Source: Aquificaceae bacterium
GTDB taxonomy: Bacteria; Aquificota; Aquificia; Aquificales; Aquificaceae
Direction: 5' to 3'
DNA: 61,361 bases
Assembly (NCBI GenBank): GCA_037924335.1
Contig: JAXSMZ010000006.1
Span: 1 to 61,361 of the forward strand
Positions 1 to 61,361 of the stretch are shown here, in pieces. How positions within the stretch are numbered: position 1 is the stretch's first letter; every line of letters starts with the position of its first letter. Below the pieces are notes generated by a model that ran no database searches, was not told the origin of the DNA, and saw only the letters and a list, made by a program, of their open reading frames with translations. A program made the translations under genes and the position numbers.

Positions 1-1
1 T

Positions 2-241
2 GAGACCGCTGGCGTCCAGCATTACATAGTTCCTTCTGCTTACACAAGCAGGACTTGTCCTGAGTGTGGATATCAGGACAGGATGAACCGCAAAGGGGAG
101 CATTTCAAGTGTCTACGGTGTGGGTATGAAGGAGATGCGGACATAGTAGGTGCGAGGAATGTTCTTATGCGGTTCACAAGGGAGCTTATAGTCTCCTTGC
201 CTGCTAAACCTCATTCTGTGGAATATTTTTCTATGGGATGA
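2..241 (+). mobile_element. tnpB: 3' end of TnpB (IS200/IS605/IS607-type RNA-guided nuclease), truncated by the window edge
   Basis: My translation of frame 2 gives ...VPSAYTSRTCPECG...FKCLRCGYEGDADIVGARNV...*, i.e. a TSxxC zinc ribbon plus the RuvC-III D-x-x-x-A-x-N motif. Not in the ORF track. Confidence 0.9.
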
Positions 242-242
242 G

Positions 243-533
243 GAACTATTAGCAGGTTCATATTATTTTGACCCTAACTATATTATTGTAAAGGTTAATG
301 TCCCGGTGGAATTAAAGATCAGAAAAGAGCCAGGGATAACTCCCCATAACATAGTGATTAAAGAGCCTGATGCTGGTATCGATATCAGGGAATCTTTGGA
401 TTCAGAGCCCAAGATCATCAGGTTTACGCCAAAGAAGATCGGAAAATATCCATTTTATTGCGACAAGAGGTTACTGTTCTTTAAAAGCCACAGGGAAAGA
501 GGCATGGAGGGCACACTTGAAGTGGTTAAGTAA
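243..533 (+). pseudogene. Cupredoxin-domain protein lacking its N-terminus (interrupted by the tnpB element)
   Basis: The frame extends upstream of the tracked GTG as ELLAGSYYFDPNYIIVKVNVPVEL; copper-ligand pattern HN...YC...H...GM; no start or signal peptide before the tnpB stop. Confidence 0.7.
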
Positions 534-1158
534 AAGTGTAATTTGTCCTATCTTTATAATTGCCGCTATAACTCAGGACCCTATATCCATCGCAATAGAA
601 AATTATAAGAATGTCGAGTCCTACAGTGTAACATTGCGGTCAAGGAATGATGAAGACTTCTCGGAGATTATAAAATATTATTACAAAAAGCCAGGTTTTG
701 TGAGGATGGAACTAATAAAGCCACATAAGGGAGCCATCCTTATCTACAGCCCTTTCACAAAGAAGGTAAGTGTAAGGCCATTCAGCTCCTTGAAGTCCTT
801 TGTTCTAACGCTCAGCCCTGATAACAGGTTAGTTAAAAGTTCGAGAGGACACAGGATAGATGCCTCTGATATCGGAGAACTTTTGAGGACAGTAAAAAAA
901 TTGCAAGAAAATGGAAAGACAGAGATAATTAGGGAAGAAGTTGTGAATAAGAAGTTGACAATGCTTGTCAGTATTAAGGGGAGGAATGGCTTCACAGTTG
1001 ATGGCGTGCACAGGTATTTATTGTGGCTTGATAAAACGACCTTTTTGCCATTAAAGGTTTCTTCTTTTGATATCTCTGACAAATTGATTGAAGAGGTTTT
1101 AATGGATGACCTCAGAATAAATATAGGGATTGAAGATAGTTTTTTCAGCTTTCCATAA
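517..1158 (+). CDS. LolA-like / outer-membrane lipoprotein-sorting fold protein
   Basis: YYKKPGFVRME and LWLDKTTFLP motifs, ends FFSFP; probable TTG start at 517 overlapping the previous gene. Confidence 0.6.
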   Translation: MKWLSKSVICPIFIIAAITQDPISIAIENYKNVESYSVTLRSRNDEDFSEIIKYYYKKPGFVRMELIKPHKGAILIYSPFTKKVSVRPFSSLKSFVLTLSPDNRLVKSSRGHRIDASDIGELLRTVKKLQENGKTEIIREEVVNKKLTMLVSIKGRNGFTVDGVHRYLLWLDKTTFLPLKVSSFDISDKLIEEVLMDDLRINIGIEDSFFSFP

Positions 1159-1291
1159 ACTCAAAAGGGTCACATATCAAAAGCTTTGTTAAACTTGCAT
1201 TCAATAATGAACCTGAGAGGCACTAAGATCGGCAATCTGTGCTGTTTGAATCTCATACTTGGCATAGTTGGGTTATGCTATAATTTTTGTG

Positions 1292-1858
1292 ATGCAGATT
1301 ACAATTCTAAGAATAGTTGGGTTTGTCAGCTTTATCTTGCTTCTGTCCGCTGCTCTTCTGGGATGGAAGTGGTGGGAGGGGAAAAAACTATCAAAGATGT
1401 CTTATGAGGAGTTTCTTATAAGAGAATATATAATGTCTGGAGATTATAAGAAGGCAGAGGGTGCGATGGATAATGCTTTAAAATCCAACACACCTTATAA
1501 GCCCCTAATCTTATCCTATAAGCTCTATTTAGAGAGGGAGAATGGAAAAGGGAATGATATAAAGTACATTCAGGACATCCTTAACTCTTTGAAAGATAAG
1601 GACTTAAGGTCCATCTATCAAGAGAGGCTTGCTTACGCCTATTTCCTTTCTGGGGATTATAAGAAAGCTCTTGAGGCTTTAAAAGGCATAGATGAAAGGA
1701 GCTTTAACTACTATTCTGCCATGATCCTTAAGGGGCTGACCCTTGAAAGGGTTGGTAGGAAAGAGGAAGCTGATAAACTTTATGCCCAAGTGTTGTCTCT
1801 TGCAAAGGGAACTTACTTTGGAAATCTTGCGGAAGCCATGCTAACAGAGGAGAGGTAA
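1292..1858 (+). CDS. Membrane-anchored TPR protein (YfgM-like)
   Basis: N-terminal TM helix followed by TPR-like helices; ATG 1292 lies 7 nt after TGcTATAAT. Confidence 0.65.
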   Translation: MQITILRIVGFVSFILLLSAALLGWKWWEGKKLSKMSYEEFLIREYIMSGDYKKAEGAMDNALKSNTPYKPLILSYKLYLERENGKGNDIKYIQDILNSLKDKDLRSIYQERLAYAYFLSGDYKKALEALKGIDERSFNYYSAMILKGLTLERVGRKEEADKLYAQVLSLAKGTYFGNLAEAMLTEER

Positions 1859-1859
1859 T

Positions 1860-3845
1860 ATGGACCTTCTCATAGAGATAGGCACTGAGGAGCTTCCTGC
1901 AAGAGTTATAAATCCATTGCTTGAATATCTGAAAGAATCAGTAGGTGAACTGCTCGGAAGAAAGGATGTAAGAGTTTACGGCACACCAAGACGTCTGGCT
2001 CTGTACTATGATAACTTTGAGAACGTTAGCGTGGAAGAGGAGGAAGTCCTAATAGGTCCACCTTTGAGCTTGGCTTACGATGAGCAAGGGAAAGCTACAA
2101 AGTCCTTGTATGGATTCCTACAGAGGGTTTCTGCATCTGAGGAGGATGTATTTCATATAAAAAGGGGTGATGCCCTCTATGTGGCTGTTAAAAGAGTTCG
2201 TACTGGAAGAAAACCCCTTGAGCTTTTAACAGAAAACCTTGAAGGTATCCTTCTTTCAGCCCCACTTCCAAAGAGCATGAGGTGGGATAGCTCTGGAGTT
2301 AGGTTTTCAAGGCCAATAAGATGGATATGCTCCCTTTATGGGACAGATGTTGTACCATTGCGCTTTGGTAAGGTGGTTGCAGATAGGAGAACGCAGGGGC
2401 ATAGGTTTCTATCCAATGGCTGGATAGAACTTAAGTCTGCCTCAGAGTACGAAGAGAAGCTGAAAGACAGTTATGTTATACCAGATTTCAAGGAAAGGCT
2501 AAGTCTTATACATTCCTTTCTAAAAGAAGAAAGCTACAGGCTCAGTGGAACCGTAGAGTATCCTGAGGGTTTAGAGGAAGAAGTTGCTAACTTGGTGGAG
2601 TTTCCCTTTGCGTTGGTTGGGCAGTTTGACAGTAAATATTTGGACCTTCCCGAGAAGGTGATAGTTACAGTTCTTGCTCATCACCAAAGGTTTTTCTGCG
2701 TAAGAAAAGGGGAGAAACTTCTTCCAAACTTTATAGCCATAAGCGGGAACATTCCAAAGGATGGCCTTATAGTGAGAGGGTATGAGAAAGTTATAAAAGC
2801 TAGGCTTGAAGATGCTCTATTTTTCTACAGGGAGGATATGAAAAAAAGGCTTGAGGAGCTTGTAAAAGATCTTTCTCATGTTCTTTTCCATCCAAAAGCT
2901 GGGAGTATGCTTGAGAAGACAGAGAGGATAGTAAGTCTTTCTGAACATTTTACTGAATATCTTGCATTAGATGAGGGTTTGAGAAAGAAAATAAGAAGAG
3001 CAGCTTACCTTTCCAAGGCTGATGTGCTGACTGAAATGGTGAAGGAGTTTGATGAGCTTCAGGGATACATGGGTTATGTTTATGCAAAAAACCAAGGGGA
3101 GGACGAAGATGTAGCCCTATCTTTGTACGAATACTACTTTCCTAAATCGCCCAGCGACCCACTCCCATCCAACACCATAGGCCTTGTACTTTCCCTATCG
3201 GATAAGCTCGATGACCTCTTCATGCTGATAAAGTATGGAGAGATACCAACTGGTAGCTCCGACCCATACGGTCTTAGAAGATGTGCTTATGGAGTTTTTT
3301 CTATACTTGATGCTAAAGGATGGAACGTAGACCTGCGAGACATCATAAAAAAACAGTATGGGGATGTACCATCCCAGCTAGAGAGCTTTCTGAGGAGCAG
3401 GCTTGAAGCCTATCTTGAACCTTACGGTTACGATGTGGTCAGGTCTGTCTTGGAAGTTAAGGATGTCCTCAAACCGTTGGAGTGCATAGAACTTGTTAGA
3501 GAGGTTGCAAACTTAAAAGAAGAGCAGAAATTTAAAGATATAGTAGGTACTTACAGAAGGGTGGTGAGGATAATGCCAAAGGAATGGGAAGACGATAAGG
3601 TAGAAGAGAGTTTGCTAAGTGAAGAGGAAGAGATAAACCTATGGGAAGAGATAAAGAGAAAGAGCATAAAATCTATTCTGGACCTTTATTCTATGAAGGA
3701 TCCTGTGGATAGATTCTTTGATAGGGTTTTAGTAATGGAAAAGGATGAAAGGGTCAGAAGAAACAGGCTTGCTCTTCTCTTTAACGTAAAAAAAATTTTC
3801 AATAGGTTTGCAGACTTTAGTAAGTTAGTTTATGAAGGAATTTAA
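1860..3845 (+). CDS. glyS: Glycine-tRNA ligase beta subunit
   Basis: LLIEIGTEELP, TPRRL, RFSRPIRW, EFDELQG, SSDPYGLRR, RRNRLALL. Confidence 0.97.
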   Translation: MDLLIEIGTEELPARVINPLLEYLKESVGELLGRKDVRVYGTPRRLALYYDNFENVSVEEEEVLIGPPLSLAYDEQGKATKSLYGFLQRVSASEEDVFHIKRGDALYVAVKRVRTGRKPLELLTENLEGILLSAPLPKSMRWDSSGVRFSRPIRWICSLYGTDVVPLRFGKVVADRRTQGHRFLSNGWIELKSASEYEEKLKDSYVIPDFKERLSLIHSFLKEESYRLSGTVEYPEGLEEEVANLVEFPFALVGQFDSKYLDLPEKVIVTVLAHHQRFFCVRKGEKLLPNFIAISGNIPKDGLIVRGYEKVIKARLEDALFFYREDMKKRLEELVKDLSHVLFHPKAGSMLEKTERIVSLSEHFTEYLALDEGLRKKIRRAAYLSKADVLTEMVKEFDELQGYMGYVYAKNQGEDEDVALSLYEYYFPKSPSDPLPSNTIGLVLSLSDKLDDLFMLIKYGEIPTGSSDPYGLRRCAYGVFSILDAKGWNVDLRDIIKKQYGDVPSQLESFLRSRLEAYLEPYGYDVVRSVLEVKDVLKPLECIELVREVANLKEEQKFKDIVGTYRRVVRIMPKEWEDDKVEESLLSEEEEINLWEEIKRKSIKSILDLYSMKDPVDRFFDRVLVMEKDERVRRNRLALLFNVKKIFNRFADFSKLVYEGI

Positions 3846-3858
3846 AGGAGGTATGGAG

Positions 3859-6420
3859 ATGGCTAAGCGTTACCTTGTTTGGCTTGACGAGGTTGGTATA
3901 AAGGATATAAGCCTCGTTGGTGGTAAGAATGCTTCCCTCGGTGAGATGATAAAAAATTTATCCTCTCTTGGAATAAATATACCCTATGGCTTTGTTATCA
4001 CGTCGGAAGCTTACTATGAGTTCATAAAGTACAACAAGCTTGAAGAAGAGATAAAGAAGATACTGAAGGGCCTTGATACAAATAACATAGAGGACCTTTC
4101 TAAGAGGGGGCATCAAGTGAGGGAGCTCATAAGGGGTGGAGAGTTTCCAAGCCATATAGAGGAACTCATAAAGGGTTACTACGAAAAACTCTCTGGGATG
4201 TACAAGGCTTTTGCCGTTGATGTTGCCGTGCGTTCCTCTGCAACTGCCGAGGACCTACCGCATGCTTCCTTCGCTGGTCAGCAGGAAACATATCTTAACG
4301 TAGTGGGTGCTGAGAATGTGCTGACTGCCATAAAGAATGGGTTTGCCTCTCTCTTTACGGACAGGGCTATATCTTACAGGGAATCCCTTGGCTTTGACCA
4401 TTTCAAAATAGGGATAGCCATGGGTGTACAGAAGATGGTAAGGTCAGATATGGGTGCCTCTGGTGTTATGTTCACGCTGGATACGGAGTCTGGCTTTAAG
4501 GATGTTGTGGTCATAAATGCTGCCTATGGCTTAGGAGAGCTCATGGTGCAAGGAGCAATAACACCTGACGAGTACATGGTTTTTAAGCCTACCCTTCAGG
4601 CTGGATACTCTGCCATAATAGAGAAAAAGCTTGGACGCAAAGACAGAAAGATGGTTTATGGTATAGGTGGAGAGAGGACCAAGATAGTAAATGTACCCTT
4701 ATCTGAACAGAAAGGGTTTGCTCTGACAGACGATGAGATAATCAAACTCGCCAAATGGGGTGTCCTTATAGAAGAGCATTACTCTAGGAAAAACGGAAGA
4801 TGGACACCTATGGACATAGAATGGGCAAAGGATGGCATACTGAACGAACTCTTTGTAGTTCAGGCAAGGCCAGAGACTGTTCATTCAAGGAAAGAGGAGA
4901 GGGTACTAAAGGTCTACAGATTTGTTCAACCTGTGGAGGATAGAAGCAAGAAGAGGATAGTTTACGGTATATCTGTTGGTGATAAGATAGCCACTGGTAA
5001 GGTGAGGGTCATACATGACCTTAAGGATGCAGGGCAGTTTAAGGATGGTGAGGTTTTGGTAACAGATATTACAGACCCAGACTGGGAGCCCATAATGAAG
5101 AAGGCTTCAGCCATAGTTACAAACAGGGGTGGAAGAACTGCACATGCTGCCATAGTTGCAAGAGAGCTTGGTATTCCAGCCGTTGTAGGTACACATAAGG
5201 CAACAGAGATACTCACTACAGGCATGGAAGTTACCATATCATGTGCGGAGGGAGAGATAGGCTACGTATACGAGGGATACGTACCCTTCGAGATAGAAGA
5301 GATCAACGTGGAAAACCTACCAAAGCCAAAGACAAAGATTATGATGAACATAGGCAATCCAGAATCAGCTTTCAAATACTCCTTTATACCGAACGATGGC
5401 GTTGGCCTAGCAAGGGAGGAGTTTATAATAGCAAACTACATCAAGATACATCCCTTGGCGCTTCTTCACTATGGGGAGCTAAAGGAGTTGCTATCAGAAC
5501 TTGAGAAGAGAGGGTTTGTTGATGAGAAGGGTTTTTGTCCCATGTCCGCCGTACATAACTATGCAAAAGCACCATTGTCCGAAAGATTGGTCAAAGGTAG
5601 AGATAGGAAGCTTTTACCTCTTAGGAGAATTTTGGAGGATATCGATAATCTTACATTTGGTTACGATGACAAAGCGCATTACTTTGTTAAAAAACTTTCC
5701 TATGGAATAGCAAAGATATCGGCCGCTTTTTATCCCAATCCAGTCATAGTTAGGTTTTCAGACTTTAAGTCCAACGAATACAGAGGGTTGATAGGTGGAG
5801 AGCTTTTTGAACCAGAGGAGGAAAACCCAATGCTCGGATGGAGGGGAGCATCAAGGTACTATTCAGACTTCTACAAGGAAGCTTTTGGTCTCGAATGTCA
5901 GGCCATTCTGAGGGTGCGCAACAAGATGGGTCTTACCAACACAAAGGTTATGGTACCCTTCTGTAGAACACCTGAGGAGGGAGAAAAGGTGCTTAAGGTT
6001 ATGGAAGACTTCAAGCTAAGAAGGGGAGACAACGGTCTAGAGGTGTATGTGATGGCAGAATTGCCAAGCAATATGATTCTTGCAGATAGATTTGCCGAGA
6101 TCTTTGACGGTTTTTCCATAGGGTCTAACGACCTTACACAGCTTACGCTTGGTCTTGATAGAGATTCTGCCCTTGTGGCTCACCTTTACGATGAGAGGAA
6201 TGAGGCTATAAAGAGGCTTATCTCTCAACTGATAAGGGTTGCCAAAGAGAAAGGGAAAAAGGTGGGTATATGTGGACAGGGTCCTTCTGATTTTCCAGAC
6301 TTTGCTTCCTTCCTAGTCGAAGAGGGTATAGATAGCATATCCCTCAATCCAGACTCTGTTCTGAAAACCATGCTGGTTGTTGCAGAATCAGAAAGGAAGC
6401 TGAGGGAGGTCTTAAGATGA
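3859..6420 (+). CDS. ppsA: Phosphoenolpyruvate synthase
   Basis: VGGKNASLGEM, VRSSATAEDL, GGRTAHAAIVARELG (phospho-His), GFSIGSNDLTQ; AGGAGG lies 7 nt before ATG 3859. Confidence 0.97.
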   Translation: MAKRYLVWLDEVGIKDISLVGGKNASLGEMIKNLSSLGINIPYGFVITSEAYYEFIKYNKLEEEIKKILKGLDTNNIEDLSKRGHQVRELIRGGEFPSHIEELIKGYYEKLSGMYKAFAVDVAVRSSATAEDLPHASFAGQQETYLNVVGAENVLTAIKNGFASLFTDRAISYRESLGFDHFKIGIAMGVQKMVRSDMGASGVMFTLDTESGFKDVVVINAAYGLGELMVQGAITPDEYMVFKPTLQAGYSAIIEKKLGRKDRKMVYGIGGERTKIVNVPLSEQKGFALTDDEIIKLAKWGVLIEEHYSRKNGRWTPMDIEWAKDGILNELFVVQARPETVHSRKEERVLKVYRFVQPVEDRSKKRIVYGISVGDKIATGKVRVIHDLKDAGQFKDGEVLVTDITDPDWEPIMKKASAIVTNRGGRTAHAAIVARELGIPAVVGTHKATEILTTGMEVTISCAEGEIGYVYEGYVPFEIEEINVENLPKPKTKIMMNIGNPESAFKYSFIPNDGVGLAREEFIIANYIKIHPLALLHYGELKELLSELEKRGFVDEKGFCPMSAVHNYAKAPLSERLVKGRDRKLLPLRRILEDIDNLTFGYDDKAHYFVKKLSYGIAKISAAFYPNPVIVRFSDFKSNEYRGLIGGELFEPEEENPMLGWRGASRYYSDFYKEAFGLECQAILRVRNKMGLTNTKVMVPFCRTPEEGEKVLKVMEDFKLRRGDNGLEVYVMAELPSNMILADRFAEIFDGFSIGSNDLTQLTLGLDRDSALVAHLYDERNEAIKRLISQLIRVAKEKGKKVGICGQGPSDFPDFASFLVEEGIDSISLNPDSVLKTMLVVAESERKLREVLR

Positions 6421-7286
6421 AGCTTGCCTTACCAAAGATAAGCCTTCCATCCTTTAAAAAGACCAAAGCCTCCTTGGCTGTTCAGATAAATGATAAAGTG
6501 CTTAGGATTCTAGAGCTAAACGATGAGAAAAAACCTGTCTTTGAGCCAGTTGAGGTGCTTTGGGGGGAAAAGGATGAAAACCAAAAAGTTGATATTTTGA
6601 AAAACTATGTAAACAGGTATAACCTGAGGGGTAAAGAGGTTATCTCCTGCGTACCGGCTAACGATGGGCTTCTTAAGTTGTACAAGTATCCAGCTACTAT
6701 GAGTTATAAGGACCTGCAACATGCTATAGACTGGGCTATAAAGAGGGAGCTCTCGATGCTTAAAGAGGCAACGGTTTATGACTACTTTACACTTGAAAGG
6801 TCCAAAGAGGATAAGAATGTAGTTGTGCTTCTTACGTTAGCAAAAGAGGATTCTATAAATAAAGTCAGAAAGATTTTGGAGCTTGCTGGTCTGAGGCTTG
6901 GTATCCTTGATTATGAAGTAATCAGCATCATAAACTATGGGCTTTACAGCAAGCTTTCAGTACCCTTTGTCATACTTTATATTGATTATCATTACTCTTT
7001 ACTTGCTAGCTACTCGCGTACTAATGTGGTTTATTTTACAGTACCTTGGAGTTTCAAAGAATCATCGGATGAGCACTCTTTGGAAGAGTTCCTTGCCGAG
7101 ATAAGAAACATAGTAGTTATAAATGACCTATCTAGTCTGTGTCTTGCAGGACCTATTTTAGCAGAAGAGAGGCTGCTTACACGTATACTTGAAACCCTTC
7201 CCATATTGACCCTTCTCGATTTAGGGGATGTTAAAGCAAACTTTTTTATTCCTTATATACTAAGCATAAGGGGTATGCAGGGATGA
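6417..7286 (+). CDS. pilM: Type IV pilus assembly protein PilM-like
   Basis: First gene of a pilMNOPQ-like run; YDY and AGL..LD motifs. Confidence 0.7.
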   Translation: MKLALPKISLPSFKKTKASLAVQINDKVLRILELNDEKKPVFEPVEVLWGEKDENQKVDILKNYVNRYNLRGKEVISCVPANDGLLKLYKYPATMSYKDLQHAIDWAIKRELSMLKEATVYDYFTLERSKEDKNVVVLLTLAKEDSINKVRKILELAGLRLGILDYEVISIINYGLYSKLSVPFVILYIDYHYSLLASYSRTNVVYFTVPWSFKESSDEHSLEEFLAEIRNIVVINDLSSLCLAGPILAEERLLTRILETLPILTLLDLGDVKANFFIPYILSIRGMQG

Positions 7287-7921
7287 TAAGGATAAACTTA
7301 GTAAAAAAGAGGGAGAAGGTAGAGGTTGAAAGAATAAGGCTGGGGAAGGAGAAAATTGCTAGGGCAATACCAAAAGTACCAAAAGTTGAGTATGTATTGG
7401 CACTAATAGCTTGGCTTGCTGTTGTTCTGATGCTTGCCTATTACTTTAGGCTCTCCTCTGAGAGGAGTAAGCTCAGGGTTGAGGTAGACTCTCTGAACGC
7501 ACAAAAGATACAACTCCAATCCAGAGCAAAGAAGTTTCTTGAAGAAAAGAAGACTATTGAGGGACGTATAGCATCTCTCGAAAGTAAGGTCAAGGATATA
7601 GAGAGAAGCAAGGATATTTTGGTGGGGCTAAAGTCTTACTATCAACCCTTTAACCAGTCCCTCCTCTTTTACACCAAATCAGTACCTTCTGTATCCTGGA
7701 TCTCTTCTTACAGCCAAAGCCTTGATATTAACGGTGGTAGTATAAAAACGGATATGGAACTCCAATCTCTTGATTATAAAGGTATAAGCGCCTATGGTGA
7801 AAGGCTTAGCAGCATGTCAAGGTCTGTGAACCTCACAAGCTTGGAAAGAAAGGTTAACCAATACGGCTTTGAATATTACACCGTTAAGCTTTCAACAGAG
7901 AGGAAACTCCCTGGGAGGTAA
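7283..7921 (+). CDS. pilN: PilN-like protein
   Basis: N-terminal IRINL motif, TM helix, coiled coil, P..W motif. Confidence 0.8.
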   Translation: MIRINLVKKREKVEVERIRLGKEKIARAIPKVPKVEYVLALIAWLAVVLMLAYYFRLSSERSKLRVEVDSLNAQKIQLQSRAKKFLEEKKTIEGRIASLESKVKDIERSKDILVGLKSYYQPFNQSLLFYTKSVPSVSWISSYSQSLDINGGSIKTDMELQSLDYKGISAYGERLSSMSRSVNLTSLERKVNQYGFEYYTVKLSTERKLPGR

Positions 7922-7925
7922 AAGG

Positions 7926-8600
7926 ATGGAGGTTCTTTATAAGTTGCCATCGTGGCAAAGGATAGTCATAATTTTTGTATTCCCCCTTGCCATTTTGGTG
8001 TACGTATGGCTTCTTCTCTTGAGTCCAACGTTGGAAGAGGTGAAAAAGCTGACGGATGAAAGAGACAGAGTTCAGGCTGAAGTCCAGAACATACAACGGT
8101 CTATGAATCCCAAGATAATTGAGAACCTGAGAAACAAGGAGGAAGCAACAAAGAAACTCTTAGAGGAGAAGGAAAAGGAGCTCACAGCCATTGTGGGTAA
8201 TATACCGGGGGAGAAGGACATAGGAATGATATTAAGGCAGGTAGGCGTATTGGCAAGAAAAAGTGGACTTATGATAATAAACGTGCAGATGGGTCCACGG
8301 CAAGAGGTTTTTTACACATTGGAAACTTCTGGAAGTGAGAAGTTCGTTAAAGAGGTTCAGGAGCAACAGCAACAGCCAAAGCAGGCAGCAAAAAAAGTTG
8401 AGGGCGTTAAGTATCTAAGGTCTGAACTTAAAATGGCGCTTCTTGGAAAGTACGAGAATTTTAAAAAGTTCATGGAATATATGGCTGAAGGCGGGTTAAT
8501 ATCCTACCCATCGAGCATCAATTTTACTCAGGCTGAAGGTGGTAAGCTAAAGGGGGATATAAGTCTTTATCTACTTCTTAGTAAGGAGGGAAGCCAATGA
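7926..8600 (+). CDS. pilO: PilO-like protein
   Basis: TM helix and coiled coil, IP..DI..IL, GKYENF; position in the operon. Confidence 0.8.
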   Translation: MEVLYKLPSWQRIVIIFVFPLAILVYVWLLLLSPTLEEVKKLTDERDRVQAEVQNIQRSMNPKIIENLRNKEEATKKLLEEKEKELTAIVGNIPGEKDIGMILRQVGVLARKSGLMIINVQMGPRQEVFYTLETSGSEKFVKEVQEQQQQPKQAAKKVEGVKYLRSELKMALLGKYENFKKFMEYMAEGGLISYPSSINFTQAEGGKLKGDISLYLLLSKEGSQ

Positions 8601-8827
8601 GGGCAAAGTTCTTTGGTCTTTTGTTAGTTTTTTTGGTAGACGTGTCTTTTTCACAGGCATCCTTTGAGAGCATGGAGGGGGCTGTTGGTTATATAGTTAT
8701 TGAAAAGTCCGGCAAAATAGAAAATTACGTTATCGTGGAAGGAAAAGATGGAAGTGTTAAAACTTTAAAGGTGGAGCAGAACCCAGCCCGCTTTATGAAG
8801 AAGACAGAGGAAGGAGGGAAGAAATGA
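8597..8827 (+). CDS. Small secreted protein in the PilP position
   Basis: Signal peptide plus a short beta-rich domain between pilO and pilQ. Confidence 0.5.
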   Translation: MRAKFFGLLLVFLVDVSFSQASFESMEGAVGYIVIEKSGKIENYVIVEGKDGSVKTLKVEQNPARFMKKTEEGGKK

Positions 8828-10536
8828 GAAAAATTCTCTTAATGCTTTGTATTCTTCTTAGCCTGTCCTATGCTCAGATGGTCAAAGAGATGAAGTTTGA
8901 GAATGTAAAGCTCGAAACAGTTTTAAAAGCCCTTTCTCAGGTATCGGGAATGAACGTAATATTTGACCCACAGGTAGCGCAGGATTTAGCCAAACCAGTA
9001 AGCGTAGCCATCTATAAGCCTGTACCAGTAGGGGAAGCCTTTAACATAATACTGAAAGAGTATGGTCTGATAGCCGTCCCCGTTGATAAAAAAGTTTACA
9101 AGATAACAAAAGCTGGCGAGATAAACTTAAGCGTTGCCGGTTTGGATGACACACAGATAGATAAGTTTGTCAACTTTTTAAAACCGCGCGTTAGTCCATC
9201 TGCAGAGATAGTCATAGATAGAACACTAAAAACGATATACATAAGAGATGAGGAGAAAAACATTAAAAAGCTTGAACCCATGCTGAAAGATTTTACCAAA
9301 GTGATAGAGAAGATAGCACCAGCTGAAGAGAGGATAACAAGGGTTTTTTATCTGAAGAACATATCACTTGAGGAGGCAGAAAGACTTATAAGTCCGTACA
9401 AAAAGCCAGATACAGTTATTACAAAAGTTTCTAGCTTTTCAGCCCTTGTTATAACAGACAGCCCAAAGCAGATGGACAAGTACCAAGAGGTACTCAAAAA
9501 CTTCCTCACAGAAACTCCATCAGAGAGAAAACCCATAACGAAGATCTTCTACCTTAAGTATGTCAGTCCAGATGAGTTTATTAAGATGATAGAACCCCTT
9601 AGGTCTGAGGCTGGTGTTATAATAAGCGGTGGTGCTATTACAACACAAACTTTTCAAACGGGACAGGCCCAGCCAGGACAGCAGGTTCAAACCCAAACAA
9701 CGCATACCCCTATACTCAAAGAGTTCAACGCCGTAATGATAACAGACTATCCAGAGGTCATAGATAAGATAAGGGAAAGGTTCAAGGAATACATAAGCGA
9801 TTCCCCTGTTCAGGTGAAGATAGAGGCAAGGATAATTGAGGCAAGGGAAGAAGCCTTAAGGGAGCTTGGCATAAACTGGAACGTCCTTTTATCTCAGGCA
9901 AGAGTTCCCCAGTTCTGGAAAAGTGGAGCGGGTCAGGGTATAGGCGTTGGTCTTTCGCCAAACCCTCTACCAGGACTTAGCACTACACCTGGCGGTATAT
10001 TTACCTTTACTTTCCAAAAGGGTATGCTAAACGCTCTTAATCTAAGGCTTTCAGCTCTTGAGCGTATAACTTTGATAAGAAACATAGCAAAGCCCACTGT
10101 GGTAACTATAAATGCCCAAAAGGCAACCATAAAACAGGGGGTAGAAATACCCTATCAGACAACGATCGTTGCCGGTGGTGGTCAAGCTATTAACATACAG
10201 TTCAAAGAGGTTGTTCTTCAGCTTGATGTTACGCCAGTGGTTTCACCAGATGGCAGAATACTTCTTGATATAAACTTAAAGAGGGATACGCCTGGTCAGC
10301 AAACACCGCAAGGTCCAGCCATAAACAGAAAAGAGGCTTCTACAAAGGTGGTTGTTAACGATGGGGATGTGCTGGTAATAGGAGGTATAATAGACAATCA
10401 AGAGACAAACACCACAGAAGGGGTTCCTGGCGTTGTAAGGGTTCCAGTTCTCAAGTGGCTGTTTGGACAGGAAAGACTGCAAAAGATGAACTCCGAACTT
10501 CTCATATTTCTAACGCCCGTTCTTGTGAGGGAATGA
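8824..10536 (+). CDS. pilQ: Type IV pilus secretin
   Basis: Repeated N domains, QVKIEARIIE, ELGINW, VLVIGG, VPVLKWLF, ELLIFLTP. Confidence 0.9.
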   Translation: MRKILLMLCILLSLSYAQMVKEMKFENVKLETVLKALSQVSGMNVIFDPQVAQDLAKPVSVAIYKPVPVGEAFNIILKEYGLIAVPVDKKVYKITKAGEINLSVAGLDDTQIDKFVNFLKPRVSPSAEIVIDRTLKTIYIRDEEKNIKKLEPMLKDFTKVIEKIAPAEERITRVFYLKNISLEEAERLISPYKKPDTVITKVSSFSALVITDSPKQMDKYQEVLKNFLTETPSERKPITKIFYLKYVSPDEFIKMIEPLRSEAGVIISGGAITTQTFQTGQAQPGQQVQTQTTHTPILKEFNAVMITDYPEVIDKIRERFKEYISDSPVQVKIEARIIEAREEALRELGINWNVLLSQARVPQFWKSGAGQGIGVGLSPNPLPGLSTTPGGIFTFTFQKGMLNALNLRLSALERITLIRNIAKPTVVTINAQKATIKQGVEIPYQTTIVAGGGQAINIQFKEVVLQLDVTPVVSPDGRILLDINLKRDTPGQQTPQGPAINRKEASTKVVVNDGDVLVIGGIIDNQETNTTEGVPGVVRVPVLKWLFGQERLQKMNSELLIFLTPVLVRE

Positions 10537-11198
10537 GCAGGATAAAGGTTTCTATACATGGTCTCAAAGATGAGGATAATTTAGAGAAGTTGGTGGAAAT
10601 TTTTGGGGGTCTTGGTGTGAACGTGTCTGATTTCTTCAGAGCCATGAACAGAGGTGGTACGTTTTCTTTCTACACTGAGCTTTCCAAGTATGAATCTGTA
10701 AAGGAAAAGTTGGATGAGCTATGCGTTCACAGTGTGGAGGTGGACTCTAAAAAGGTTGTCTCGCCATCCGGTTTTACTTCCTTAGCCCTATTGGACGCTC
10801 TTTTTGTTTTTTTTGTATCCAGCTGGTTTGTAAACAACTTAAAAGTTCAAGAGCTTATATCTAACTTCTTCTTAAACCCAACCTTAGCTTGGTCCTTAAC
10901 AGAGCTTATGAAGGTCCTTTTGGCTTTCCTTATCTACTTGGGATTTTTGGAGAATCTACAAACCACACCCATGGGTTATCTTTTCAGGCTAAGGCTAAAA
11001 CTCGATGGAGAGCTAAAGGTCTTTGTAGCTTTTATGTTGCTTCCCATCCTTGGCCTTTTGCTTGTAAACTCACCTTTGGGGTCTTTGGTAAAGCTTTTTG
11101 GTTTTTTCCTCTTTGTTTTCTTTGTCGTTGGTTCTATGTCTGGCATTTTGATAAAGGTTTACGGAATTGGCTTTGAAAGATCAGAAGATAGAGGATAA
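10533..11198 (+). CDS. Membrane protein, RDD-like C-terminal part
   Basis: ATGA overlap with pilQ; soluble N-domain then about 4 TM helices with QTTPMGYLFRLR. Confidence 0.5.
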   Translation: MSRIKVSIHGLKDEDNLEKLVEIFGGLGVNVSDFFRAMNRGGTFSFYTELSKYESVKEKLDELCVHSVEVDSKKVVSPSGFTSLALLDALFVFFVSSWFVNNLKVQELISNFFLNPTLAWSLTELMKVLLAFLIYLGFLENLQTTPMGYLFRLRLKLDGELKVFVAFMLLPILGLLLVNSPLGSLVKLFGFFLFVFFVVGSMSGILIKVYGIGFERSEDRG

Positions 11199-12330
11199 CA
11201 AATATAAGATTAATAGAAAACATGTAAGCCATATAGCTGTAAACACTTTCCAGAGGCACTATTAAAAACCCAAGGTAATAGAGTATAAGATGCGTGTAAA
11301 GAAGCCAGAGCATCTTTGTCAAAGCTGTAAAGAGGGATAGGGCAACCATCACAAAGGAAAGAGGGAGTATGGAAACAAGATAAAAGGAAAGAAAAGGATA
11401 AGCTGGAAGGAACTTATTGGAGAAGAGAAGGATAAAGAGAGGTTTACCTACAAGAAATAACCCAACTTGAGTAAGTACAGAAAGACTGAGGACAACCAAT
11501 ACTACCCTCGTTATAAGGTTTTTTAATTCTCCGCTCTCTTCCTTAAACTCTACCATCCTTGGGAACAGCGTACCCGTAAGTGTGAGAACAAGCCATAAGA
11601 AGGCTTTTCCTACTAAAGATACGGAAGCATAAAGCCCCGCAGTATGTGGGTCAAATACTCTTCTTATGAAGATGTCATCAGCATAGATAAAAAGACCAGA
11701 AGGGGAAGCGTACAAGGACGTTTTTATGATCTCCTTGGTCGATACTCTCTTCAATCCACCTATCAGATTCCCATTGATCCTAATAAGAAGAAAGAGTGAG
11801 GTCATTATTCCTATAAGTGAGGAAAAGATAGCACCTACTACGTTGAGACCTAACTGCAAGAGAAGAAAAACTGCAAACAATCTAACGGTCTGTTCGAGGA
11901 TCAAGGATACAGAGAACAAAGGGAACCTTTCAAGGGACTGAAGGTAGGACCTTTCTATCACAAGAAGAGACTGAAATAACCAAACAGAAGCAACCACCCA
12001 CAAGTAGCCCACGTGTGAGACCTTTAAGAAGGATACTATCAACGGAGAAAGAAAAACACCCGTAAGCATGAGGGATGAGCCTATGAATAAGGAGAGAGCT
12101 CTCATATACCGCAAAACTTCAAAAGACCTTTTGCTTTCCACAAGATGTTTGACGGCAGAAACCCCAAAAAGGTTGGCAACGTTACTTACGCTCAACATAA
12201 GAGAATAAAGAACCATAAATTCTCCATAGCTCTGTGGTCCAAGCTTTCTGCTCACAAAGAAGTGAAAGACATATCCAACAATGTTAGTGTATAGAAAAGC
12301 AAAGCCCACAGAGGAGAAGTTCTTCAGCAT
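11134..12330 (-). CDS. Oligosaccharide flippase (Wzx/MOP family)
   Basis: About 12 TM helices; SRKLGPQSYG and AGLYASVSLVGK motifs. Confidence 0.85.
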   Translation of the reverse strand: MLKNFSSVGFAFLYTNIVGYVFHFFVSRKLGPQSYGEFMVLYSLMLSVSNVANLFGVSAVKHLVESKRSFEVLRYMRALSLFIGSSLMLTGVFLSPLIVSFLKVSHVGYLWVVASVWLFQSLLVIERSYLQSLERFPLFSVSLILEQTVRLFAVFLLLQLGLNVVGAIFSSLIGIMTSLFLLIRINGNLIGGLKRVSTKEIIKTSLYASPSGLFIYADDIFIRRVFDPHTAGLYASVSLVGKAFLWLVLTLTGTLFPRMVEFKEESGELKNLITRVVLVVLSLSVLTQVGLFLVGKPLFILLFSNKFLPAYPFLSFYLVSILPLSFVMVALSLFTALTKMLWLLYTHLILYYLGFLIVPLESVYSYMAYMFSINLIFVILYLLIFQSQFRKPLSKCQT

Positions 12331-13385
12331 CCAGAGATCTCTTTGAGATAGTTCTCATAATCTTGAGCTACCCTGTCCCATGTAAAGTTTCTGGCGTAGT
12401 CTATTCCATTCTTCCCCATTTCAACAGCAAGACCTGGATTCTCTAATAACCATAGTATTTTCTCCCGTAGGTCTTTTGCATCTTCCCTCTTAAAGCTGAA
12501 CCCAAAGCCAGCATCCACCACATACCTTAGCTCCGGGATGTCAGACACAACAAGAGGCTTCCCGTAGGATGCTACTTCAAGAGCTACTATACCCTGAGCT
12601 TCAAACCTTGAGGGCATGACAAAGAACATGGCATTTTTTATACAATCCTCTTTGGCTTTCTCCTCCACAAAGCCTGTGTGATCTATGTTTTTTACATCCT
12701 TTATCATCTGCTTTAATCTCTCCTCGTCCTTTCCCTTACCGGCTATTATCACCTTCACATCTAAGCCCTTAACCGCTTCTATAAGAAGGTCAAGACCCTT
12801 ATGGTATATGTCTATCCTTCCTATAAAGCCTATGTACTTACCAGGTTCTTGTGGAATTTCCACAGGTGTGTTTATGCCGTTTGGTATTATCACTGCATCT
12901 ATTTTAAACTTCTTTTTGCTTATCTCCGAAACAGTAAGCACGTTCCTAAAGAGCTTAGGATAGAATCTCTCTATAAGAAAAAAAGGGATACCTAAAAGAT
13001 TGTGCCTCTTTATGATGTTTATGCCTTCCTTATGGTGAACCTGTAGAACGGGATTTTTGTACACCAAGAAGGAAAAGATGGGGTTCCAAGGAGCAAAGTC
13101 TTCCACCACTATGTGATAATCTTTTGCTATCTTTCTAAGCAGCTTAAAAGACTCAAAAGCATAGGAAAAGGTGCTAAGGATATATCCCTTTGGAATGCCC
13201 ACAAACCTGTACTCAAAGTCTTCGTTCACTCTGTAATCTTTTGCACCCGGATACTTGCCGCTGACCACCGTTATGCTATGGCCCCTTTGAGAGAGCCTTG
13301 AGTATATCTCATAAACCCTTACAGCCCCACCACCGCCTACCCAAGGGTTATTGATATGGTCGTATATAAAGTGAAGTATTTTCAT
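12324..13385 (-). CDS. Glycosyltransferase family 4
   Basis: GGG, HKGLD, PSRFEAQGIVALE (EX7E), FTWD. Confidence 0.92.
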   Translation of the reverse strand: MKILHFIYDHINNPWVGGGGAVRVYEIYSRLSQRGHSITVVSGKYPGAKDYRVNEDFEYRFVGIPKGYILSTFSYAFESFKLLRKIAKDYHIVVEDFAPWNPIFSFLVYKNPVLQVHHKEGINIIKRHNLLGIPFFLIERFYPKLFRNVLTVSEISKKKFKIDAVIIPNGINTPVEIPQEPGKYIGFIGRIDIYHKGLDLLIEAVKGLDVKVIIAGKGKDEERLKQMIKDVKNIDHTGFVEEKAKEDCIKNAMFFVMPSRFEAQGIVALEVASYGKPLVVSDIPELRYVVDAGFGFSFKREDAKDLREKILWLLENPGLAVEMGKNGIDYARNFTWDRVAQDYENYLKEISGC

Positions 13386-14110
13386 GGCTTTTTAGCTATA
13401 ATGTGAACAGTCCTTCCTAAGATTTCAAAGGGTATAAAGGAGAAGTTGGATTTTGTAAGCAGGTTTAGAATGGGAATAAAGGGGAAAAGAGGCAAAAACT
13501 CCCACCATCTTATTACTCCTACCTTGTAAACCTCAAAACCAGATATCTTAGCAAGCGTTTTTAGACTTTTTTTTGTCCAAGGTCTTATATGGGTTGGGTC
13601 AGAGTAAAAATTCCAGTAGTCAGTACAAAAGATAGATGTATAGTATTCAGTGGTTAGATAAAAGTACCCTTTGGGTTTTAAAACTCTGAAGCTTTCCAAA
13701 AAGAGTTTTTGAGGATTTTTTAGATGCTCTATTACAAAGTTTGATATTACCAAGTCAAAACTGCCTTCTCCAAAAGGTAGAAGCTCTTCCTCTAAATCGC
13801 ACCTTTGGAAGTTTATATAATCTGGTAGCTCGGAGTTTTTTTCCAAGTCCACTCCATAAAACTCTGCCTGGGCATTAATAAATCTTTTTACATATTCAAG
13901 TAATTCACCAGTACCGCATCCTACATCAAGAATGTCCTTTGCCATCCTTATGTTTGGTATTTGGTTTAGCTTCTTGACGGATATGTTTGTTAACCTGTAG
14001 TAGAGCTTTTGTAATATGATACTCTTTTCTGCTATTTTCTTTGTTATGGGCTTTATACCACTATGTTTTATATCTCTTAGGTACTCTTGATATCCCTTAT
14101 GCTTTTCCAA
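13382..14110 (-). CDS. Class I SAM-dependent methyltransferase
   Basis: ILDVGCGTG, FDLV, VIEH, RVLKPKG, DPTH. Confidence 0.9.
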   Translation of the reverse strand: MEKHKGYQEYLRDIKHSGIKPITKKIAEKSIILQKLYYRLTNISVKKLNQIPNIRMAKDILDVGCGTGELLEYVKRFINAQAEFYGVDLEKNSELPDYINFQRCDLEEELLPFGEGSFDLVISNFVIEHLKNPQKLFLESFRVLKPKGYFYLTTEYYTSIFCTDYWNFYSDPTHIRPWTKKSLKTLAKISGFEVYKVGVIRWWEFLPLFPFIPILNLLTKSNFSFIPFEILGRTVHIIAKKP

Positions 14111-14804
14111 ACCTCAACCTCCAAACCATTATAGCTGCCTCAAGGGCTATCCTCTTGCTCATCTTGGATGATCCACTGTTTCTTTCATAGAATATTATAG
14201 GAATCTCCCCAATCTTAAAACCGTGTTTGTAAGCTTTGTAAGCCATCTCTATCTGGAAGGCATATCCGTTTGATTTTATTTTGTCTAAATCTATACTCTC
14301 CAATACTTCTCTTTTATAACATCTATAACCGCTGGTGATATCTGATAGGAACTTCAAGTTAAGGATCGTTTTTGCATACCAGTTAGCAAACTTGGAAAGA
14401 AGAAGCCTTTTAAAGTCCCATCCTACCACGCTTATTGTCCCCTTTATGTACCTTGAGCCTACAACCATATGGTGGCTCTCTTCTATCTTCTGTATGAACC
14501 TTGGAATGTCTTTGGGGTCGTGGGAAAGGTCTGCATCCATTTCAAAAAAGAGCTTGTAATCTCTCTCTAAACCCTTTTTGAAACCCATCACGTAAGCGGT
14601 ACCCAAGCCAAGCTTTTTGGGTCTCTGTAAAAGGTTTACTCTGCTGTCCCTTTTCATCCATCCCTTTACCCTTTCTGAAGTTCCATCCTGGGAGTTATCG
14701 TCCACTACCAGTACATCCAAAAAGTCGTACATCAGGAGCTTTTCTATAACCGTATCTATGTTCTGAGCCTCGTTGTATGTAGGAAGAACTACAAGGGACC
14801 TCAT
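14097..14804 (-). CDS. Polyprenol-monophosphomannose synthase-like GT2 (DPM1/Ppm1 type)
   Basis: PTYNE, VVDDNSQDGT, KLGLGTAY, MDADLSHDP, GYAFQIEM, SKMS. Confidence 0.9.
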   Translation of the reverse strand: MRSLVVLPTYNEAQNIDTVIEKLLMYDFLDVLVVDDNSQDGTSERVKGWMKRDSRVNLLQRPKKLGLGTAYVMGFKKGLERDYKLFFEMDADLSHDPKDIPRFIQKIEESHHMVVGSRYIKGTISVVGWDFKRLLLSKFANWYAKTILNLKFLSDITSGYRCYKREVLESIDLDKIKSNGYAFQIEMAYKAYKHGFKIGEIPIIFYERNSGSSKMSKRIALEAAIMVWRLRFGKA

Positions 14805-15859
14805 CTTATCCTCTCTAAAAATTCCAAAAACTCCCTTCTTGTCCTTTCCCAACTGAAGCTTTTTGAAAACTCAAAGGCGTTCTTTGAAAGCTGTCTGTAA
14901 AGATCCTTGTCCTGCCAGACTTTAAGCACCTTCTGAGCCATTTCTCTGTAATCCTTTACCAAAAAACCCGTGATGCCATCCCTTATGCTGTCTTTTAAGC
15001 CTTGTACTCTGTAGCCTATAGCTACCGTTCCCATAGCGTTTGCTTGCAGAACCACCTGTCCCCATCCTTCTCTTACGCTTGGAACTAAAAGAAAGTGGGA
15101 CTTTTTTAGTATGTTGTACTTTTCAACCACCTTTAAATATCCAGTAAATACAACACCTTGAAGTTTACTGTATTTGCTCCTAAGGTAATGCTCCAGCGGT
15201 CCATTCCCTATTATAAAGAGCCTGGTGTCTTTTATCTGCTTTTTGACCTCTAAGAATGTTCTTAAGGCATCCTCTGGGTTCTTGGTCTTCTTTAGCCTTC
15301 CTAAATAAACGAGTGTAAGAGTTTTCTCTTTCTCTGATGGGTATTCCAAAGGTTTTATGTCTAAGCCATTGTAAATAACAGTTATGTTCTCAAAGCCAAG
15401 GCTCCTTAGGTCTTCCTCTGTGGAAGGTGATACTGTTATAGTTGGCTTTCCCCTGTAAAGGAGGAGAAAGAGCTTTTCTACAGGGTAGAGAGTGTATCCC
15501 AAAGGTCCAAACTCTTTTACCCAGTACTCCTGGTAAAGCTGATGCACCAAGAGTATGGAGTTTTTAAGGAGGAAGGTGAAAAAACCCAAACCGTTGAAAA
15601 CATCCAACACTGTCCAATCTCTTGTTTTTTTGAGAGAGTATAAAAAGCCGTAAAAGTGCGTGGTAAGCTCGTTACCCCTTCTTATGAACCTAACACCCTC
15701 TATGAGCTCTTCTTCTTTTAGTCCTCTTGGTCTGGAGCAGAACCACTCCACACAACCACCAGATTCAACAACAGCCTTAGCTAGCTCCATAGCGTAAAAC
15801 TCAGCTCCACCTTTTTCTGGATGTTTTATGCATCTTCTGTTTAGTATCAAAAGCTTCAT
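14801..15859 (-). CDS. Glycosyltransferase family 4
   Basis: HPEKGGAE, LGRL..KN, PSVREGWGQVVLQANA, FSWE. Confidence 0.9.
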   Translation of the reverse strand: MKLLILNRRCIKHPEKGGAEFYAMELAKAVVESGGCVEWFCSRPRGLKEEELIEGVRFIRRGNELTTHFYGFLYSLKKTRDWTVLDVFNGLGFFTFLLKNSILLVHQLYQEYWVKEFGPLGYTLYPVEKLFLLLYRGKPTITVSPSTEEDLRSLGFENITVIYNGLDIKPLEYPSEKEKTLTLVYLGRLKKTKNPEDALRTFLEVKKQIKDTRLFIIGNGPLEHYLRSKYSKLQGVVFTGYLKVVEKYNILKKSHFLLVPSVREGWGQVVLQANAMGTVAIGYRVQGLKDSIRDGITGFLVKDYREMAQKVLKVWQDKDLYRQLSKNAFEFSKSFSWERTRREFLEFLERIR

Positions 15860-16470
15860 GCCATATAAAGACCCAAAAGCCAAAGCGTGAAGAAAGACAG
15901 ATAAAACACAACCCCAGTCAATATAGCTTTTTTGTCTGTTGGCTTCTTAAAACCTTTCCATATGACGAAGGTTAAGGAGAGTATCCAACCGAGTAAAGAA
16001 AAAACAACTGCAGAGCTCCAAAGCACGGAAGGATAGGGATCATAGTCCATAAAGCTTTTTAGGTCCTTGTATATTGTCTGGTACTTATTCTGAGGTGGCA
16101 TGTTCTTCTCTATGTAAAGCTCAAGCTTTGTAAGAAGGGTCTTCTGTTCCAAGTATTTTATTTTTTCTCCGTAGGGTATGTAAAACCCTCTGAGTTGGTA
16201 CAGGTCGGACCTAAGTGTTTCATAGCAAAAGAGTTTGTGTTCCTTTTCTTTTAGCTTTGGGCATAGCTTTTGTATCTTCTCCACAGCTTCCGCATTGTAA
16301 GGGCTAAAAGGCACATAGTTAAGAAGAGCTCTCTCGTACATGGATATTGCTATAAGGGACTCTCCCGATACCAAAAGCATGTCCCCTTCTCTTATGAGCC
16401 TTTTTTGGTTTCCCAAAAGCACGTATACAGAGCTTACCGAAAGAACCAAAACAAGCACAAGCCATCTCAT
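15856..16470 (-). CDS. Hypothetical membrane protein (N-terminal TM, TPR-like periplasmic part, 2 C-terminal TMs)
   Basis: Overlaps its neighbours on both sides within the glycosylation operon. Confidence 0.7.
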   Translation of the reverse strand: MRWLVLVLVLSVSSVYVLLGNQKRLIREGDMLLVSGESLIAISMYERALLNYVPFSPYNAEAVEKIQKLCPKLKEKEHKLFCYETLRSDLYQLRGFYIPYGEKIKYLEQKTLLTKLELYIEKNMPPQNKYQTIYKDLKSFMDYDPYPSVLWSSAVVFSLLGWILSLTFVIWKGFKKPTDKKAILTGVVFYLSFFTLWLLGLYMA

Positions 16471-18377
16471 TTCTTTGCTCTCCTATACTCGCTTGTATAT
16501 TTGTAATATTTGAACCTCTCCAAGGAATTGTTGTTAAAAACAGCCTTGTACAGATCCCATAAAGGCTGATTTTCTACACCTATTTTTATAATAAAGGATT
16601 CTCCTGGAAAGTTTGATTTTTTAGGAAGATCTTTCCCTATGTACACTATGTATGTGTTAGGTCCGGTGTACCTTAAATCGTAATAGATGCTTCCGTTTGG
16701 TTTTTCCACTTCAACATTTCCTATCAGATAGGCAAAAAAGGGTAAAGAGTAATTACAAAGTATTATAGAGAATAGATCATCGGTGATGTATGTAGAACAG
16801 TCAAGCATAGTAAGTTTTTCCAGTTCTTGCCACTTTAAAAGCATATTTGACCATTTTTCTTCTGATATATTGGCGTTGACAGGCAAAAGGGCGAAAGAAA
16901 AGATCCAAAAGTGATTTTTGAGGAATGGTAGTAAAGGATTGGGATCTCTCAGGTATATTACGCTGTACAATCTGCCAGATGACGCAAAGACAGAAAAGTT
17001 TCCCTTAAAGAAGTTAGAGAATATGTAGCTATCTTTGTAAAGCTTGGTTGGGTAGCATCCTCTCTGAACAATGATGGAGCTATCTGGAGAAAAGTAATCG
17101 CCAGAGCATATATCCTGCCTATAGAGAGCTATGTACCTATGGTACCAAGAGCTAAAGATATGGTTGTCTCCATAGGTTAAATAAATACTTCCCACAGGAA
17201 GGGAAGAAAGAATAGCTTTAGACACTGAGTAAGCTACATAGTTATCGTTGAAGTTTTGGTCTATGAGCCTATCAAAGAAGGCAAGGAATACTGCAAAAGA
17301 AGCGGACAATGGGACGGCTACTTTTAAAAGCTCTGTTCTTTGAAGGTATTTAACCAAGCCATGAAGACCAAGACCACACAACAAAGAAAAGCCAAAGAGA
17401 GCAGGTAAAAAGTACTGATGAGCTCCCATGTACCAGCTATCAACTTTTATGGAAGGGGAAGAGAAGGTTAGCTTTGCCAATATAAGGGAGTATGTCAAGA
17501 AAAATGTAGTAAGGAAAAGCCCAATTCTCTTAGAAAACTTAAAAGCTTGCCAAATACCAATCAAGAACAGTGGGAAGGCATAAATGGGAAAGTTGTTCTG
17601 AAGGATTATAAGTATGTTTTTAGTAGCATAATAAAAGCCAAAAGGGTCAAAAAAAGCATTCTTTACTATGCTAAGAGAGGATCCATCCTTATAAACTCTT
17701 CTTAGAAAAACATCCCAAAAGCTATTCCAATTATAAACAGGAACCATCACAAATATTTTGTTCCCCCTTAGCCACATATGAAGATTGGCAAGTGCTCCAA
17801 ACAGGAAAAACAGAAAACTCAAAGGAAGATTTTTTAGAGCCTCCCTCAGATAGAACAGGGACAAAACCAACAATGGAACCACCATCATAAAACCAGTATG
17901 ATGGTTGGTGAGGGTAAGACCAAGAAGAAAGCTTACAAACAGCTGGTATCTTCTGTCGTAGCCACGAATAGCTGTCAAAACACCAAAGAGAAGCATGAGG
18001 GATATGATAAACAGGTTTAGCGTGTAAAACTTTACTACCACACTCTGACCCCAAAAGGAGTAAGCAACACCAAGAAGAGCTACAGGAAAAAGGGATACGT
18101 ACCTGTCCTTTGTAAGCTCTAAGGTTATCCTGTAAAGCACATACAAAGAGAGAAGAGAAAAGACAACAGAAACAAGAACCATCCTAAAGGATACGTTTCC
18201 CAAGGGCAAAAAGCTAAAGAGCTTAAGAACTTCCATGTACAAAGGATAGCCAGAGGGATGAGCAAGCCCAAGCGTCGCTCCAGAAGTTATTAGCTCACCT
18301 GCATCCCCAGAATTAAAAGCTTTGGTGGATGAAAGGATATAAAGAAAGGCAAGCAGGGAAAGAAAAAGAAGGGTCAT
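16467..18377 (-). CDS. DUF2723 / TMEM260-like GT-C protein O-glycosyltransferase
   Basis: GDAGEL...LGLAHPSGYPLY, LTNHHT and GDN motifs; many TM helices then a periplasmic C-domain. Confidence 0.85.
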   Translation of the reverse strand: MTLLFLSLLAFLYILSSTKAFNSGDAGELITSGATLGLAHPSGYPLYMEVLKLFSFLPLGNVSFRMVLVSVVFSLLSLYVLYRITLELTKDRYVSLFPVALLGVAYSFWGQSVVVKFYTLNLFIISLMLLFGVLTAIRGYDRRYQLFVSFLLGLTLTNHHTGFMMVVPLLVLSLFYLREALKNLPLSFLFFLFGALANLHMWLRGNKIFVMVPVYNWNSFWDVFLRRVYKDGSSLSIVKNAFFDPFGFYYATKNILIILQNNFPIYAFPLFLIGIWQAFKFSKRIGLFLTTFFLTYSLILAKLTFSSPSIKVDSWYMGAHQYFLPALFGFSLLCGLGLHGLVKYLQRTELLKVAVPLSASFAVFLAFFDRLIDQNFNDNYVAYSVSKAILSSLPVGSIYLTYGDNHIFSSWYHRYIALYRQDICSGDYFSPDSSIIVQRGCYPTKLYKDSYIFSNFFKGNFSVFASSGRLYSVIYLRDPNPLLPFLKNHFWIFSFALLPVNANISEEKWSNMLLKWQELEKLTMLDCSTYITDDLFSIILCNYSLPFFAYLIGNVEVEKPNGSIYYDLRYTGPNTYIVYIGKDLPKKSNFPGESFIIKIGVENQPLWDLYKAVFNNNSLERFKYYKYTSEYRRAKK

Positions 18378-18769
18378 CTAACAGAACACCTCATGCTGTT
18401 CTCAGAAAACTCGCAGACAGCAGTATAGTTTTCAACTCCAGCAAGCACAGCTCTTACAGTACCGCTTGGAATTCCACCGGGAGAGCATGTGTATGTGCCA
18501 TCCAATAGCACCTGAACATTCCCCATGGCAGTGCTCACGTTGGAGCAGTTAGGAAGTGAGCTAATATCAAAAGGAGTAGGAATTTCAACAAACTGGGATA
18601 CACAGTCCGACATGGCATCCTTGGCACATGCTGATGCTAAGCTCAGGGCAAAGTTACTCACCTTAGACTTTTCCACGTACATGAGGTAAGAAGGAATAGC
18701 CATAGAAGCCAGTATAACCACTATAGCAATAACAAGCAAAAGCTCTATAAGAGTGAAACCCTTCCTCAT
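18374..18769 (-). CDS. Type IV pilin (second/minor)
   Basis: Prepilin motif [10 protein letters not shown]. Confidence 0.9.
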   Translation of the reverse strand: MRKGFTLIELLLVIAIVVILASMAIPSYLMYVEKSKVSNFALSLASACAKDAMSDCVSQFVEIPTPFDISSLPNCSNVSTAMGNVQVLLDGTYTCSPGGIPSGTVRAVLAGVENYTAVCEFSENSMRCSVR

Positions 18770-18792
18770 AAAAAGCCCCCACAGAGGGGGAC
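18770..18792 (-). terminator. Intrinsic terminator between the two pilin genes
   Basis: Minus strand reads CCCCC-TCTGT-GGGGG then CTTTTT running directly into the ATG of the second pilin. Confidence 0.6.
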
Positions 18793-18802
18793 CTCGGCTA
18801 AA

Positions 18803-19258
18803 TTAACCTTTTATTGTACACCTGACGCTTGTAGCTGTGTAGTTACAAACCGCTGTATATTCCATTACGGAACCACTGGGAGGAGTAAGGGTTGCACTTA
18901 CAGATGCATTATTATCGGGCTGACCATCGCTTTGACACGTACCACCATTTACTGTTAGATTCACACTCCCACCGGCAGTGGTTACAGTAGCATTACTGCA
19001 ATTAGCCAAGCTAGCAGCTACTACTGCTGCACTTGGATTTTCCGTACAATAAGCTGCTATGTCCAGCATGCAGCCCCTTGCTATGGGTTCTGCGTAAGAG
19101 CTTACCTTTGCTTTCCTTTGATACTTAATATATTGCGGTATGGCAAGCGATGCTAATATGGCTATGATGGCTATGACGATGAGGAGCTCAATTAGGGTAA
19201 AACCCTTTGAGCTGTTGAGCCTTGTGGCTCTGCTTGTTGCTCTGTAGACCTTTCTCAT
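18803..19258 (-). CDS. pilA: Type IV major pilin
   Basis: [34 protein letters not shown] before ATG 19258; followed by a terminator. Confidence 0.88.
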
Positions 19259-19289
19259 GACTGAACCCTCCTTTAAAGATTTTACTTGT

Positions 19290-19342
19290 AATTTATTACT
19301 ATCCTCTTGAGATGTCAAGCATCTTCACGAAAACTTCACGAA
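19290..19342 (-). promoter_or_regulatory. Sigma70 promoter of the pilin gene with upstream tandem repeats
   Basis: TTGACA (19318-19313), 17 nt, TAAATT (19295-19290); CTTCACGAA at 19323 and 19334 (11-bp period). Confidence 0.55.
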
Positions 19343-19422
19343 GCTCAATGATACATATCACCTTGCCAAAGGTCTATGCCCTGCTTATCTTAAAAGCAAC
19401 AAACTTTAAAAGGAGGTATGCT

Positions 19423-19764
19423 ATGCAAACAGCCGTGAACTTTTTTGTTACGGAGAAGGCATCCCAAGAGGTTCTAAGGATAGCCCAGGAGAACAGCATA
19501 ACAGAGCCCATACTAAGGATAAGGGTTGTGCCTGGTGGTTGCTCTGGCTTCCAGTACGCTATGGGTTTTGATGACACTGTGGAAGAAGGGGACCATGTTT
19601 TTGAATACGGTGGCATAAAGGTTGTAATAGACCAGTTTTCTATGCCTTACGTTAACAATGCAGAGCTTGACTATGTTATGGACTTTATGGGTGGTGGTTT
19701 TACCATAAAGAACCCAAACGTATCTGGCTCTTGTGGATGTGGAAACTCTTTCTCCTGCGGGTAA
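19423..19764 (+). CDS. A-type Fe-S carrier (HesB/IscA/ErpA family)
   Basis: GGCSGFQY and SCGCGNSF motifs; AGGAGG SD. Confidence 0.93.
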   Translation: MQTAVNFFVTEKASQEVLRIAQENSITEPILRIRVVPGGCSGFQYAMGFDDTVEEGDHVFEYGGIKVVIDQFSMPYVNNAELDYVMDFMGGGFTIKNPNVSGSCGCGNSFSCG

Positions 19765-19768
19765 GTCC

Positions 19769-20167
19769 TTACCGCCCTTGAGGCGGTTTTTTCCTTATAT
19801 AAACCTTTACAGATTGAGGTTCAACCTCTGTTGGGTATGCTAAGAATTTAAAGGGTGTTTCTACGTTGACCTTAAGAGCATAATCCCCCTCACTGAGCCC
19901 TCTCACGTCAACCGTAGCCCACACATCTTCTAAGAACTCGTTTATACTGAGTCTTTCAATAACTAAGAGCCTTATCCTTACCTTTTTCCTGTCTAACTTG
20001 TAAGTGTAATTGGGGTCCTCGTTTATTATCTTTATGTTTCTTTCTACTATAAGGGGGACTCTTACGCCTATGTTGACTACAAACCATAGGGAAAATCCTA
20101 TGAGAAGGGCTACTACCTTGTACTGCCAATCGTGAAGAAAGACTTTTCTAAAGGTTTCCAATTCCAA
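19769..20167 (-). CDS. cdaR: CdaR/YbbR-like protein (short)
   Basis: WQYKVVALLIGFSLWF followed by a single YbbR-like domain; directly downstream of cdaA. Confidence 0.7.
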   Translation of the reverse strand: MELETFRKVFLHDWQYKVVALLIGFSLWFVVNIGVRVPLIVERNIKIINEDPNYTYKLDRKKVRIRLLVIERLSINEFLEDVWATVDVRGLSEGDYALKVNVETPFKFLAYPTEVEPQSVKVYIRKKPPQGR

Positions 20168-20909
20168 ACTCCTTCAAAAGAAGATTCTTTAGCATCTCTG
20201 GGTCTAAGTTCCTATGAAGTTTACCATCAACTGCCAAAGATATCTCGCCAGTTTCTTCAGAAACAACTATTGCTACAGCATCGCTCTCTTCTGCTATTCC
20301 AAGGGCAGCCCTGTGCCTTGTGCCATACTTTTTTGGAAGTTCAGATTTGGAAAGAGGGAGTATACAGGAGGCAAAGGCTATCCTATCGTTTCTTATTATA
20401 AGAGCTCCATCGTGAAGGGGAGTAAGTGGGTCAAAGATGGTTATTATAAGCTCAACAGATACATGGCTGTCTATGGCTACGCATCCTTCCACAAGGCCTT
20501 CTATGTTCTGCCCCCTCTCCATGACTATGAGAGCTCCTATCTGCCTTTCTGAAAGGAAGCTGCACGCTCTTACTATTCTCTCTATGACCCTTTCCTCAAC
20601 TAGCCTTACGCTTGCTACATGTGTTCTTTGCCCTATCCTTGAAAGGGCTTTCCTTATCTCTGGTTGGAATATGACCACAAGGGAGAAAAGACCCACAGCC
20701 CAAAGCTTGTCAAAGACCCAAGAGAGGGTTTTCAGACCAAACACTTCGGCAACTATCCAGAAAGAGCTCAGTATAAGTATCCCTTTTAATATCTGAAATC
20801 CTTTTGTTATCTTAAGAAAGTAAAGGACAAAATAAACAAACACAGAGACGGTCAATATATCTAAAACATCTTTAAGAGTGAATATCCTAAAAAGGTCAAA
20901 ATTCGTCAT
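20148..20909 (-). CDS. cdaA: Diadenylate cyclase CdaA
   Basis: 3 TM helices, IFQPEIR, PLHDGA, GTRHRAA, VVSEETG. Confidence 0.95.
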   Translation of the reverse strand: MTNFDLFRIFTLKDVLDILTVSVFVYFVLYFLKITKGFQILKGILILSSFWIVAEVFGLKTLSWVFDKLWAVGLFSLVVIFQPEIRKALSRIGQRTHVASVRLVEERVIERIVRACSFLSERQIGALIVMERGQNIEGLVEGCVAIDSHVSVELIITIFDPLTPLHDGALIIRNDRIAFASCILPLSKSELPKKYGTRHRAALGIAEESDAVAIVVSEETGEISLAVDGKLHRNLDPEMLKNLLLKEFGIGNL

Positions 20910-22080
20910 AGGTTCTTACCGTATCCAATAAAGCTAAAAATTCTTTTGTTTCTTTAACATCGTGCACCCTTACTATGTTGGCACCCTCTATTACAGGGTA
21001 AGATAGGGCACCTAAGCTTCCATAAAGTCTTTCCACTGGCTCAAGCTCCTTCCCTAACAATCCTTTTATTACAAGCCCTACAAAGGACTTCCTTGAGACC
21101 CCAATCATCAAAGGAAGTCCAAGTACCCTAAACTCCCTGAACCTTTTAAGTATCTCTATGTTATGCTCTGGTAACTTTCCAAACCCAATGCACGGGTCTA
21201 ATATTATATCACCCTTGAAACCTTCCTGACTTAGCTTTTCTTTTCTCCCTTTGAACCAAAGGATGACTTCCTCAACCACATCCTCATAAATGATGGGCGT
21301 ACTCTTCCATGTCTCTGGTCTTCCCTTTGTATGCCCTAAAACATAGGGACAGTTATACCCAGAAATCGTACGAAACATACTCTCATCAAAACTGCCCCCG
21401 CTTATGTCGTTTATCATGTCAGCACCCTCTTCCAAGCAAACCTTTGCAGTTTTTGCTTTGTACGTATCTATGGATATCCAAGTTTTAGGAAGCTCCTTTC
21501 TGAGATCTCTAAGGACTGGGAGTATCCTCTTTATCTCTTCTTCGTGGCTTATTCTCTCTGACCCTGGTCTTGTGGATTCTCCACCTATGTCTATGATTTC
21601 TGCTCCTTCTTCTGCCATTTTTACACCCCTCTTTACAGCCCTTGAAGATTCAAGGTACATTCCACCATCGGAGAAGGAATCTGGTGTTACGTTAAGCACA
21701 CCCATAACTGCTGTCTTTATCCCCAAAGGGAGTATCTTATAGTTGTACTGGAGCTTAAAAGATTTTCTCCTGTAGTTCATCAGCGTTTTTATCATCTCCA
21801 TGGCTAGTTCCTTGTGTTCTTTTGCAATGCAAGAGCAGAAGTCCCTTATCCTTGCCTCGCTTCCACACAGAGCATACTTACCGCTGTTGGAAAAGAAAGA
21901 TAGACACGAAGCTTCTGCACATCTTTTTATAGATTCCTCTTTTATTTCCTCCCTTTCGAAGTATATCACATGGCTCACTCCCTCAAAGGAAAGCTTCTCT
22001 GCATCTTTGAAAAAAACACCCATTCTATCCTTCAAGAACCTGTAAAAGGAATCCTTGTCCCTGAAACTCTTTACAAGCAT
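20896..22080 (-). CDS. folP: Dihydropteroate synthase with N-terminal extension
   Basis: [37 protein letters not shown]. Confidence 0.95.
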
Positions 22081-22107
22081 GATAAAAGTTTAAAGCATCT
22101 TCAAAAA

Positions 22108-22128
22108 CTTGACAATAGTAGACTAAAG
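22108..22128 (+). promoter_or_regulatory. HAIR-like HspR operator overlapping TTGACA upstream of dnaJ-hspR
   Basis: CTTGACA-N7-ACTAAAG compared with consensus CTTGAGT-N7-ACTCAAG. Confidence 0.6.
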
Positions 22129-22161
22129 TTTAAATATAAATATAATGTAAAGGAGGATAAG

Positions 22162-23304
22162 ATGGCACAGTCCACAAAGAAGGATTACTATGAGGTTTTA
22201 GGTGTTCAAAGGAACGCAACGCAAGAAGAGATAAAGAAGGCATACAGAAAGCTTGCCAGAAAATACCATCCAGATTTTAACAAGGATCCATCAGCACAGG
22301 AAAGGTTTAAAGAGATAAATGAAGCGTATCAAGTCCTTTCAGACCCAGAGAAAAGGAAGCTTTACGACCAGTATGGACATGCAGCCTTTACAGCTCAGGC
22401 TGGAGAGGGTTTCACCCAAGATGTGTTCACCACAAACATAGGTGATATATTTGAGGAAGTATTCAGAGGATTTGGTTTTGAGGATATATTCCAAAGGGCA
22501 ACAAGGGAAAGGAGAAGGGTTTACAGAAAACCAACAAAGGGTGAGGATGTTTATTACACCGTTGATGTAAGTCTTGAGGAAGCGTACAGGGGAACAACCA
22601 CAAAGGTCTCTTACAATAGGGAGGTTCTCTGCGACCTCTGCCACGGTAGCGGTTTTGACTCATCCAAAAAGGAAAGGATTTGTCCTACATGCGGTGGAAA
22701 GGGAGAAATCTACCAGAGGCAGTTTTTTATAACCATATCCCAGACTTGTCCCACATGCGGTGGTGAAGGTTTGATAAGGGAGCCTTGTCCCAAGTGTTAT
22801 GGAAGGGGGAGCACATCAACCAAGGAAGAGCTTACCATACGCATACCAGCTGGTGTGGACAACGGTTCAAAGATACTTTTTGAAGGTAAAGGACATGCTG
22901 GTAAGAACGGTGGACCTTATGGGGACCTCTATGTTGTCGTTAGAATAAAACCCCACAGAGTCTTTGAAAGGAAAGGGGACAACCTCTATACGGACGTTAA
23001 TATAAAGCTCACGGAAGCTGTCCTTGGTGCAGAGGTTGAAGTACCAACTCTGTCTGGAGATAAGGTTAGTGTAAAAGTTCCCCCCGGTACAAAGTACGGT
23101 GATGTGATAAGGGTTGAGGGCAAAGGCATGCCAAAGTTAAGGGGAAATGGTATGGGGGACCTTTTCGTAAGGGTTCATATAGATGTTCCAAAGGTTGGTT
23201 TTATGGATAAGGTCTTTGGTGATGGGAAGAAGGTAGTAAGTTTACTTGAAGAGCTTGACAAGCTTCTACCAGAGCCAAAAAGGATAAAGGAAAGGGAAGC
23301 ATGA
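22162..23304 (+). CDS. dnaJ: Chaperone DnaJ
   Basis: HPD J-domain and four CxxCxGxG repeats; AGGAGG SD. Confidence 0.96.
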
Positions 23305-23705
23305 AGGAGAGGAAAAGGTACTACACAATAGGCGTTGTTGCCAAGATGTACAACATACATCCTCAGACGCTCAGGCTCTATGAAAAGGAGGGGCTTTTGA
23401 AACCCTCAAGAACGGAAGGTAAAACAAGACATTATGCCGATGAGGACCTTCAGACACTTGAGTTTATACTAACCCTTACAAGGGACCTAGGTGTTAACTT
23501 GGCTGGTGTGGACGTTATTTTAAGAATGAAAAGACAGATGGAGGAGATGGAAAAGCAGATAGAGAAGCTTATAGATTTTATACAGAAGGAGATGTCTAAG
23601 GTTTACCAGGAGGATGAAAAGGTAAGCTCTATCGTGCTCTCCGAGAGAAAGAAGGTAGCAAGAATACAGGATATAATAGGTATAAATGAAGATAAGGGAG
23701 ACTGA
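23301..23705 (+). CDS. hspR: Heat-shock repressor HspR (MerR family)
   Basis: [26 protein letters not shown]; coupled to dnaJ. Confidence 0.9.
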
Positions 23706-24171
23706 CCTTCCCGGTATAGGAAAGAAGTATGCTGTTACTTTGGAGGAGGGAAGGGACTTGATGATAATCATACATAACACTGGAAAGAGAGAGGTTTATC
23801 TTATGGAAGATGAAGAACCCCAATGCTTTTTTGAACTAACGGATGAAGAAGCAAAGGAGCTTGGTTTTTTGGTGGCCGGTGCTCTCTATCAGCCTATAAA
23901 GGCAGAAAAGATGGAGCTCATACTAAAAGAGATGGTTATGGAGTGGGTCAAAGTGGAAAAGGATTCCAACTTTGTAAACAAAACAATAGCTGAGCTTCAG
24001 ATAAGAAAGATAACTGGAGCTTCTGTCATAGCTATGATGAGGGGGGACAAAATAATACCGAGCCCAGACCCTTATAAGGAAAACATACTACCAAACGATA
24101 CTTTAGTTGTTATTGGGACAAGAAAGCAGATAAACCACCTTTTAGAACTGTGCGGAAGGTGTAGCACATAA
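23686..24171 (+). CDS. khtT: K+/H+ antiporter regulatory subunit (RCK_C), KhtT-like
   Basis: [21 protein letters not shown]-terminal TrkA_C domain. Confidence 0.85.
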   Translation: MKIRETDLPGIGKKYAVTLEEGRDLMIIIHNTGKREVYLMEDEEPQCFFELTDEEAKELGFLVAGALYQPIKAEKMELILKEMVMEWVKVEKDSNFVNKTIAELQIRKITGASVIAMMRGDKIIPSPDPYKENILPNDTLVVIGTRKQINHLLELCGRCST

Positions 24172-24172
24172 G

Positions 24173-25336
24173 ATGGAAAGCAACCATCTTATTGGTTTGG
24201 GACTTTTCCTCTTTTCCATGTTCGCCATCTCTTACGTACTTAAAAGCTTAAAAGTTCCCTTTATAGTCTCCTTCATGCTGTTTGGCCTTGTCGGAAGGGG
24301 CTTTTTGGATAAGGAGGCTCTGGAGTATTTCTCTCCTTTTGAGAGCGTGGCCATCATTTTACTTTTTTTCTTCTTGGGACTTGAGTATTCTTTTGAAAGA
24401 CTATCTGGTATGACCCAAGTTTGGAAACCAGGCATTGTTGATTTTCTTTTGAACTTTTTCCCCATTCTTGCCGTTGCTTATATACTCACAAAGGACCCAA
24501 TCCTCTCAGTCTTTTTATCTGCTGCCCTTTATCCTAGCAGTACTGCCATAGTTGCCAAACTGCTTGTGGATTATAGAAGGCTCATAAACCCAGAAGCAGA
24601 CCTACTTCTTGGACTTTTGATCTTTGAAGACCTTGTATGCATAATCCTTCTGTCTGTCCTCGTACCCATATCCCTTGGTTCTGACTTAAACCCTCTTGCG
24701 TTGCTCAGAAGCTTCCTTTACCTGATAGGTTTTTTCACTCTTTTCTACCTCTTTGATAGGTTTGGTAAGCCTAAGGTCCTCCCAGCCGTTGAGAGGCTGT
24801 CTAAGGAAACTGTGTTCATCTTTTTTATTCTTGGGCTTCTTTTTCTCTCCGTTGGTTTTTCCAAGAAGGTGGGTATTTCAGAGGTCCTTGTTGCCTTCCT
24901 GTTGGGTGTTCTTGTGCCTGAAAACACAAACTTCTATAGGGCTATAGAGAGGGAGCTCGGCGGACTAAAAGAACTGTCCTTAGGTATATTCTTTTTCTTC
25001 TTTACTTACAAAACCAATGTAGATATAAAGGTTAACTTGCTAAACCTCGTCCCTTTGCTTATCCTTGCTCTTTTCCTAAAGGGGTCATCTACTTTTCTGA
25101 GCGGGCTTTTGTACGGTCTGAGCGGTAGAGTATCTTTTAGAGCTGCCCTTTCTTTCTTATCAAGAGGTGAGTTCTCTCTGGTCTTTGCGGCTTACTATGT
25201 CCCCATGCAGTCTTATGTGTTCTTTGTTGTTCTCTTTACTTCAATCCTCGGGAGCTTCAGCTTTGTTCTGTCTCCTTGGCTTGTCCAAAAACTCTTTCCG
25301 AGGAAAGTCTCAAAAGCTCCTCCTCAAGCTCCTTAA
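24173..25336 (+). CDS. khtU: CPA2 cation/proton antiporter, KhtU-like
   Basis: LFFFLGLE, SSTAIVAKLL, LIFEDL, RGEFS. Confidence 0.85.
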   Translation: MESNHLIGLGLFLFSMFAISYVLKSLKVPFIVSFMLFGLVGRGFLDKEALEYFSPFESVAIILLFFFLGLEYSFERLSGMTQVWKPGIVDFLLNFFPILAVAYILTKDPILSVFLSAALYPSSTAIVAKLLVDYRRLINPEADLLLGLLIFEDLVCIILLSVLVPISLGSDLNPLALLRSFLYLIGFFTLFYLFDRFGKPKVLPAVERLSKETVFIFFILGLLFLSVGFSKKVGISEVLVAFLLGVLVPENTNFYRAIERELGGLKELSLGIFFFFFTYKTNVDIKVNLLNLVPLLILALFLKGSSTFLSGLLYGLSGRVSFRAALSFLSRGEFSLVFAAYYVPMQSYVFFVVLFTSILGSFSFVLSPWLVQKLFPRKVSKAPPQAP

Positions 25337-25916
25337 CCTTTAGTTCAATACTGTCCTTTTCCTTCACGTATATTGTTCTCCCCACGTGTACTCTCCCCCT
25401 TGTAAAAGGCATAGGTACCACAAATCTATCCCATGAACTGAGTACTATGAACCTGTCAAACTCTGCAAAAGCTGGTACTATTGGTGAAGATGTTTTTTTT
25501 GCGAGGAAGACTATCCCATCTTTGACTTTGAAAGCTGGACCCTTTGGTCCATCTACGGTTATAGCAACGTTGCCATTCTCCCTTATTATATCTATAAGTC
25601 TTCTTATGGCTGTACGTCCACCCTTTTCGGCTCTTCCTTCCTCCGTTGAACCCCTCACAACCTTATAACCTAATCTTCTTAGTATATGGTCTGCCAGATC
25701 CCCATCCCTAAACCTGCTCACAAGCGTGTATATGCCTTTGTCCATACCAAAGAAGGCTATACCGAGAGAGTTTCCATGCCATATGGCGTATATCTTTCCT
25801 ATGTCCAGTTCAAAGGGATAGCTCTTCTCCCACCTTATGGTCTTTCCCCAGAGTCGCACCAGAGAGGCAAAGATGGGAAGAAGGGTTTTTATCAAAAGGT
25901 ACTTTAATTTTCTCAT
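25257..25916 (-). CDS. DUF374 / acyltransferase-like protein
   Basis: WHG, S..RDG, VRGS, ITVDGPKGP, SWDRF. Confidence 0.85.
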   Translation of the reverse strand: MRKLKYLLIKTLLPIFASLVRLWGKTIRWEKSYPFELDIGKIYAIWHGNSLGIAFFGMDKGIYTLVSRFRDGDLADHILRRLGYKVVRGSTEEGRAEKGGRTAIRRLIDIIRENGNVAITVDGPKGPAFKVKDGIVFLAKKTSSPIVPAFAEFDRFIVLSSWDRFVVPMPFTRGRVHVGRTIYVKEKDSIELKVKELEEELLRLSSERVFGQAKETEQS

Positions 25917-27229
25917 CTCTGGGCTAAAACTTTATCTACCCTGCTTGCTACCCATCCTCCGTCTAACCACTCTATGGGGTTTACCTCGACACCGTGGACA
26001 AGTATGCCAAAGTGAAGGTGGTCTCCAAGGGCAAGACCTGTCCTGCCTGTGTACCCTATTACTTCTCCCTTTCTTACAAACTGCCTATCTTTAACGTTTA
26101 TCTGGGACATATGCCCATAGAGGCTCATGAGTCCAAAACCATGGTCTATGACTACGATGTTTCCGTAAATTCCTAAGCTTCCTGTAAAAACAACCATTCC
26201 GTCGTTGCTCACTTGAACGGGTGAGTTCTCTGTGGATGCAAAGTCGTATCCCATATGCCTGCTGTTGCTCACCTCTTGACCGTTATACAGGTAGTATCTT
26301 ATATCTCCAAAGGTGGATATTACTTTGCTGTTTTTTAGCTGAACAAATGCACCGTTCCATAGCTTTTTAGCAACGCTTTTAGAACCTATGCTTTTAAGTT
26401 TTTCTACATCCTTCTTCCTCCACGTTTCGTTTACTCTTTTGAAAGCCTCTATAGGTGTTAAACTTTTACCTTCCTCACCTAACAATGGATATATGACGTT
26501 GCTTATAAACTCATCGTTCAACCTTATCCTATCAACCCTGAACCTTACTTCCCTTATCCTGCAGTTTATGTGCGTGCTGTAGGAATTCCCAGCTTCATCA
26601 AAAGCCACCACCTTTATGGTATTGTATGGTCCTTGGTCCACCCTTATGGGGAAAAGGGTAAACCACTCACCGTTCCCCAAAGGATACATGGGATACTTAT
26701 CATCACCCACGTATACGTAAGCTCTTGAGCCTTCTTTTATCTTTACCTTTACCGCACCAGTCCCTCCTTGAATTACTACTGGAGTATAGCCCAACGTATG
26801 AACCTCAGGTGGAACAGTATCTATCAAAGTATCTACTCTATAAGTTCTCTTTCCTATCAATCCATACCTTACATCCACTAAAACTTCTGCCTTTCCATCC
26901 TTTAGACCCATACTCTTTGTATCTACCAGCAGAGAGATGGTATCGCTTTTGGGTTTTGAACTGTAGATGGTCAGCTCTTTTCCATCCTGAAGTACCTTTA
27001 TGCTCACATTCTTTACACTTTCTGAGTTATGGAGCATCAAGTTTATGCTCTTCTGTGCTGGAAAGTACGAAAGTTCTTTTAAGTTTTCCACCTCTGGCCT
27101 TTCAACCAAGGAAGATACAGTAAAATAAAGCACGAACCCAACGAAAGCAACAGCTATAAAAAGCTTTATGAGTTTCCCCCTTTTTCTATCCTTTCCTCCT
27201 CTCTTTAGCTTGTACTTTGTGTATTTCAT
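25913..27229 (-). CDS. M23 family peptidase
   Basis: HMGYD, YGN, IDHG, YGH, HLHF. Confidence 0.92.
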   Translation of the reverse strand: MKYTKYKLKRGGKDRKRGKLIKLFIAVAFVGFVLYFTVSSLVERPEVENLKELSYFPAQKSINLMLHNSESVKNVSIKVLQDGKELTIYSSKPKSDTISLLVDTKSMGLKDGKAEVLVDVRYGLIGKRTYRVDTLIDTVPPEVHTLGYTPVVIQGGTGAVKVKIKEGSRAYVYVGDDKYPMYPLGNGEWFTLFPIRVDQGPYNTIKVVAFDEAGNSYSTHINCRIREVRFRVDRIRLNDEFISNVIYPLLGEEGKSLTPIEAFKRVNETWRKKDVEKLKSIGSKSVAKKLWNGAFVQLKNSKVISTFGDIRYYLYNGQEVSNSRHMGYDFASTENSPVQVSNDGMVVFTGSLGIYGNIVVIDHGFGLMSLYGHMSQINVKDRQFVRKGEVIGYTGRTGLALGDHLHFGILVHGVEVNPIEWLDGGWVASRVDKVLAQR

Positions 27230-27951
27230 GCTTTGACCACCATACCGTACCAGTCTTTCAACTTTTTTATTTTAACAACTTTGAATTCTGGAATAAGATT
27301 TAGAAGATCATTGAGATCCCTCTTTTTGTAAAGACCGGAGAAGATGGCATACTCTCTAAAGAGGGGTTTTATATGGGTGATAACTTCCTTAAATATATCT
27401 ATCTCTAGATTTGCCACAAGAAAATCGAAAGTTTCTTTTATTTCCTCCGGTTTAGCTAAAACACAGTCTATATCAACTGAGTTCAGCTGGGCGTTCTTTT
27501 TACACTCTTGGATGGCTACCTCATCTTTATCTATTGCAAGGACTCTTTTTGCTGAAAGCTTTTTTAGAGCTATGGAAAGTATACCACTACCACAACCCAC
27601 ATCTATAGCATTCCATCCTTCTCTGAAAAACTCCTCTATGAGAAGCAAGCTCACTTGAGTCGATGGGTGAAGCCCAGTACCAAAGGCCATGGCTGGATTT
27701 ACAATCAGTGTTTTTATCCATGGTGGAGTGATAAGAAAGCTTCCAACCTGAAAAGGTTTAAAGTTCATCTGCATAGGTTTTACGTTGACTTCTTCCACCT
27801 TCAGCGGCTTTAGACTCTTTATATCTTCGTACGTTGCAAAGATTATGCTGTTATCAGAGTCGCTTAAGACCTCAACTCCTCTGTCAAAGGTGAAAAGAAG
27901 ATCATAAAAATTATCTTTTTTTAAGCTGTAGATATATTTTTTATAGATCAT
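27226..27951 (-). CDS. prmA: Ribosomal protein L11 methyltransferase
   Basis: PAMAFGTGLHPST, DVGCGSGILSI. Confidence 0.9.
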   Translation of the reverse strand: MIYKKYIYSLKKDNFYDLLFTFDRGVEVLSDSDNSIIFATYEDIKSLKPLKVEEVNVKPMQMNFKPFQVGSFLITPPWIKTLIVNPAMAFGTGLHPSTQVSLLLIEEFFREGWNAIDVGCGSGILSIALKKLSAKRVLAIDKDEVAIQECKKNAQLNSVDIDCVLAKPEEIKETFDFLVANLEIDIFKEVITHIKPLFREYAIFSGLYKKRDLNDLLNLIPEFKVVKIKKLKDWYGMVVKA

Positions 27952-27959
27952 GCTTGTTT

Positions 27960-28517
27960 TTATTTTATCTTTTTGATTATAGTTTTGAACTCTTCAGTAC
28001 CTGCAGTTTTTAGATTTTGAAAGAGAACCGTCTCTGTACACGTTATCACGGCACCGGCATCCCTCATGAATTCTAATCCAACCTTCCAGTTGTCCTCTGA
28101 CCTTGAGCATACAGCATCAGATATTACATGCACATGATAACCTTTTTCCATGAGTCCAATGGCTGTTTGAAGAACACAGATGTGTGTTTCCATGCCTGTA
28201 AGGATGACCTTTCTTTTACCATAGCCCTTTACAACGTTTATAAAGTTTTCGTCATCGCAACAGTTAAAGCTCATCTTCTCTATGGGTTTATACTCGGGAA
28301 GAGAAGAAATTATCTCTTCAACAGTGATCCCAAGCCCCTTTGGATACTGCTCTGTTAAAACTATGGGAATACTTAAAAGCTTTGACATTTCTATAAGGTG
28401 TGAAATATTACTGATCACGCTTTGTCTTCTTTTCATAACTTTTGCAAGCTTATCCTGGACATCTATGATTACAAGGAGGGAATCATCTTTACTGAGAAAA
28501 AATTTGTCCAAGTTCAT
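27960..28517 (-). CDS. Isochorismatase-family hydrolase
   Basis: [26 protein letters not shown]. Confidence 0.9.
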
Positions 28518-29773
28518 GTTCCCATCTCCCAAGAAGAGAGGTAGGTTATCTGCTGCTGTGTCAGTCTATCTATCTCTATCCCCATGCTTTTTAGCTTAAG
28601 CCATGCTATCTCCTCATCTATTTCCTTTGGTACGCTGTAGACTCTTCTGTCTAACCTCTTATGGTTTTTGATCAGATATTTTGCAGAAAGAGCTTGGTTT
28701 GCAAAGGACATATCCATTACAGAAGCTGGATGGCCCTCTGCGCTTGCGAGATTTACAAGCCTCCCCTGAGCTAAGAGGTATATGACCCTCCCATCTCTAA
28801 GCTCGTACTCTTCTACAAACCTTCTTATCTCCCTCTTTTTTACGCTCATCCTTTCCAGAGCTTCTATGTCTATCTCCACGTTGAAGTGTCCAGCATTGGA
28901 GATTACAGCACCATCCTTCATAACCTCAAAGTGATCCTCCCTAATGACAGATGTGTTTCCTGTCACAGTAACAAAGAAATCTCCTATCTTTGAAGCTTCT
29001 ATCATGGGAAGGACCAAAAAACCATCCATCCTTGCCTCAAGTGCTTTTATTGGGTTTACCTCTGTGACTATGACTGTTGCACCCATCCCCTTTGCCCTCT
29101 GAGCTATACCCTTACCACACCAGCCGTAGCCTGAAACCACAAAGTTAGAACCAGCTATTAGCTTGTTGGTAGCCCTCATTATGGCATCAATGGTGGATTG
29201 ACCGGTTCCGTATCTGTTATCGAACATATGCTTTGTGTAAGCATCGTTGACTGCTATTATGGGGAACTTTAGAACACCTTGTTCACTCATAGCCCTTAAC
29301 CTTATAACACCCGTCGTTGTCTCCTCCATACCACCTATCACCTTTGGGACAAGGCTTGGATATTCCTTATGCAACGTTGAAATAAGGTCAGCCCCATCAT
29401 CTATGACTATGTTGGGTTCTTTTTTTATAACAGAGCGGAGGTGTTCATAGTAGGTAGAGGTATCCTCCCCCTTTATGGCAAACACTCTGATATCATAGTA
29501 GCGTACCAAAGCAGCGGCTACATCATCCTGTGTAGAAAGAGGGTTGGAAGCAGTAAGGTAAACCTCTGCACCGCCTTCTTTTAGAGTTATAACCAAGTTT
29601 GCAGTTTCTGTAGTCACATGAAGGCATGAACTTATCTTAATCCCTTTCAGTGGTTTTTCTTTGGAAAATCTTTCCCTTATGGTTCTCAAAACGGGCATAT
29701 CCCTTTCAGCCCATTCGATTCTCCTCTTTCCTTCCTCAGCAAGCGAAAGGTCCTTGACATGAAAATCTTGCAT
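28514..29773 (-). CDS. ahcY: Adenosylhomocysteinase
   Basis: [40 protein letters not shown]. Confidence 0.97.
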
Positions 29774-29774
29774 G

Positions 29775-29948
29775 TTAATCCTCCTTATCCTTTCTTTTCT
29801 TCTTTTCCAACTTCTCTATGTGTGGGTTTATCCTTCTGTATATAAAGTTGGAGATGAGAGCTATGACTATGAACATAGGAATGCCTATGATCAACATAAC
29901 GAACAGAAGCTTAAGGATAGAAAAAAGCAGTGCTATAATGTTTTCCAT
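29775..29948 (-). CDS. Small membrane protein (57 aa, below the ORF-track cut-off)
   Basis: [57 protein letters not shown]; fills the gap between leuS-beta and ahcY with 1-nt spacers. Confidence 0.75.
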
Positions 29949-29949
29949 A

Positions 29950-30813
29950 TCATACCACCAGATTCAACAACCTGTTCTTTACGTATATGATTTTCTTTAT
30001 CTCTTTACCGTTTACCAGTTGCCTTATCCTCTCGTTCTTTAGTGCTGTTTCCTTTGCCAAATCCTCGTCAGCATCCACCGGCAGCTTTACTGTAGCTCTA
30101 TGCTTTCCATTTATTTGAACGGGTATCTCTATTTGCTCAACCTTTAAGGCTTCCTCATCTGGCTTTGGAAAGGTATAGAAAACAATAGACTCAGTATAAC
30201 CCAGCTTGCTCCATAGCTCCTCGCATAAGTGGGGTGTGATGGGGTAAAGCATAAAGACAATAGTCTCTGTAGCTTCTCTTAAAACTTGGTAGTCCTTGCT
30301 TTCTTTAGGCTGGAACTCCTGCAGTGTGTTTAAAAGCTCCATTATGGATGCTATGCTGGTGTTAAAAGATAAGTCTTGCATAGACCTTAGGTACTTTTTC
30401 AATGTTTCGTGCGTTTTTTGCCTTACATGCTTGGCATCTTCCCGGAGGTCCCTCATCTCCTCTCTTGATACGGATACGTTTTTGATGTTATCCATGTGCT
30501 GATGGAAAAAGTTCCAAAACCTCCTTAAAAATCTGTAAGCTCCTTGAACTCCTTCATCTGTCCATTCAAAATCTTTCTCAACGGGGGCTGAAAATAGAAT
30601 ATACAACCTAACAGTATCCGCTCCGTACTTTCTTATGGCTTCCTCTGGGTCAACGGTGTTTCCCTTTGATTTAGACATCTTTGCAGGCTCGCCCAACCTT
30701 GACTCTATCCTTTTGATGTACTCTTCGCTGCCTATGTTCAACTTCTCCAGAAGAAGCCTAAAGTTATCACCTATGGAAAGGTTATTTTCCTTAAGAAAGT
30801 CTGCAACCTTCAT
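29950..30813 (-). CDS. leuS: Leucine-tRNA ligase beta subunit (split LeuRS)
   Basis: KMSKSKGN near the N-terminus, YGADTVRL, PVQING, ends LLNLVV; no HIGH half. Confidence 0.93.
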   Translation of the reverse strand: MKVADFLKENNLSIGDNFRLLLEKLNIGSEEYIKRIESRLGEPAKMSKSKGNTVDPEEAIRKYGADTVRLYILFSAPVEKDFEWTDEGVQGAYRFLRRFWNFFHQHMDNIKNVSVSREEMRDLREDAKHVRQKTHETLKKYLRSMQDLSFNTSIASIMELLNTLQEFQPKESKDYQVLREATETIVFMLYPITPHLCEELWSKLGYTESIVFYTFPKPDEEALKVEQIEIPVQINGKHRATVKLPVDADEDLAKETALKNERIRQLVNGKEIKKIIYVKNRLLNLVV

Positions 30814-30891
30814 CTAGAATTATTATACCTTAGCCTTGCCTTTTCCACGGATAGATGTTAATTTAATCTCAAATATAATAGGAGGTGGAAT

Positions 30892-31782
30892 ATGGTAGTT
30901 AGGAAAGCTGTGCTTCCAGTGGCAGGATGGGGGACAAGGTTCTTACCTGCAACAAAGGCTATGCCAAAGGAGATGTTCCCAATAATAGACAAACCTGTTA
31001 TTCAGTTTATCGTTGAAGAATGCTTATCTGCTAACATTGAGAACATTATATTTGTTACTGGAAGGCATAAAAGACCCATTGAGCATCATTTTGATATAAA
31101 CACTGATTTAGAAAAGCATTTAGAACAGTGTGGGAAGTTGGTGTTGCTGAAAAATATAGTGGAAATAAGCAGGCTTATAAACCCTATATATGTTAGGCAG
31201 AAGGAGCAGCTTGGGCTTGGTCATGCCGTGCTTGTAGCAGAGCCTGTTGTGGGTTTTGAACCTTTTTTGGTAGCTCTCGGTGACATAATAATAAGGGAAG
31301 ATAGGAACGTATTAAAGAGGATGATGGAGGTTTACAACCGTTTTGGTAAGAGCGTCATAGCTGTTTTTGAAGTAGAGTACAAAGATATACACAAGTATGG
31401 AATCATAGATGGTAGGTACATAGAGGATGGTATATACATGGTGGATGACCTTGTGGAAAAACCAAAACCGGGGGATGCACCTTCAAACCTTGCCATAGTT
31501 GGGAGGTATCTCTTTACGCCTAAGCTGTTTGAAAAGCTCAAAGTCACTCCACCTGGAAAGGGTGGAGAGCTGCAGCTGACGGATGCTATAAAGCTTTTGC
31601 TTGAAGATGAAGCTGTCTATGCCATAAAGATAGAAGCAAAGGTTTACGACACTGGTACACCTCTTGGATACATACAAACTGTTCTCGACTTTGCTCTGCA
31701 GAGGGAGGAGCTAAAGGATGAGCTTCTCAAATACCTTAGAGAAATTCTCAATAGTAGTATCCTACGGATAGATAAAACTTAA
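30892..31782 (+). CDS. galU: UTP-glucose-1-phosphate uridylyltransferase
   Basis: PVAGWGTRFLPATKAMPKEM, LGLGHAV, VEKP, GELQLTDA. Confidence 0.95.
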   Translation: MVVRKAVLPVAGWGTRFLPATKAMPKEMFPIIDKPVIQFIVEECLSANIENIIFVTGRHKRPIEHHFDINTDLEKHLEQCGKLVLLKNIVEISRLINPIYVRQKEQLGLGHAVLVAEPVVGFEPFLVALGDIIIREDRNVLKRMMEVYNRFGKSVIAVFEVEYKDIHKYGIIDGRYIEDGIYMVDDLVEKPKPGDAPSNLAIVGRYLFTPKLFEKLKVTPPGKGGELQLTDAIKLLLEDEAVYAIKIEAKVYDTGTPLGYIQTVLDFALQREELKDELLKYLREILNSSILRIDKT

Positions 31783-34345
31783 GCTTTTTAAAAGCATCCT
31801 TTTCCAATGGCAGGGCTAAATCTAACCTTATAGGTCCTATGGGTGTCTTGATCCCCACGGCTCCTCCTGCATCCTTTTTGGGATTTTTCAGTGTTTGGTA
31901 GAGTTTATTCCCCACGTTTCCAGCATCAAAAAAAACTATTCCCACAAAGGGACCCTTTAGTGGAAATTCAAGATCAAGCCTTCCAAAGGTGTAATATTTC
32001 CCTCCCTGTGGTTGTCCTATACTCTCAAAGTCGTACCCTCTCATGTCCTTTATCCCACCAAGGAAGAATCTTTCAAATATGGGTGCTTTCTCACTTACAT
32101 AACCACCAGCCACCTTAAAGCTAAGATTCATGGTGTTTCTTATAGGTATTAAATAGAAGGTAGAGAGCTCAAACTTTTTATATTTCCTATCACCATAGGA
32201 CCTTGTGATGCTTATACTATCGTAATGAAGTCTTCTTGGGGAAAAGATATCGTCTTTGTACTCCCTAAGGAGAAAAATACCGTACTTGTTTATGTCTATG
32301 AGCTTTCCGAGTGCCGAGTTGGAAGTTCTTGAGATGACTGGTCCTATGGATATATTGTCCGTTATTCTGTAGCCAATGCTCAGAGTACCACCCCTTGATG
32401 TTAAAGTGTAGCTCCTATGCTCTTCGTAGTTTTTGAATATGGAAGATTTAAACCAAAGCCTTCTTGTAAAAAGAAAGTCATCGGAGAACTCAAGGTTGTA
32501 AAGCTCTCTTTTACCAGTCTTTCTGTACCTTAAGCCAGCATTTAAACCTATACCGAACAAGTTTTTCCATCCTAGAAAGGTATCAAAAGCTATCTTCTCC
32601 TCCGTGTTATAACCCAAAGACAGGTCAAACATTCCCCTTTTGTCCTCAGAGACCTGTATGAGTCTGTGAACTGCCTTGTTATCTTTGTCTAAAAAAGTAT
32701 CCACTTTCACACCGCTGAACAAACCGCTCATTATCATATTTTTTAACGTCTTATCGTTTAGGTCTTCTGAATAGTATCTACCCTTTAGGGTCATGTAGGA
32801 CATCTCTCTGTGTGTGGTGTGCCTAAAGCCATAGTAAACATCGTCTCCAAGCCTGTACCTTGGCCCTTCATCAACCGTATAGATATATGTGTAAAAGGTT
32901 GTATCCTGTGAATCCTCCAAAGAGACATCCGCGCGAAAGTCTCCTTCCATAAACCCCTTCTTTAGTAGGTACTTTTTTATATCAATGTTTAGGCTCTCTA
33001 TTATGCTCGTGTCGTAAAAGGTTGGTAGCTTACTGTTGTAGTTCTTGAACATTTTAATTAGCTCCCTATCTTCCCCTTTGTAGATAAACTCTTTAAGGAT
33101 CTGCCTTTTACCTCTTTTTATAATAACCTCTACGGTTGCTGTCTTTTTCTCCCTGTCCAACTTTAAGGAGTGAGACCCTTCGGCAAGCATGTATCCATCT
33201 CTCTTGAGCTTTTTTATTTCCTCATCGATGTATCTATCTATAAGGTCATAGTCGTAAGGGAAGGTTTTCCCTTCCATAATGGCTGTGTACCTTTGCCCTT
33301 CATCTATTTGAAAAGTTACCCTCTGACCGTGGAGTTCATAATTTACTCTTACATCAAAAAAACCCTTCCTTCTGTATTCCATCTCTATATTAACCTTTGC
33401 TTCTTCCAAGGAGAATGGGTCTATACCTTTCTCCTCCAATCCTGACCTTTCAACTAAGTACTGTGGCTTGAAGAAGGTTGCTCCTACCAAGTCTATCTGA
33501 TACCTCTTTCCTTCTATGATGCTAAAGACTGGATATGCTATATGACCTTTTCCTATCAGTGCTTTCCATGTTCCAATGGGATGAGAGAAAAAATTAGAAA
33601 GCCCTTCCGATAAAGAACCTATGACCCTTAAAGGTCTCTTTTCAACTCTTTCATCTTTAGGAAACAAAACATCAAAGAAGGGTTTTTCAGCTCTTTCAAG
33701 TCTTGTCCCCTTGAAGTAAACAAGGCTATCAAAAAAACCTTTACCTATGTAAACATCCTGAAGCTTGAATACCATATCTTCAAACTCACTCTCCTTTGCC
33801 ACTCTCCCTTTAACAATTCCAAGCTCCCTATTTAGTTCTTCACCATTTATGCTTGTTCCTTCGTATATTCCACCCCCTGTGAAGTACACATCCCCTTCAT
33901 CCACGCCTATGTAAAGGTCCACAAAGCCTTCTTCATCCATTTTTGATGTGACTGCAACATGAGCATCAAAGAACCCCTCATCCATATAAATCCTTTTCAA
34001 TCTTTCTTGTAGCTCTTCCTCTCTGATGTCCTTAAAAGGCATGCCCTCATAAAGTCCTAAACGGTCCCTTATGGAGCTGTTCCATAGAGCTACGTTCCCC
34101 TTTATTATAACCCTCCTGAGTATTGGATACCTTTCAACGTATACGTAAACATTCCCATCCTCTTCCATTAGGTACACATCTCTAACACCATCTATTTTTT
34201 TTATAACTTCAACCATATCCTTGTAGTTTTTGTCATTTATAACACTTTCCAAGTTGTTTCCAAGTAATGGAAAGTTGGATATTATATAAACTTTGCCCAT
34301 CGTGACCATTGGATACAGAAGGACTAAAAGATAGAGCATTATCAT
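31748..34345 (-). CDS. Omp85 family (BamA/TamA-like) protein with POTRA domains
   Basis: POTRA repeats, ERFFLGG, MRGY, TPIGPIRLD. Confidence 0.88.
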   Translation of the reverse strand: MIMLYLLVLLYPMVTMGKVYIISNFPLLGNNLESVINDKNYKDMVEVIKKIDGVRDVYLMEEDGNVYVYVERYPILRRVIIKGNVALWNSSIRDRLGLYEGMPFKDIREEELQERLKRIYMDEGFFDAHVAVTSKMDEEGFVDLYIGVDEGDVYFTGGGIYEGTSINGEELNRELGIVKGRVAKESEFEDMVFKLQDVYIGKGFFDSLVYFKGTRLERAEKPFFDVLFPKDERVEKRPLRVIGSLSEGLSNFFSHPIGTWKALIGKGHIAYPVFSIIEGKRYQIDLVGATFFKPQYLVERSGLEEKGIDPFSLEEAKVNIEMEYRRKGFFDVRVNYELHGQRVTFQIDEGQRYTAIMEGKTFPYDYDLIDRYIDEEIKKLKRDGYMLAEGSHSLKLDREKKTATVEVIIKRGKRQILKEFIYKGEDRELIKMFKNYNSKLPTFYDTSIIESLNIDIKKYLLKKGFMEGDFRADVSLEDSQDTTFYTYIYTVDEGPRYRLGDDVYYGFRHTTHREMSYMTLKGRYYSEDLNDKTLKNMIMSGLFSGVKVDTFLDKDNKAVHRLIQVSEDKRGMFDLSLGYNTEEKIAFDTFLGWKNLFGIGLNAGLRYRKTGKRELYNLEFSDDFLFTRRLWFKSSIFKNYEEHRSYTLTSRGGTLSIGYRITDNISIGPVISRTSNSALGKLIDINKYGIFLLREYKDDIFSPRRLHYDSISITRSYGDRKYKKFELSTFYLIPIRNTMNLSFKVAGGYVSEKAPIFERFFLGGIKDMRGYDFESIGQPQGGKYYTFGRLDLEFPLKGPFVGIVFFDAGNVGNKLYQTLKNPKKDAGGAVGIKTPIGPIRLDLALPLEKDAFKKLKFYLSVGYYY

Positions 34346-34368
34346 ATTACATGATATTTTAAGCTGTA

Positions 34369-35340
34369 CTACTTGGACTCTTCCAGTAGCTCCCTTTCTA
34401 TTTCTAAATAAACGTAATAGGCATTAACTGGGTTGACTTCAAAGAAGGCTCCCAGCTGTCCATACTCTGGGTCTATCTTGAGCATCTCATCGTTAGCTTT
34501 GTTTTTAACCTTCTCTATATCAAAACCCTCTTCGTACATCTTTTTTACAGTACGTCTTAGGTTTTCAATGTACGACTCTGTCCACGTTACCTGCTTCCTT
34601 ATGTTTTCTTTTCCTTTCAGGTAGGGGCCATGCCCAGGTAGTAAGACTTCTGGCTCCATCTTTATAATTCTGTCAAGGCAGTCTATCCAGGTCTTTGAGT
34701 TCCCTGAGCCAAGGAAGGGAACCCTTCCGCCAAAGACCAGGTCTCCAGCAAAGAGTATTTTTCTGGATGGCATGTACATGACTGTATCTCCGTTGGTGTG
34801 AGCTCTGCACCAGTGGTAAACCTCAAATCTCTCATCTCCCAAATGTAGTGTCAAGGAAGTGGAAGTGGTGATGTCTGGCTTTATCAGCTCTGTGCCTTGA
34901 AGCTCTTTTCCTAACAGGTTTTTTCTTGCCATGAACATCCTCTGAGCTTCCTCGCTAGAAAGGTACTCGTAAGCCCAAGGATGGGCTATGACTATGGCAC
35001 CCGTTTGCTTGAGAGCTCTCAGACCATAAAAGTGGTCCGTATGGTAGTGTGATACTACAATGAACCTTATGGATTTTTTAGTTTTGCTCCTTATAGTTTG
35101 ATAAAGCTCTTTACCAAGCCTATAAGTGCTGAGAGCATCAAAGACAACCACTCCATCATCTGTTATGACAAAGTAAGCGTTGGATATGAAACCTCTGTTT
35201 TCTTTGTTTACCTGTTCGTAAGTGCCAAAAACACCGTAGACGTTGGGTGCTATCTCTTTTAATGTCTCTTTTACATGCTTTGGATAATCCTTAGAGAAAG
35301 CCAAAAAAGCGGAAAGGAGCAAAAGAACCAGGAGCCTCAT
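34369..35340 (-). CDS. Periplasmic MBL-fold protein (SoxH-like)
   Basis: Signal peptide, NRGFISNA, SHYHTDH, AHT, GDLV, PGHG. Confidence 0.8.
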   Translation of the reverse strand: MRLLVLLLLSAFLAFSKDYPKHVKETLKEIAPNVYGVFGTYEQVNKENRGFISNAYFVITDDGVVVFDALSTYRLGKELYQTIRSKTKKSIRFIVVSHYHTDHFYGLRALKQTGAIVIAHPWAYEYLSSEEAQRMFMARKNLLGKELQGTELIKPDITTSTSLTLHLGDERFEVYHWCRAHTNGDTVMYMPSRKILFAGDLVFGGRVPFLGSGNSKTWIDCLDRIIKMEPEVLLPGHGPYLKGKENIRKQVTWTESYIENLRRTVKKMYEEGFDIEKVKNKANDEMLKIDPEYGQLGAFFEVNPVNAYYVYLEIERELLEESK

Positions 35341-36242
35341 TCCCCACTCACCTCTTTTATTGCAGCTTTTATGTCCTTGTCTGCCTTCTCAAAGACCTCT
35401 ATGGCTTCCTTTGGGAGATGTCTTCTGTAAAGTTTTATGAGCGTCTGTATGTTCACGTATCCAACTCCCACTGTACCATCCGGTTTCTCATAAAGATAGA
35501 TCCTGCATGGTGCTAAAGTTCCAAACTGGGGAAAGTCTCTGAGAATTCTTTCACCGTACGTTAGATTGCATGCAAGCATAAAGGAGTATTTGGGAGTCTG
35601 CATCCTTATGTCTTCAACGCTCAGGATGTTCATGTTGACACCATCGAGGGATGTCTTTAGAAACATCTTTGCATCGTCAAAGCTTAATCCTTTGAGCGTG
35701 TAAGAAGTTTCAAAGGATGCCTTTTTTAGATCGGTCATAAGCTTTTTAGCCTGTACTTTGCTAATGCCCTTTGGTCTTCCTAAGTTTCTCAGCACAGCTC
35801 TCAGGTCCCTGTAGACGTTTCTCATTAACCTTTTCTCTTCCTTTGATAGATCTTTTGAATACTTCATAATGTAAGGTCTTTCGTTTACTATGGTCATAGA
35901 CACGCTTCCATCCTTGTTCTGATATATGGCTATAGAACAGGGGATGAGGTTGCTCATAAAGGGTACTCTGATGAGGATGTCTTCTTTACCTTTTACATCA
36001 CAGGCGAGAAGGACTGTGTAGTTGGGAAAGTCTTTAGAACCCCTTGCCTTTATAGCCTCGGATATGGTAAGGGTTCGCAAGACAGGAAGACCCTTTTTGT
36101 TTAGCTTCTCCTTTAGCTCTTCAACAACGGATGAGAAGTCCTTTCCTTTTACTGTATAGGTGTAAAACATAAAGCTTGTGATGTCATGCGCTTTGGATAC
36201 AAGGGGGAGGATAAGGAAGAATGCTATCAGAAGCTTCTTCAT
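35337..36242 (-). CDS. Tandem DUF302 periplasmic protein
   Basis: Two repeats, each with LAC and PC.I..Y motifs. Confidence 0.8.
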   Translation of the reverse strand: MKKLLIAFFLILPLVSKAHDITSFMFYTYTVKGKDFSSVVEELKEKLNKKGLPVLRTLTISEAIKARGSKDFPNYTVLLACDVKGKEDILIRVPFMSNLIPCSIAIYQNKDGSVSMTIVNERPYIMKYSKDLSKEEKRLMRNVYRDLRAVLRNLGRPKGISKVQAKKLMTDLKKASFETSYTLKGLSFDDAKMFLKTSLDGVNMNILSVEDIRMQTPKYSFMLACNLTYGERILRDFPQFGTLAPCRIYLYEKPDGTVGVGYVNIQTLIKLYRRHLPKEAIEVFEKADKDIKAAIKEVSGE

Positions 36243-37996
36243 GTTCTCCTCCTTAACATAGCTTTTGTGTATCCTACCAATGGTGGTATATACTTGGCAT
36301 CAAGCACCTTTACGTTGGGTGTTGGGTCTACGTAAATATGCTTCTTCTTCCTTATGTATTCTATAAGTATGTCGTACACTGGGATCGGCTTGACGTCGGG
36401 AAGGAGCGTCTCTGGTGGAGGTGTGGGTCCACCGTAGACGGCTACAAGGTACTCTTTCTTTGGGTCTAATTCCCTGCCCTTTATCCAAGCCTTCTTTATC
36501 CTATGGCCTTGTTTGGCGTTTATCTCTATCTCATACTCAACGCCGTATAGCCTGGACATGTCCCCACCTTGCTGATAGAAGGGGTCTGGGTTAAAAACGT
36601 TATCTGCCACATCTTCCCAAACGGCCTTCAACTGCTCACCTGTTCTCTTCATAAGGTATACGTTGGGATAGGTTATGGCTGTAAAATCGTAAACATGCTC
36701 GACAGTTATCTTCTGACCTGGCAGCACGGTAGTCCCCCATCTGTAGCCTGGAGATGTCACCACATCAACACCATGGTAGTAGTCGGACAGGGCCATTCCT
36801 ACGAGTCTGTCAAAGGTGCTGAAGAAGGTGTCCCTCTTGTAAAGCATGACCTCTGCGATGCCTATTTCTTCAGAGAGTTTTTTCTCGTAGGGTTTATACC
36901 ACCTGTCTATGAGTTCCTGCGCTCCCTTATCGGAAGGTATTAAGTTGGAAGCTACGGGTATAAGCTTGAAGTTGTAGTTGACTATCTTACCGTTCCTTAT
37001 ATCTAAGTCCAGTCTGCCCACGTACTTGCCATGGGAGCCAGCTATGACTATCATTGTGTTCCCAACTAGATAAGGTTTTGGAGTTATATCATGGGTGTGC
37101 CCTGAGATGATGATGTCTATACCTTTTACCTTCTTTGCTAAAGCTACGTCAAGAGGTAGTCCATCATGGGAGAGCAGTATAACTGCATCTACCTTATGCT
37201 TGTTCCTTAGTTCATCGACAAACTTCTGCATCTGGTCTTCTCTTACTCCAAAGCTCCAACCCTCCACAAACTCCCTTGGGTTTGCTATGGGTGTGTAAGG
37301 GAAGGAGTTTCCTATGATGCCAAGCTTTACCCCACCAACTTCCCTTATGGAGTAGGGTTTGAATATGAGGTCTCCAAAGTCTGCATCTACAACGTTTTGG
37401 GATATGAACTCGGCTTTTAGCTCTTTTAGCCTTTCAAGGAACTTCTCTTTTCCAAGGGTAAAATCCCAGTGGGCCACCATGAGGTCATAGCCAGTATGGT
37501 TCATCCAATAAACTACCGCTTTACCATCTGTAAAGAGCCCTATGGCTGTTGTCACCCATGTGTCTCCGCCATCCAAAACGAGGACCTTATCTTTTCCCCT
37601 CTCGTCTACTATCTGCTTTATTATCCATGTTATGTGCTCACCGCCCCCCATCTTGCCAAACTTCCTTGCCAGCTCTGGGAAGCTCACGCTGGAGCTAAAG
37701 TAAGCCTCAAGGGTGTTGGGAGCTATTCTGTACATCTTCAGAAAATCCTCACCAGTAATGTATCCGGGTATTCCCTTCAGACCCTCAGGTGGAACTAGGT
37801 TTACAGGCTCGGCAAAGTAAAGGGGTCTCAGGTGGGCGTGTAAGTCTGTAGTAAAAACAAGGGTCACGTTTCCAACGCTTTTAAAAGATAGAAGGTCCTG
37901 TGCTCTTAACTTGGCAAGAGCGGAGACTGGGTCAAGGGCCGCAAAGGCCCCAGTTGCTATGGCAAGCTCTAAAAAGTCCCTTCTTGTAAGATGCAT
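36239..37996 (-). CDS. soxB: Thiosulfohydrolase SoxB
   Basis: Tat signal TRRDFL, TDLHA, DGGDTW, HWDF, SHDG, GHTH, QQGGDM. Confidence 0.95.
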   Translation of the reverse strand: MHLTRRDFLELAIATGAFAALDPVSALAKLRAQDLLSFKSVGNVTLVFTTDLHAHLRPLYFAEPVNLVPPEGLKGIPGYITGEDFLKMYRIAPNTLEAYFSSSVSFPELARKFGKMGGGEHITWIIKQIVDERGKDKVLVLDGGDTWVTTAIGLFTDGKAVVYWMNHTGYDLMVAHWDFTLGKEKFLERLKELKAEFISQNVVDADFGDLIFKPYSIREVGGVKLGIIGNSFPYTPIANPREFVEGWSFGVREDQMQKFVDELRNKHKVDAVILLSHDGLPLDVALAKKVKGIDIIISGHTHDITPKPYLVGNTMIVIAGSHGKYVGRLDLDIRNGKIVNYNFKLIPVASNLIPSDKGAQELIDRWYKPYEKKLSEEIGIAEVMLYKRDTFFSTFDRLVGMALSDYYHGVDVVTSPGYRWGTTVLPGQKITVEHVYDFTAITYPNVYLMKRTGEQLKAVWEDVADNVFNPDPFYQQGGDMSRLYGVEYEIEINAKQGHRIKKAWIKGRELDPKKEYLVAVYGGPTPPPETLLPDVKPIPVYDILIEYIRKKKHIYVDPTPNVKVLDAKYIPPLVGYTKAMLRRRT

Positions 37997-38008
37997 ACCA
38001 TACCCCCT

Positions 38009-38560
38009 TTACCTGTTTATGGGTGATTCGGGGCTTTGTAGATAAGCCACTATATCGGCTACCTCTTCTGGTGTTAGGATGCCGTGAACTCCAGCTCTGT
38101 ACATAACGCTGCATGGCACAAGAGCCCAAGAGTTGTATATCTTATCGTAGGTGTACTTAGCATCGTTCTGTTTTTTGCCATAAAACCTAAGAGTTGGTCC
38201 TATGTTACCGCATGCGAGCTCCTTTGGGTCTGCGCAGTGGCATGCGTAGCAGTTTCCTTTTCTGGTGTTAGAAAAGAGCTGCTCTCCCTTTTTCCAATCT
38301 CCCACAAGCTTTCCATTGGCTGGGTACCTTATGAGCTTTTTCTGCTCCTCAAAGAACTTCTGGACAAGGTCTGCTGACACTGTAGCCTGTGGGTTTGAGC
38401 AGAGCTTCTGTCCAAAGTCCTGCTTTATATCATCTTCAAAGGTTGGCTTTTTCTCTTCTACCTTAGCCTGAGGCTTTGGTACCTCTGACGGCTTTTCCTT
38501 CTTAACTGGTGCACACGCAAAGAGTATTACACTTCCAAAAAGTATCATGTTTTTCTTCAT
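38009..38560 (-). CDS. soxX: SoxX cytochrome c
   Basis: GNCYACH, GNIGP, ends SPESPINR; lipobox-like LFAC. Confidence 0.92.
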   Translation of the reverse strand: MKKNMILFGSVILFACAPVKKEKPSEVPKPQAKVEEKKPTFEDDIKQDFGQKLCSNPQATVSADLVQKFFEEQKKLIRYPANGKLVGDWKKGEQLFSNTRKGNCYACHCADPKELACGNIGPTLRFYGKKQNDAKYTYDKIYNSWALVPCSVMYRAGVHGILTPEEVADIVAYLQSPESPINR

Positions 38561-38573
38561 CTTTTATCCCTCC

Positions 38574-39347
38574 TTATCTGACAAATCCAGGAGTCTCTAT
38601 GATGCCACCGTTAGACTCGTAAGCCATATAGAGGCTAAGAGCTGTCTGAGCCCAGTGGAAGAAAGGCGGTGGTGTCACCCTTATCTGGTTATAGCATCCC
38701 CTTATCCTGTCTTCCATGGTCCAGAGCTGGTCGTTGGAGAACCTGTAAGCTGGCCAATGGACGGCTACCTTATCTTGCTTGACCCTTGCCAAAGACTGGA
38801 GTCTTATTCTCTGACCACCGAAGGTATCATGACATATAGCGCATGAAAAGTCCATTTTTCCAACTCTTGCGTACCAAAGTTCTTTCCCCTTTTGGTACAT
38901 CTCCTTCTCCTTAGGATTTTCCAATTTTACGTCCATCTTCATACCGTTGGAGAGAGTAGCCACGTATGTTGCTATGCTCTTAAAGTTGATGTCATGCTTG
39001 ACACCTTGAACTCCCATATACTTTTCCATGCAGAACTTCATCCTTGTGTCTAGGTCGGCAACGCCATCCATGTCTTTGTAGTATCTTGGCATGTGGGCAT
39101 AAGCTCCTTTTAAATACCTTCCATCTTGACCATGACAGGATGCACAGGACTTGCCTTGAGTTCCCATGGGTTTGTTAAACATATCTCTTCCCTGTTCAGC
39201 GTAAACTTCACCTGGAAGTACTCCCATCTCTTTTAGAAGGAGCTCCTTCTGCTTCTTTACCTCTTCTGCTGGATTTACCTCTTGCTGGGCAATAGCATAA
39301 ACACCTATTCCAGCCAAAGCTAAAGGTATAAACCAGAGCTTTCTCAT
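38574..39347 (-). CDS. soxA: SoxA diheme cytochrome c
   Basis: SCASCH and CAICH; WPAYR...RIRGC active-site Cys. Confidence 0.93.
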   Translation of the reverse strand: MRKLWFIPLALAGIGVYAIAQQEVNPAEEVKKQKELLLKEMGVLPGEVYAEQGRDMFNKPMGTQGKSCASCHGQDGRYLKGAYAHMPRYYKDMDGVADLDTRMKFCMEKYMGVQGVKHDINFKSIATYVATLSNGMKMDVKLENPKEKEMYQKGKELWYARVGKMDFSCAICHDTFGGQRIRLQSLARVKQDKVAVHWPAYRFSNDQLWTMEDRIRGCYNQIRVTPPPFFHWAQTALSLYMAYESNGGIIETPGFVR

Positions 39348-39362
39348 TTTTCACCCCCTCTC

Positions 39363-39692
39363 TTAAACAACGCTTATCTCAGCAGTCTTTTCCCATTTCC
39401 CACCTTTGTTGTCTTCGTAAACTATCTTAACTGTACCAGATTCTTCTACCTTTAGAGTCAATCCTATAAAGGGGTTTGCGCTTATCCCACCACCCATGTC
39501 TATGACTGAGACGGTCTTACTGTTAAAAAGAACCTCCAGCTTTGTAAGGTAATGGGCAGGGATCAGCTGTCCTGTCTGCGGGTCTTTTCTTGTTCCAGGC
39601 TCCATAGGATGGGTTATGACCATCTGCACCTTGACTATCTCTCCTTTCTTGGCTTCCTTTGGTACTCTCAGTATACCTGCACCTATAGCCAT
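39363..39692 (-). CDS. soxZ: SoxZ
   Basis: HPMEPGTRKD, IPAHY, ISANP. Confidence 0.95.
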   Translation of the reverse strand: MAIGAGILRVPKEAKKGEIVKVQMVITHPMEPGTRKDPQTGQLIPAHYLTKLEVLFNSKTVSVIDMGGGISANPFIGLTLKVEESGTVKIVYEDNKGGKWEKTAEISVV

Positions 39693-39726
39693 AATAAACC
39701 TCCTTTATAAAGATTTTTAGGGGTTT

Positions 39727-40173
39727 TTATCCACAACCACCTACTGTAACCTTTACTTCTTTCGTAGCCATAATATACGAACCATCCTTTAGCCTTAAGA
39801 TAGCCCTCACGTTGGAGGTTTGTCCCATCTTTATCCTTGTTGCAAAGTAAACCTTACCACTTATGGGTGTGAATTTTACGTCTGCGATCCAAGGGCTTGG
39901 ATTGTTATCTACGAATATCCACAGGCTGTCTACCTTTTCTATGGGTATGTCAGACTCTACGGATATGGGGACGTTGGCACCAGATTCAGCTATAGTTGGA
40001 GCTTGAAGCTTGATATCCGCAGATTCCTTGACCTGGGACAGAGAAACACCAAGCCTTTTTTGGATGTCTTCCTCCAGCTTGGATGCTGCAAAGGACTCTT
40101 TTACCAGTCCAGGGGCAAGCACAAAGCTTGCAATACCTACAACTGACAGTGTTAAAAACTGCCTCCTGTTCAT
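39727..40173 (-). CDS. soxY: SoxY sulfur carrier
   Basis: Tat RRQFL; C-terminal VKVTVGGCG. Confidence 0.96.
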   Translation of the reverse strand: MNRRQFLTLSVVGIASFVLAPGLVKESFAASKLEEDIQKRLGVSLSQVKESADIKLQAPTIAESGANVPISVESDIPIEKVDSLWIFVDNNPSPWIADVKFTPISGKVYFATRIKMGQTSNVRAILRLKDGSYIMATKEVKVTVGGCG

Positions 40174-40236
40174 ATCTACACCTCCTAAAAAGTTTTTACT
40201 TGCCTAAAGCCCTACTTACCTCTCCCTTTTTGTATG

Positions 40237-40647
40237 TCAGCACTTCTTTATATTTGACTTTTCGCATGCGTGTAATATCAATTTTATAAAGTCATCTTTA
40301 TTTCTACTACCAAAGATAATACTAACTGGTTTGGCTTGCTTAGGGTCGTAAATCACAAAGGTGGGAGTTCCAAATACGCCAAATTGTCTTGCCCATTTTC
40401 TACTTATGCTTGAGTCAGTGCTAAGAGATATTACAATAAAATTCTCCATATGTTTTGAAACGTCTTCATCCCCAAGAACAAAGGTTTCCATCTGTGTACA
40501 ATAAGGACAGTGCCCCGAGTGGAAATAGAACATAACCAATTTGCCTTCCCTTTGAGCTTCTTTTAAGCCTTCATCTGGGTCGGATGTCCAAAGGGCAAAA
40601 GAAAGGAGATTAAAAAATAAAAAGACATAAAAAAGTAATCTCTTCAT
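40237..40647 (-). CDS. Periplasmic thioredoxin (SoxW-like)
   Basis: CPYC and GTPT motifs; upstream of soxY. Confidence 0.75.
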   Translation of the reverse strand: MKRLLFYVFLFFNLLSFALWTSDPDEGLKEAQREGKLVMFYFHSGHCPYCTQMETFVLGDEDVSKHMENFIVISLSTDSSISRKWARQFGVFGTPTFVIYDPKQAKPVSIIFGSRNKDDFIKLILHACEKSNIKKC

Positions 40648-40793
40648 ACGGAAAGATAATAGTATAAAGCTTAGCTCTTTGCAATAAATTTTTCTTATAT
40701 GGTTATTAAAACGGCTTATTTTTCTTTTTCTCAATATTATTATATAATGAACTTGCCTTTGATGTTTTATGTTATTCGGATATTTTATAGTTT

Positions 40794-41591
40794 ATGATTG
40801 TTAAAAAACCTAATGTGGCTGGAGTTTTTTACCCTTCTGAGGCTCAAAGTCTGAGGGGCACAGTTAGCAGTTTTATAAAACATTCCCCCCTTTATACTTT
40901 AAAGCCAGTAGGATTTGTGGTGCCTCATGCTGGTTATGTATATTCTGGTTCAGTGGCCGGTGTGGTTTACAGACAGTTGGAGAACCTTGACCTTTCCAAA
41001 AGGTTTAGGGTTCTTTTGATAGGTCCTTCTCATTACTTCACTTTTGAAGGTGTCTCCTTTGGGAGCTACACACATTTTGAAACCCCATTAGGTACGGTGG
41101 AAGTTGATAGAGAGAGTGTAGAGAAGTTTGTTATAAGTAAAAGTCATGTTGTGACAAGCACAAGCAACGTAGCTTTTATGAAGGAGCACTCTCTTGAGGT
41201 TCATATTCCCTTCCTCCAGTTCATGCTCAAAGACTTCCTTTTGGTTCCTGTTATATACGGAGATATTTTAGCTAATCACATCAAGGAAGTTATAGAGTTC
41301 TTTTTAAGCTACGATGATACGATCTTTATAGTAAGCTCAGACCTTAGCCACTACCATCCTTACCATGTTGCAAAGGAAGTGGACAAGTTCTGTCATATAG
41401 GGGTTGAAAACTTGGATGAGGATACACTAAGAAGATGTGAGGCATGCGGTATAGTTGGCATAACTGGTGCTGTCTTGTACGCTAAGGAACAAAGACTTAA
41501 GGGAAAGCTTCTTGCCTACAAAACATCGGCGAATGCATCCGGTGAAAAGAGCAGTGTGGTTGGCTATGGTGGCTATGTTTTCACTTCATAA
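40794..41591 (+). CDS. amrB: AmmeMemoRadiSam system protein B (MEMO1 family)
   Basis: AGVFYP, PHAGYVYSG, GPSH, EHSLEV, SSDLSHY, VVGY. Confidence 0.9.
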   Translation: MIVKKPNVAGVFYPSEAQSLRGTVSSFIKHSPLYTLKPVGFVVPHAGYVYSGSVAGVVYRQLENLDLSKRFRVLLIGPSHYFTFEGVSFGSYTHFETPLGTVEVDRESVEKFVISKSHVVTSTSNVAFMKEHSLEVHIPFLQFMLKDFLLVPVIYGDILANHIKEVIEFFLSYDDTIFIVSSDLSHYHPYHVAKEVDKFCHIGVENLDEDTLRRCEACGIVGITGAVLYAKEQRLKGKLLAYKTSANASGEKSSVVGYGGYVFTS

Positions 41592-42408
41592 TGTAAAAGG
41601 TCATGGTTGTGTACTTGTAAAGTTCTATATCGTTTCCTAAAAGTTTCCTGAGAAGCCCTCTCTTCTCCTCCATGTAAAAGACCCTTGCCTCTTTTACCTT
41701 GGACAGTTCTTTTGCCTTTTCTATAGCGTCCTCAAGGTTTCCCAACCCATCCACGAGTCCTACCTCCTTTGCCATAAGGCCCGTCATTATTCTCCCATCG
41801 GCTATGCTTTTTAGCTTTTCCTCGCTTATCTTTCCAGACCTATACTTGAGTATGGCAGATAGAAACTGATTGTAAGAGTCTTCTATAATACCTCCTATGT
41901 ACTTCTTTTCCTCCTCTGTGAGCTCTCTAAAGGGTGATAGGATATCTTTAAACTTACCCGTCTTTATGGCCGTTGTCCTTATACCTATGCGGTTTAAAAG
42001 TTCTCTGAGGTCTGCGTGCTGCACTACAACGCCTATGCTTCCAGTTATAGTTCCTGGATTGGCAAATATGTAATCTGCTGGTGCTGATATGTAGTACCCT
42101 CCAGATGCAGCCACATTACCCATGGATACTACAACTGGTTTTTTGCTCTCTTTGAACCTCTCTACTGCTCTGTATATCTCCTGGGAGGCACCCACAGAAC
42201 CTCCAGGGCTATCAACTCTTAAGACTAAAGCCTTTATGCTTTTATCTTCCCTCGCTTTTTCTATTTTCTCCACTATGGGGTCTGCGTCTATTATGGCTCC
42301 TCCCACCTTTATGACAGCTATCCTATTCCCTACAGGAATTCTGGCTATCAGATTGCCTATCATAACAGCACCTAAAAGGAGTATTATAAGAAGTATTAAC
42401 CTCTTCAT
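41581..42408 (-). CDS. sppA: Signal peptide peptidase SppA (short form)
   Basis: DSPGG, AASGGYY, TGSIGV. Confidence 0.92.
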   Translation of the reverse strand: MKRLILLIILLLGAVMIGNLIARIPVGNRIAVIKVGGAIIDADPIVEKIEKAREDKSIKALVLRVDSPGGSVGASQEIYRAVERFKESKKPVVVSMGNVAASGGYYISAPADYIFANPGTITGSIGVVVQHADLRELLNRIGIRTTAIKTGKFKDILSPFRELTEEEKKYIGGIIEDSYNQFLSAILKYRSGKISEEKLKSIADGRIMTGLMAKEVGLVDGLGNLEDAIEKAKELSKVKEARVFYMEEKRGLLRKLLGNDIELYKYTTMTFYIMK

Positions 42409-42429
42409 CTTAGTATCTAATTATAATCC

Positions 42430-43080
42430 TTAAAGGAAAAGGCCTATCAGTAAAGATGGGAGAAGGTTTAAAACCTTCACTTTCTCTAATAGCCCGTATA
42501 TCTTTAGACCTGTTAGGACCATAAGCCCTCCACCTACAAAAAGAGTATTGGACATGGAGCTTCTGTCTAGAAAATCTCCAAAGTAAAAGGCAAAGGCTGT
42601 TACTGTACCCTGAAAGAAGAGTACAAATAGGGAGGAAAAAAGGACTCCCTTTCCGAGGGATGAAGAAAGGATAAGGGAGGAAAAGCCATCCATCATAGCC
42701 TTAGAGAGTATCAGTGAGCTGTCTCCTTTTGTACCTTCAAGTATGCAGCCCAAAAGGGTTATAGGCCCAACTGTAAAGAGTAAGGAAGCCGTAATAAAAC
42801 CCCTTAAAAAGCTCCCCCCCTTTGCTATTGTATGGATTTTTTCCTCAATGTCCAAAAGATGGCCTACCAATGAACCAACAAGAAGGATAAAAAACACTTT
42901 CAGAGTTTCTGGCTTGTTCTCATACATTAGCCTAACACCCAGCATGATAGTGAACAAGGCTATAGCATGCATGATACCGCTTTTTAAGTTTTCTGGAATG
43001 TATCTGCTTCCTTTTATTCCCATAGATGAGCCCAATATCACAAGCAGTGTGTTCACTAAGGTTCCAAAGCCTGGAAACAT
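42430..43080 (-). CDS. DUF554 membrane protein
   Basis: GTLVN, SLLFTVGP, KAMMDG, NLLP; probable start at ATG 43080. Confidence 0.85.
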   Translation of the reverse strand: MFPGFGTLVNTLLVILGSSMGIKGSRYIPENLKSGIMHAIALFTIMLGVRLMYENKPETLKVFFILLVGSLVGHLLDIEEKIHTIAKGGSFLRGFITASLLFTVGPITLLGCILEGTKGDSSLILSKAMMDGFSSLILSSSLGKGVLFSSLFVLFFQGTVTAFAFYFGDFLDRSSMSNTLFVGGGLMVLTGLKIYGLLEKVKVLNLLPSLLIGLFL

Positions 43081-43096
43081 GTATAATATCTTAAGC

Positions 43097-44128
43097 ATGA
43101 AGGCCATTTTACTTAAAGGTTTTGGTGGCGTTGAGAATTTAGAACTTGTGAGCCATTTCCCCAACCCAAACATAGAAGAGAATGAAGTTCTAATAAGAGT
43201 CAAGGCTGTTGCCTTAAACCATCTCGATGTTTGGGTTAGGATGGGAGCTCTTGCGGTAAAGCCTGAGCTACCACACATCCTTGGCTCAGACGTGAGCGGC
43301 ATAGTTGAAAAGGTTGGTAAGTTAGTGAGAAGCGTAAAGGAAGGGGATGAAGTTATCCTCTCTCCTGGTCTGTCATGCACTGTTTGCTACGATTGTCTCT
43401 CAGGAAGGGATAACCTTTGCAAGCATTACGATATACTTGGGCTAAAAACAAAGGGAGGGTACGCCGAGTATGTAAAGGTTCCAGAGAGTAACGTGGTTCC
43501 AAAGCCCAAAAACTTAAGCTTCGAGGAAGCTTCAAGCTTCCCTTTAACCTATCTTACCGTCTGGAATGCCCTTGTAAGAAAAGGTAGTATAAAACCTAAC
43601 AGCAGGGTTTTCATATGGGCTGGTTCTTCTGGGGTTGGGGTTGCAGCAGTCCAACTGGCAAAACTTATGGGAGCTTTTGTTATAGCTACGGCTGGAAATG
43701 AGGAAAAGGCTAAAAAGTGCAAGGAGCTTGGAGCTGATATGGTGATAGACCACTACAGGGATGATGTTGTAAAAAGGGTCAGAGATGTTTTCAGGGATGG
43801 TGTGGACATAGTTGTTGACCATGTGGGGGAAAAGACCTTTTGGAGGAGCATAGAGTGCCTAAGAAAGGGTGGTAAACTTGTATTTTTTGGAACAACTACA
43901 GGAAGCAGTGCCAGTATAGATATAAGGTACTTGTTTGTTAGGGAGATTGAGCTTTTGGGAGTTTATATGGGTCCAAAGTCAGACCTTATAAAGATAGCTG
44001 AGCTTTTTGAGAGGGGTGTATTAAAGCCCGTTGTGGATAGAGTTTTTAGGCTTGAAGATGCTGCAAGCGCTCATCAGTACCTTGAAAGTTCTAAGCATTT
44101 TGGCAAGGTTGTTCTAAGGGTTTTGTGA
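43097..44128 (+). CDS. Zinc-binding MDR dehydrogenase / quinone oxidoreductase
   Basis: LNHLD, GSD, CxxCxxC..C structural zinc loop, GKVVL. Confidence 0.9.
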   Translation: MKAILLKGFGGVENLELVSHFPNPNIEENEVLIRVKAVALNHLDVWVRMGALAVKPELPHILGSDVSGIVEKVGKLVRSVKEGDEVILSPGLSCTVCYDCLSGRDNLCKHYDILGLKTKGGYAEYVKVPESNVVPKPKNLSFEEASSFPLTYLTVWNALVRKGSIKPNSRVFIWAGSSGVGVAAVQLAKLMGAFVIATAGNEEKAKKCKELGADMVIDHYRDDVVKRVRDVFRDGVDIVVDHVGEKTFWRSIECLRKGGKLVFFGTTTGSSASIDIRYLFVREIELLGVYMGPKSDLIKIAELFERGVLKPVVDRVFRLEDAASAHQYLESSKHFGKVVLRVL

Positions 44129-44764
44129 AAGGAATTCCTTTATCTTTCTCATGTCTTCTGTGAACTCTCTCTCTGCGGCTGGATTCCTAAGTATGTAAGC
44201 TGGATGGTATGTGAGGAGTACCTTTATGCTTCTGTCATAAGGGTATTCAAAGAACTTTCCCCTATACTTTGTGATGGGCAGGCTTTTGCCCAGCAAGCCT
44301 TCCAATGCGGTAGCTCCAAGACAGACTATGAGCTTTGGCCTTACTATCTCTATTTCTTTTGTTAGATAGGGTGCGCAGCTTGCCATCTCCTCCTTTGTTG
44401 GTTTCCTGTTACCAGGTGGTCTGGATTTTACCACGTTGGTTATGTAAACATCCTCCCTCCTCAGTCCTATCTCCTCTATCTTAGAATTCAGATACCTTCC
44501 AGCCCTGCCTACAAAAGGCTTCTTTTGCTTGTCTTCTTCCTCTCCGGGTGCTTCTCCAACAAAAACAACTGGTGAATTTGGATTTCCATCGCTGAAGACA
44601 TATCCACTTGAACCACTGTAAAGGATACATCTCTTCTCTTCTTGGAGTCTCTTAAAGAGATTCTGCAGTAGCTCCTGCTTTGTTTTCCCTTCTTTCTTGA
44701 CGTAAAGTTCAGTTATACCTATAGTCTCAAGAGCTTTTACTGTAGCAATAACTTTTCTATCCAT
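44114..44764 (-). CDS. Uracil-DNA glycosylase family 4
   Basis: GEAPG, PFVGRAG, ITNVVK, RPPGNR, YHPA. Confidence 0.92.
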   Translation of the reverse strand: MDRKVIATVKALETIGITELYVKKEGKTKQELLQNLFKRLQEEKRCILYSGSSGYVFSDGNPNSPVVFVGEAPGEEEDKQKKPFVGRAGRYLNSKIEEIGLRREDVYITNVVKSRPPGNRKPTKEEMASCAPYLTKEIEIVRPKLIVCLGATALEGLLGKSLPITKYRGKFFEYPYDRSIKVLLTYHPAYILRNPAAEREFTEDMRKIKEFLSQNP

Positions 44765-44988
44765 GACTTTTCCTCAAAGCATGCGTACCCCTTTTCATAA
44801 TCTTGGCTCTTTTCCACGCACTCCCTTATTCTGTCCAGCTTATGGAGGATGAACTTTTTGCATGCAGGCCATGTCCATCCATGGTTGCACAGAAGCTTAG
44901 CATCTTCTAATGGGTTTGTCTTGCAAGCCCTCTCCTGAGCGTAGGATGAGAGGGTAAAGCTGAAAAGGATAGCAAAAAGCACTATCAT
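44737..44988 (-). CDS. Small secreted Cys-containing hypothetical protein
   Basis: Signal peptide MIVLFAILFSFTLSSYA, 5 Cys; overlaps nuoF and udg. Confidence 0.6.
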   Translation of the reverse strand: MIVLFAILFSFTLSSYAQERACKTNPLEDAKLLCNHGWTWPACKKFILHKLDRIRECVEKSQDYEKGYACFEEKSWIEKLLLQ

Positions 44989-46262
44989 ATGATAGTGGAC
45001 AGTACCTTTCTGTACCTTTCCCACTCTTGGGGAAACTTTTTCATAGTCTGCCTTATGAGCCTTCCAGCGACAGCACCGAGTCCGCAGATGGATGTAGGTT
45101 GTATAAACCTGTTTACAAAGTCAAAGGCTTCCCAGTCTTTTTCTGTAGCTTTGCCCTCTACTATCTTTTTAAGGAGCTCCTTCTGTTCGTAAGTTCCTAC
45201 TCTGCATGGTGTACATTGTCCACAGCTCTCATGGGAGTAAAACTCTGCAACCTTCAGACACATCCTGACTATATCATCCTCCTCCGTTAACACTATGACG
45301 GTTCCAGTCCCGCCGAATCCAAGGGGTGAGTAGTCCATGGGTGTGTCAAGCTCGTCGGCAGAAAAGCAGTCAAGGGCTCCAGAGAAAACAGCCTTCACCC
45401 TTTGTTTGTTTGATGTTCCCCCCGCATACTTGAAAACTACCTCTCTCAAAGTTGTGTTCATAGGAAGCTCGTAAACGCCTGGCTTTTTTACCTTTCCACT
45501 CACCGGGAAGAGCTTGGGACCAGGATAGTCGCTTGGACCTATGTATCTGTAGTTTTCCCATCCGAGGCCCACTATGAAAGGTATGTTACAAAGTGTTTCT
45601 ACGTTGTTGACTACAGTAGGCCTTCCAAAAAGCCCGTACTGGACTGGGAAGGGTGGCTTTGTTCTTGGGAAGCCCCTCTTGCCTTCCAAGGATTCTATGA
45701 GAGCACTCTCCTCACCGCATATGTAGGCGCCTGCTCCCCTTGCAACGTAAACCTCAAGGTCAAACCCACTTCCCATTATGTTTTTACCAAGAAAACCTTT
45801 CTTCTTGGTCTCTTCTATGGCATCTCTGAGTATGTAGTAAGCTGCCGCATACTCCCCCCTTATGTATATGAAAGCTTCGTTGACACCCAAGGCATATGCG
45901 GATATTGCAATGCCTTCAAGTAGAAGATGAGGGTCTCTTTCTAAGATTATCCTGTCTTTGAAAGTTCCAGGTTCTGACTCGTCTGCGTTGCATATTAGAT
46001 ACCTCGGTTGGGGGTTTTGCAGTGCAAACTTCCACTTTTTACCGGTCGGGAAGCCAGCTCCACCACGGCCTCTTAACTCGCTTTTCTCCACCCAATCCAC
46101 TATCTCCCCCGGTTCCATATTGAGAGACTTCTCTAAGGCTTGATAGCCACCATCTTTGAGGTAGTCTTCCAGAAAATGAACCCTTCCCTTTTTGGCTCTT
46201 CTCAGGAGCATATCGAGGGATGTCTCCGTGTATATTTTAGGCATAACGGGATAGGACTTCAT
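44985..46262 (-). CDS. nuoF: NADH-quinone oxidoreductase subunit F
   Basis: GRGGAGFPTG, NADESEPG, YICGEE, CGQCTPC...C. Confidence 0.95.
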   Translation of the reverse strand: MKSYPVMPKIYTETSLDMLLRRAKKGRVHFLEDYLKDGGYQALEKSLNMEPGEIVDWVEKSELRGRGGAGFPTGKKWKFALQNPQPRYLICNADESEPGTFKDRIILERDPHLLLEGIAISAYALGVNEAFIYIRGEYAAAYYILRDAIEETKKKGFLGKNIMGSGFDLEVYVARGAGAYICGEESALIESLEGKRGFPRTKPPFPVQYGLFGRPTVVNNVETLCNIPFIVGLGWENYRYIGPSDYPGPKLFPVSGKVKKPGVYELPMNTTLREVVFKYAGGTSNKQRVKAVFSGALDCFSADELDTPMDYSPLGFGGTGTVIVLTEEDDIVRMCLKVAEFYSHESCGQCTPCRVGTYEQKELLKKIVEGKATEKDWEAFDFVNRFIQPTSICGLGAVAGRLIRQTMKKFPQEWERYRKVLSTII

Positions 46263-46701
46263 TTAACTTCTCCTTGCTTTCAAATCTGTAAGAGTCTTGG
46301 TCTATCATAAAAAAGGGGGCTTCTGAGCATGCACCGAGACATTGAACTGGTATGAGCTTAAACCTTCCATCCTTTGTAACCTGATAAAAATCTATTCCCA
46401 ATAGTTCCTTTAAAGCCTTCAAAAGTTTATCCTTGTCCATAAGATCACAGACAATGCTCATGCATACATAGACCCTGTGTTTGGCTACTTGCCCTCTGTC
46501 AAACATATCGTAAAAGGAAACCACATTCTCCACATGGTTTAGGGGTACGTCCAATATCCTTGCAATACCTTCAAGGGCAAAGTCTGGTATATACCCATAG
46601 TGCTTTTGAACTTCATGAAGGCAGAGAAGAAGGGCTTGTTCCTTTTTGGGAAAGTAATTGGCATGCTCTTCTAACTTCTTCTGGAGATCAACGTCAAACA
46701 T
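46237..46701 (-). CDS. nuoE: NADH-quinone oxidoreductase subunit E
   Basis: CMSIVC...CLGAC 2Fe-2S motif. Confidence 0.93.
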   Translation of the reverse strand: MFDVDLQKKLEEHANYFPKKEQALLLCLHEVQKHYGYIPDFALEGIARILDVPLNHVENVVSFYDMFDRGQVAKHRVYVCMSIVCDLMDKDKLLKALKELLGIDFYQVTKDGRFKLIPVQCLGACSEAPFFMIDQDSYRFESKEKLNEVLSRYA

Positions 46702-46708
46702 AGTTATA

Positions 46709-47974
46709 TTATATCCTCTTTGCTCCAAGGTCATAACCGCCTATTTGCGTTATTTTCACCTTTATCCACTGACCTGGCTTTAAGCTCTCCTCGCTCTCTA
46801 TGTAAGTAATGCCATCAACCTCTGGCGCCTGAAAGTAAACCCTCCCTGCTGGAACATACTGCACCTCCTCATCATACCCATCCACTACAAGGTCTAACTC
46901 TCTTCCTAAAAACTCCTGGTTCTTCCTCTTTGTCTCTTCCTCTTGAAGAGCCAAAACCTCTTGTCTTCTCCTTTCCTTCTCTTCCTCTGGCAGTCTATCT
47001 TTCAGTTGGTAAGCATAAGTATCCTCCTCATGAGAGTAAGAGAAAACACCAACCCAATGAAAATGTCCCTCAGAGATGAACTCTTTTAAGGTCTTAAAAT
47101 CTTCCTCGCCTTCTTCTGGATAACCAACTATTAGGGTGGTTCTGAGCACAGCGTTGGGAATGTGTTCCCTTATGTTTTTTATAAGCTTCCTAACAAACTT
47201 CCCATCGTATCCTCTTCTCATGTTTCTCAGAACTCTATCCGATATATGCTGTATAGGTATGTCAAAGTAAGGAAGCGTTTTTTCTGAGTTTCCTATGTGC
47301 TTTATTAGTCTTTCTTCTATTTCTGTTGGGTAGAGATAGAGAAGTCTTATCCATTTTATACCTTCTACCTTTTCCAGCCTTTCTATAAGCTCTATTATCT
47401 TATTTTCCCCGTAAAGGTCCCTTCCGTAGTAGGTGGTATCTTGGGAGACTATGCATATCTCGGAGATGCCTTGGTCTGCTATGTACCTTGCTTCTTCCAA
47501 TAGTTCCTCCATGGGTCTAGACCTGTGTCTCCCCCTTATCTTGGGAATGGCGCAGAAAGAGCAGAGCCTGTTGCAACCTTCCGCTATCTTCAGGTAAGCG
47601 TAAGACTTGGGAGTGGTTATCAGCCTTTTACTCTCTCCTATGAACTTTAGCCCAAGGAAATCAACCACCTGGTTCCAGCTTTCCGTACCAAAATAGGCAG
47701 TAACTTCTGGGATTTCCTTTTGAAGCTCTTCCTTGTACCTCTGGACTAAACATCCCATGACTATTACCTTCTTCCCCTTTGCATGCTCCAGTATTGTGTT
47801 TATGGACTCTTCTTTGGCTGGATTTATAAAACCGCAGGTGTTTATAATGATGATATCAGCCTTATGTAAGTCTTTTACAAACTTCACGTTGTTTGCTTTT
47901 AACTTTCCTAAGAGTACTTCAGTGTCCACAAGGTTTTTTGAACATCCAAGGCTTATTACACCTACTTTCATCAC
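46709..47974 (-). CDS. rimO: Ribosomal protein S12 methylthiotransferase
   Basis: LGCSKNLVD, NTCGFI, CNRLCSFC, QAPEVDG. Confidence 0.95.
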   Translation of the reverse strand: MMKVGVISLGCSKNLVDTEVLLGKLKANNVKFVKDLHKADIIIINTCGFINPAKEESINTILEHAKGKKVIVMGCLVQRYKEELQKEIPEVTAYFGTESWNQVVDFLGLKFIGESKRLITTPKSYAYLKIAEGCNRLCSFCAIPKIRGRHRSRPMEELLEEARYIADQGISEICIVSQDTTYYGRDLYGENKIIELIERLEKVEGIKWIRLLYLYPTEIEERLIKHIGNSEKTLPYFDIPIQHISDRVLRNMRRGYDGKFVRKLIKNIREHIPNAVLRTTLIVGYPEEGEEDFKTLKEFISEGHFHWVGVFSYSHEEDTYAYQLKDRLPEEEKERRRQEVLALQEEETKRKNQEFLGRELDLVVDGYDEEVQYVPAGRVYFQAPEVDGITYIESEESLKPGQWIKVKITQIGGYDLGAKRI

Positions 47975-48885
47975 TCTTCCACATCAAGCTCGTTAAATAC
48001 TCGGTACACGTTGGCATTGTGAAATTGCTGGTACATAACATCTTTCTTATAAGGATTCTCAGACATCCTTTCCTTTATATCGTCTACAAAAAGACCTTCC
48101 TCCTTTAGTTTCTTTATCTCATTCCTTAAAAAGTTTATGTATTCCAAGGTGTAGTCTATGGCTTCTTTGTTCATGGGCTCGTTGTGTCCTCCCAGCAATA
48201 GCTTTAGGTCCATGGTTCTTAGCTTCTCCAAAGCATCAAGCCAACCCTTTGAGCTTGCGTTCCTATCTCCCATGAAAGGTATCCTTTTATAATAGACCAG
48301 ATCCCCTACAAAGATTACCTTCTCCTCTGGCATGTAGACTACAATATCTGAATTTGTGTGAGCCGGAGTCATGCCTATTATCTCAAACCTCTTGCCACCC
48401 ACATGCAGAGTTATCTTATCCTTTACTTTCACATCTGGTGGTAGAAGCTCTACGTCCTTGTAAAGGCTACCTGTAGTTTCCTTCATCGCCTGCAGAGCCT
48501 GAAGAGCCTCACCAGATATGTAGAACTGGTACAAGCCCTCATGGGCTATAACCTTTGCCCCTGAACTCTTGAAGGTCTTTACACCGTACCAATGGTCCGG
48601 GTGGTAGTGGGTGATTATGACGTATTTGATGGATGCCCTTTTCACCCTCATAAGGTTCTCTACAAACTCCTTAGAAAGCTCGGGAGTTGAAAGGGTGTCA
48701 ATGACAACCCATCCTTCTTTTGTTAACACTGCAAAGGCATTGGACATAAAGCCTCTGTTCTCCAAGGTAGGTATCTGGTCCCTTCCTCTGACCATGTATA
48801 TGTCTCTTTCTACCTTGCGTAGTTTTAAATCTTCAGCCTTCACTGAGTAAAAAAGGAAAAGGATAAAAAACACTATCCATCCCAT
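47971..48885 (-). CDS. Periplasmic MBL-fold protein (paralog of 34369-35340)
   Basis: NRGFMSNA, THYHPDH, AHT, GDLV. Confidence 0.8.
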   Translation of the reverse strand: MGWIVFFILFLFYSVKAEDLKLRKVERDIYMVRGRDQIPTLENRGFMSNAFAVLTKEGWVVIDTLSTPELSKEFVENLMRVKRASIKYVIITHYHPDHWYGVKTFKSSGAKVIAHEGLYQFYISGEALQALQAMKETTGSLYKDVELLPPDVKVKDKITLHVGGKRFEIIGMTPAHTNSDIVVYMPEEKVIFVGDLVYYKRIPFMGDRNASSKGWLDALEKLRTMDLKLLLGGHNEPMNKEAIDYTLEYINFLRNEIKKLKEEGLFVDDIKERMSENPYKKDVMYQQFHNANVYRVFNELDVEE

Positions 48886-48887
48886 AT

Positions 48888-49640
48888 TTACACTCTCTCC
48901 TTCTTAATCCAGTCTTCAAATTTAAAACCCATCCTTATGCTGTCAACCATCTCCTTCTCTAATGGGGTTAGGTCCTTAGGGATCATGTCTGGTCTGTACC
49001 TGATGGTCCTCTCTATGGAATGCCAGAGCTTCCAAAGCTCTATAAGTCTGTGATTTCCAGAGAGTAAAACATCTGGAACTTTTAATCCGCCAAATTCCTC
49101 AGGTCTTGTATAGACAGGGTAGCCAAGCCATCTGCCAAAGGAGTCTGCTCTTAGGCTCTCTGGCTCACCTATGGCACCGGGAAGAAGCCTGGTTATACCA
49201 TCTACAAGGACAAGGGCAAGAAGCTCTCCGCCGGAGATCACAAAGTCTCCCAAAGATAGCTCCTCATCTGCAAGAATAGAAACCCTCTCATCTATCCCCT
49301 CGTACCTCCCGCATATTATGAGAATTTTCTCTTTTTCCTTAAGCTTCTGGAAAGTCCACTGGTCTATCCTTTTGCCCCATGGTTGGGGAATTATGGTATA
49401 GGGCTTTTCATATTCTTTTACAACATGTTCATAAGCTTTGAATATGGGCTCTGGTTTTAAAACCATTCCAGGAAGCCCTCCGTAAGCCTCATCGTCTACT
49501 CTACCTTTGTGTGCGTAATCCCTAAGGTCTATTGGTAGGACATCTATCAGCCCCTTCCTTCTTGCCTGTTTGACAATTCCATAGTTGCAGTACTCTTCTA
49601 CGATTTTTGGAAAAACTGTCAGTATAAAAAATTGCATCAC
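48888..49640 (-). CDS. trmD: tRNA (guanine-N1)-methyltransferase
   Basis: VDD..YGG..GM, CGRYEGIDER, SLGDFVISGGE, YTRP. Confidence 0.96.
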   Translation of the reverse strand: MMQFFILTVFPKIVEEYCNYGIVKQARRKGLIDVLPIDLRDYAHKGRVDDEAYGGLPGMVLKPEPIFKAYEHVVKEYEKPYTIIPQPWGKRIDQWTFQKLKEKEKILIICGRYEGIDERVSILADEELSLGDFVISGGELLALVLVDGITRLLPGAIGEPESLRADSFGRWLGYPVYTRPEEFGGLKVPDVLLSGNHRLIELWKLWHSIERTIRYRPDMIPKDLTPLEKEMVDSIRMGFKFEDWIKKERV

Positions 49641-50500
49641 CTCAGAAACTTCTCCACAAGCTCGTAAGCTCTGTTTTGGGAGAATTTATAGTATATGTCT
49701 ATGGTGGTTTTTACGTTGGAGTGTCCAGCAAACTCTTTGACCACCTCCGCAGGAAAGTTGTTGTTTACAAGGTTTGTTATGTAGGTGTGTCTAAAGCTAT
49801 GTATGGAAAAGGGTATACGGAGCTTATGAGACAGCCTATTAGTAAAGACCTGAAGGGACCCTCTATTTACCGAAAAGTTCTCTTCATAATTTTCTATCCA
49901 ATGGAGAAGTTTTTCTGTAATGTCGAAGGTTTCTTCTTTTGTACTTCCCAGGATAGGCACAAGCCTCTCTTTTCTTCTTTTAGTAATTTCTGGTGGAAGC
50001 CTTATCCATAAGAGTTTACTCTTGTCCTGATAGAATTTATCCTTAGTGAGTCCCATGTACTCGGAAAGCCTTATCCCGCTTGACAAGAACAGTATATAAA
50101 CTTTCTCATACTTTGTGTTTGCCACAAAAGTGAGTATCTTCCTGACATCCTCTTTCGAAAGAGCTTTTGGGTATCTAACATGGCTTGGTCCAAGCTCTTC
50201 CCTTATATCATATATGGCAGATTCCACTTCAGAGTATAGGTCTTTCCCTATGTACCCTCTCCTTAGCATAAACTTGTAAAAGTGCTTTATCGCAGATAGG
50301 TGCGTAAGGAGGGAAGATGTATTCAAGGAAGATGAGTAAACATAGCTGTATATTTCCTTAGGGTCCGGTGTTATGATGTTGCTGTCTCCAGCGTGTTTTA
50401 TGAAGGATTGTAAACTCCTTATATAGGTGATGACAGTTCTTGCGCTTTTTGTTCTTTCAAGACCCTTCTTCCAGAGTTCCAGAAGCTCTATCTGCCCCAT
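49637..50500 (-). CDS. Xer-like tyrosine recombinase (intact)
   Basis: Catalytic set present: SGIR, TK, HSFR, GH, TT..Y; N-terminal SAM-like domain. Confidence 0.9.
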   Translation of the reverse strand: MGQIELLELWKKGLERTKSARTVITYIRSLQSFIKHAGDSNIITPDPKEIYSYVYSSSLNTSSLLTHLSAIKHFYKFMLRRGYIGKDLYSEVESAIYDIREELGPSHVRYPKALSKEDVRKILTFVANTKYEKVYILFLSSGIRLSEYMGLTKDKFYQDKSKLLWIRLPPEITKRRKERLVPILGSTKEETFDITEKLLHWIENYEENFSVNRGSLQVFTNRLSHKLRIPFSIHSFRHTYITNLVNNNFPAEVVKEFAGHSNVKTTIDIYYKFSQNRAYELVEKFLR

Positions 50501-50509
50501 ATCTAAATT

Positions 50510-50610
50510 CTAATCCCTTTGCCCCCTTAGCTCAATCTATCTTTAGCTTTTCTATATGCATATCTTTTGTTAACAGCTCTTTCTTGCCTTGTCCAAGATA
50601 TAATCTTCTA
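50510..50610 (-). pseudogene. Frameshifted 3' remnant of a paralog of the 59693 coiled-coil gene
   Basis: Reads KII/LDK/ELLTKDMHIEKLKI/ELRGQRD* against RIMLDKDREILNKEMELSTLRMELEKKRKKE*; the stop codons align. Confidence 0.6.
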
Positions 50611-50734
50611 TAAAGTAAGAGGTAAAACCATAGAGAGTCGCAAGGATCAGAGACTATAACAATAAGCTGGTAAAAAGAGGAAGAATGTTCGTTTATCCAT
50701 CTGGTATAGAACAGTGTATTTTGTCAAGGTCCTC

Positions 50735-50765
50735 AACTTTTAGAACTTTATAAAAAATTTATAGG
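50735..50765 (+). repeat. 31-bp promoter repeat, copy 1
   Basis: AACTTTTAGAACTTTATAAAAAATTTATAGG, identical to 56275-56305. Confidence 0.9.
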
Positions 50766-50785
50766 AGCTGACTAAACTTGTAGGT

Positions 50786-52009
50786 ATGAACGCCGTCGAG
50801 GTAAACATGTTTCTGATTATATGGCTTGCAATCGTGAGCATTTGCTATGCGGAGGAGAGGGTAAACCTAAAGCAGGCTATACAGATTATAAAGGAGAAGA
50901 ACTACGATGTAAAAATATCAAAACTTGAAATAAAAAAAGCAGAAGGGTCATTCATACAAGCTGGTCTTTTACAAAACCCAAACGTGTATTTAAATTACAC
51001 AGGTCTGGATTTTGGTAAAAATATCCTTTATGATACGAGCAATACACTACTTTCTATAGGTGTAAGTCAACCGATAGAGCTCGGTGGAAAGAGAAAATAC
51101 AGAAAACTTTCTGCAAAGTATGCGTTGGAATCAACAAAATACCAATGGAAGGACTCCACACGGTCAGTAATAAGAGACTTCGTGTCCTTGTACTTCCAAA
51201 GCTTGGCAGATAGAGCCTATGTAGACTACTTAGAACAAGATCTAAAGGATTTCGACCAAATGCTTTTAATTCAATCCAAAAGGCAGGAGCTAGGATTTTT
51301 GAGCCTTATTGACCTACTAAAGCTAAAGCTATACAAGGGAGAACTTGAGGACGCCATAAGAGTAGCAAGAGGAACATATCAAAAGGACTTGCAGGATATG
51401 TCCTTTTACTTGGGTGGTGTATATGAACCTGAGGAAGTTCAGGAGAATATGTCCGAGGCCAATATCAATGAGTTATTAGAACTTTCTCTTAAGAACCGAG
51501 AAAACATAAAAGCGATAGAAAAACAAATAGACTCTATAAACTATCAGATAAAACTTTTGAAAAGTTATACCATACCAGATATAACTGTAAATGTTGAATA
51601 CGATGCCTTTGGAGTTCAATACAAGCCTGGTTTGGGGTTCGGTTTTTCTATAAACCTTCCTGTGTTTGACAGAAGACAAGGTGACCTTCTTACCGCTGTA
51701 GCCACAAAAGAACAACTTAGGGTGTCCCTTGATAGGGCTATAGCATCGGTAAAGACAGAGGTATTAAAAGCCTATGAAGACTACGAGACAAATCTAAGGA
51801 TCTACAAGGCTATGCTTGAAAGGAAGAAGGTAATGGACGATATATTAGAAAGAACAAAAAAGGCTTATTCTATGGGTGGCATATCAACCTTAGATTTCTT
51901 AGATACCTTAAGAACATACCGCTCCTTTATGCAGTCCTTTATTCAAGCTAAATACAATACCTTAAAAAGTCTTCACTATTTACTAATCACATCAGGGAGT
52001 GAGCTATGA
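50786..52009 (+). CDS. TolC/CzcC-family outer-membrane efflux protein
   Basis: NP...SQPIELGGKR, LPVFDRRQG; alternative start at 50807. Confidence 0.9.
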   Translation: MNAVEVNMFLIIWLAIVSICYAEERVNLKQAIQIIKEKNYDVKISKLEIKKAEGSFIQAGLLQNPNVYLNYTGLDFGKNILYDTSNTLLSIGVSQPIELGGKRKYRKLSAKYALESTKYQWKDSTRSVIRDFVSLYFQSLADRAYVDYLEQDLKDFDQMLLIQSKRQELGFLSLIDLLKLKLYKGELEDAIRVARGTYQKDLQDMSFYLGGVYEPEEVQENMSEANINELLELSLKNRENIKAIEKQIDSINYQIKLLKSYTIPDITVNVEYDAFGVQYKPGLGFGFSINLPVFDRRQGDLLTAVATKEQLRVSLDRAIASVKTEVLKAYEDYETNLRIYKAMLERKKVMDDILERTKKAYSMGGISTLDFLDTLRTYRSFMQSFIQAKYNTLKSLHYLLITSGSEL

Positions 52010-53034
52010 AAAGGATAGTCCTATTGCTTTTAGCATTAGCACTTGTACAATCCTGTCATACTTCCCACGAAGAAAAGGAACAAAAGCAGGCCATTCAGAA
52101 CCCGAAAACGGTTGAGGTTAAATATGAGGAGATACCCTCTGTTATCGAGGCTACTGGTTCTGTGGAGCCAGACAAGGATGGCATAGTAAGAATAAGTCCT
52201 AGAGCTCAAGGTGTAATCCAAAGTATAAATGTAAATGTGGGAGATAGGGTAAGTGTAGGTGAAGTTTTGGCAGTTGTGAAGGCACCAGATATTACGGATA
52301 TATACGCACAAAAGGTATCCATAGCCGCTCAGATTGCCAATGCGGAAAAGTTATACAAACTCAAGCAAGAACTCTACAATATAGGAGCCATACCTAAGAG
52401 CGAAGTTATGGATGCAGAGACCAACTACAAGGTACTAAAAGCACAACTGCAGGGCTTGGAGGAGAAGTTAAGACTCTTGGGTGGTAAAGGTGGTATTTCA
52501 GAGGTTAGGTCTCCTGTAAGCGGGATAGTCTATCAGATAAAAGCCCATATAGGCGACAGTGTGGACACATCCACAGAGATTCTAAACATAGCAAGACCGT
52601 CAAGGGTTCTTGTATCTGCTTTAGTTCAGGATAAAGATGCCAGCAAAATAAAGGTAGGAGATAGTGTGGAGTTTTCCATAAGCACTTTTCCAGACAAGAA
52701 ATACACTGGTAAGGTTAAATATGTAAGCGATGTGGTAGACCCAGAAACAAGGACAGTAAAGGTTTACATAGTCCCCGACAATGTAGAAGACTTTAGGATA
52801 AACATGTTTTTTAACATAAGGATATACACGGGCAAGGCTAAATATGCAGTAATACCAGAGAGTGCAATCTTATACAAGGACGGAAGGTTTTATGTGTATG
52901 TTTTAGAAAATAACAAACCAATCTTAAAAGAAGTGAGTTTCATAAAGGAGCTCGAAGGTAAACGCGTTGCAGTTATCGGTTTAGAAGAAGGTCAAAAGGT
53001 GATTACCACTCCCATGCTTGAGGAAAAGCCATGA
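52006..53034 (+). CDS. RND periplasmic adaptor (CzcB/CusB-like), lipoprotein
   Basis: LVQSC lipobox, biotinyl-like motifs, VDPETRT. Confidence 0.9.
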   Translation: MKRIVLLLLALALVQSCHTSHEEKEQKQAIQNPKTVEVKYEEIPSVIEATGSVEPDKDGIVRISPRAQGVIQSINVNVGDRVSVGEVLAVVKAPDITDIYAQKVSIAAQIANAEKLYKLKQELYNIGAIPKSEVMDAETNYKVLKAQLQGLEEKLRLLGGKGGISEVRSPVSGIVYQIKAHIGDSVDTSTEILNIARPSRVLVSALVQDKDASKIKVGDSVEFSISTFPDKKYTGKVKYVSDVVDPETRTVKVYIVPDNVEDFRINMFFNIRIYTGKAKYAVIPESAILYKDGRFYVYVLENNKPILKEVSFIKELEGKRVAVIGLEEGQKVITTPMLEEKP

Positions 53035-56000
53035 AAAGGTGGATAAACTTTGTATTGGACAACTCTATTCTTTTCATACTTGCGAGCATAATGGTGGGAT
53101 TGGTTTCTCTTATATTTATAAAAAATCTCAATATAGAAGCCTTTCCAGACCCATCCCCACCCATAATAGAGATAGTTAGCATATATCCCGGGAGGTCTGC
53201 AGAGGAGGTAGAAAGACAGATAACCACACCTCTTGAGACTACCCTTGCAGGTATGAGAGGTTTAGAAAGGATCAATTCCATATCCCTATATGGCTTGTCT
53301 GATATAAAGTGTAAGTTTTCTTATAATGTAACCTACCGTGAAGCGAGACAGGAGGTTATAAACAGACTTTCAACTGTTAATCTTCCTGATGGAGTATCAC
53401 CGCAGATAATACCTAACCCGTTGGGTGAGGTAATGCGTTATGTGGTCGTTGGAGACAAGAACCTAATGGACCTTCGCACCTTACAGGATTGGGTTATAGC
53501 CAGATATCTAAAGACTGCAGAAGGTGTAGAAGACGTGGCAAGCTATGGCGGATTCATAAAGGCTTATATGGTGGAAATTCATCCAGAGGATTTGGTAAAG
53601 TACAAGATATCGCTTTCAGACATAGTTAACGCCCTCTCAAGGTCAAACGTAAACACAGGAGGTAGACCAATAGATTTCGGCTCTCAATATCTACTAATAC
53701 GCGGTGTAGGTCTTATAAAGAACTTAAAAGATATAGAAAATACGGTTGTAGCCTATAGAAAGAACACACCTATACTTATTAAGGATATAGCTACAGTTAA
53801 GCTAGGCAACATTCCTAGGACAGGGATAGTTGGTCTAAACAAACAGGATGACGTAGTTATGGGTGTTGTGATCCTGCGTAGAGATGCCCAAAGCATTCCC
53901 TCCATAAGGTCTATAAACCAAAAAATTCAGGATCTAAACTCCCATATACTACCAGAGGGTGTTAAGGTGGTGCCCTTCTACGAAAGGGGCAGACTTATTG
54001 ATACTGTTGTGCACAAGGTTAGTGAAATAGCGATAATAGGAATACTTCTGGTGGCTTTTTCCATACTTGTATTCATAGGAAACTTTTTAGTAGCCATAAT
54101 TTTAGCTTCTATTGTGCCTCTATCTTTGATCATTGCTCTTGGCGTTTTAGCCATATCTGGAAAATCCGCTAACTTCCTGTCAATAGCTGCCATAGACTTT
54201 GGTATAATAGCAGACATTCCCATTCTTTTTCTGGAAAACTATTTCAGGCTCCTAAAAGATGAAGAACCCAGCAGGAGAACTCTTATCCAATCTGCGCAAG
54301 AAGTAGGAAGACCGCTAATCCTTTCCATACTCCTTATCGCTATAGCCTTTATACCCGTCTTCCTTATGGAAGGCGCAGAGAAAAGGATCTTCTCACCCAT
54401 GGTAGAAACTTATCTTTATGCCATATCCGCATCGGTTATACTAACCTTCACTCTTTTGATAGCCCTTTTGGGTTTTATAAAAAAACCTTCGCACAAGGAC
54501 ACTCTTTTGGTGAGATTCTTTGAGAACTTGTACCTACGCTTTATTGATTTGATTGTATCTATTAAGGGTAAAACACTTTTTATTATACTTTCCATCATTA
54601 CAGTTATAACCTTGTTGTTAATTAAAAGTTTAGGCCTTGAGTTTATACCAAAGATGGATGAGGGAAATATTTACATGCGTATAATATTCCCATACTCCAT
54701 ATCATTAAAACAAACTTATGAAAATGCAAAAAGGGTAAGAGATGCTGTTTTAGAATTTCCTGAGGTAAAAACCGTGGAATTTCAGGTTGGTAGGCCAGAA
54801 GATGGAACAGACCCTACGGGTCCCTTTAATTCAGAATACTTCATTGACCTAAAACCCTATTCTGAGTGGAAATCCTTCAAAACAAAGGAGGAGCTCGAAG
54901 AGGCTCTGAGGAACAAAATAAAAAGTCTATTCCCAAAAGCGGATATAAATCTTTCCCAATATATAGAAGACAATCTCGAAGAGGTTACAACTGGTGTAAA
55001 GGGAGAGAATGCAGTAAAAATATTTGGTGATGACCTTGAAAAGCTGGACGAACTTGCAAGAGAGGTGGTAGAAAGACTTAAAAAAGTAAAAGGCATAGAA
55101 GATGTGGGTATTTTCAGAGAGATAGGACAACCAAACTTGGTGATAAGGGCTGATAGAAGTCGCCTGTCTGCCTATGGGCTTACAGTTCAAGACCTTATGG
55201 ATGTTATATCCACAAGTCTCGGAGATAAGGAAGCTACTCAGGTAATAGAGGGTGAAAAGAGATTTTCTCTCATTGTTTCTTTCCCAGATAAATACAGAGA
55301 GGACCCATCGAAGATAGCAAGCATACCCATTGTATTACCCGATGGTAGTTTCATACCGCTTTCTGCAGTGGCGGACATATCCTTTGGGACTGGAGCATCC
55401 TTTATATACAGAGAACAATACAAAAGATACATACCTATAAAGTTTAGCATTACATCAAAGGACATGGCAGGCACTGTTTTAAAAGCTCAGGATGCGGTAA
55501 AGGACATAAAATTGCCAGAAGGATACTACACGGATTGGGCTGGACAGTTCAAGAGCTTAGTAGAAGCCCTTAGGAGGTTTACTCTATCTGGAAGTCTTGC
55601 AATTCTGTCTCTCTTAGTCTTTCTTTATATTATTACAAAATCTGTTAGAAACACTCTCATAGCAGGTTCAGGATTACTTTTTGCACTCTTTGGTGGTTCA
55701 ATAAGCCTATTTATAACTGGTCATCCTATGAGCCTTTCTGCCATAGTAGGCTTTGTTTCCATACTTGGCATATCAATACTTAACATACTGCTCTTGATGA
55801 GAAGCTATGCTTACCATTATAGAAATGGAATGGAGAAGATAGATGCCATTAAAAAGTCTGCGGTGGAAAAGCTCAGGGCTGTATTGATGAGCACTTTCAC
55901 CGCATCTCTTGGGCTACTACCTACCGCACTTTCCAAAGGAGTAGGAAGCCAAATACAGAAGCCTCTTGCCATAGTTGTCGTGGGTGGTATGCTCATATCT

Positions 56001-56063
56001 GGAATGCTTATAGTTATCTTTATACCCCCACTTTTGAGGTATATGCGTGTGGAAGAGTCTTAG
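53031..56063 (+). CDS. CusA/CzcA-family RND permease
   Basis: IEAFPD, EVERQIT.PLE, AIDFGII.D, QKPLAIVVVGG. Confidence 0.92.
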   Translation: MKRWINFVLDNSILFILASIMVGLVSLIFIKNLNIEAFPDPSPPIIEIVSIYPGRSAEEVERQITTPLETTLAGMRGLERINSISLYGLSDIKCKFSYNVTYREARQEVINRLSTVNLPDGVSPQIIPNPLGEVMRYVVVGDKNLMDLRTLQDWVIARYLKTAEGVEDVASYGGFIKAYMVEIHPEDLVKYKISLSDIVNALSRSNVNTGGRPIDFGSQYLLIRGVGLIKNLKDIENTVVAYRKNTPILIKDIATVKLGNIPRTGIVGLNKQDDVVMGVVILRRDAQSIPSIRSINQKIQDLNSHILPEGVKVVPFYERGRLIDTVVHKVSEIAIIGILLVAFSILVFIGNFLVAIILASIVPLSLIIALGVLAISGKSANFLSIAAIDFGIIADIPILFLENYFRLLKDEEPSRRTLIQSAQEVGRPLILSILLIAIAFIPVFLMEGAEKRIFSPMVETYLYAISASVILTFTLLIALLGFIKKPSHKDTLLVRFFENLYLRFIDLIVSIKGKTLFIILSIITVITLLLIKSLGLEFIPKMDEGNIYMRIIFPYSISLKQTYENAKRVRDAVLEFPEVKTVEFQVGRPEDGTDPTGPFNSEYFIDLKPYSEWKSFKTKEELEEALRNKIKSLFPKADINLSQYIEDNLEEVTTGVKGENAVKIFGDDLEKLDELAREVVERLKKVKGIEDVGIFREIGQPNLVIRADRSRLSAYGLTVQDLMDVISTSLGDKEATQVIEGEKRFSLIVSFPDKYREDPSKIASIPIVLPDGSFIPLSAVADISFGTGASFIYREQYKRYIPIKFSITSKDMAGTVLKAQDAVKDIKLPEGYYTDWAGQFKSLVEALRRFTLSGSLAILSLLVFLYIITKSVRNTLIAGSGLLFALFGGSISLFITGHPMSLSAIVGFVSILGISILNILLLMRSYAYHYRNGMEKIDAIKKSAVEKLRAVLMSTFTASLGLLPTALSKGVGSQIQKPLAIVVVGGMLISGMLIVIFIPPLLRYMRVEES

Positions 56064-56283
56064 TCTTTTAACAAGTACCCTATTGGTCTTTACATTAACC
56101 TTTGAAGACGAATACATTCCAAAGAATATGTCCACAGACTTTAAGCTGAGTTATGGTCTTGACAAGTCTACAGAGATAAACTTTGGTGTAAGAACCTATG
56201 ACGACCTTGAGTATATGCTAAACAGGAGAAAAAATAATAACTACTTAGATAAGTTTGTAATATGGCTAACCATAAACTTTTAG
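56047..56283 (+). CDS. Small hypothetical exported protein ending in WLTINF
   Basis: Hydrophobic N-terminus; overlaps the RND stop; amphipathic beta-strand pattern. Confidence 0.5.
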   Translation: MWKSLSLLTSTLLVFTLTFEDEYIPKNMSTDFKLSYGLDKSTEINFGVRTYDDLEYMLNRRKNNNYLDKFVIWLTINF

Positions 56284-56305
56284 AACTTTATAAAAAATTT
56301 ATAGG
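56275..56305 (+). repeat. 31-bp promoter repeat, copy 2
   Basis: Identical to 50735-50765, with the same distance to the next ATG. Confidence 0.9.
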
Positions 56306-56325
56306 GGGCAACTACATTTGTATTT

Positions 56326-56766
56326 ATGGAGGCTGTTGAGGTAAATGCACCTTACCTCTTTGAAAGGTTAAAGGAGCTTGAGTTAAAAACATGGAAGGGC
56401 CTTAGCGAAATAAAGAGCATAGAGATCCTCAAGAATAAAAAGGCATACATATTCTATGAGAATAATGAAGAAGCTGGATATCTTATATTCCGCATGCGCA
56501 GAAAAGGAGAAGTTTACATAGAAGACCTTGTGGTAAGTAATCCAGAGTATTTTATAGGTGTGATGCTTAGAATTGTAAAACTCCTTTCTCCAAATACGCT
56601 CGTAGCCTTGGTAGAACCACATTTTGAATGGCTGTTTTCAGAAAATTTTAGAAAGATAATTAAAAGAGTAGGATACACAACAATAGTAAAAAGACAATTT
56701 TATATAAACGGAGACATAATGACTTATATAAGGCTTATCCATGAAGGTAATATTGGTAGAAGATGA
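56326..56766 (+). CDS. Hypothetical protein, weakly GNAT-like
   Basis: AGYLIF...VYIEDLVV strand pattern; no clear acetyl-CoA motif A. Confidence 0.5.
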   Translation: MEAVEVNAPYLFERLKELELKTWKGLSEIKSIEILKNKKAYIFYENNEEAGYLIFRMRRKGEVYIEDLVVSNPEYFIGVMLRIVKLLSPNTLVALVEPHFEWLFSENFRKIIKRVGYTTIVKRQFYINGDIMTYIRLIHEGNIGRR

Positions 56767-57412
56767 AATTGATATGGCTATATCAGTAAGTAAGTTCTTG
56801 GGTAAACTGGGCTGGCAAGTGTCAATAGCAAGAGGTATTTATGACGCCATACAGCTTATTGAAAATGAAGTTTTTGATGTCTGCCTTTTAGACTTGCTTT
56901 TAAGCGATGGTTATGGTGAAGAATTGTTGAAATATCTAAACGCCGAAAAAATACCAGTTATTATGCTTACGGTCATAGAGGATGTAGGACAAAAGGTAAG
57001 GTGTTTAAAATCGGGAGCGGACGATTACATCACAAAGCCTTTCAGCCCAGAAGAGCTCGTGGCAAGAATTGAGGCGGTATTAAGAAGATATAAGCAATCT
57101 GGAAACGATAATACACTAATTTACAAAGATATTCAGATAGACATTTTTAGCATGAGTGCAAGAATAAAAAATACCTATATTCAAATGCCAAGAAAACAGC
57201 TCATGCTACTTATAAAACTTGTAGAACATGCGGAAAAAGTTGTTACATATAACACATTAATGTCCTATTCATGGGGAGTTTATGAAGATGCATGCATGGA
57301 GTCCCTGAGAACCCATGTGTATAAATTAAGAAAATTGCTTAAATTTTATAATTATGATATAATAAGCTATCCTGGTATAGGCTATATGTTAAAATACATT
57401 GATGAACCTTAA
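56741..57412 (+). CDS. OmpR-family response regulator
   Basis: LVEDE, LLD, GADDYITKPF, GIGY winged helix. Confidence 0.93.
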   Translation: MKVILVEDEIDMAISVSKFLGKLGWQVSIARGIYDAIQLIENEVFDVCLLDLLLSDGYGEELLKYLNAEKIPVIMLTVIEDVGQKVRCLKSGADDYITKPFSPEELVARIEAVLRRYKQSGNDNTLIYKDIQIDIFSMSARIKNTYIQMPRKQLMLLIKLVEHAEKVVTYNTLMSYSWGVYEDACMESLRTHVYKLRKLLKFYNYDIISYPGIGYMLKYIDEP

Positions 57413-58529
57413 TCTTTACAGACTATACATAGTAGGCTTTTTCAAGTTCTTTATCCCAATAAGTGTATTCTTTACTCTTACATTTGTCAGCTTTAGAAGT
57501 TATCTTACAGAACTTGAATCAGAACATCTGCTAGGCGTTAGCAAACAGATGGTTTCTCTGCTTGAGGAGGATGAAAATATAAACGACAATCAGTATATAA
57601 CCAGTGATTATGTGATACTTCTTCTGGATAACCACAACAGAATAATAAGTTTGAATAGAAGCACTCCAGGATTAGACAAATTGTTAAGATATGTTGATGT
57701 TGAGAATAGGGTTCTAAATACGGACGACTACCTCATTTACGCGGAGAGATTTCGTTGTGGAACAAAATCGTGTAAATTAGTGGTTGCAATGCCAAAGGTG
57801 CGTATAAACAAAAAAATAAATTTACTTTTACTATCTTCACTCCTTTCCGCTTTTGTAGTTAGCGTGCTTATTACTGCCATGGCTGTTCTTGATGCCAGAA
57901 GGTATGTTCAAGAGCATAAAAGCTATGTTCAAAGATTGCGTGAAGTAGCAGTTTATCTATCTCATGAAATAAAGACGCCTCTGGGAGTGATTCTGACAAA
58001 CCTCTACAATATAAATATAGAAGAGGATATAAGAAAATCCATTGAACGTTCAATAAGGCGAATTATAAAGCTGATGAGAAATCTTAAGATACTATCCGAA
58101 ATGGATTTAGAAAGTGAAAACCAAATATACATAAACATTATGGTACTTATAAGGGATATAGTTGAATTCTATAAAGGTGGTCTATATAACAAAAATATAA
58201 TTCTAATGCTTGACGATATAAAAAATGTGGAAATCCTATCAGATTATGAGCTTATTTTTACTCTTTTTTTGAACCTCATAGATAATGCGGTAAAATACTC
58301 AGAAGATTGTTCAGAAGTTGTTATAAAAGGTGAAATAAAAGAAGGTAAAGTTGTGGTTAATATAACTAACAGTGTGGCTAAAATAGGATGGAAACAATAC
58401 AAGGAATCATCTTACGGCATAGGCTTAATGATAGTTGAAAGAATTGCGTCTATTCTAGGAGTAAATGTAATTATGAAAAGGGATGAAGACAAGTCCATAG
58501 CCACGGTAGAATTATGTTGTCCATATTAG
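57399..58529 (+). CDS. Sensor histidine kinase
   Basis: 2 TM helices, SHEIKTPL H-box, NLIDNAVKYS N-box, GIGL G2 box; G1 box degenerate. Confidence 0.88.
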   Translation: MMNLNLYRLYIVGFFKFFIPISVFFTLTFVSFRSYLTELESEHLLGVSKQMVSLLEEDENINDNQYITSDYVILLLDNHNRIISLNRSTPGLDKLLRYVDVENRVLNTDDYLIYAERFRCGTKSCKLVVAMPKVRINKKINLLLLSSLLSAFVVSVLITAMAVLDARRYVQEHKSYVQRLREVAVYLSHEIKTPLGVILTNLYNINIEEDIRKSIERSIRRIIKLMRNLKILSEMDLESENQIYINIMVLIRDIVEFYKGGLYNKNIILMLDDIKNVEILSDYELIFTLFLNLIDNAVKYSEDCSEVVIKGEIKEGKVVVNITNSVAKIGWKQYKESSYGIGLMIVERIASILGVNVIMKRDEDKSIATVELCCPY

Positions 58530-59581
58530 TTTACATTTTAATTGAGTTTTTTGACACCATATATGCCTCGTATATCGTCTATTTAAAAATGCCAGCAGAA
58601 AGCTATACAATATTTAAAGCAAACGAATACGGATATATTTTTACCTTGGCAAATCTGCTAGGGCTTGTAGTTCTTTGGCTAAGTTTTTATAAGAAACTTC
58701 TCATATCCTATAGAACATACATTATTATGCTTGTATTGCTATCTTCAATGCTTGTTTTTATAAATAAAGGAATTTATTCAATTATAATCATGTTTTGCTT
58801 CGTTGTTTTTCATACAATCTTTACATTTTACTACGAAATAATGGCTTTAAAATTTGAGAAGTTTGAAACAGTAATAGGGCTTTCTTACTCTGCTGGCTTT
58901 ATTGCTCTTGGTTTGTTGTTATTGTTTTCTGAATTAAACTTGCTGTTGGTAGCATTCATCTATTCCTTTTTCCTTATACTTGTTATGAAACTTATAAAAA
59001 TAGATAGAGATATAAAAATCAAGCCCTTAATAATAAAAGAGCTGTTTGATCCCAAATTCTTGGCAGAAGTCTTGGTTATGTATTTACTTGGAGAGTATGT
59101 GGAGGTTCTAACATCTATGGGGTATTATATACTTAGGGACATATCATATAATAGTGCTGAAGTTGAAAAGGCTATTGGAATAGCCCTAATAAGTGCTTTT
59201 GGCATCGCATTGCTCTCAGGATATCTGTTAGACCTTTTGAGTCTGAGGCTTTACGGTCTACTTACAACACTGATTTTGTTTTCTATTCCTTTGCTATTGT
59301 TCGTACAAGCTATAGTGGAGATAATTGCAGTTTTTGTGGGTGTATCTATAGCTTTCTACTGGGTATACTTTAGAACATACCTATACCATAGGTATCTTAA
59401 AGAAGAATATGTCTATAGGTTTCTTTTGTTCTACCTATCCTCCAACTTGGGTGGGGTTCTGCTATATGCGCTCCTTTTTGAAGTTTTTAAGGAACATAAG
59501 ATAAGCCTTTTTATACTCTCGCTTTTTTTAGTGCCAGTACTTCTGATCCAACTGAAACAAAAAGGGCAGAAGGTAAGTTAA
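58514..59581 (+). CDS. MFS-like membrane transporter
   Basis: About 11-12 TM helices in two halves. Confidence 0.55.
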   Translation: MLSILVYILIEFFDTIYASYIVYLKMPAESYTIFKANEYGYIFTLANLLGLVVLWLSFYKKLLISYRTYIIMLVLLSSMLVFINKGIYSIIIMFCFVVFHTIFTFYYEIMALKFEKFETVIGLSYSAGFIALGLLLLFSELNLLLVAFIYSFFLILVMKLIKIDRDIKIKPLIIKELFDPKFLAEVLVMYLLGEYVEVLTSMGYYILRDISYNSAEVEKAIGIALISAFGIALLSGYLLDLLSLRLYGLLTTLILFSIPLLLFVQAIVEIIAVFVGVSIAFYWVYFRTYLYHRYLKEEYVYRFLLFYLSSNLGGVLLYALLFEVFKEHKISLFILSLFLVPVLLIQLKQKGQKVS

Positions 59582-59603
59582 CATAATTGCTATTATGTTA
59601 ACA
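59576..59603. other. dif-like Xer recombination site (11-6-11)
   Basis: AGTTAACATAA-TTGCTA-TTATGTTAACA; perfect 10-bp inverted arms; the right arm shares TTATGTTAA with the E. coli dif XerD arm. Confidence 0.8.
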
Positions 59604-59635
59604 ATCGTAAGCCCTTATCCTATTCCTGACACATG

Positions 59636-59664
59636 TTGACATTTGACATCAAAAGATATAAAAT
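59636..59664 (+). promoter_or_regulatory. Sigma70 promoter of the coiled-coil gene
   Basis: TTGACA, 17 nt, TAAAAT; AGGAGG SD before ATG 59693. Confidence 0.65.
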
Positions 59665-59692
59665 ACTGTCATATAAATGAAAGGAGGGCATC

Positions 59693-60325
59693 ATGAAAGA
59701 TGGCAAGGACGTTGTCAAAATAAAAGCGTCAGAATATGCACTTTTAACAGACCTTTCGCTGAACACGGTAAAGAACCGTATAAGGGCTGGTGTTTTGAGG
59801 GGTGGTAAGGAAGAAGACGGCATATGGTATGTTTACCTCACGCAGGAAGAATTAGAGCACATAAGGGGCTTCAAAGAAGCCCAGGAGGAAAAGAACAAAA
59901 GCCTTCAGTCTAACATTGAGGGGCTAAAGTCAAGCCTTGAAGGAAGTCTTATAGCCACCTATATGTCCGCCCTCATGCAAAAGGAGCAACAAAAGGAACA
60001 GCTCCTTCATGAGCTATCAAGCCTTTATACGCTCCTTGCCATAAGGGAGAAGGAGATGGAGTTTCTCACAAAGGAACTGGGAAGTGTCAAAGAAAGATCT
60101 ATGGAAAAGGAAGCTGATAACCAAAAGTTAAAGGAGATAATCCAAGAGAAGGACAACGCGATGAAAAGACTTCAAGAGGAACTTAGGGAAAAGGATCATC
60201 TTCTCAACCAGAAAGAGTTGGAGCTTCAAAGGATTATGTTGGATAAGGACAGAGAAATACTAAACAAAGAGATGGAGCTGTCTACTCTTCGCATGGAACT
60301 GGAGAAGAAGAGGAAGAAGGAATAA
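59693..60325 (+). CDS. Winged-HTH (excisionase/MerR-like) plus long coiled-coil protein
   Basis: ASEYALLTDLSLNTVKNRIRAGVL...GIWYV followed by about 150 aa of heptad-rich E/K/L sequence and a basic tail. Confidence 0.75.
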   Translation: MKDGKDVVKIKASEYALLTDLSLNTVKNRIRAGVLRGGKEEDGIWYVYLTQEELEHIRGFKEAQEEKNKSLQSNIEGLKSSLEGSLIATYMSALMQKEQQKEQLLHELSSLYTLLAIREKEMEFLTKELGSVKERSMEKEADNQKLKEIIQEKDNAMKRLQEELREKDHLLNQKELELQRIMLDKDREILNKEMELSTLRMELEKKRKKE

Positions 60326-60332
60326 AATTATT

Positions 60333-60690
60333 AAAAGCCTTAGCAGGACAAAGAGTCAGAGGACTATAACTCCCTACAGTATGTGTCTTGCGTCCCTTCA
60401 GAGGTATTTAGGTGAGGGCAAACCTTCTTGAAATTGAACCCAGAAAGGCTGTTTTCTTACGTTGACTCCTCTGATCTTTCTACCTCCTCTCTCCTTACTC
60501 ATCTTTCTGCCATAAAGCACTTTACAAGTTTACCTTTAGAAGGGGTTGGCTAAGCGAGGAACATTACTCGGAACTGGAGGCGGTCTTGGAAGAGATAAGG
60601 GAGGACCTTTCTGGCTCAAAACCTCAGAGAAGTCCAAAGGCTCTCAGTAGGGAGGAGCTCGACAGGATTTTTCAGACGGTAAGGGATACT
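60333..60690 (+). pseudogene. Frameshifted N-terminal fragment of a paralog of the 49637-50500 recombinase
   Basis: KSLSRTKSQRT.../LFSYVDSSDLSTSSLLTHLSAIKHF/KFTFRRG...EIREDL...PKALSREE against KGLERTKSART...YSYVYSSSLNTSSLLTHLSAIKHFYKFMLRRG...DIREEL...PKALSKED. Confidence 0.85.
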
Positions 60691-60691
60691 T

Positions 60692-60880
60692 GTTCTCATC
60701 CCTTTTCTTAAACCAAAAGATAAAGTCTGGATAAAACCTTCTCAACTTTCCATCGTAATATGGGATGTATATATTGTCTAAACTCTCATCTATTTTTGAA
60801 AAATACTACCAGTCAAGATATTCAAAATCATGGTTATCTTCAAGGTATTCTTCAAGATGTTTTATAAAATCACTTTCACG
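60692..60880 (-). pseudogene. Fragment of a type III restriction endonuclease (Res) nuclease domain
   Basis: ESDFIKHLEEYL...DW*YFSKIDESLDNIYIPYYDGKLRRFYPDFIFWFKK, with an in-frame TAG at 60808-60806. Confidence 0.65.
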
Positions 60881-60888
60881 ATATAATA

Positions 60889-60928
60889 CCGCAGGAGGCT
60901 CTCCTTTTCAAAGGAGAGAGGAATGCGG
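60889..60928 (+). mobile_element. IS200/IS605 left-end hairpin
   Basis: CCGCA...CTCTCCTTT-TC-AAAGGAGAG...TGCGG nested inverted repeat just upstream of tnpB. Confidence 0.65.
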
Positions 60929-60966
60929 GACTTAACAAATATACATTTTTAGTCTATATTATTCTT

Positions 60967-61361
60967 ATGGTTCAGTTAACAGCAAGGGGGAAGCTAATTG
61001 TGGGTTAGGAACAAAAGAAGACATTGCTTGAGACTATTGAATTAGTTAATCAAGTCAGGAACTATCTTTCTGAGGTAGCTTTCAGAGAGAAGATAGCAAA
61101 CAAAGTGAAACTTCAAAAAATAAGCTATAGAGAAGTGCGGGAGAGGTTTTCTGTGCCAGCACAATATGTAGTTAGGGCAATAGCAAGTGTGTGTAATGCC
61201 TATAAGAGCAAGAAAAAAGACATAGACCACATGCAAGCATAGATTTAGACCAGAGGTTAGTATCTTTCAAGGGAATAGACAGAGTATCTATCAACACAGT
61301 CAGAGGGAGATTAACCATTCCAGTGGTTTGGGGTGAGTATTTCAGAGAAAGGGTAGCTTTC
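60967..61361 (+). pseudogene. tnpB: tnpB pseudogene, 5' part (runs off the window)
   Basis: MVQLTARGKLIVG*EQKK...RAIASV..AYKS, then a frameshift to RPHASIDLDQRLVSFK...INTVRGRL; in-frame TAG at 61006-61008. Confidence 0.75.

Follow-up and report, generated by a model that had tools for sequence, protein, structure and literature searches.

A dif site, an adjoining coiled-coil gene and a single Xer recombinase in the Aquificaceae, with apparent xenologous exchange of these parts in one genome

A dif-like recombination site and a neighbouring gene for a putative DNA-binding coiled-coil protein (cc) form a conserved unit in the Aquificaceae: dif lies directly upstream of cc (81-108 bp) in 44 of 50 genomes, with contig edges in five of the six others, whereas xer follows cc in the same orientation in 31 of 50. 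The order dif-cc-xer recurs in relatives, and dif-cc adjacency is retained in 16 of the 19 genomes that lack an adjacent intact xer. Thus, the conserved unit is dif with cc and not cc with Xer, the two-gene unit that the initial annotation had proposed. The reading that we prefer, at a little under an even chance, is that of an FtsK-independent system of one Xer recombinase and one dif, with a RacA/Par-like protein bound beside dif that would tether or organise it.

The window, meaning the whole stretch of 61,361 nucleotides that was analysed, comprises positions 1 to 61,361 of the forward strand of contig JAXSMZ010000006.1 (Aquificaceae bacterium, GCA_037924335.1). The host is a hot-spring bacterium of this family. 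On the minus strand, the start of a trmD-like gene (48888..49640; presumably trmD, judging by familiar sequence motifs) overlaps the stop codon of an intact native gene for an Xer-type tyrosine recombinase (49637..50500; 287 aa; Phage_integrase and SAM_1 domains), a junction that recurs in G010, G029, G030, G074, G083 and others. Next to it is a 75-bp 3' stub of the native cc gene (50510..50584, minus strand), containing a promoter-like site (TTGAGC-17-TAGAAT, 50507..50535, minus strand) that is weak by itself (9/12 match); its -10 hexamer is kept in relatives, and it likely drives xer-trmD, the promoter function for which the stub has probably been retained. The left junction (50585..50805) consists of a piece resembling C11:12306-12366 and a second copy (50735-50805) of a 71-bp segment found at 56275-56345. 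An acquired island on the plus strand (50806..59580) has Pfam matches to an outer-membrane efflux protein, HlyD-type fusion protein, RND pump, GNAT-like protein, response regulator, histidine kinase and membrane protein, along with a small ORF. It is followed by a donor-derived dif-like near-perfect palindrome of 11-6-11 pattern (59576..59603), the sole intact one of the genome, and then, on the plus strand, by four TGACA/TGTCA boxes (59627..59671) overlapping the cc promoter (TTGACA at 59636, TAAAAT to 59664), an intact donor-derived cc gene (59693..60325; 210 aa), the broken 5' part of the donor xer (60331..60689) and the left part of an element that we take to be IS605/tnpB-like (60873..61361), which is 91% identical to a copy on C1 and runs off the contig end. 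The cc stop codon sits within TAGAAT (50512-50507) in one copy and TAAAAT (60323-60328) in the other; this TA(G/A)AAT hexamer, pointed out initially, was borne out and recurs in relatives in which xer comes next.

The description of the module as present twice, inverted and reciprocally decayed holds. Judging from sequence identity and trees, the two copies are xenologues, the outcome of horizontal replacement and not of duplication, the left copy (intact Xer and cc stub) being native and the right block foreign. The right block, made up of the efflux island, dif, intact cc and broken xer, shares 83% identity with a different genus of the Aquificaceae (g7), the island itself, at 83% of nucleotides over 8.8 kb, with G047, a g7 genome in which the efflux island likewise stands before dif-cc-xer; this g7-type donor block of about 10 kb is inverted relative to the native cc 3' end. 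The cc protein of the window is 90% identical to those of g7 and 48% to those of genus g1, and is nested inside g7 (tree support 99/97), while its Xer is 91-92% identical to that of G032, a genome of the same genus as the host, and is its sister in the tree (100/100). The left cc remnant matches the 3' end of the G032 cc gene (88% over 77 nt, E 1e-22, 0/1000 shuffles) but not significantly the window's own cc, the score being reached by 51 of 1000 shuffles; the remnant first placed at 50510-50610 is real, with a true extent of 50510-50584. Recent intragenomic duplication is ruled out by the g7 identity of the right block and the trees. Integration of a donor circle by Xer at the native dif was rejected in its simple form, the surviving dif having donor DNA on both sides, as was gene conversion from native to donor cc at 59756-59836, where identity to g7 is equally high.

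A decayed native dif is present on contig C13, immediately behind the methylase gene that also precedes dif in G032, and was confirmed in four public runs. Thus, three parts, xer, cc and dif, have decayed reciprocally, and the surviving combination is native Xer with foreign dif and foreign cc. The genome has one intact tyrosine recombinase and one intact cc gene, so the claim of a single intact copy of each stands. The donor cc is intact (dN/dS 0.07-0.09, zero indels), and the adjoining donor xer has four indels: a 33-bp deletion of the start and three small ones, with truncation near codon 130. Reciprocal loss had been taken as a sign of selection for both functions. The xer-trmD overlap and a promoter inside the stub give another explanation of why the left Xer and the stub survive, so the loss speaks for selection mainly on cc and one dif. 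The region was checked in contigs of four public runs (at most four samples from two studies, one perhaps the source), each covering parts of it: three span the stub to 50764, the fourth bridges 50590-50986, and the indels of the xer remnant are unchanged in contigs of two. The arrangement is thus not an assembly artefact. We infer that C13 joins C6; no direct link between them was seen in contigs of the public runs, and C38 too ends in an IS right end.

The Xer of the window has an intact R-K-H-R-H-Y set and a SAM-like N-domain, with R144, K174, H234, R237, H260 and Y270 invariant across 28 aligned homologues; the remnant at 60331-60689 matches it at E 1e-12. Of 89 other family genomes, 83 have an orthologue (E<1e-50), in most cases joined to trmD, and on this distribution xer is a conserved core gene outside any mobile element. 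The protein falls below the cut-offs of the NCBIfam models for XerA (74.7 bits, cut-off 220), XerC (85.5, cut-off 335) and XerD (81.6, cut-off 330) and scores 35 bits against XerS; the best PDB sequence match of its profile is 4a8e of P. abyssi (E 4e-13). FtsK-gamma was found in none of 148 genomes of the order (control, 8/14), and the FtsK-family match in the genome of the window, G000, is PLD-HerA; the check for other xer genes and FtsK suggested earlier thus ended with a single Xer and no FtsK. ParB occurs in 1 of 90 family genomes and SMC in 5 of 5.

The dif-like site noted at the right end was confirmed as the only match in its genome at two or fewer mismatches. Among 89 other family genomes, dif was found in 70, as a single site in 63, and a reversed-pattern control gave no match in the family. 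The 42 distinct sites have conserved arms, an invariant innermost TAA and 24 different spacers. In 11 single-contig chromosomes dif lies 0.4-45% of the genome from dnaA, i.e. not opposite it, and no replichore skew was seen in G033 or G072 (codon-position skew in 20 windows of 20 kb per genome, roughly one quarter of its length; p 0.12 and 0.89 by permutation). In family f2, no conserved dif-like site or cc was found within about 4 kb of 16 xer loci, and the Aquificaceae dif pattern matches only 4 of 50 genomes. The palindrome is unlikely to be an operator for cc, as it persists where cc is missing or replaced.

The wHTH and coiled coil that had suggested a likeness to RacA, RocS and Par were both recovered in the cc protein. 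Its N-terminus is a predicted MerR/Xis-type winged HTH (about residues 7-65, model pLDDT 85) followed by a long helix or coiled coil, continuous from 82 to 209 in the predicted model, with Pfam and PDB matches solely of coiled-coil type. Fold scores are modest: BldC is the best match (prob 1.00, Z 5.7), RacA is second in Foldseek (prob 0.98, E 0.05, all E-values above 0.001), and in the search scored by Z, Xis (Z 4.8) ranks above RacA and pSK1 Par (Z 2.9). Residues 84-121 form an invariant segment. The C-terminus is charged in 29 aligned sequences, and an amphipathic tail is absent. A family search of the cc and RHH-type proteins gave no match to DUF536; neither it nor RocS is among the fold and family matches, and no sequence homology to described RacA, RocS, RicO or Par members appears among the matches listed, although the searches were of limited reach and kinship may still exist. 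DUF3972, an Atlas lead (score 0.92), was not confirmed as the cc family. The relatives of cc number 67 proteins, the taxon-named ones from Aquificaceae or Aquificota bar one MAG labelled Acidobacteria, with 36 loci in GTDB.

In 14 genomes of genus g3 and two of g12, the slot beside dif holds an unrelated gene of RHH-coiled-coil-KRRWFF type (RHH-cc), whose product has a basic-aromatic, membrane-type C-terminal tail. Nine plasmid-type RHH-cc genes were found on family contigs; six have a dif-like site 118-167 bp upstream (five distinct sites) and one has it 495 bp downstream. These cassettes of dif and RHH-cc on plasmid-like contigs, the relative on plasmid NC_001880.1, and the broken plasmid-type RHH-cc remnants that abut dif in G028 and G030 suggest an integration hot spot at which plasmid-derived stability or regulator genes, brought in along with plasmid dif sites, refill the dif slot, cc being an autoregulated hitch-hiker with another job. 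We consider this unlikely, and equally so its corollary that the linkage of cc to dif reflects history and short distance, although with only about 90 bp between them rearrangement would rarely part the two even without selection. It fits poorly with a single-copy cc under purifying selection, whose tree, like that of Xer, largely tracks genus and for which no convincing plasmid match was found. Rearrangement does occur: the RHH gene of G016 no longer adjoins dif, and neither does cc in G044, where the TGAYA boxes nevertheless remain at dif, a single case that also counts against hitch-hiking.

The TGACA/TGTCA boxes are likely cc binding sites, judging by their distribution. At 39 loci, TGAYA boxes average 4.5 on the gene side of dif, the far side having 0.34 and shuffles 0.84; at 16 loci, GTAWTAC boxes average 1.8, with 0.0 and 0.04, respectively. 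Each kind is specific to its gene type, cross-occurrence not exceeding background. Because the boxes overlap the cc promoter, plain autoregulation could explain them, as a hitch-hiking cc would have it; in all 14 of 14 g3 loci, however, one GTAWTAC box is found precisely at +10 from dif, with 65 bp between it and the box of the promoter. The -35 hexamer of the cc promoter is about 32 bp from dif, and this proximity, the co-orientation of cc, xer and trmD (cc with xer in 31 of 50 genomes) and the best fold match of cc to a transcription factor, BldC, would accord with dif serving also as an operator, Xer at dif and cc at the boxes setting cc(-xer) transcription, and with cc being a transcription or nucleoid factor at other places. 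Both parts of this proposal are quite improbable: xer appears from its sequence to be served by a separate promoter at the stop codon of cc, four single-contig chromosomes have xer and dif-cc 178-675 kb apart, and few other places in G000 have a box cluster as dense (62 of about 153,000 overlapping windows).

The cc gene is missing from genera g2 (0/8), g3 (0/19) and g12 (0/2) and from three g1 genomes, which keep Xer; at least 32 family genomes of these four genera lack it, and nearly all keep Xer. Genomes with neither cc nor RHH-cc keep Xer and dif, so a role of cc as an obligatory activator of Xer is unlikely. In g2, neither a chromosomal cc (0/8) nor a chromosomal RHH-cc was found, the best RHH-cc matches being on plasmid-like contigs; thus, with the genes absent there or broken in G028 and G030, the function is dispensable in these genomes, and that g2 does without it favours hitch-hiking. 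An accessory part in recombination, the first option of the initial annotation, in which cc would bend or bridge DNA by dif as Xis and ArgR/PepA do, or else contact Xer, thereby giving the direction or timing that FtsK would supply, is somewhat less probable than hitch-hiking. The absence of FtsK, a wHTH like those of Xis, Cox and RdfS, boxes in cis by dif, the fixed +10 box in g3 and the dif-flanking partner sites suggested for Thermococcales in the available part of Cortez et al. (PMC2958812) are in its favour. Yet Xer shows strong conservation whether cc is present or not. The first TGAYA box lies at variable distances from dif, between about 16 and 34 bp with 19-20 and 23-25 bp being common, so these boxes are not helically phased to dif. 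Two unrelated folds occupy the slot, one of them bearing a tail of membrane type; P. abyssi XerA, by the accounts available, recombines alone in vitro; and the native Xer is now paired with a foreign cc that has 48% identity to its native counterpart.

Under the tethering that we prefer, Xer would bind both arms of a symmetric dif and resolve dimers without FtsK, like archaeal XerA. The cc protein would oligomerise through its coiled coil, bind the TGAYA boxes and repress its own promoter, forming on the boxes a small centromere-like complex adjoining dif that would hold or move the dif regions of sister chromosomes, in the way that RacA, RocS and pSK1 Par act on their own sites. The RHH version may use its basic-aromatic tail as a membrane anchor; cc, having no tail, would need a partner. 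Two symmetric dif sites per chromosome would be unstable, and one would be lost, the survivor here having boxes and cc. It is likely that one of two unrelated DNA-binding coiled-coil genes helps to hold or position dif in the Aquificaceae. A wider idea, which we regard as rather doubtful, is that dif is a chromosome handle in these bacteria without FtsK and ParB, a plug-in cassette of symmetric dif, boxes and one tether protein, exchangeable as a whole, that couples resolution to segregation and was swapped between genera in this genome and replaced by the non-homologous, plasmid-related and membrane-anchored RHH type in two other genera.

What gives Xer resolution its direction, and what times it to division, where FtsK is absent is a question that the accessible portions of PMC2958812 and PMC8371274 leave open for archaea. 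The Aquificaceae offer a bacterial case without FtsK, with a defined site, one enzyme, two candidate partners and candidate boxes, all of a size that suits work in vitro and on plasmids. The natural swap, in which the imported dif, boxes and cc are maintained beside the resident Xer and the redundant parts decay, adds to this, and even if cc were merely an autoregulated neighbour, an apparently undescribed single-Xer/dif system and a case of xenologous replacement would remain. No paper on an Aquificae Xer/dif system was found in the literature searched (most subscription papers are not searchable), and 'Aquif' does not occur in the main text of PMC3025954, PMC5357621, PMC8371274 or PMC2958812, although the predicted dif sites in the supplements of PMC3025954 may include Aquificae.

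Among known systems, archaeal XerA/dif (Pyrococcus abyssi, Thermoplasma), as far as the available parts of PMC2958812, PMC5357621 and PMC8371274 describe it, is alike in having one recombinase, an 11-6-11 site, no FtsK, and HerA; it differs in that the Aquificaceae Xer belongs to a bacterial clade (75 bits against the XerA cut-off of 220), the site has nearly perfectly symmetric arms and is not opposite dnaA, and a DNA-binding coiled-coil gene with boxes adjoins it. XerS/difSL and XerH/difH also have a single Xer, often genetically linked to its site (PMC5357621 and PMC2958812, in the portions available); XerS, on the same partial accounts, requires FtsK and uses an atypical 31-bp site, whereas the Aquificaceae lack FtsK and have a third gene between site and recombinase. 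The FtsK with a gamma domain on which XerCD-FtsK and XerS-FtsK depend is absent from all 148 genomes of the order. RacA, RocS, RicO and pSK1 Par resemble cc in their wHTH, long coiled coil and clustered short repeats, and the RHH-type protein resembles the Par group in its tail and plasmid relatives; the three-part architecture of RocS, RicO and Par is set out in the accessible text of PMC11500499 and bioRxiv 10.64898/2026.03.06.710092. These proteins, so far as described there, act on origins or plasmids in Firmicutes, whereas the Aquificaceae site adjoins dif, and RocS, RicO and Par have an amphipathic helix, whereas cc has neither this helix nor DUF536 and its alternative has an RHH domain. 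ZapT of Caulobacter, with MatP, offers a MerR-family DNA-binding protein tied to the terminus region and divisome; in the available part of PMC7188993, the region bound by ZapT is broad and its gene is a neighbour of ihfA, whereas cc is encoded beside dif with local boxes. Xis and other RDF proteins, and ArgR-PepA at cer, are small DNA-binding or activating partners of tyrosine recombinases, and the cc fold is Xis-like. XafT of phage TLC is a further small activating partner of this kind. Unlike them, cc has about 150 further residues that form a coiled coil, some genera do without it, and its gene follows dif and not the recombinase gene, staying with dif when xer moves.

The initial annotation had correctly placed the recombinase, coiled-coil gene, dif-like palindrome and recombinase remnant in the window. 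The intact tyrosine recombinase gene, xer (49637-50500, minus strand), encodes a protein with Phage_integrase and SAM domains, whose catalytic set is invariant among 28 homologues and which is the sole intact member of its family in the genome (G000, rated 99.9% complete). The plus strand carries a palindrome of the 11-6-11 dif form (59576-59603), a single-copy gene (cc, 59693-60325) for a winged-HTH and coiled-coil protein of 210 amino acids, and a broken xer copy (60331-60689) that has an additional 22-bp deletion in one public run. The window alone does not prove the cc remnant claimed beside the intact xer: in 1000 shuffles, 51 score at least as high against the right cc. Comparison with the same-genus genome G032 makes it clear (88% identity over 77 nucleotides, E = 1e-22). 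Contigs of four public runs from two studies, one run perhaps being the assembly source, reproduce the left junction and the indels of the xer remnant. The right junction (60689-60872) appears to vary within the population: one run's contig departs at 60689, with ~950 nucleotides different. A 32-bp hairpin-like sequence (60893-60924), with at least 8 further matches elsewhere in the genome, most likely represents the end of an IS element or a miniature version derived from it.

The two module copies are xenologues. Positions 44001-50584 are 86-87% identical to G032 (genus g1), except for one 0.9-kb gap, and positions 50806-60689 are 83% identical to G047 (genus g7), with the order efflux island, dif, cc and xer kept. 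In trees, the window Xer is sister to that of G032 (support 100/100) and the window cc is nested in g7 (support 99/97); the left copy is here called native and the right copy donor. A 71-bp repeat (50735-50805 and 56275-56345, 83% identical) consists of a segment preceding a GNAT-like gene that is reused ahead of the efflux operon; of the two copies, only 56275-56345 is present in G047. In G032 a methylase gene is followed by dif-cc-xer-trmD. The counterpart of this DNA methylase gene in G000 is on contig C13; the dif after it (C13:34719-34746; L197:2720-2747) carries three arm substitutions and is unchanged in four of four public runs. Next come ~2.4 kb of small ORFs and then an IS end. C13 and the window's contig, C6, each terminate in a fragment of one and the same IS, in orientations that fit together; because contig C38 likewise terminates in the IS right end and no bridging contig was found in the public-run contigs, we can only infer that C13 and C6 are joined.

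Reciprocal decay of the two copies, as initially described, is borne out and, because the native dif on C13 has also decayed, extends to three parts, the dif and cc of the native copy and the xer of the donor. Over its 630 bp donor cc is free of indels, with a dN/dS of 0.07-0.09, and donor xer has four indels in ~400 bp; by simple arithmetic, the chance of an indel-free cc at that rate is near 0.002. Much of the low cc dN/dS accrued in the donor lineage, because the xer remnant itself also shows 0.07-0.14. There is an overlap between native xer and trmD, and a promoter-like TTGAGC-17-TAGAAT lies within the cc stub; together these probably account for the survival of just this stub. The two copies make an instructive case of horizontal swapping, not a new mechanism. 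Efflux islands recur at the xer locus: in G029 (C1:5556-9000, L126) an RND efflux block, 69% identical, is directly upstream of xer, with neither dif nor cc found in that genome.

Among relatives, cc goes with dif, not with xer, so that a conserved unit of dif and cc is supported and the cc-xer unit first proposed is not. In counts taken among kin, whose events are not independent, dif is directly upstream of cc in 44 of 50 cc-bearing genomes and an intact xer directly downstream in 31. The six genomes without an upstream dif comprise five contig edges and one true exception, G044. Of the 19 genomes in which no intact xer is adjacent, 16 have dif upstream all the same, including four single-contig chromosomes with dif and cc together and xer 178-675 kb distant. 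By N-domain profile, cc was not found in genera g2 (0/8), g3 (0/19) and g12 (0/2), nor in G028-G030.

In g3 and g12 the slot beside dif is taken by an unrelated ribbon-helix-helix (RHH) coiled-coil gene that starts ~100-130 bp from dif. Strong matches to it occur in 15 g3 genomes, and 14 of these, like the two g12 genomes, have it in this position. Its product combines a Pfam RHH_1 domain with a short coiled coil, and sequences that can be read to the end finish in a KRRWFF-type tail. Relatives with KKWWEFWK-like tails are found beside toxin-antitoxin-like genes on short contigs, one of which (4.5 kb) has repeated ends; these contigs appear to be plasmids, and a relative was found on plasmid NC_001880.1. 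Nine plasmid-type RHH genes of the family include six with a dif-like site 118-167 bp upstream, one with a site 495 bp downstream and two without, by a score that just 3 sites reach in 1.53 Mb of G000; no dif-like site was found at three RHH genes of f2, another family of the order. Broken genes of this plasmid type abut the chromosomal dif in G028 and G030. The apparently circular L111 (G007:C20, 4.5 kb) carries a 727-amino-acid ORF without Pfam match, toxin-antitoxin-like small ORFs, an RHH gene and a dif-like site; L114 and L115 have large unannotated ORFs resembling that of L111. In L112 (G039:C148:1191-2209) one perfect dif is between two divergent RHH genes.

Of the 89 other family genomes, 70 have a dif site (63 of them a single match) and 83 a close Xer orthologue. 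The same pattern matched 4 of 50 genomes in one further family and none of 8 in another, and the reversed pattern, as a control, had no match anywhere in the family. At least one sole match, within a coding gene of G086, is probably due to chance. The second-best dif-profile score in G000 (17.6, four mismatches) is at C19:18557-18584. Consistent with the single-Xer system suggested initially, G000 has one intact Xer, and FtsK-gamma was found in none of 148 genomes of the order, G000 and f2 included (control 8/14). The FtsK-family match in G000 is a PLD-nuclease-HerA fusion (C12:35566-37443, L193), with matches of similar length in 5/5 genomes searched; PMC2958812 gives HerA as a proposed FtsK analogue. 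ParB was found in 1 of 90 genomes and SMC in 5/5. By arithmetic on 11 single-contig chromosomes, dif is 0.4-45% of the genome from dnaA, not opposite it, and two genomes, a quarter of each sampled, had no replichore skew; neither result supports a location of dif at the terminus. Family f2 has a separate Xer-like clade (L131-L146, ~25% identical); a ubiX-like gene is upstream in most of these loci, and no recombination site was found in them.

Each gene type has repeat boxes of its own between dif and the gene. TGAYA averages 4.5 copies between dif and cc in 39 loci (range 1-7, with just 1-2 in g5); the mean is 0.34 on dif's far side and 0.84 in shuffles. One of the TGAYA copies is the -35 hexamer. 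For GTAWTAC, the mean over 16 loci is 1.8 copies in the interval from dif to the RHH gene, 0 on the far side and 0.04 in shuffles; neither motif is enriched in the other gene type's loci. GTAWTAC is at +10 in 14/14 g3 loci and at +74-76 in 15/16 loci, and the cc type has no fixed helical phase, because the distance from dif to the first TGAYA varies. In a single case, G044, TGAYA boxes remain at dif though cc has moved.

We tentatively favour, at slightly below even confidence, a reading in which Xer would resolve dimers at dif, while the cc or RHH protein would bind its candidate boxes, repressing its own promoter, and the bound protein would form a small complex beside dif, tethering or organising the locus. 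Against this tethering, no chromosomal copy of either gene seems to exist in g2, the boxes and the promoter overlap, and a linkage of 90 bp needs little selection; these points suit a hitch-hiking autoregulated cc, a somewhat unlikely explanation against which the boxes left at dif in G044 speak. That cc is an accessory factor of recombination, as first suggested, appears unlikely: the box distance varies, and an archaeal Xer acts without a partner. Regulatory coupling of cc and dif is improbable.

Literature searches (supplements of PMC3025954 aside) found no description of Aquificae Xer/dif. The feature is real and represents a novel variation on single-Xer systems, one whose candidate partner lends itself to testing. 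In the predicted model of cc (pLDDT 88), long helices come after a winged HTH of beta-alpha-alpha-beta-beta topology; the N-domain has modest fold matches to BldC, RacA, MerR domains and Xis. Residues 84-121 (window 59942-60055), a strongly conserved stretch of the helical region, are a candidate interface for a partner or for oligomerisation. RocS, RicO, RacA and pSK1 Par, which act in segregation according to PMC11500499 and bioRxiv 10.64898/2026.03.06.710092, share with the cc model a winged HTH and long helices; the C-terminal amphipathic helix that these sources give for RocS, RicO and Par is absent from cc. In Pyrococcus abyssi, as PMC2958812 describes, the single recombinase XerA recombines an 11-6-11 site without a partner, and a single enzyme and an 11-6-11 site, here known from sequence, are common to the Xer/dif of Aquificaceae.
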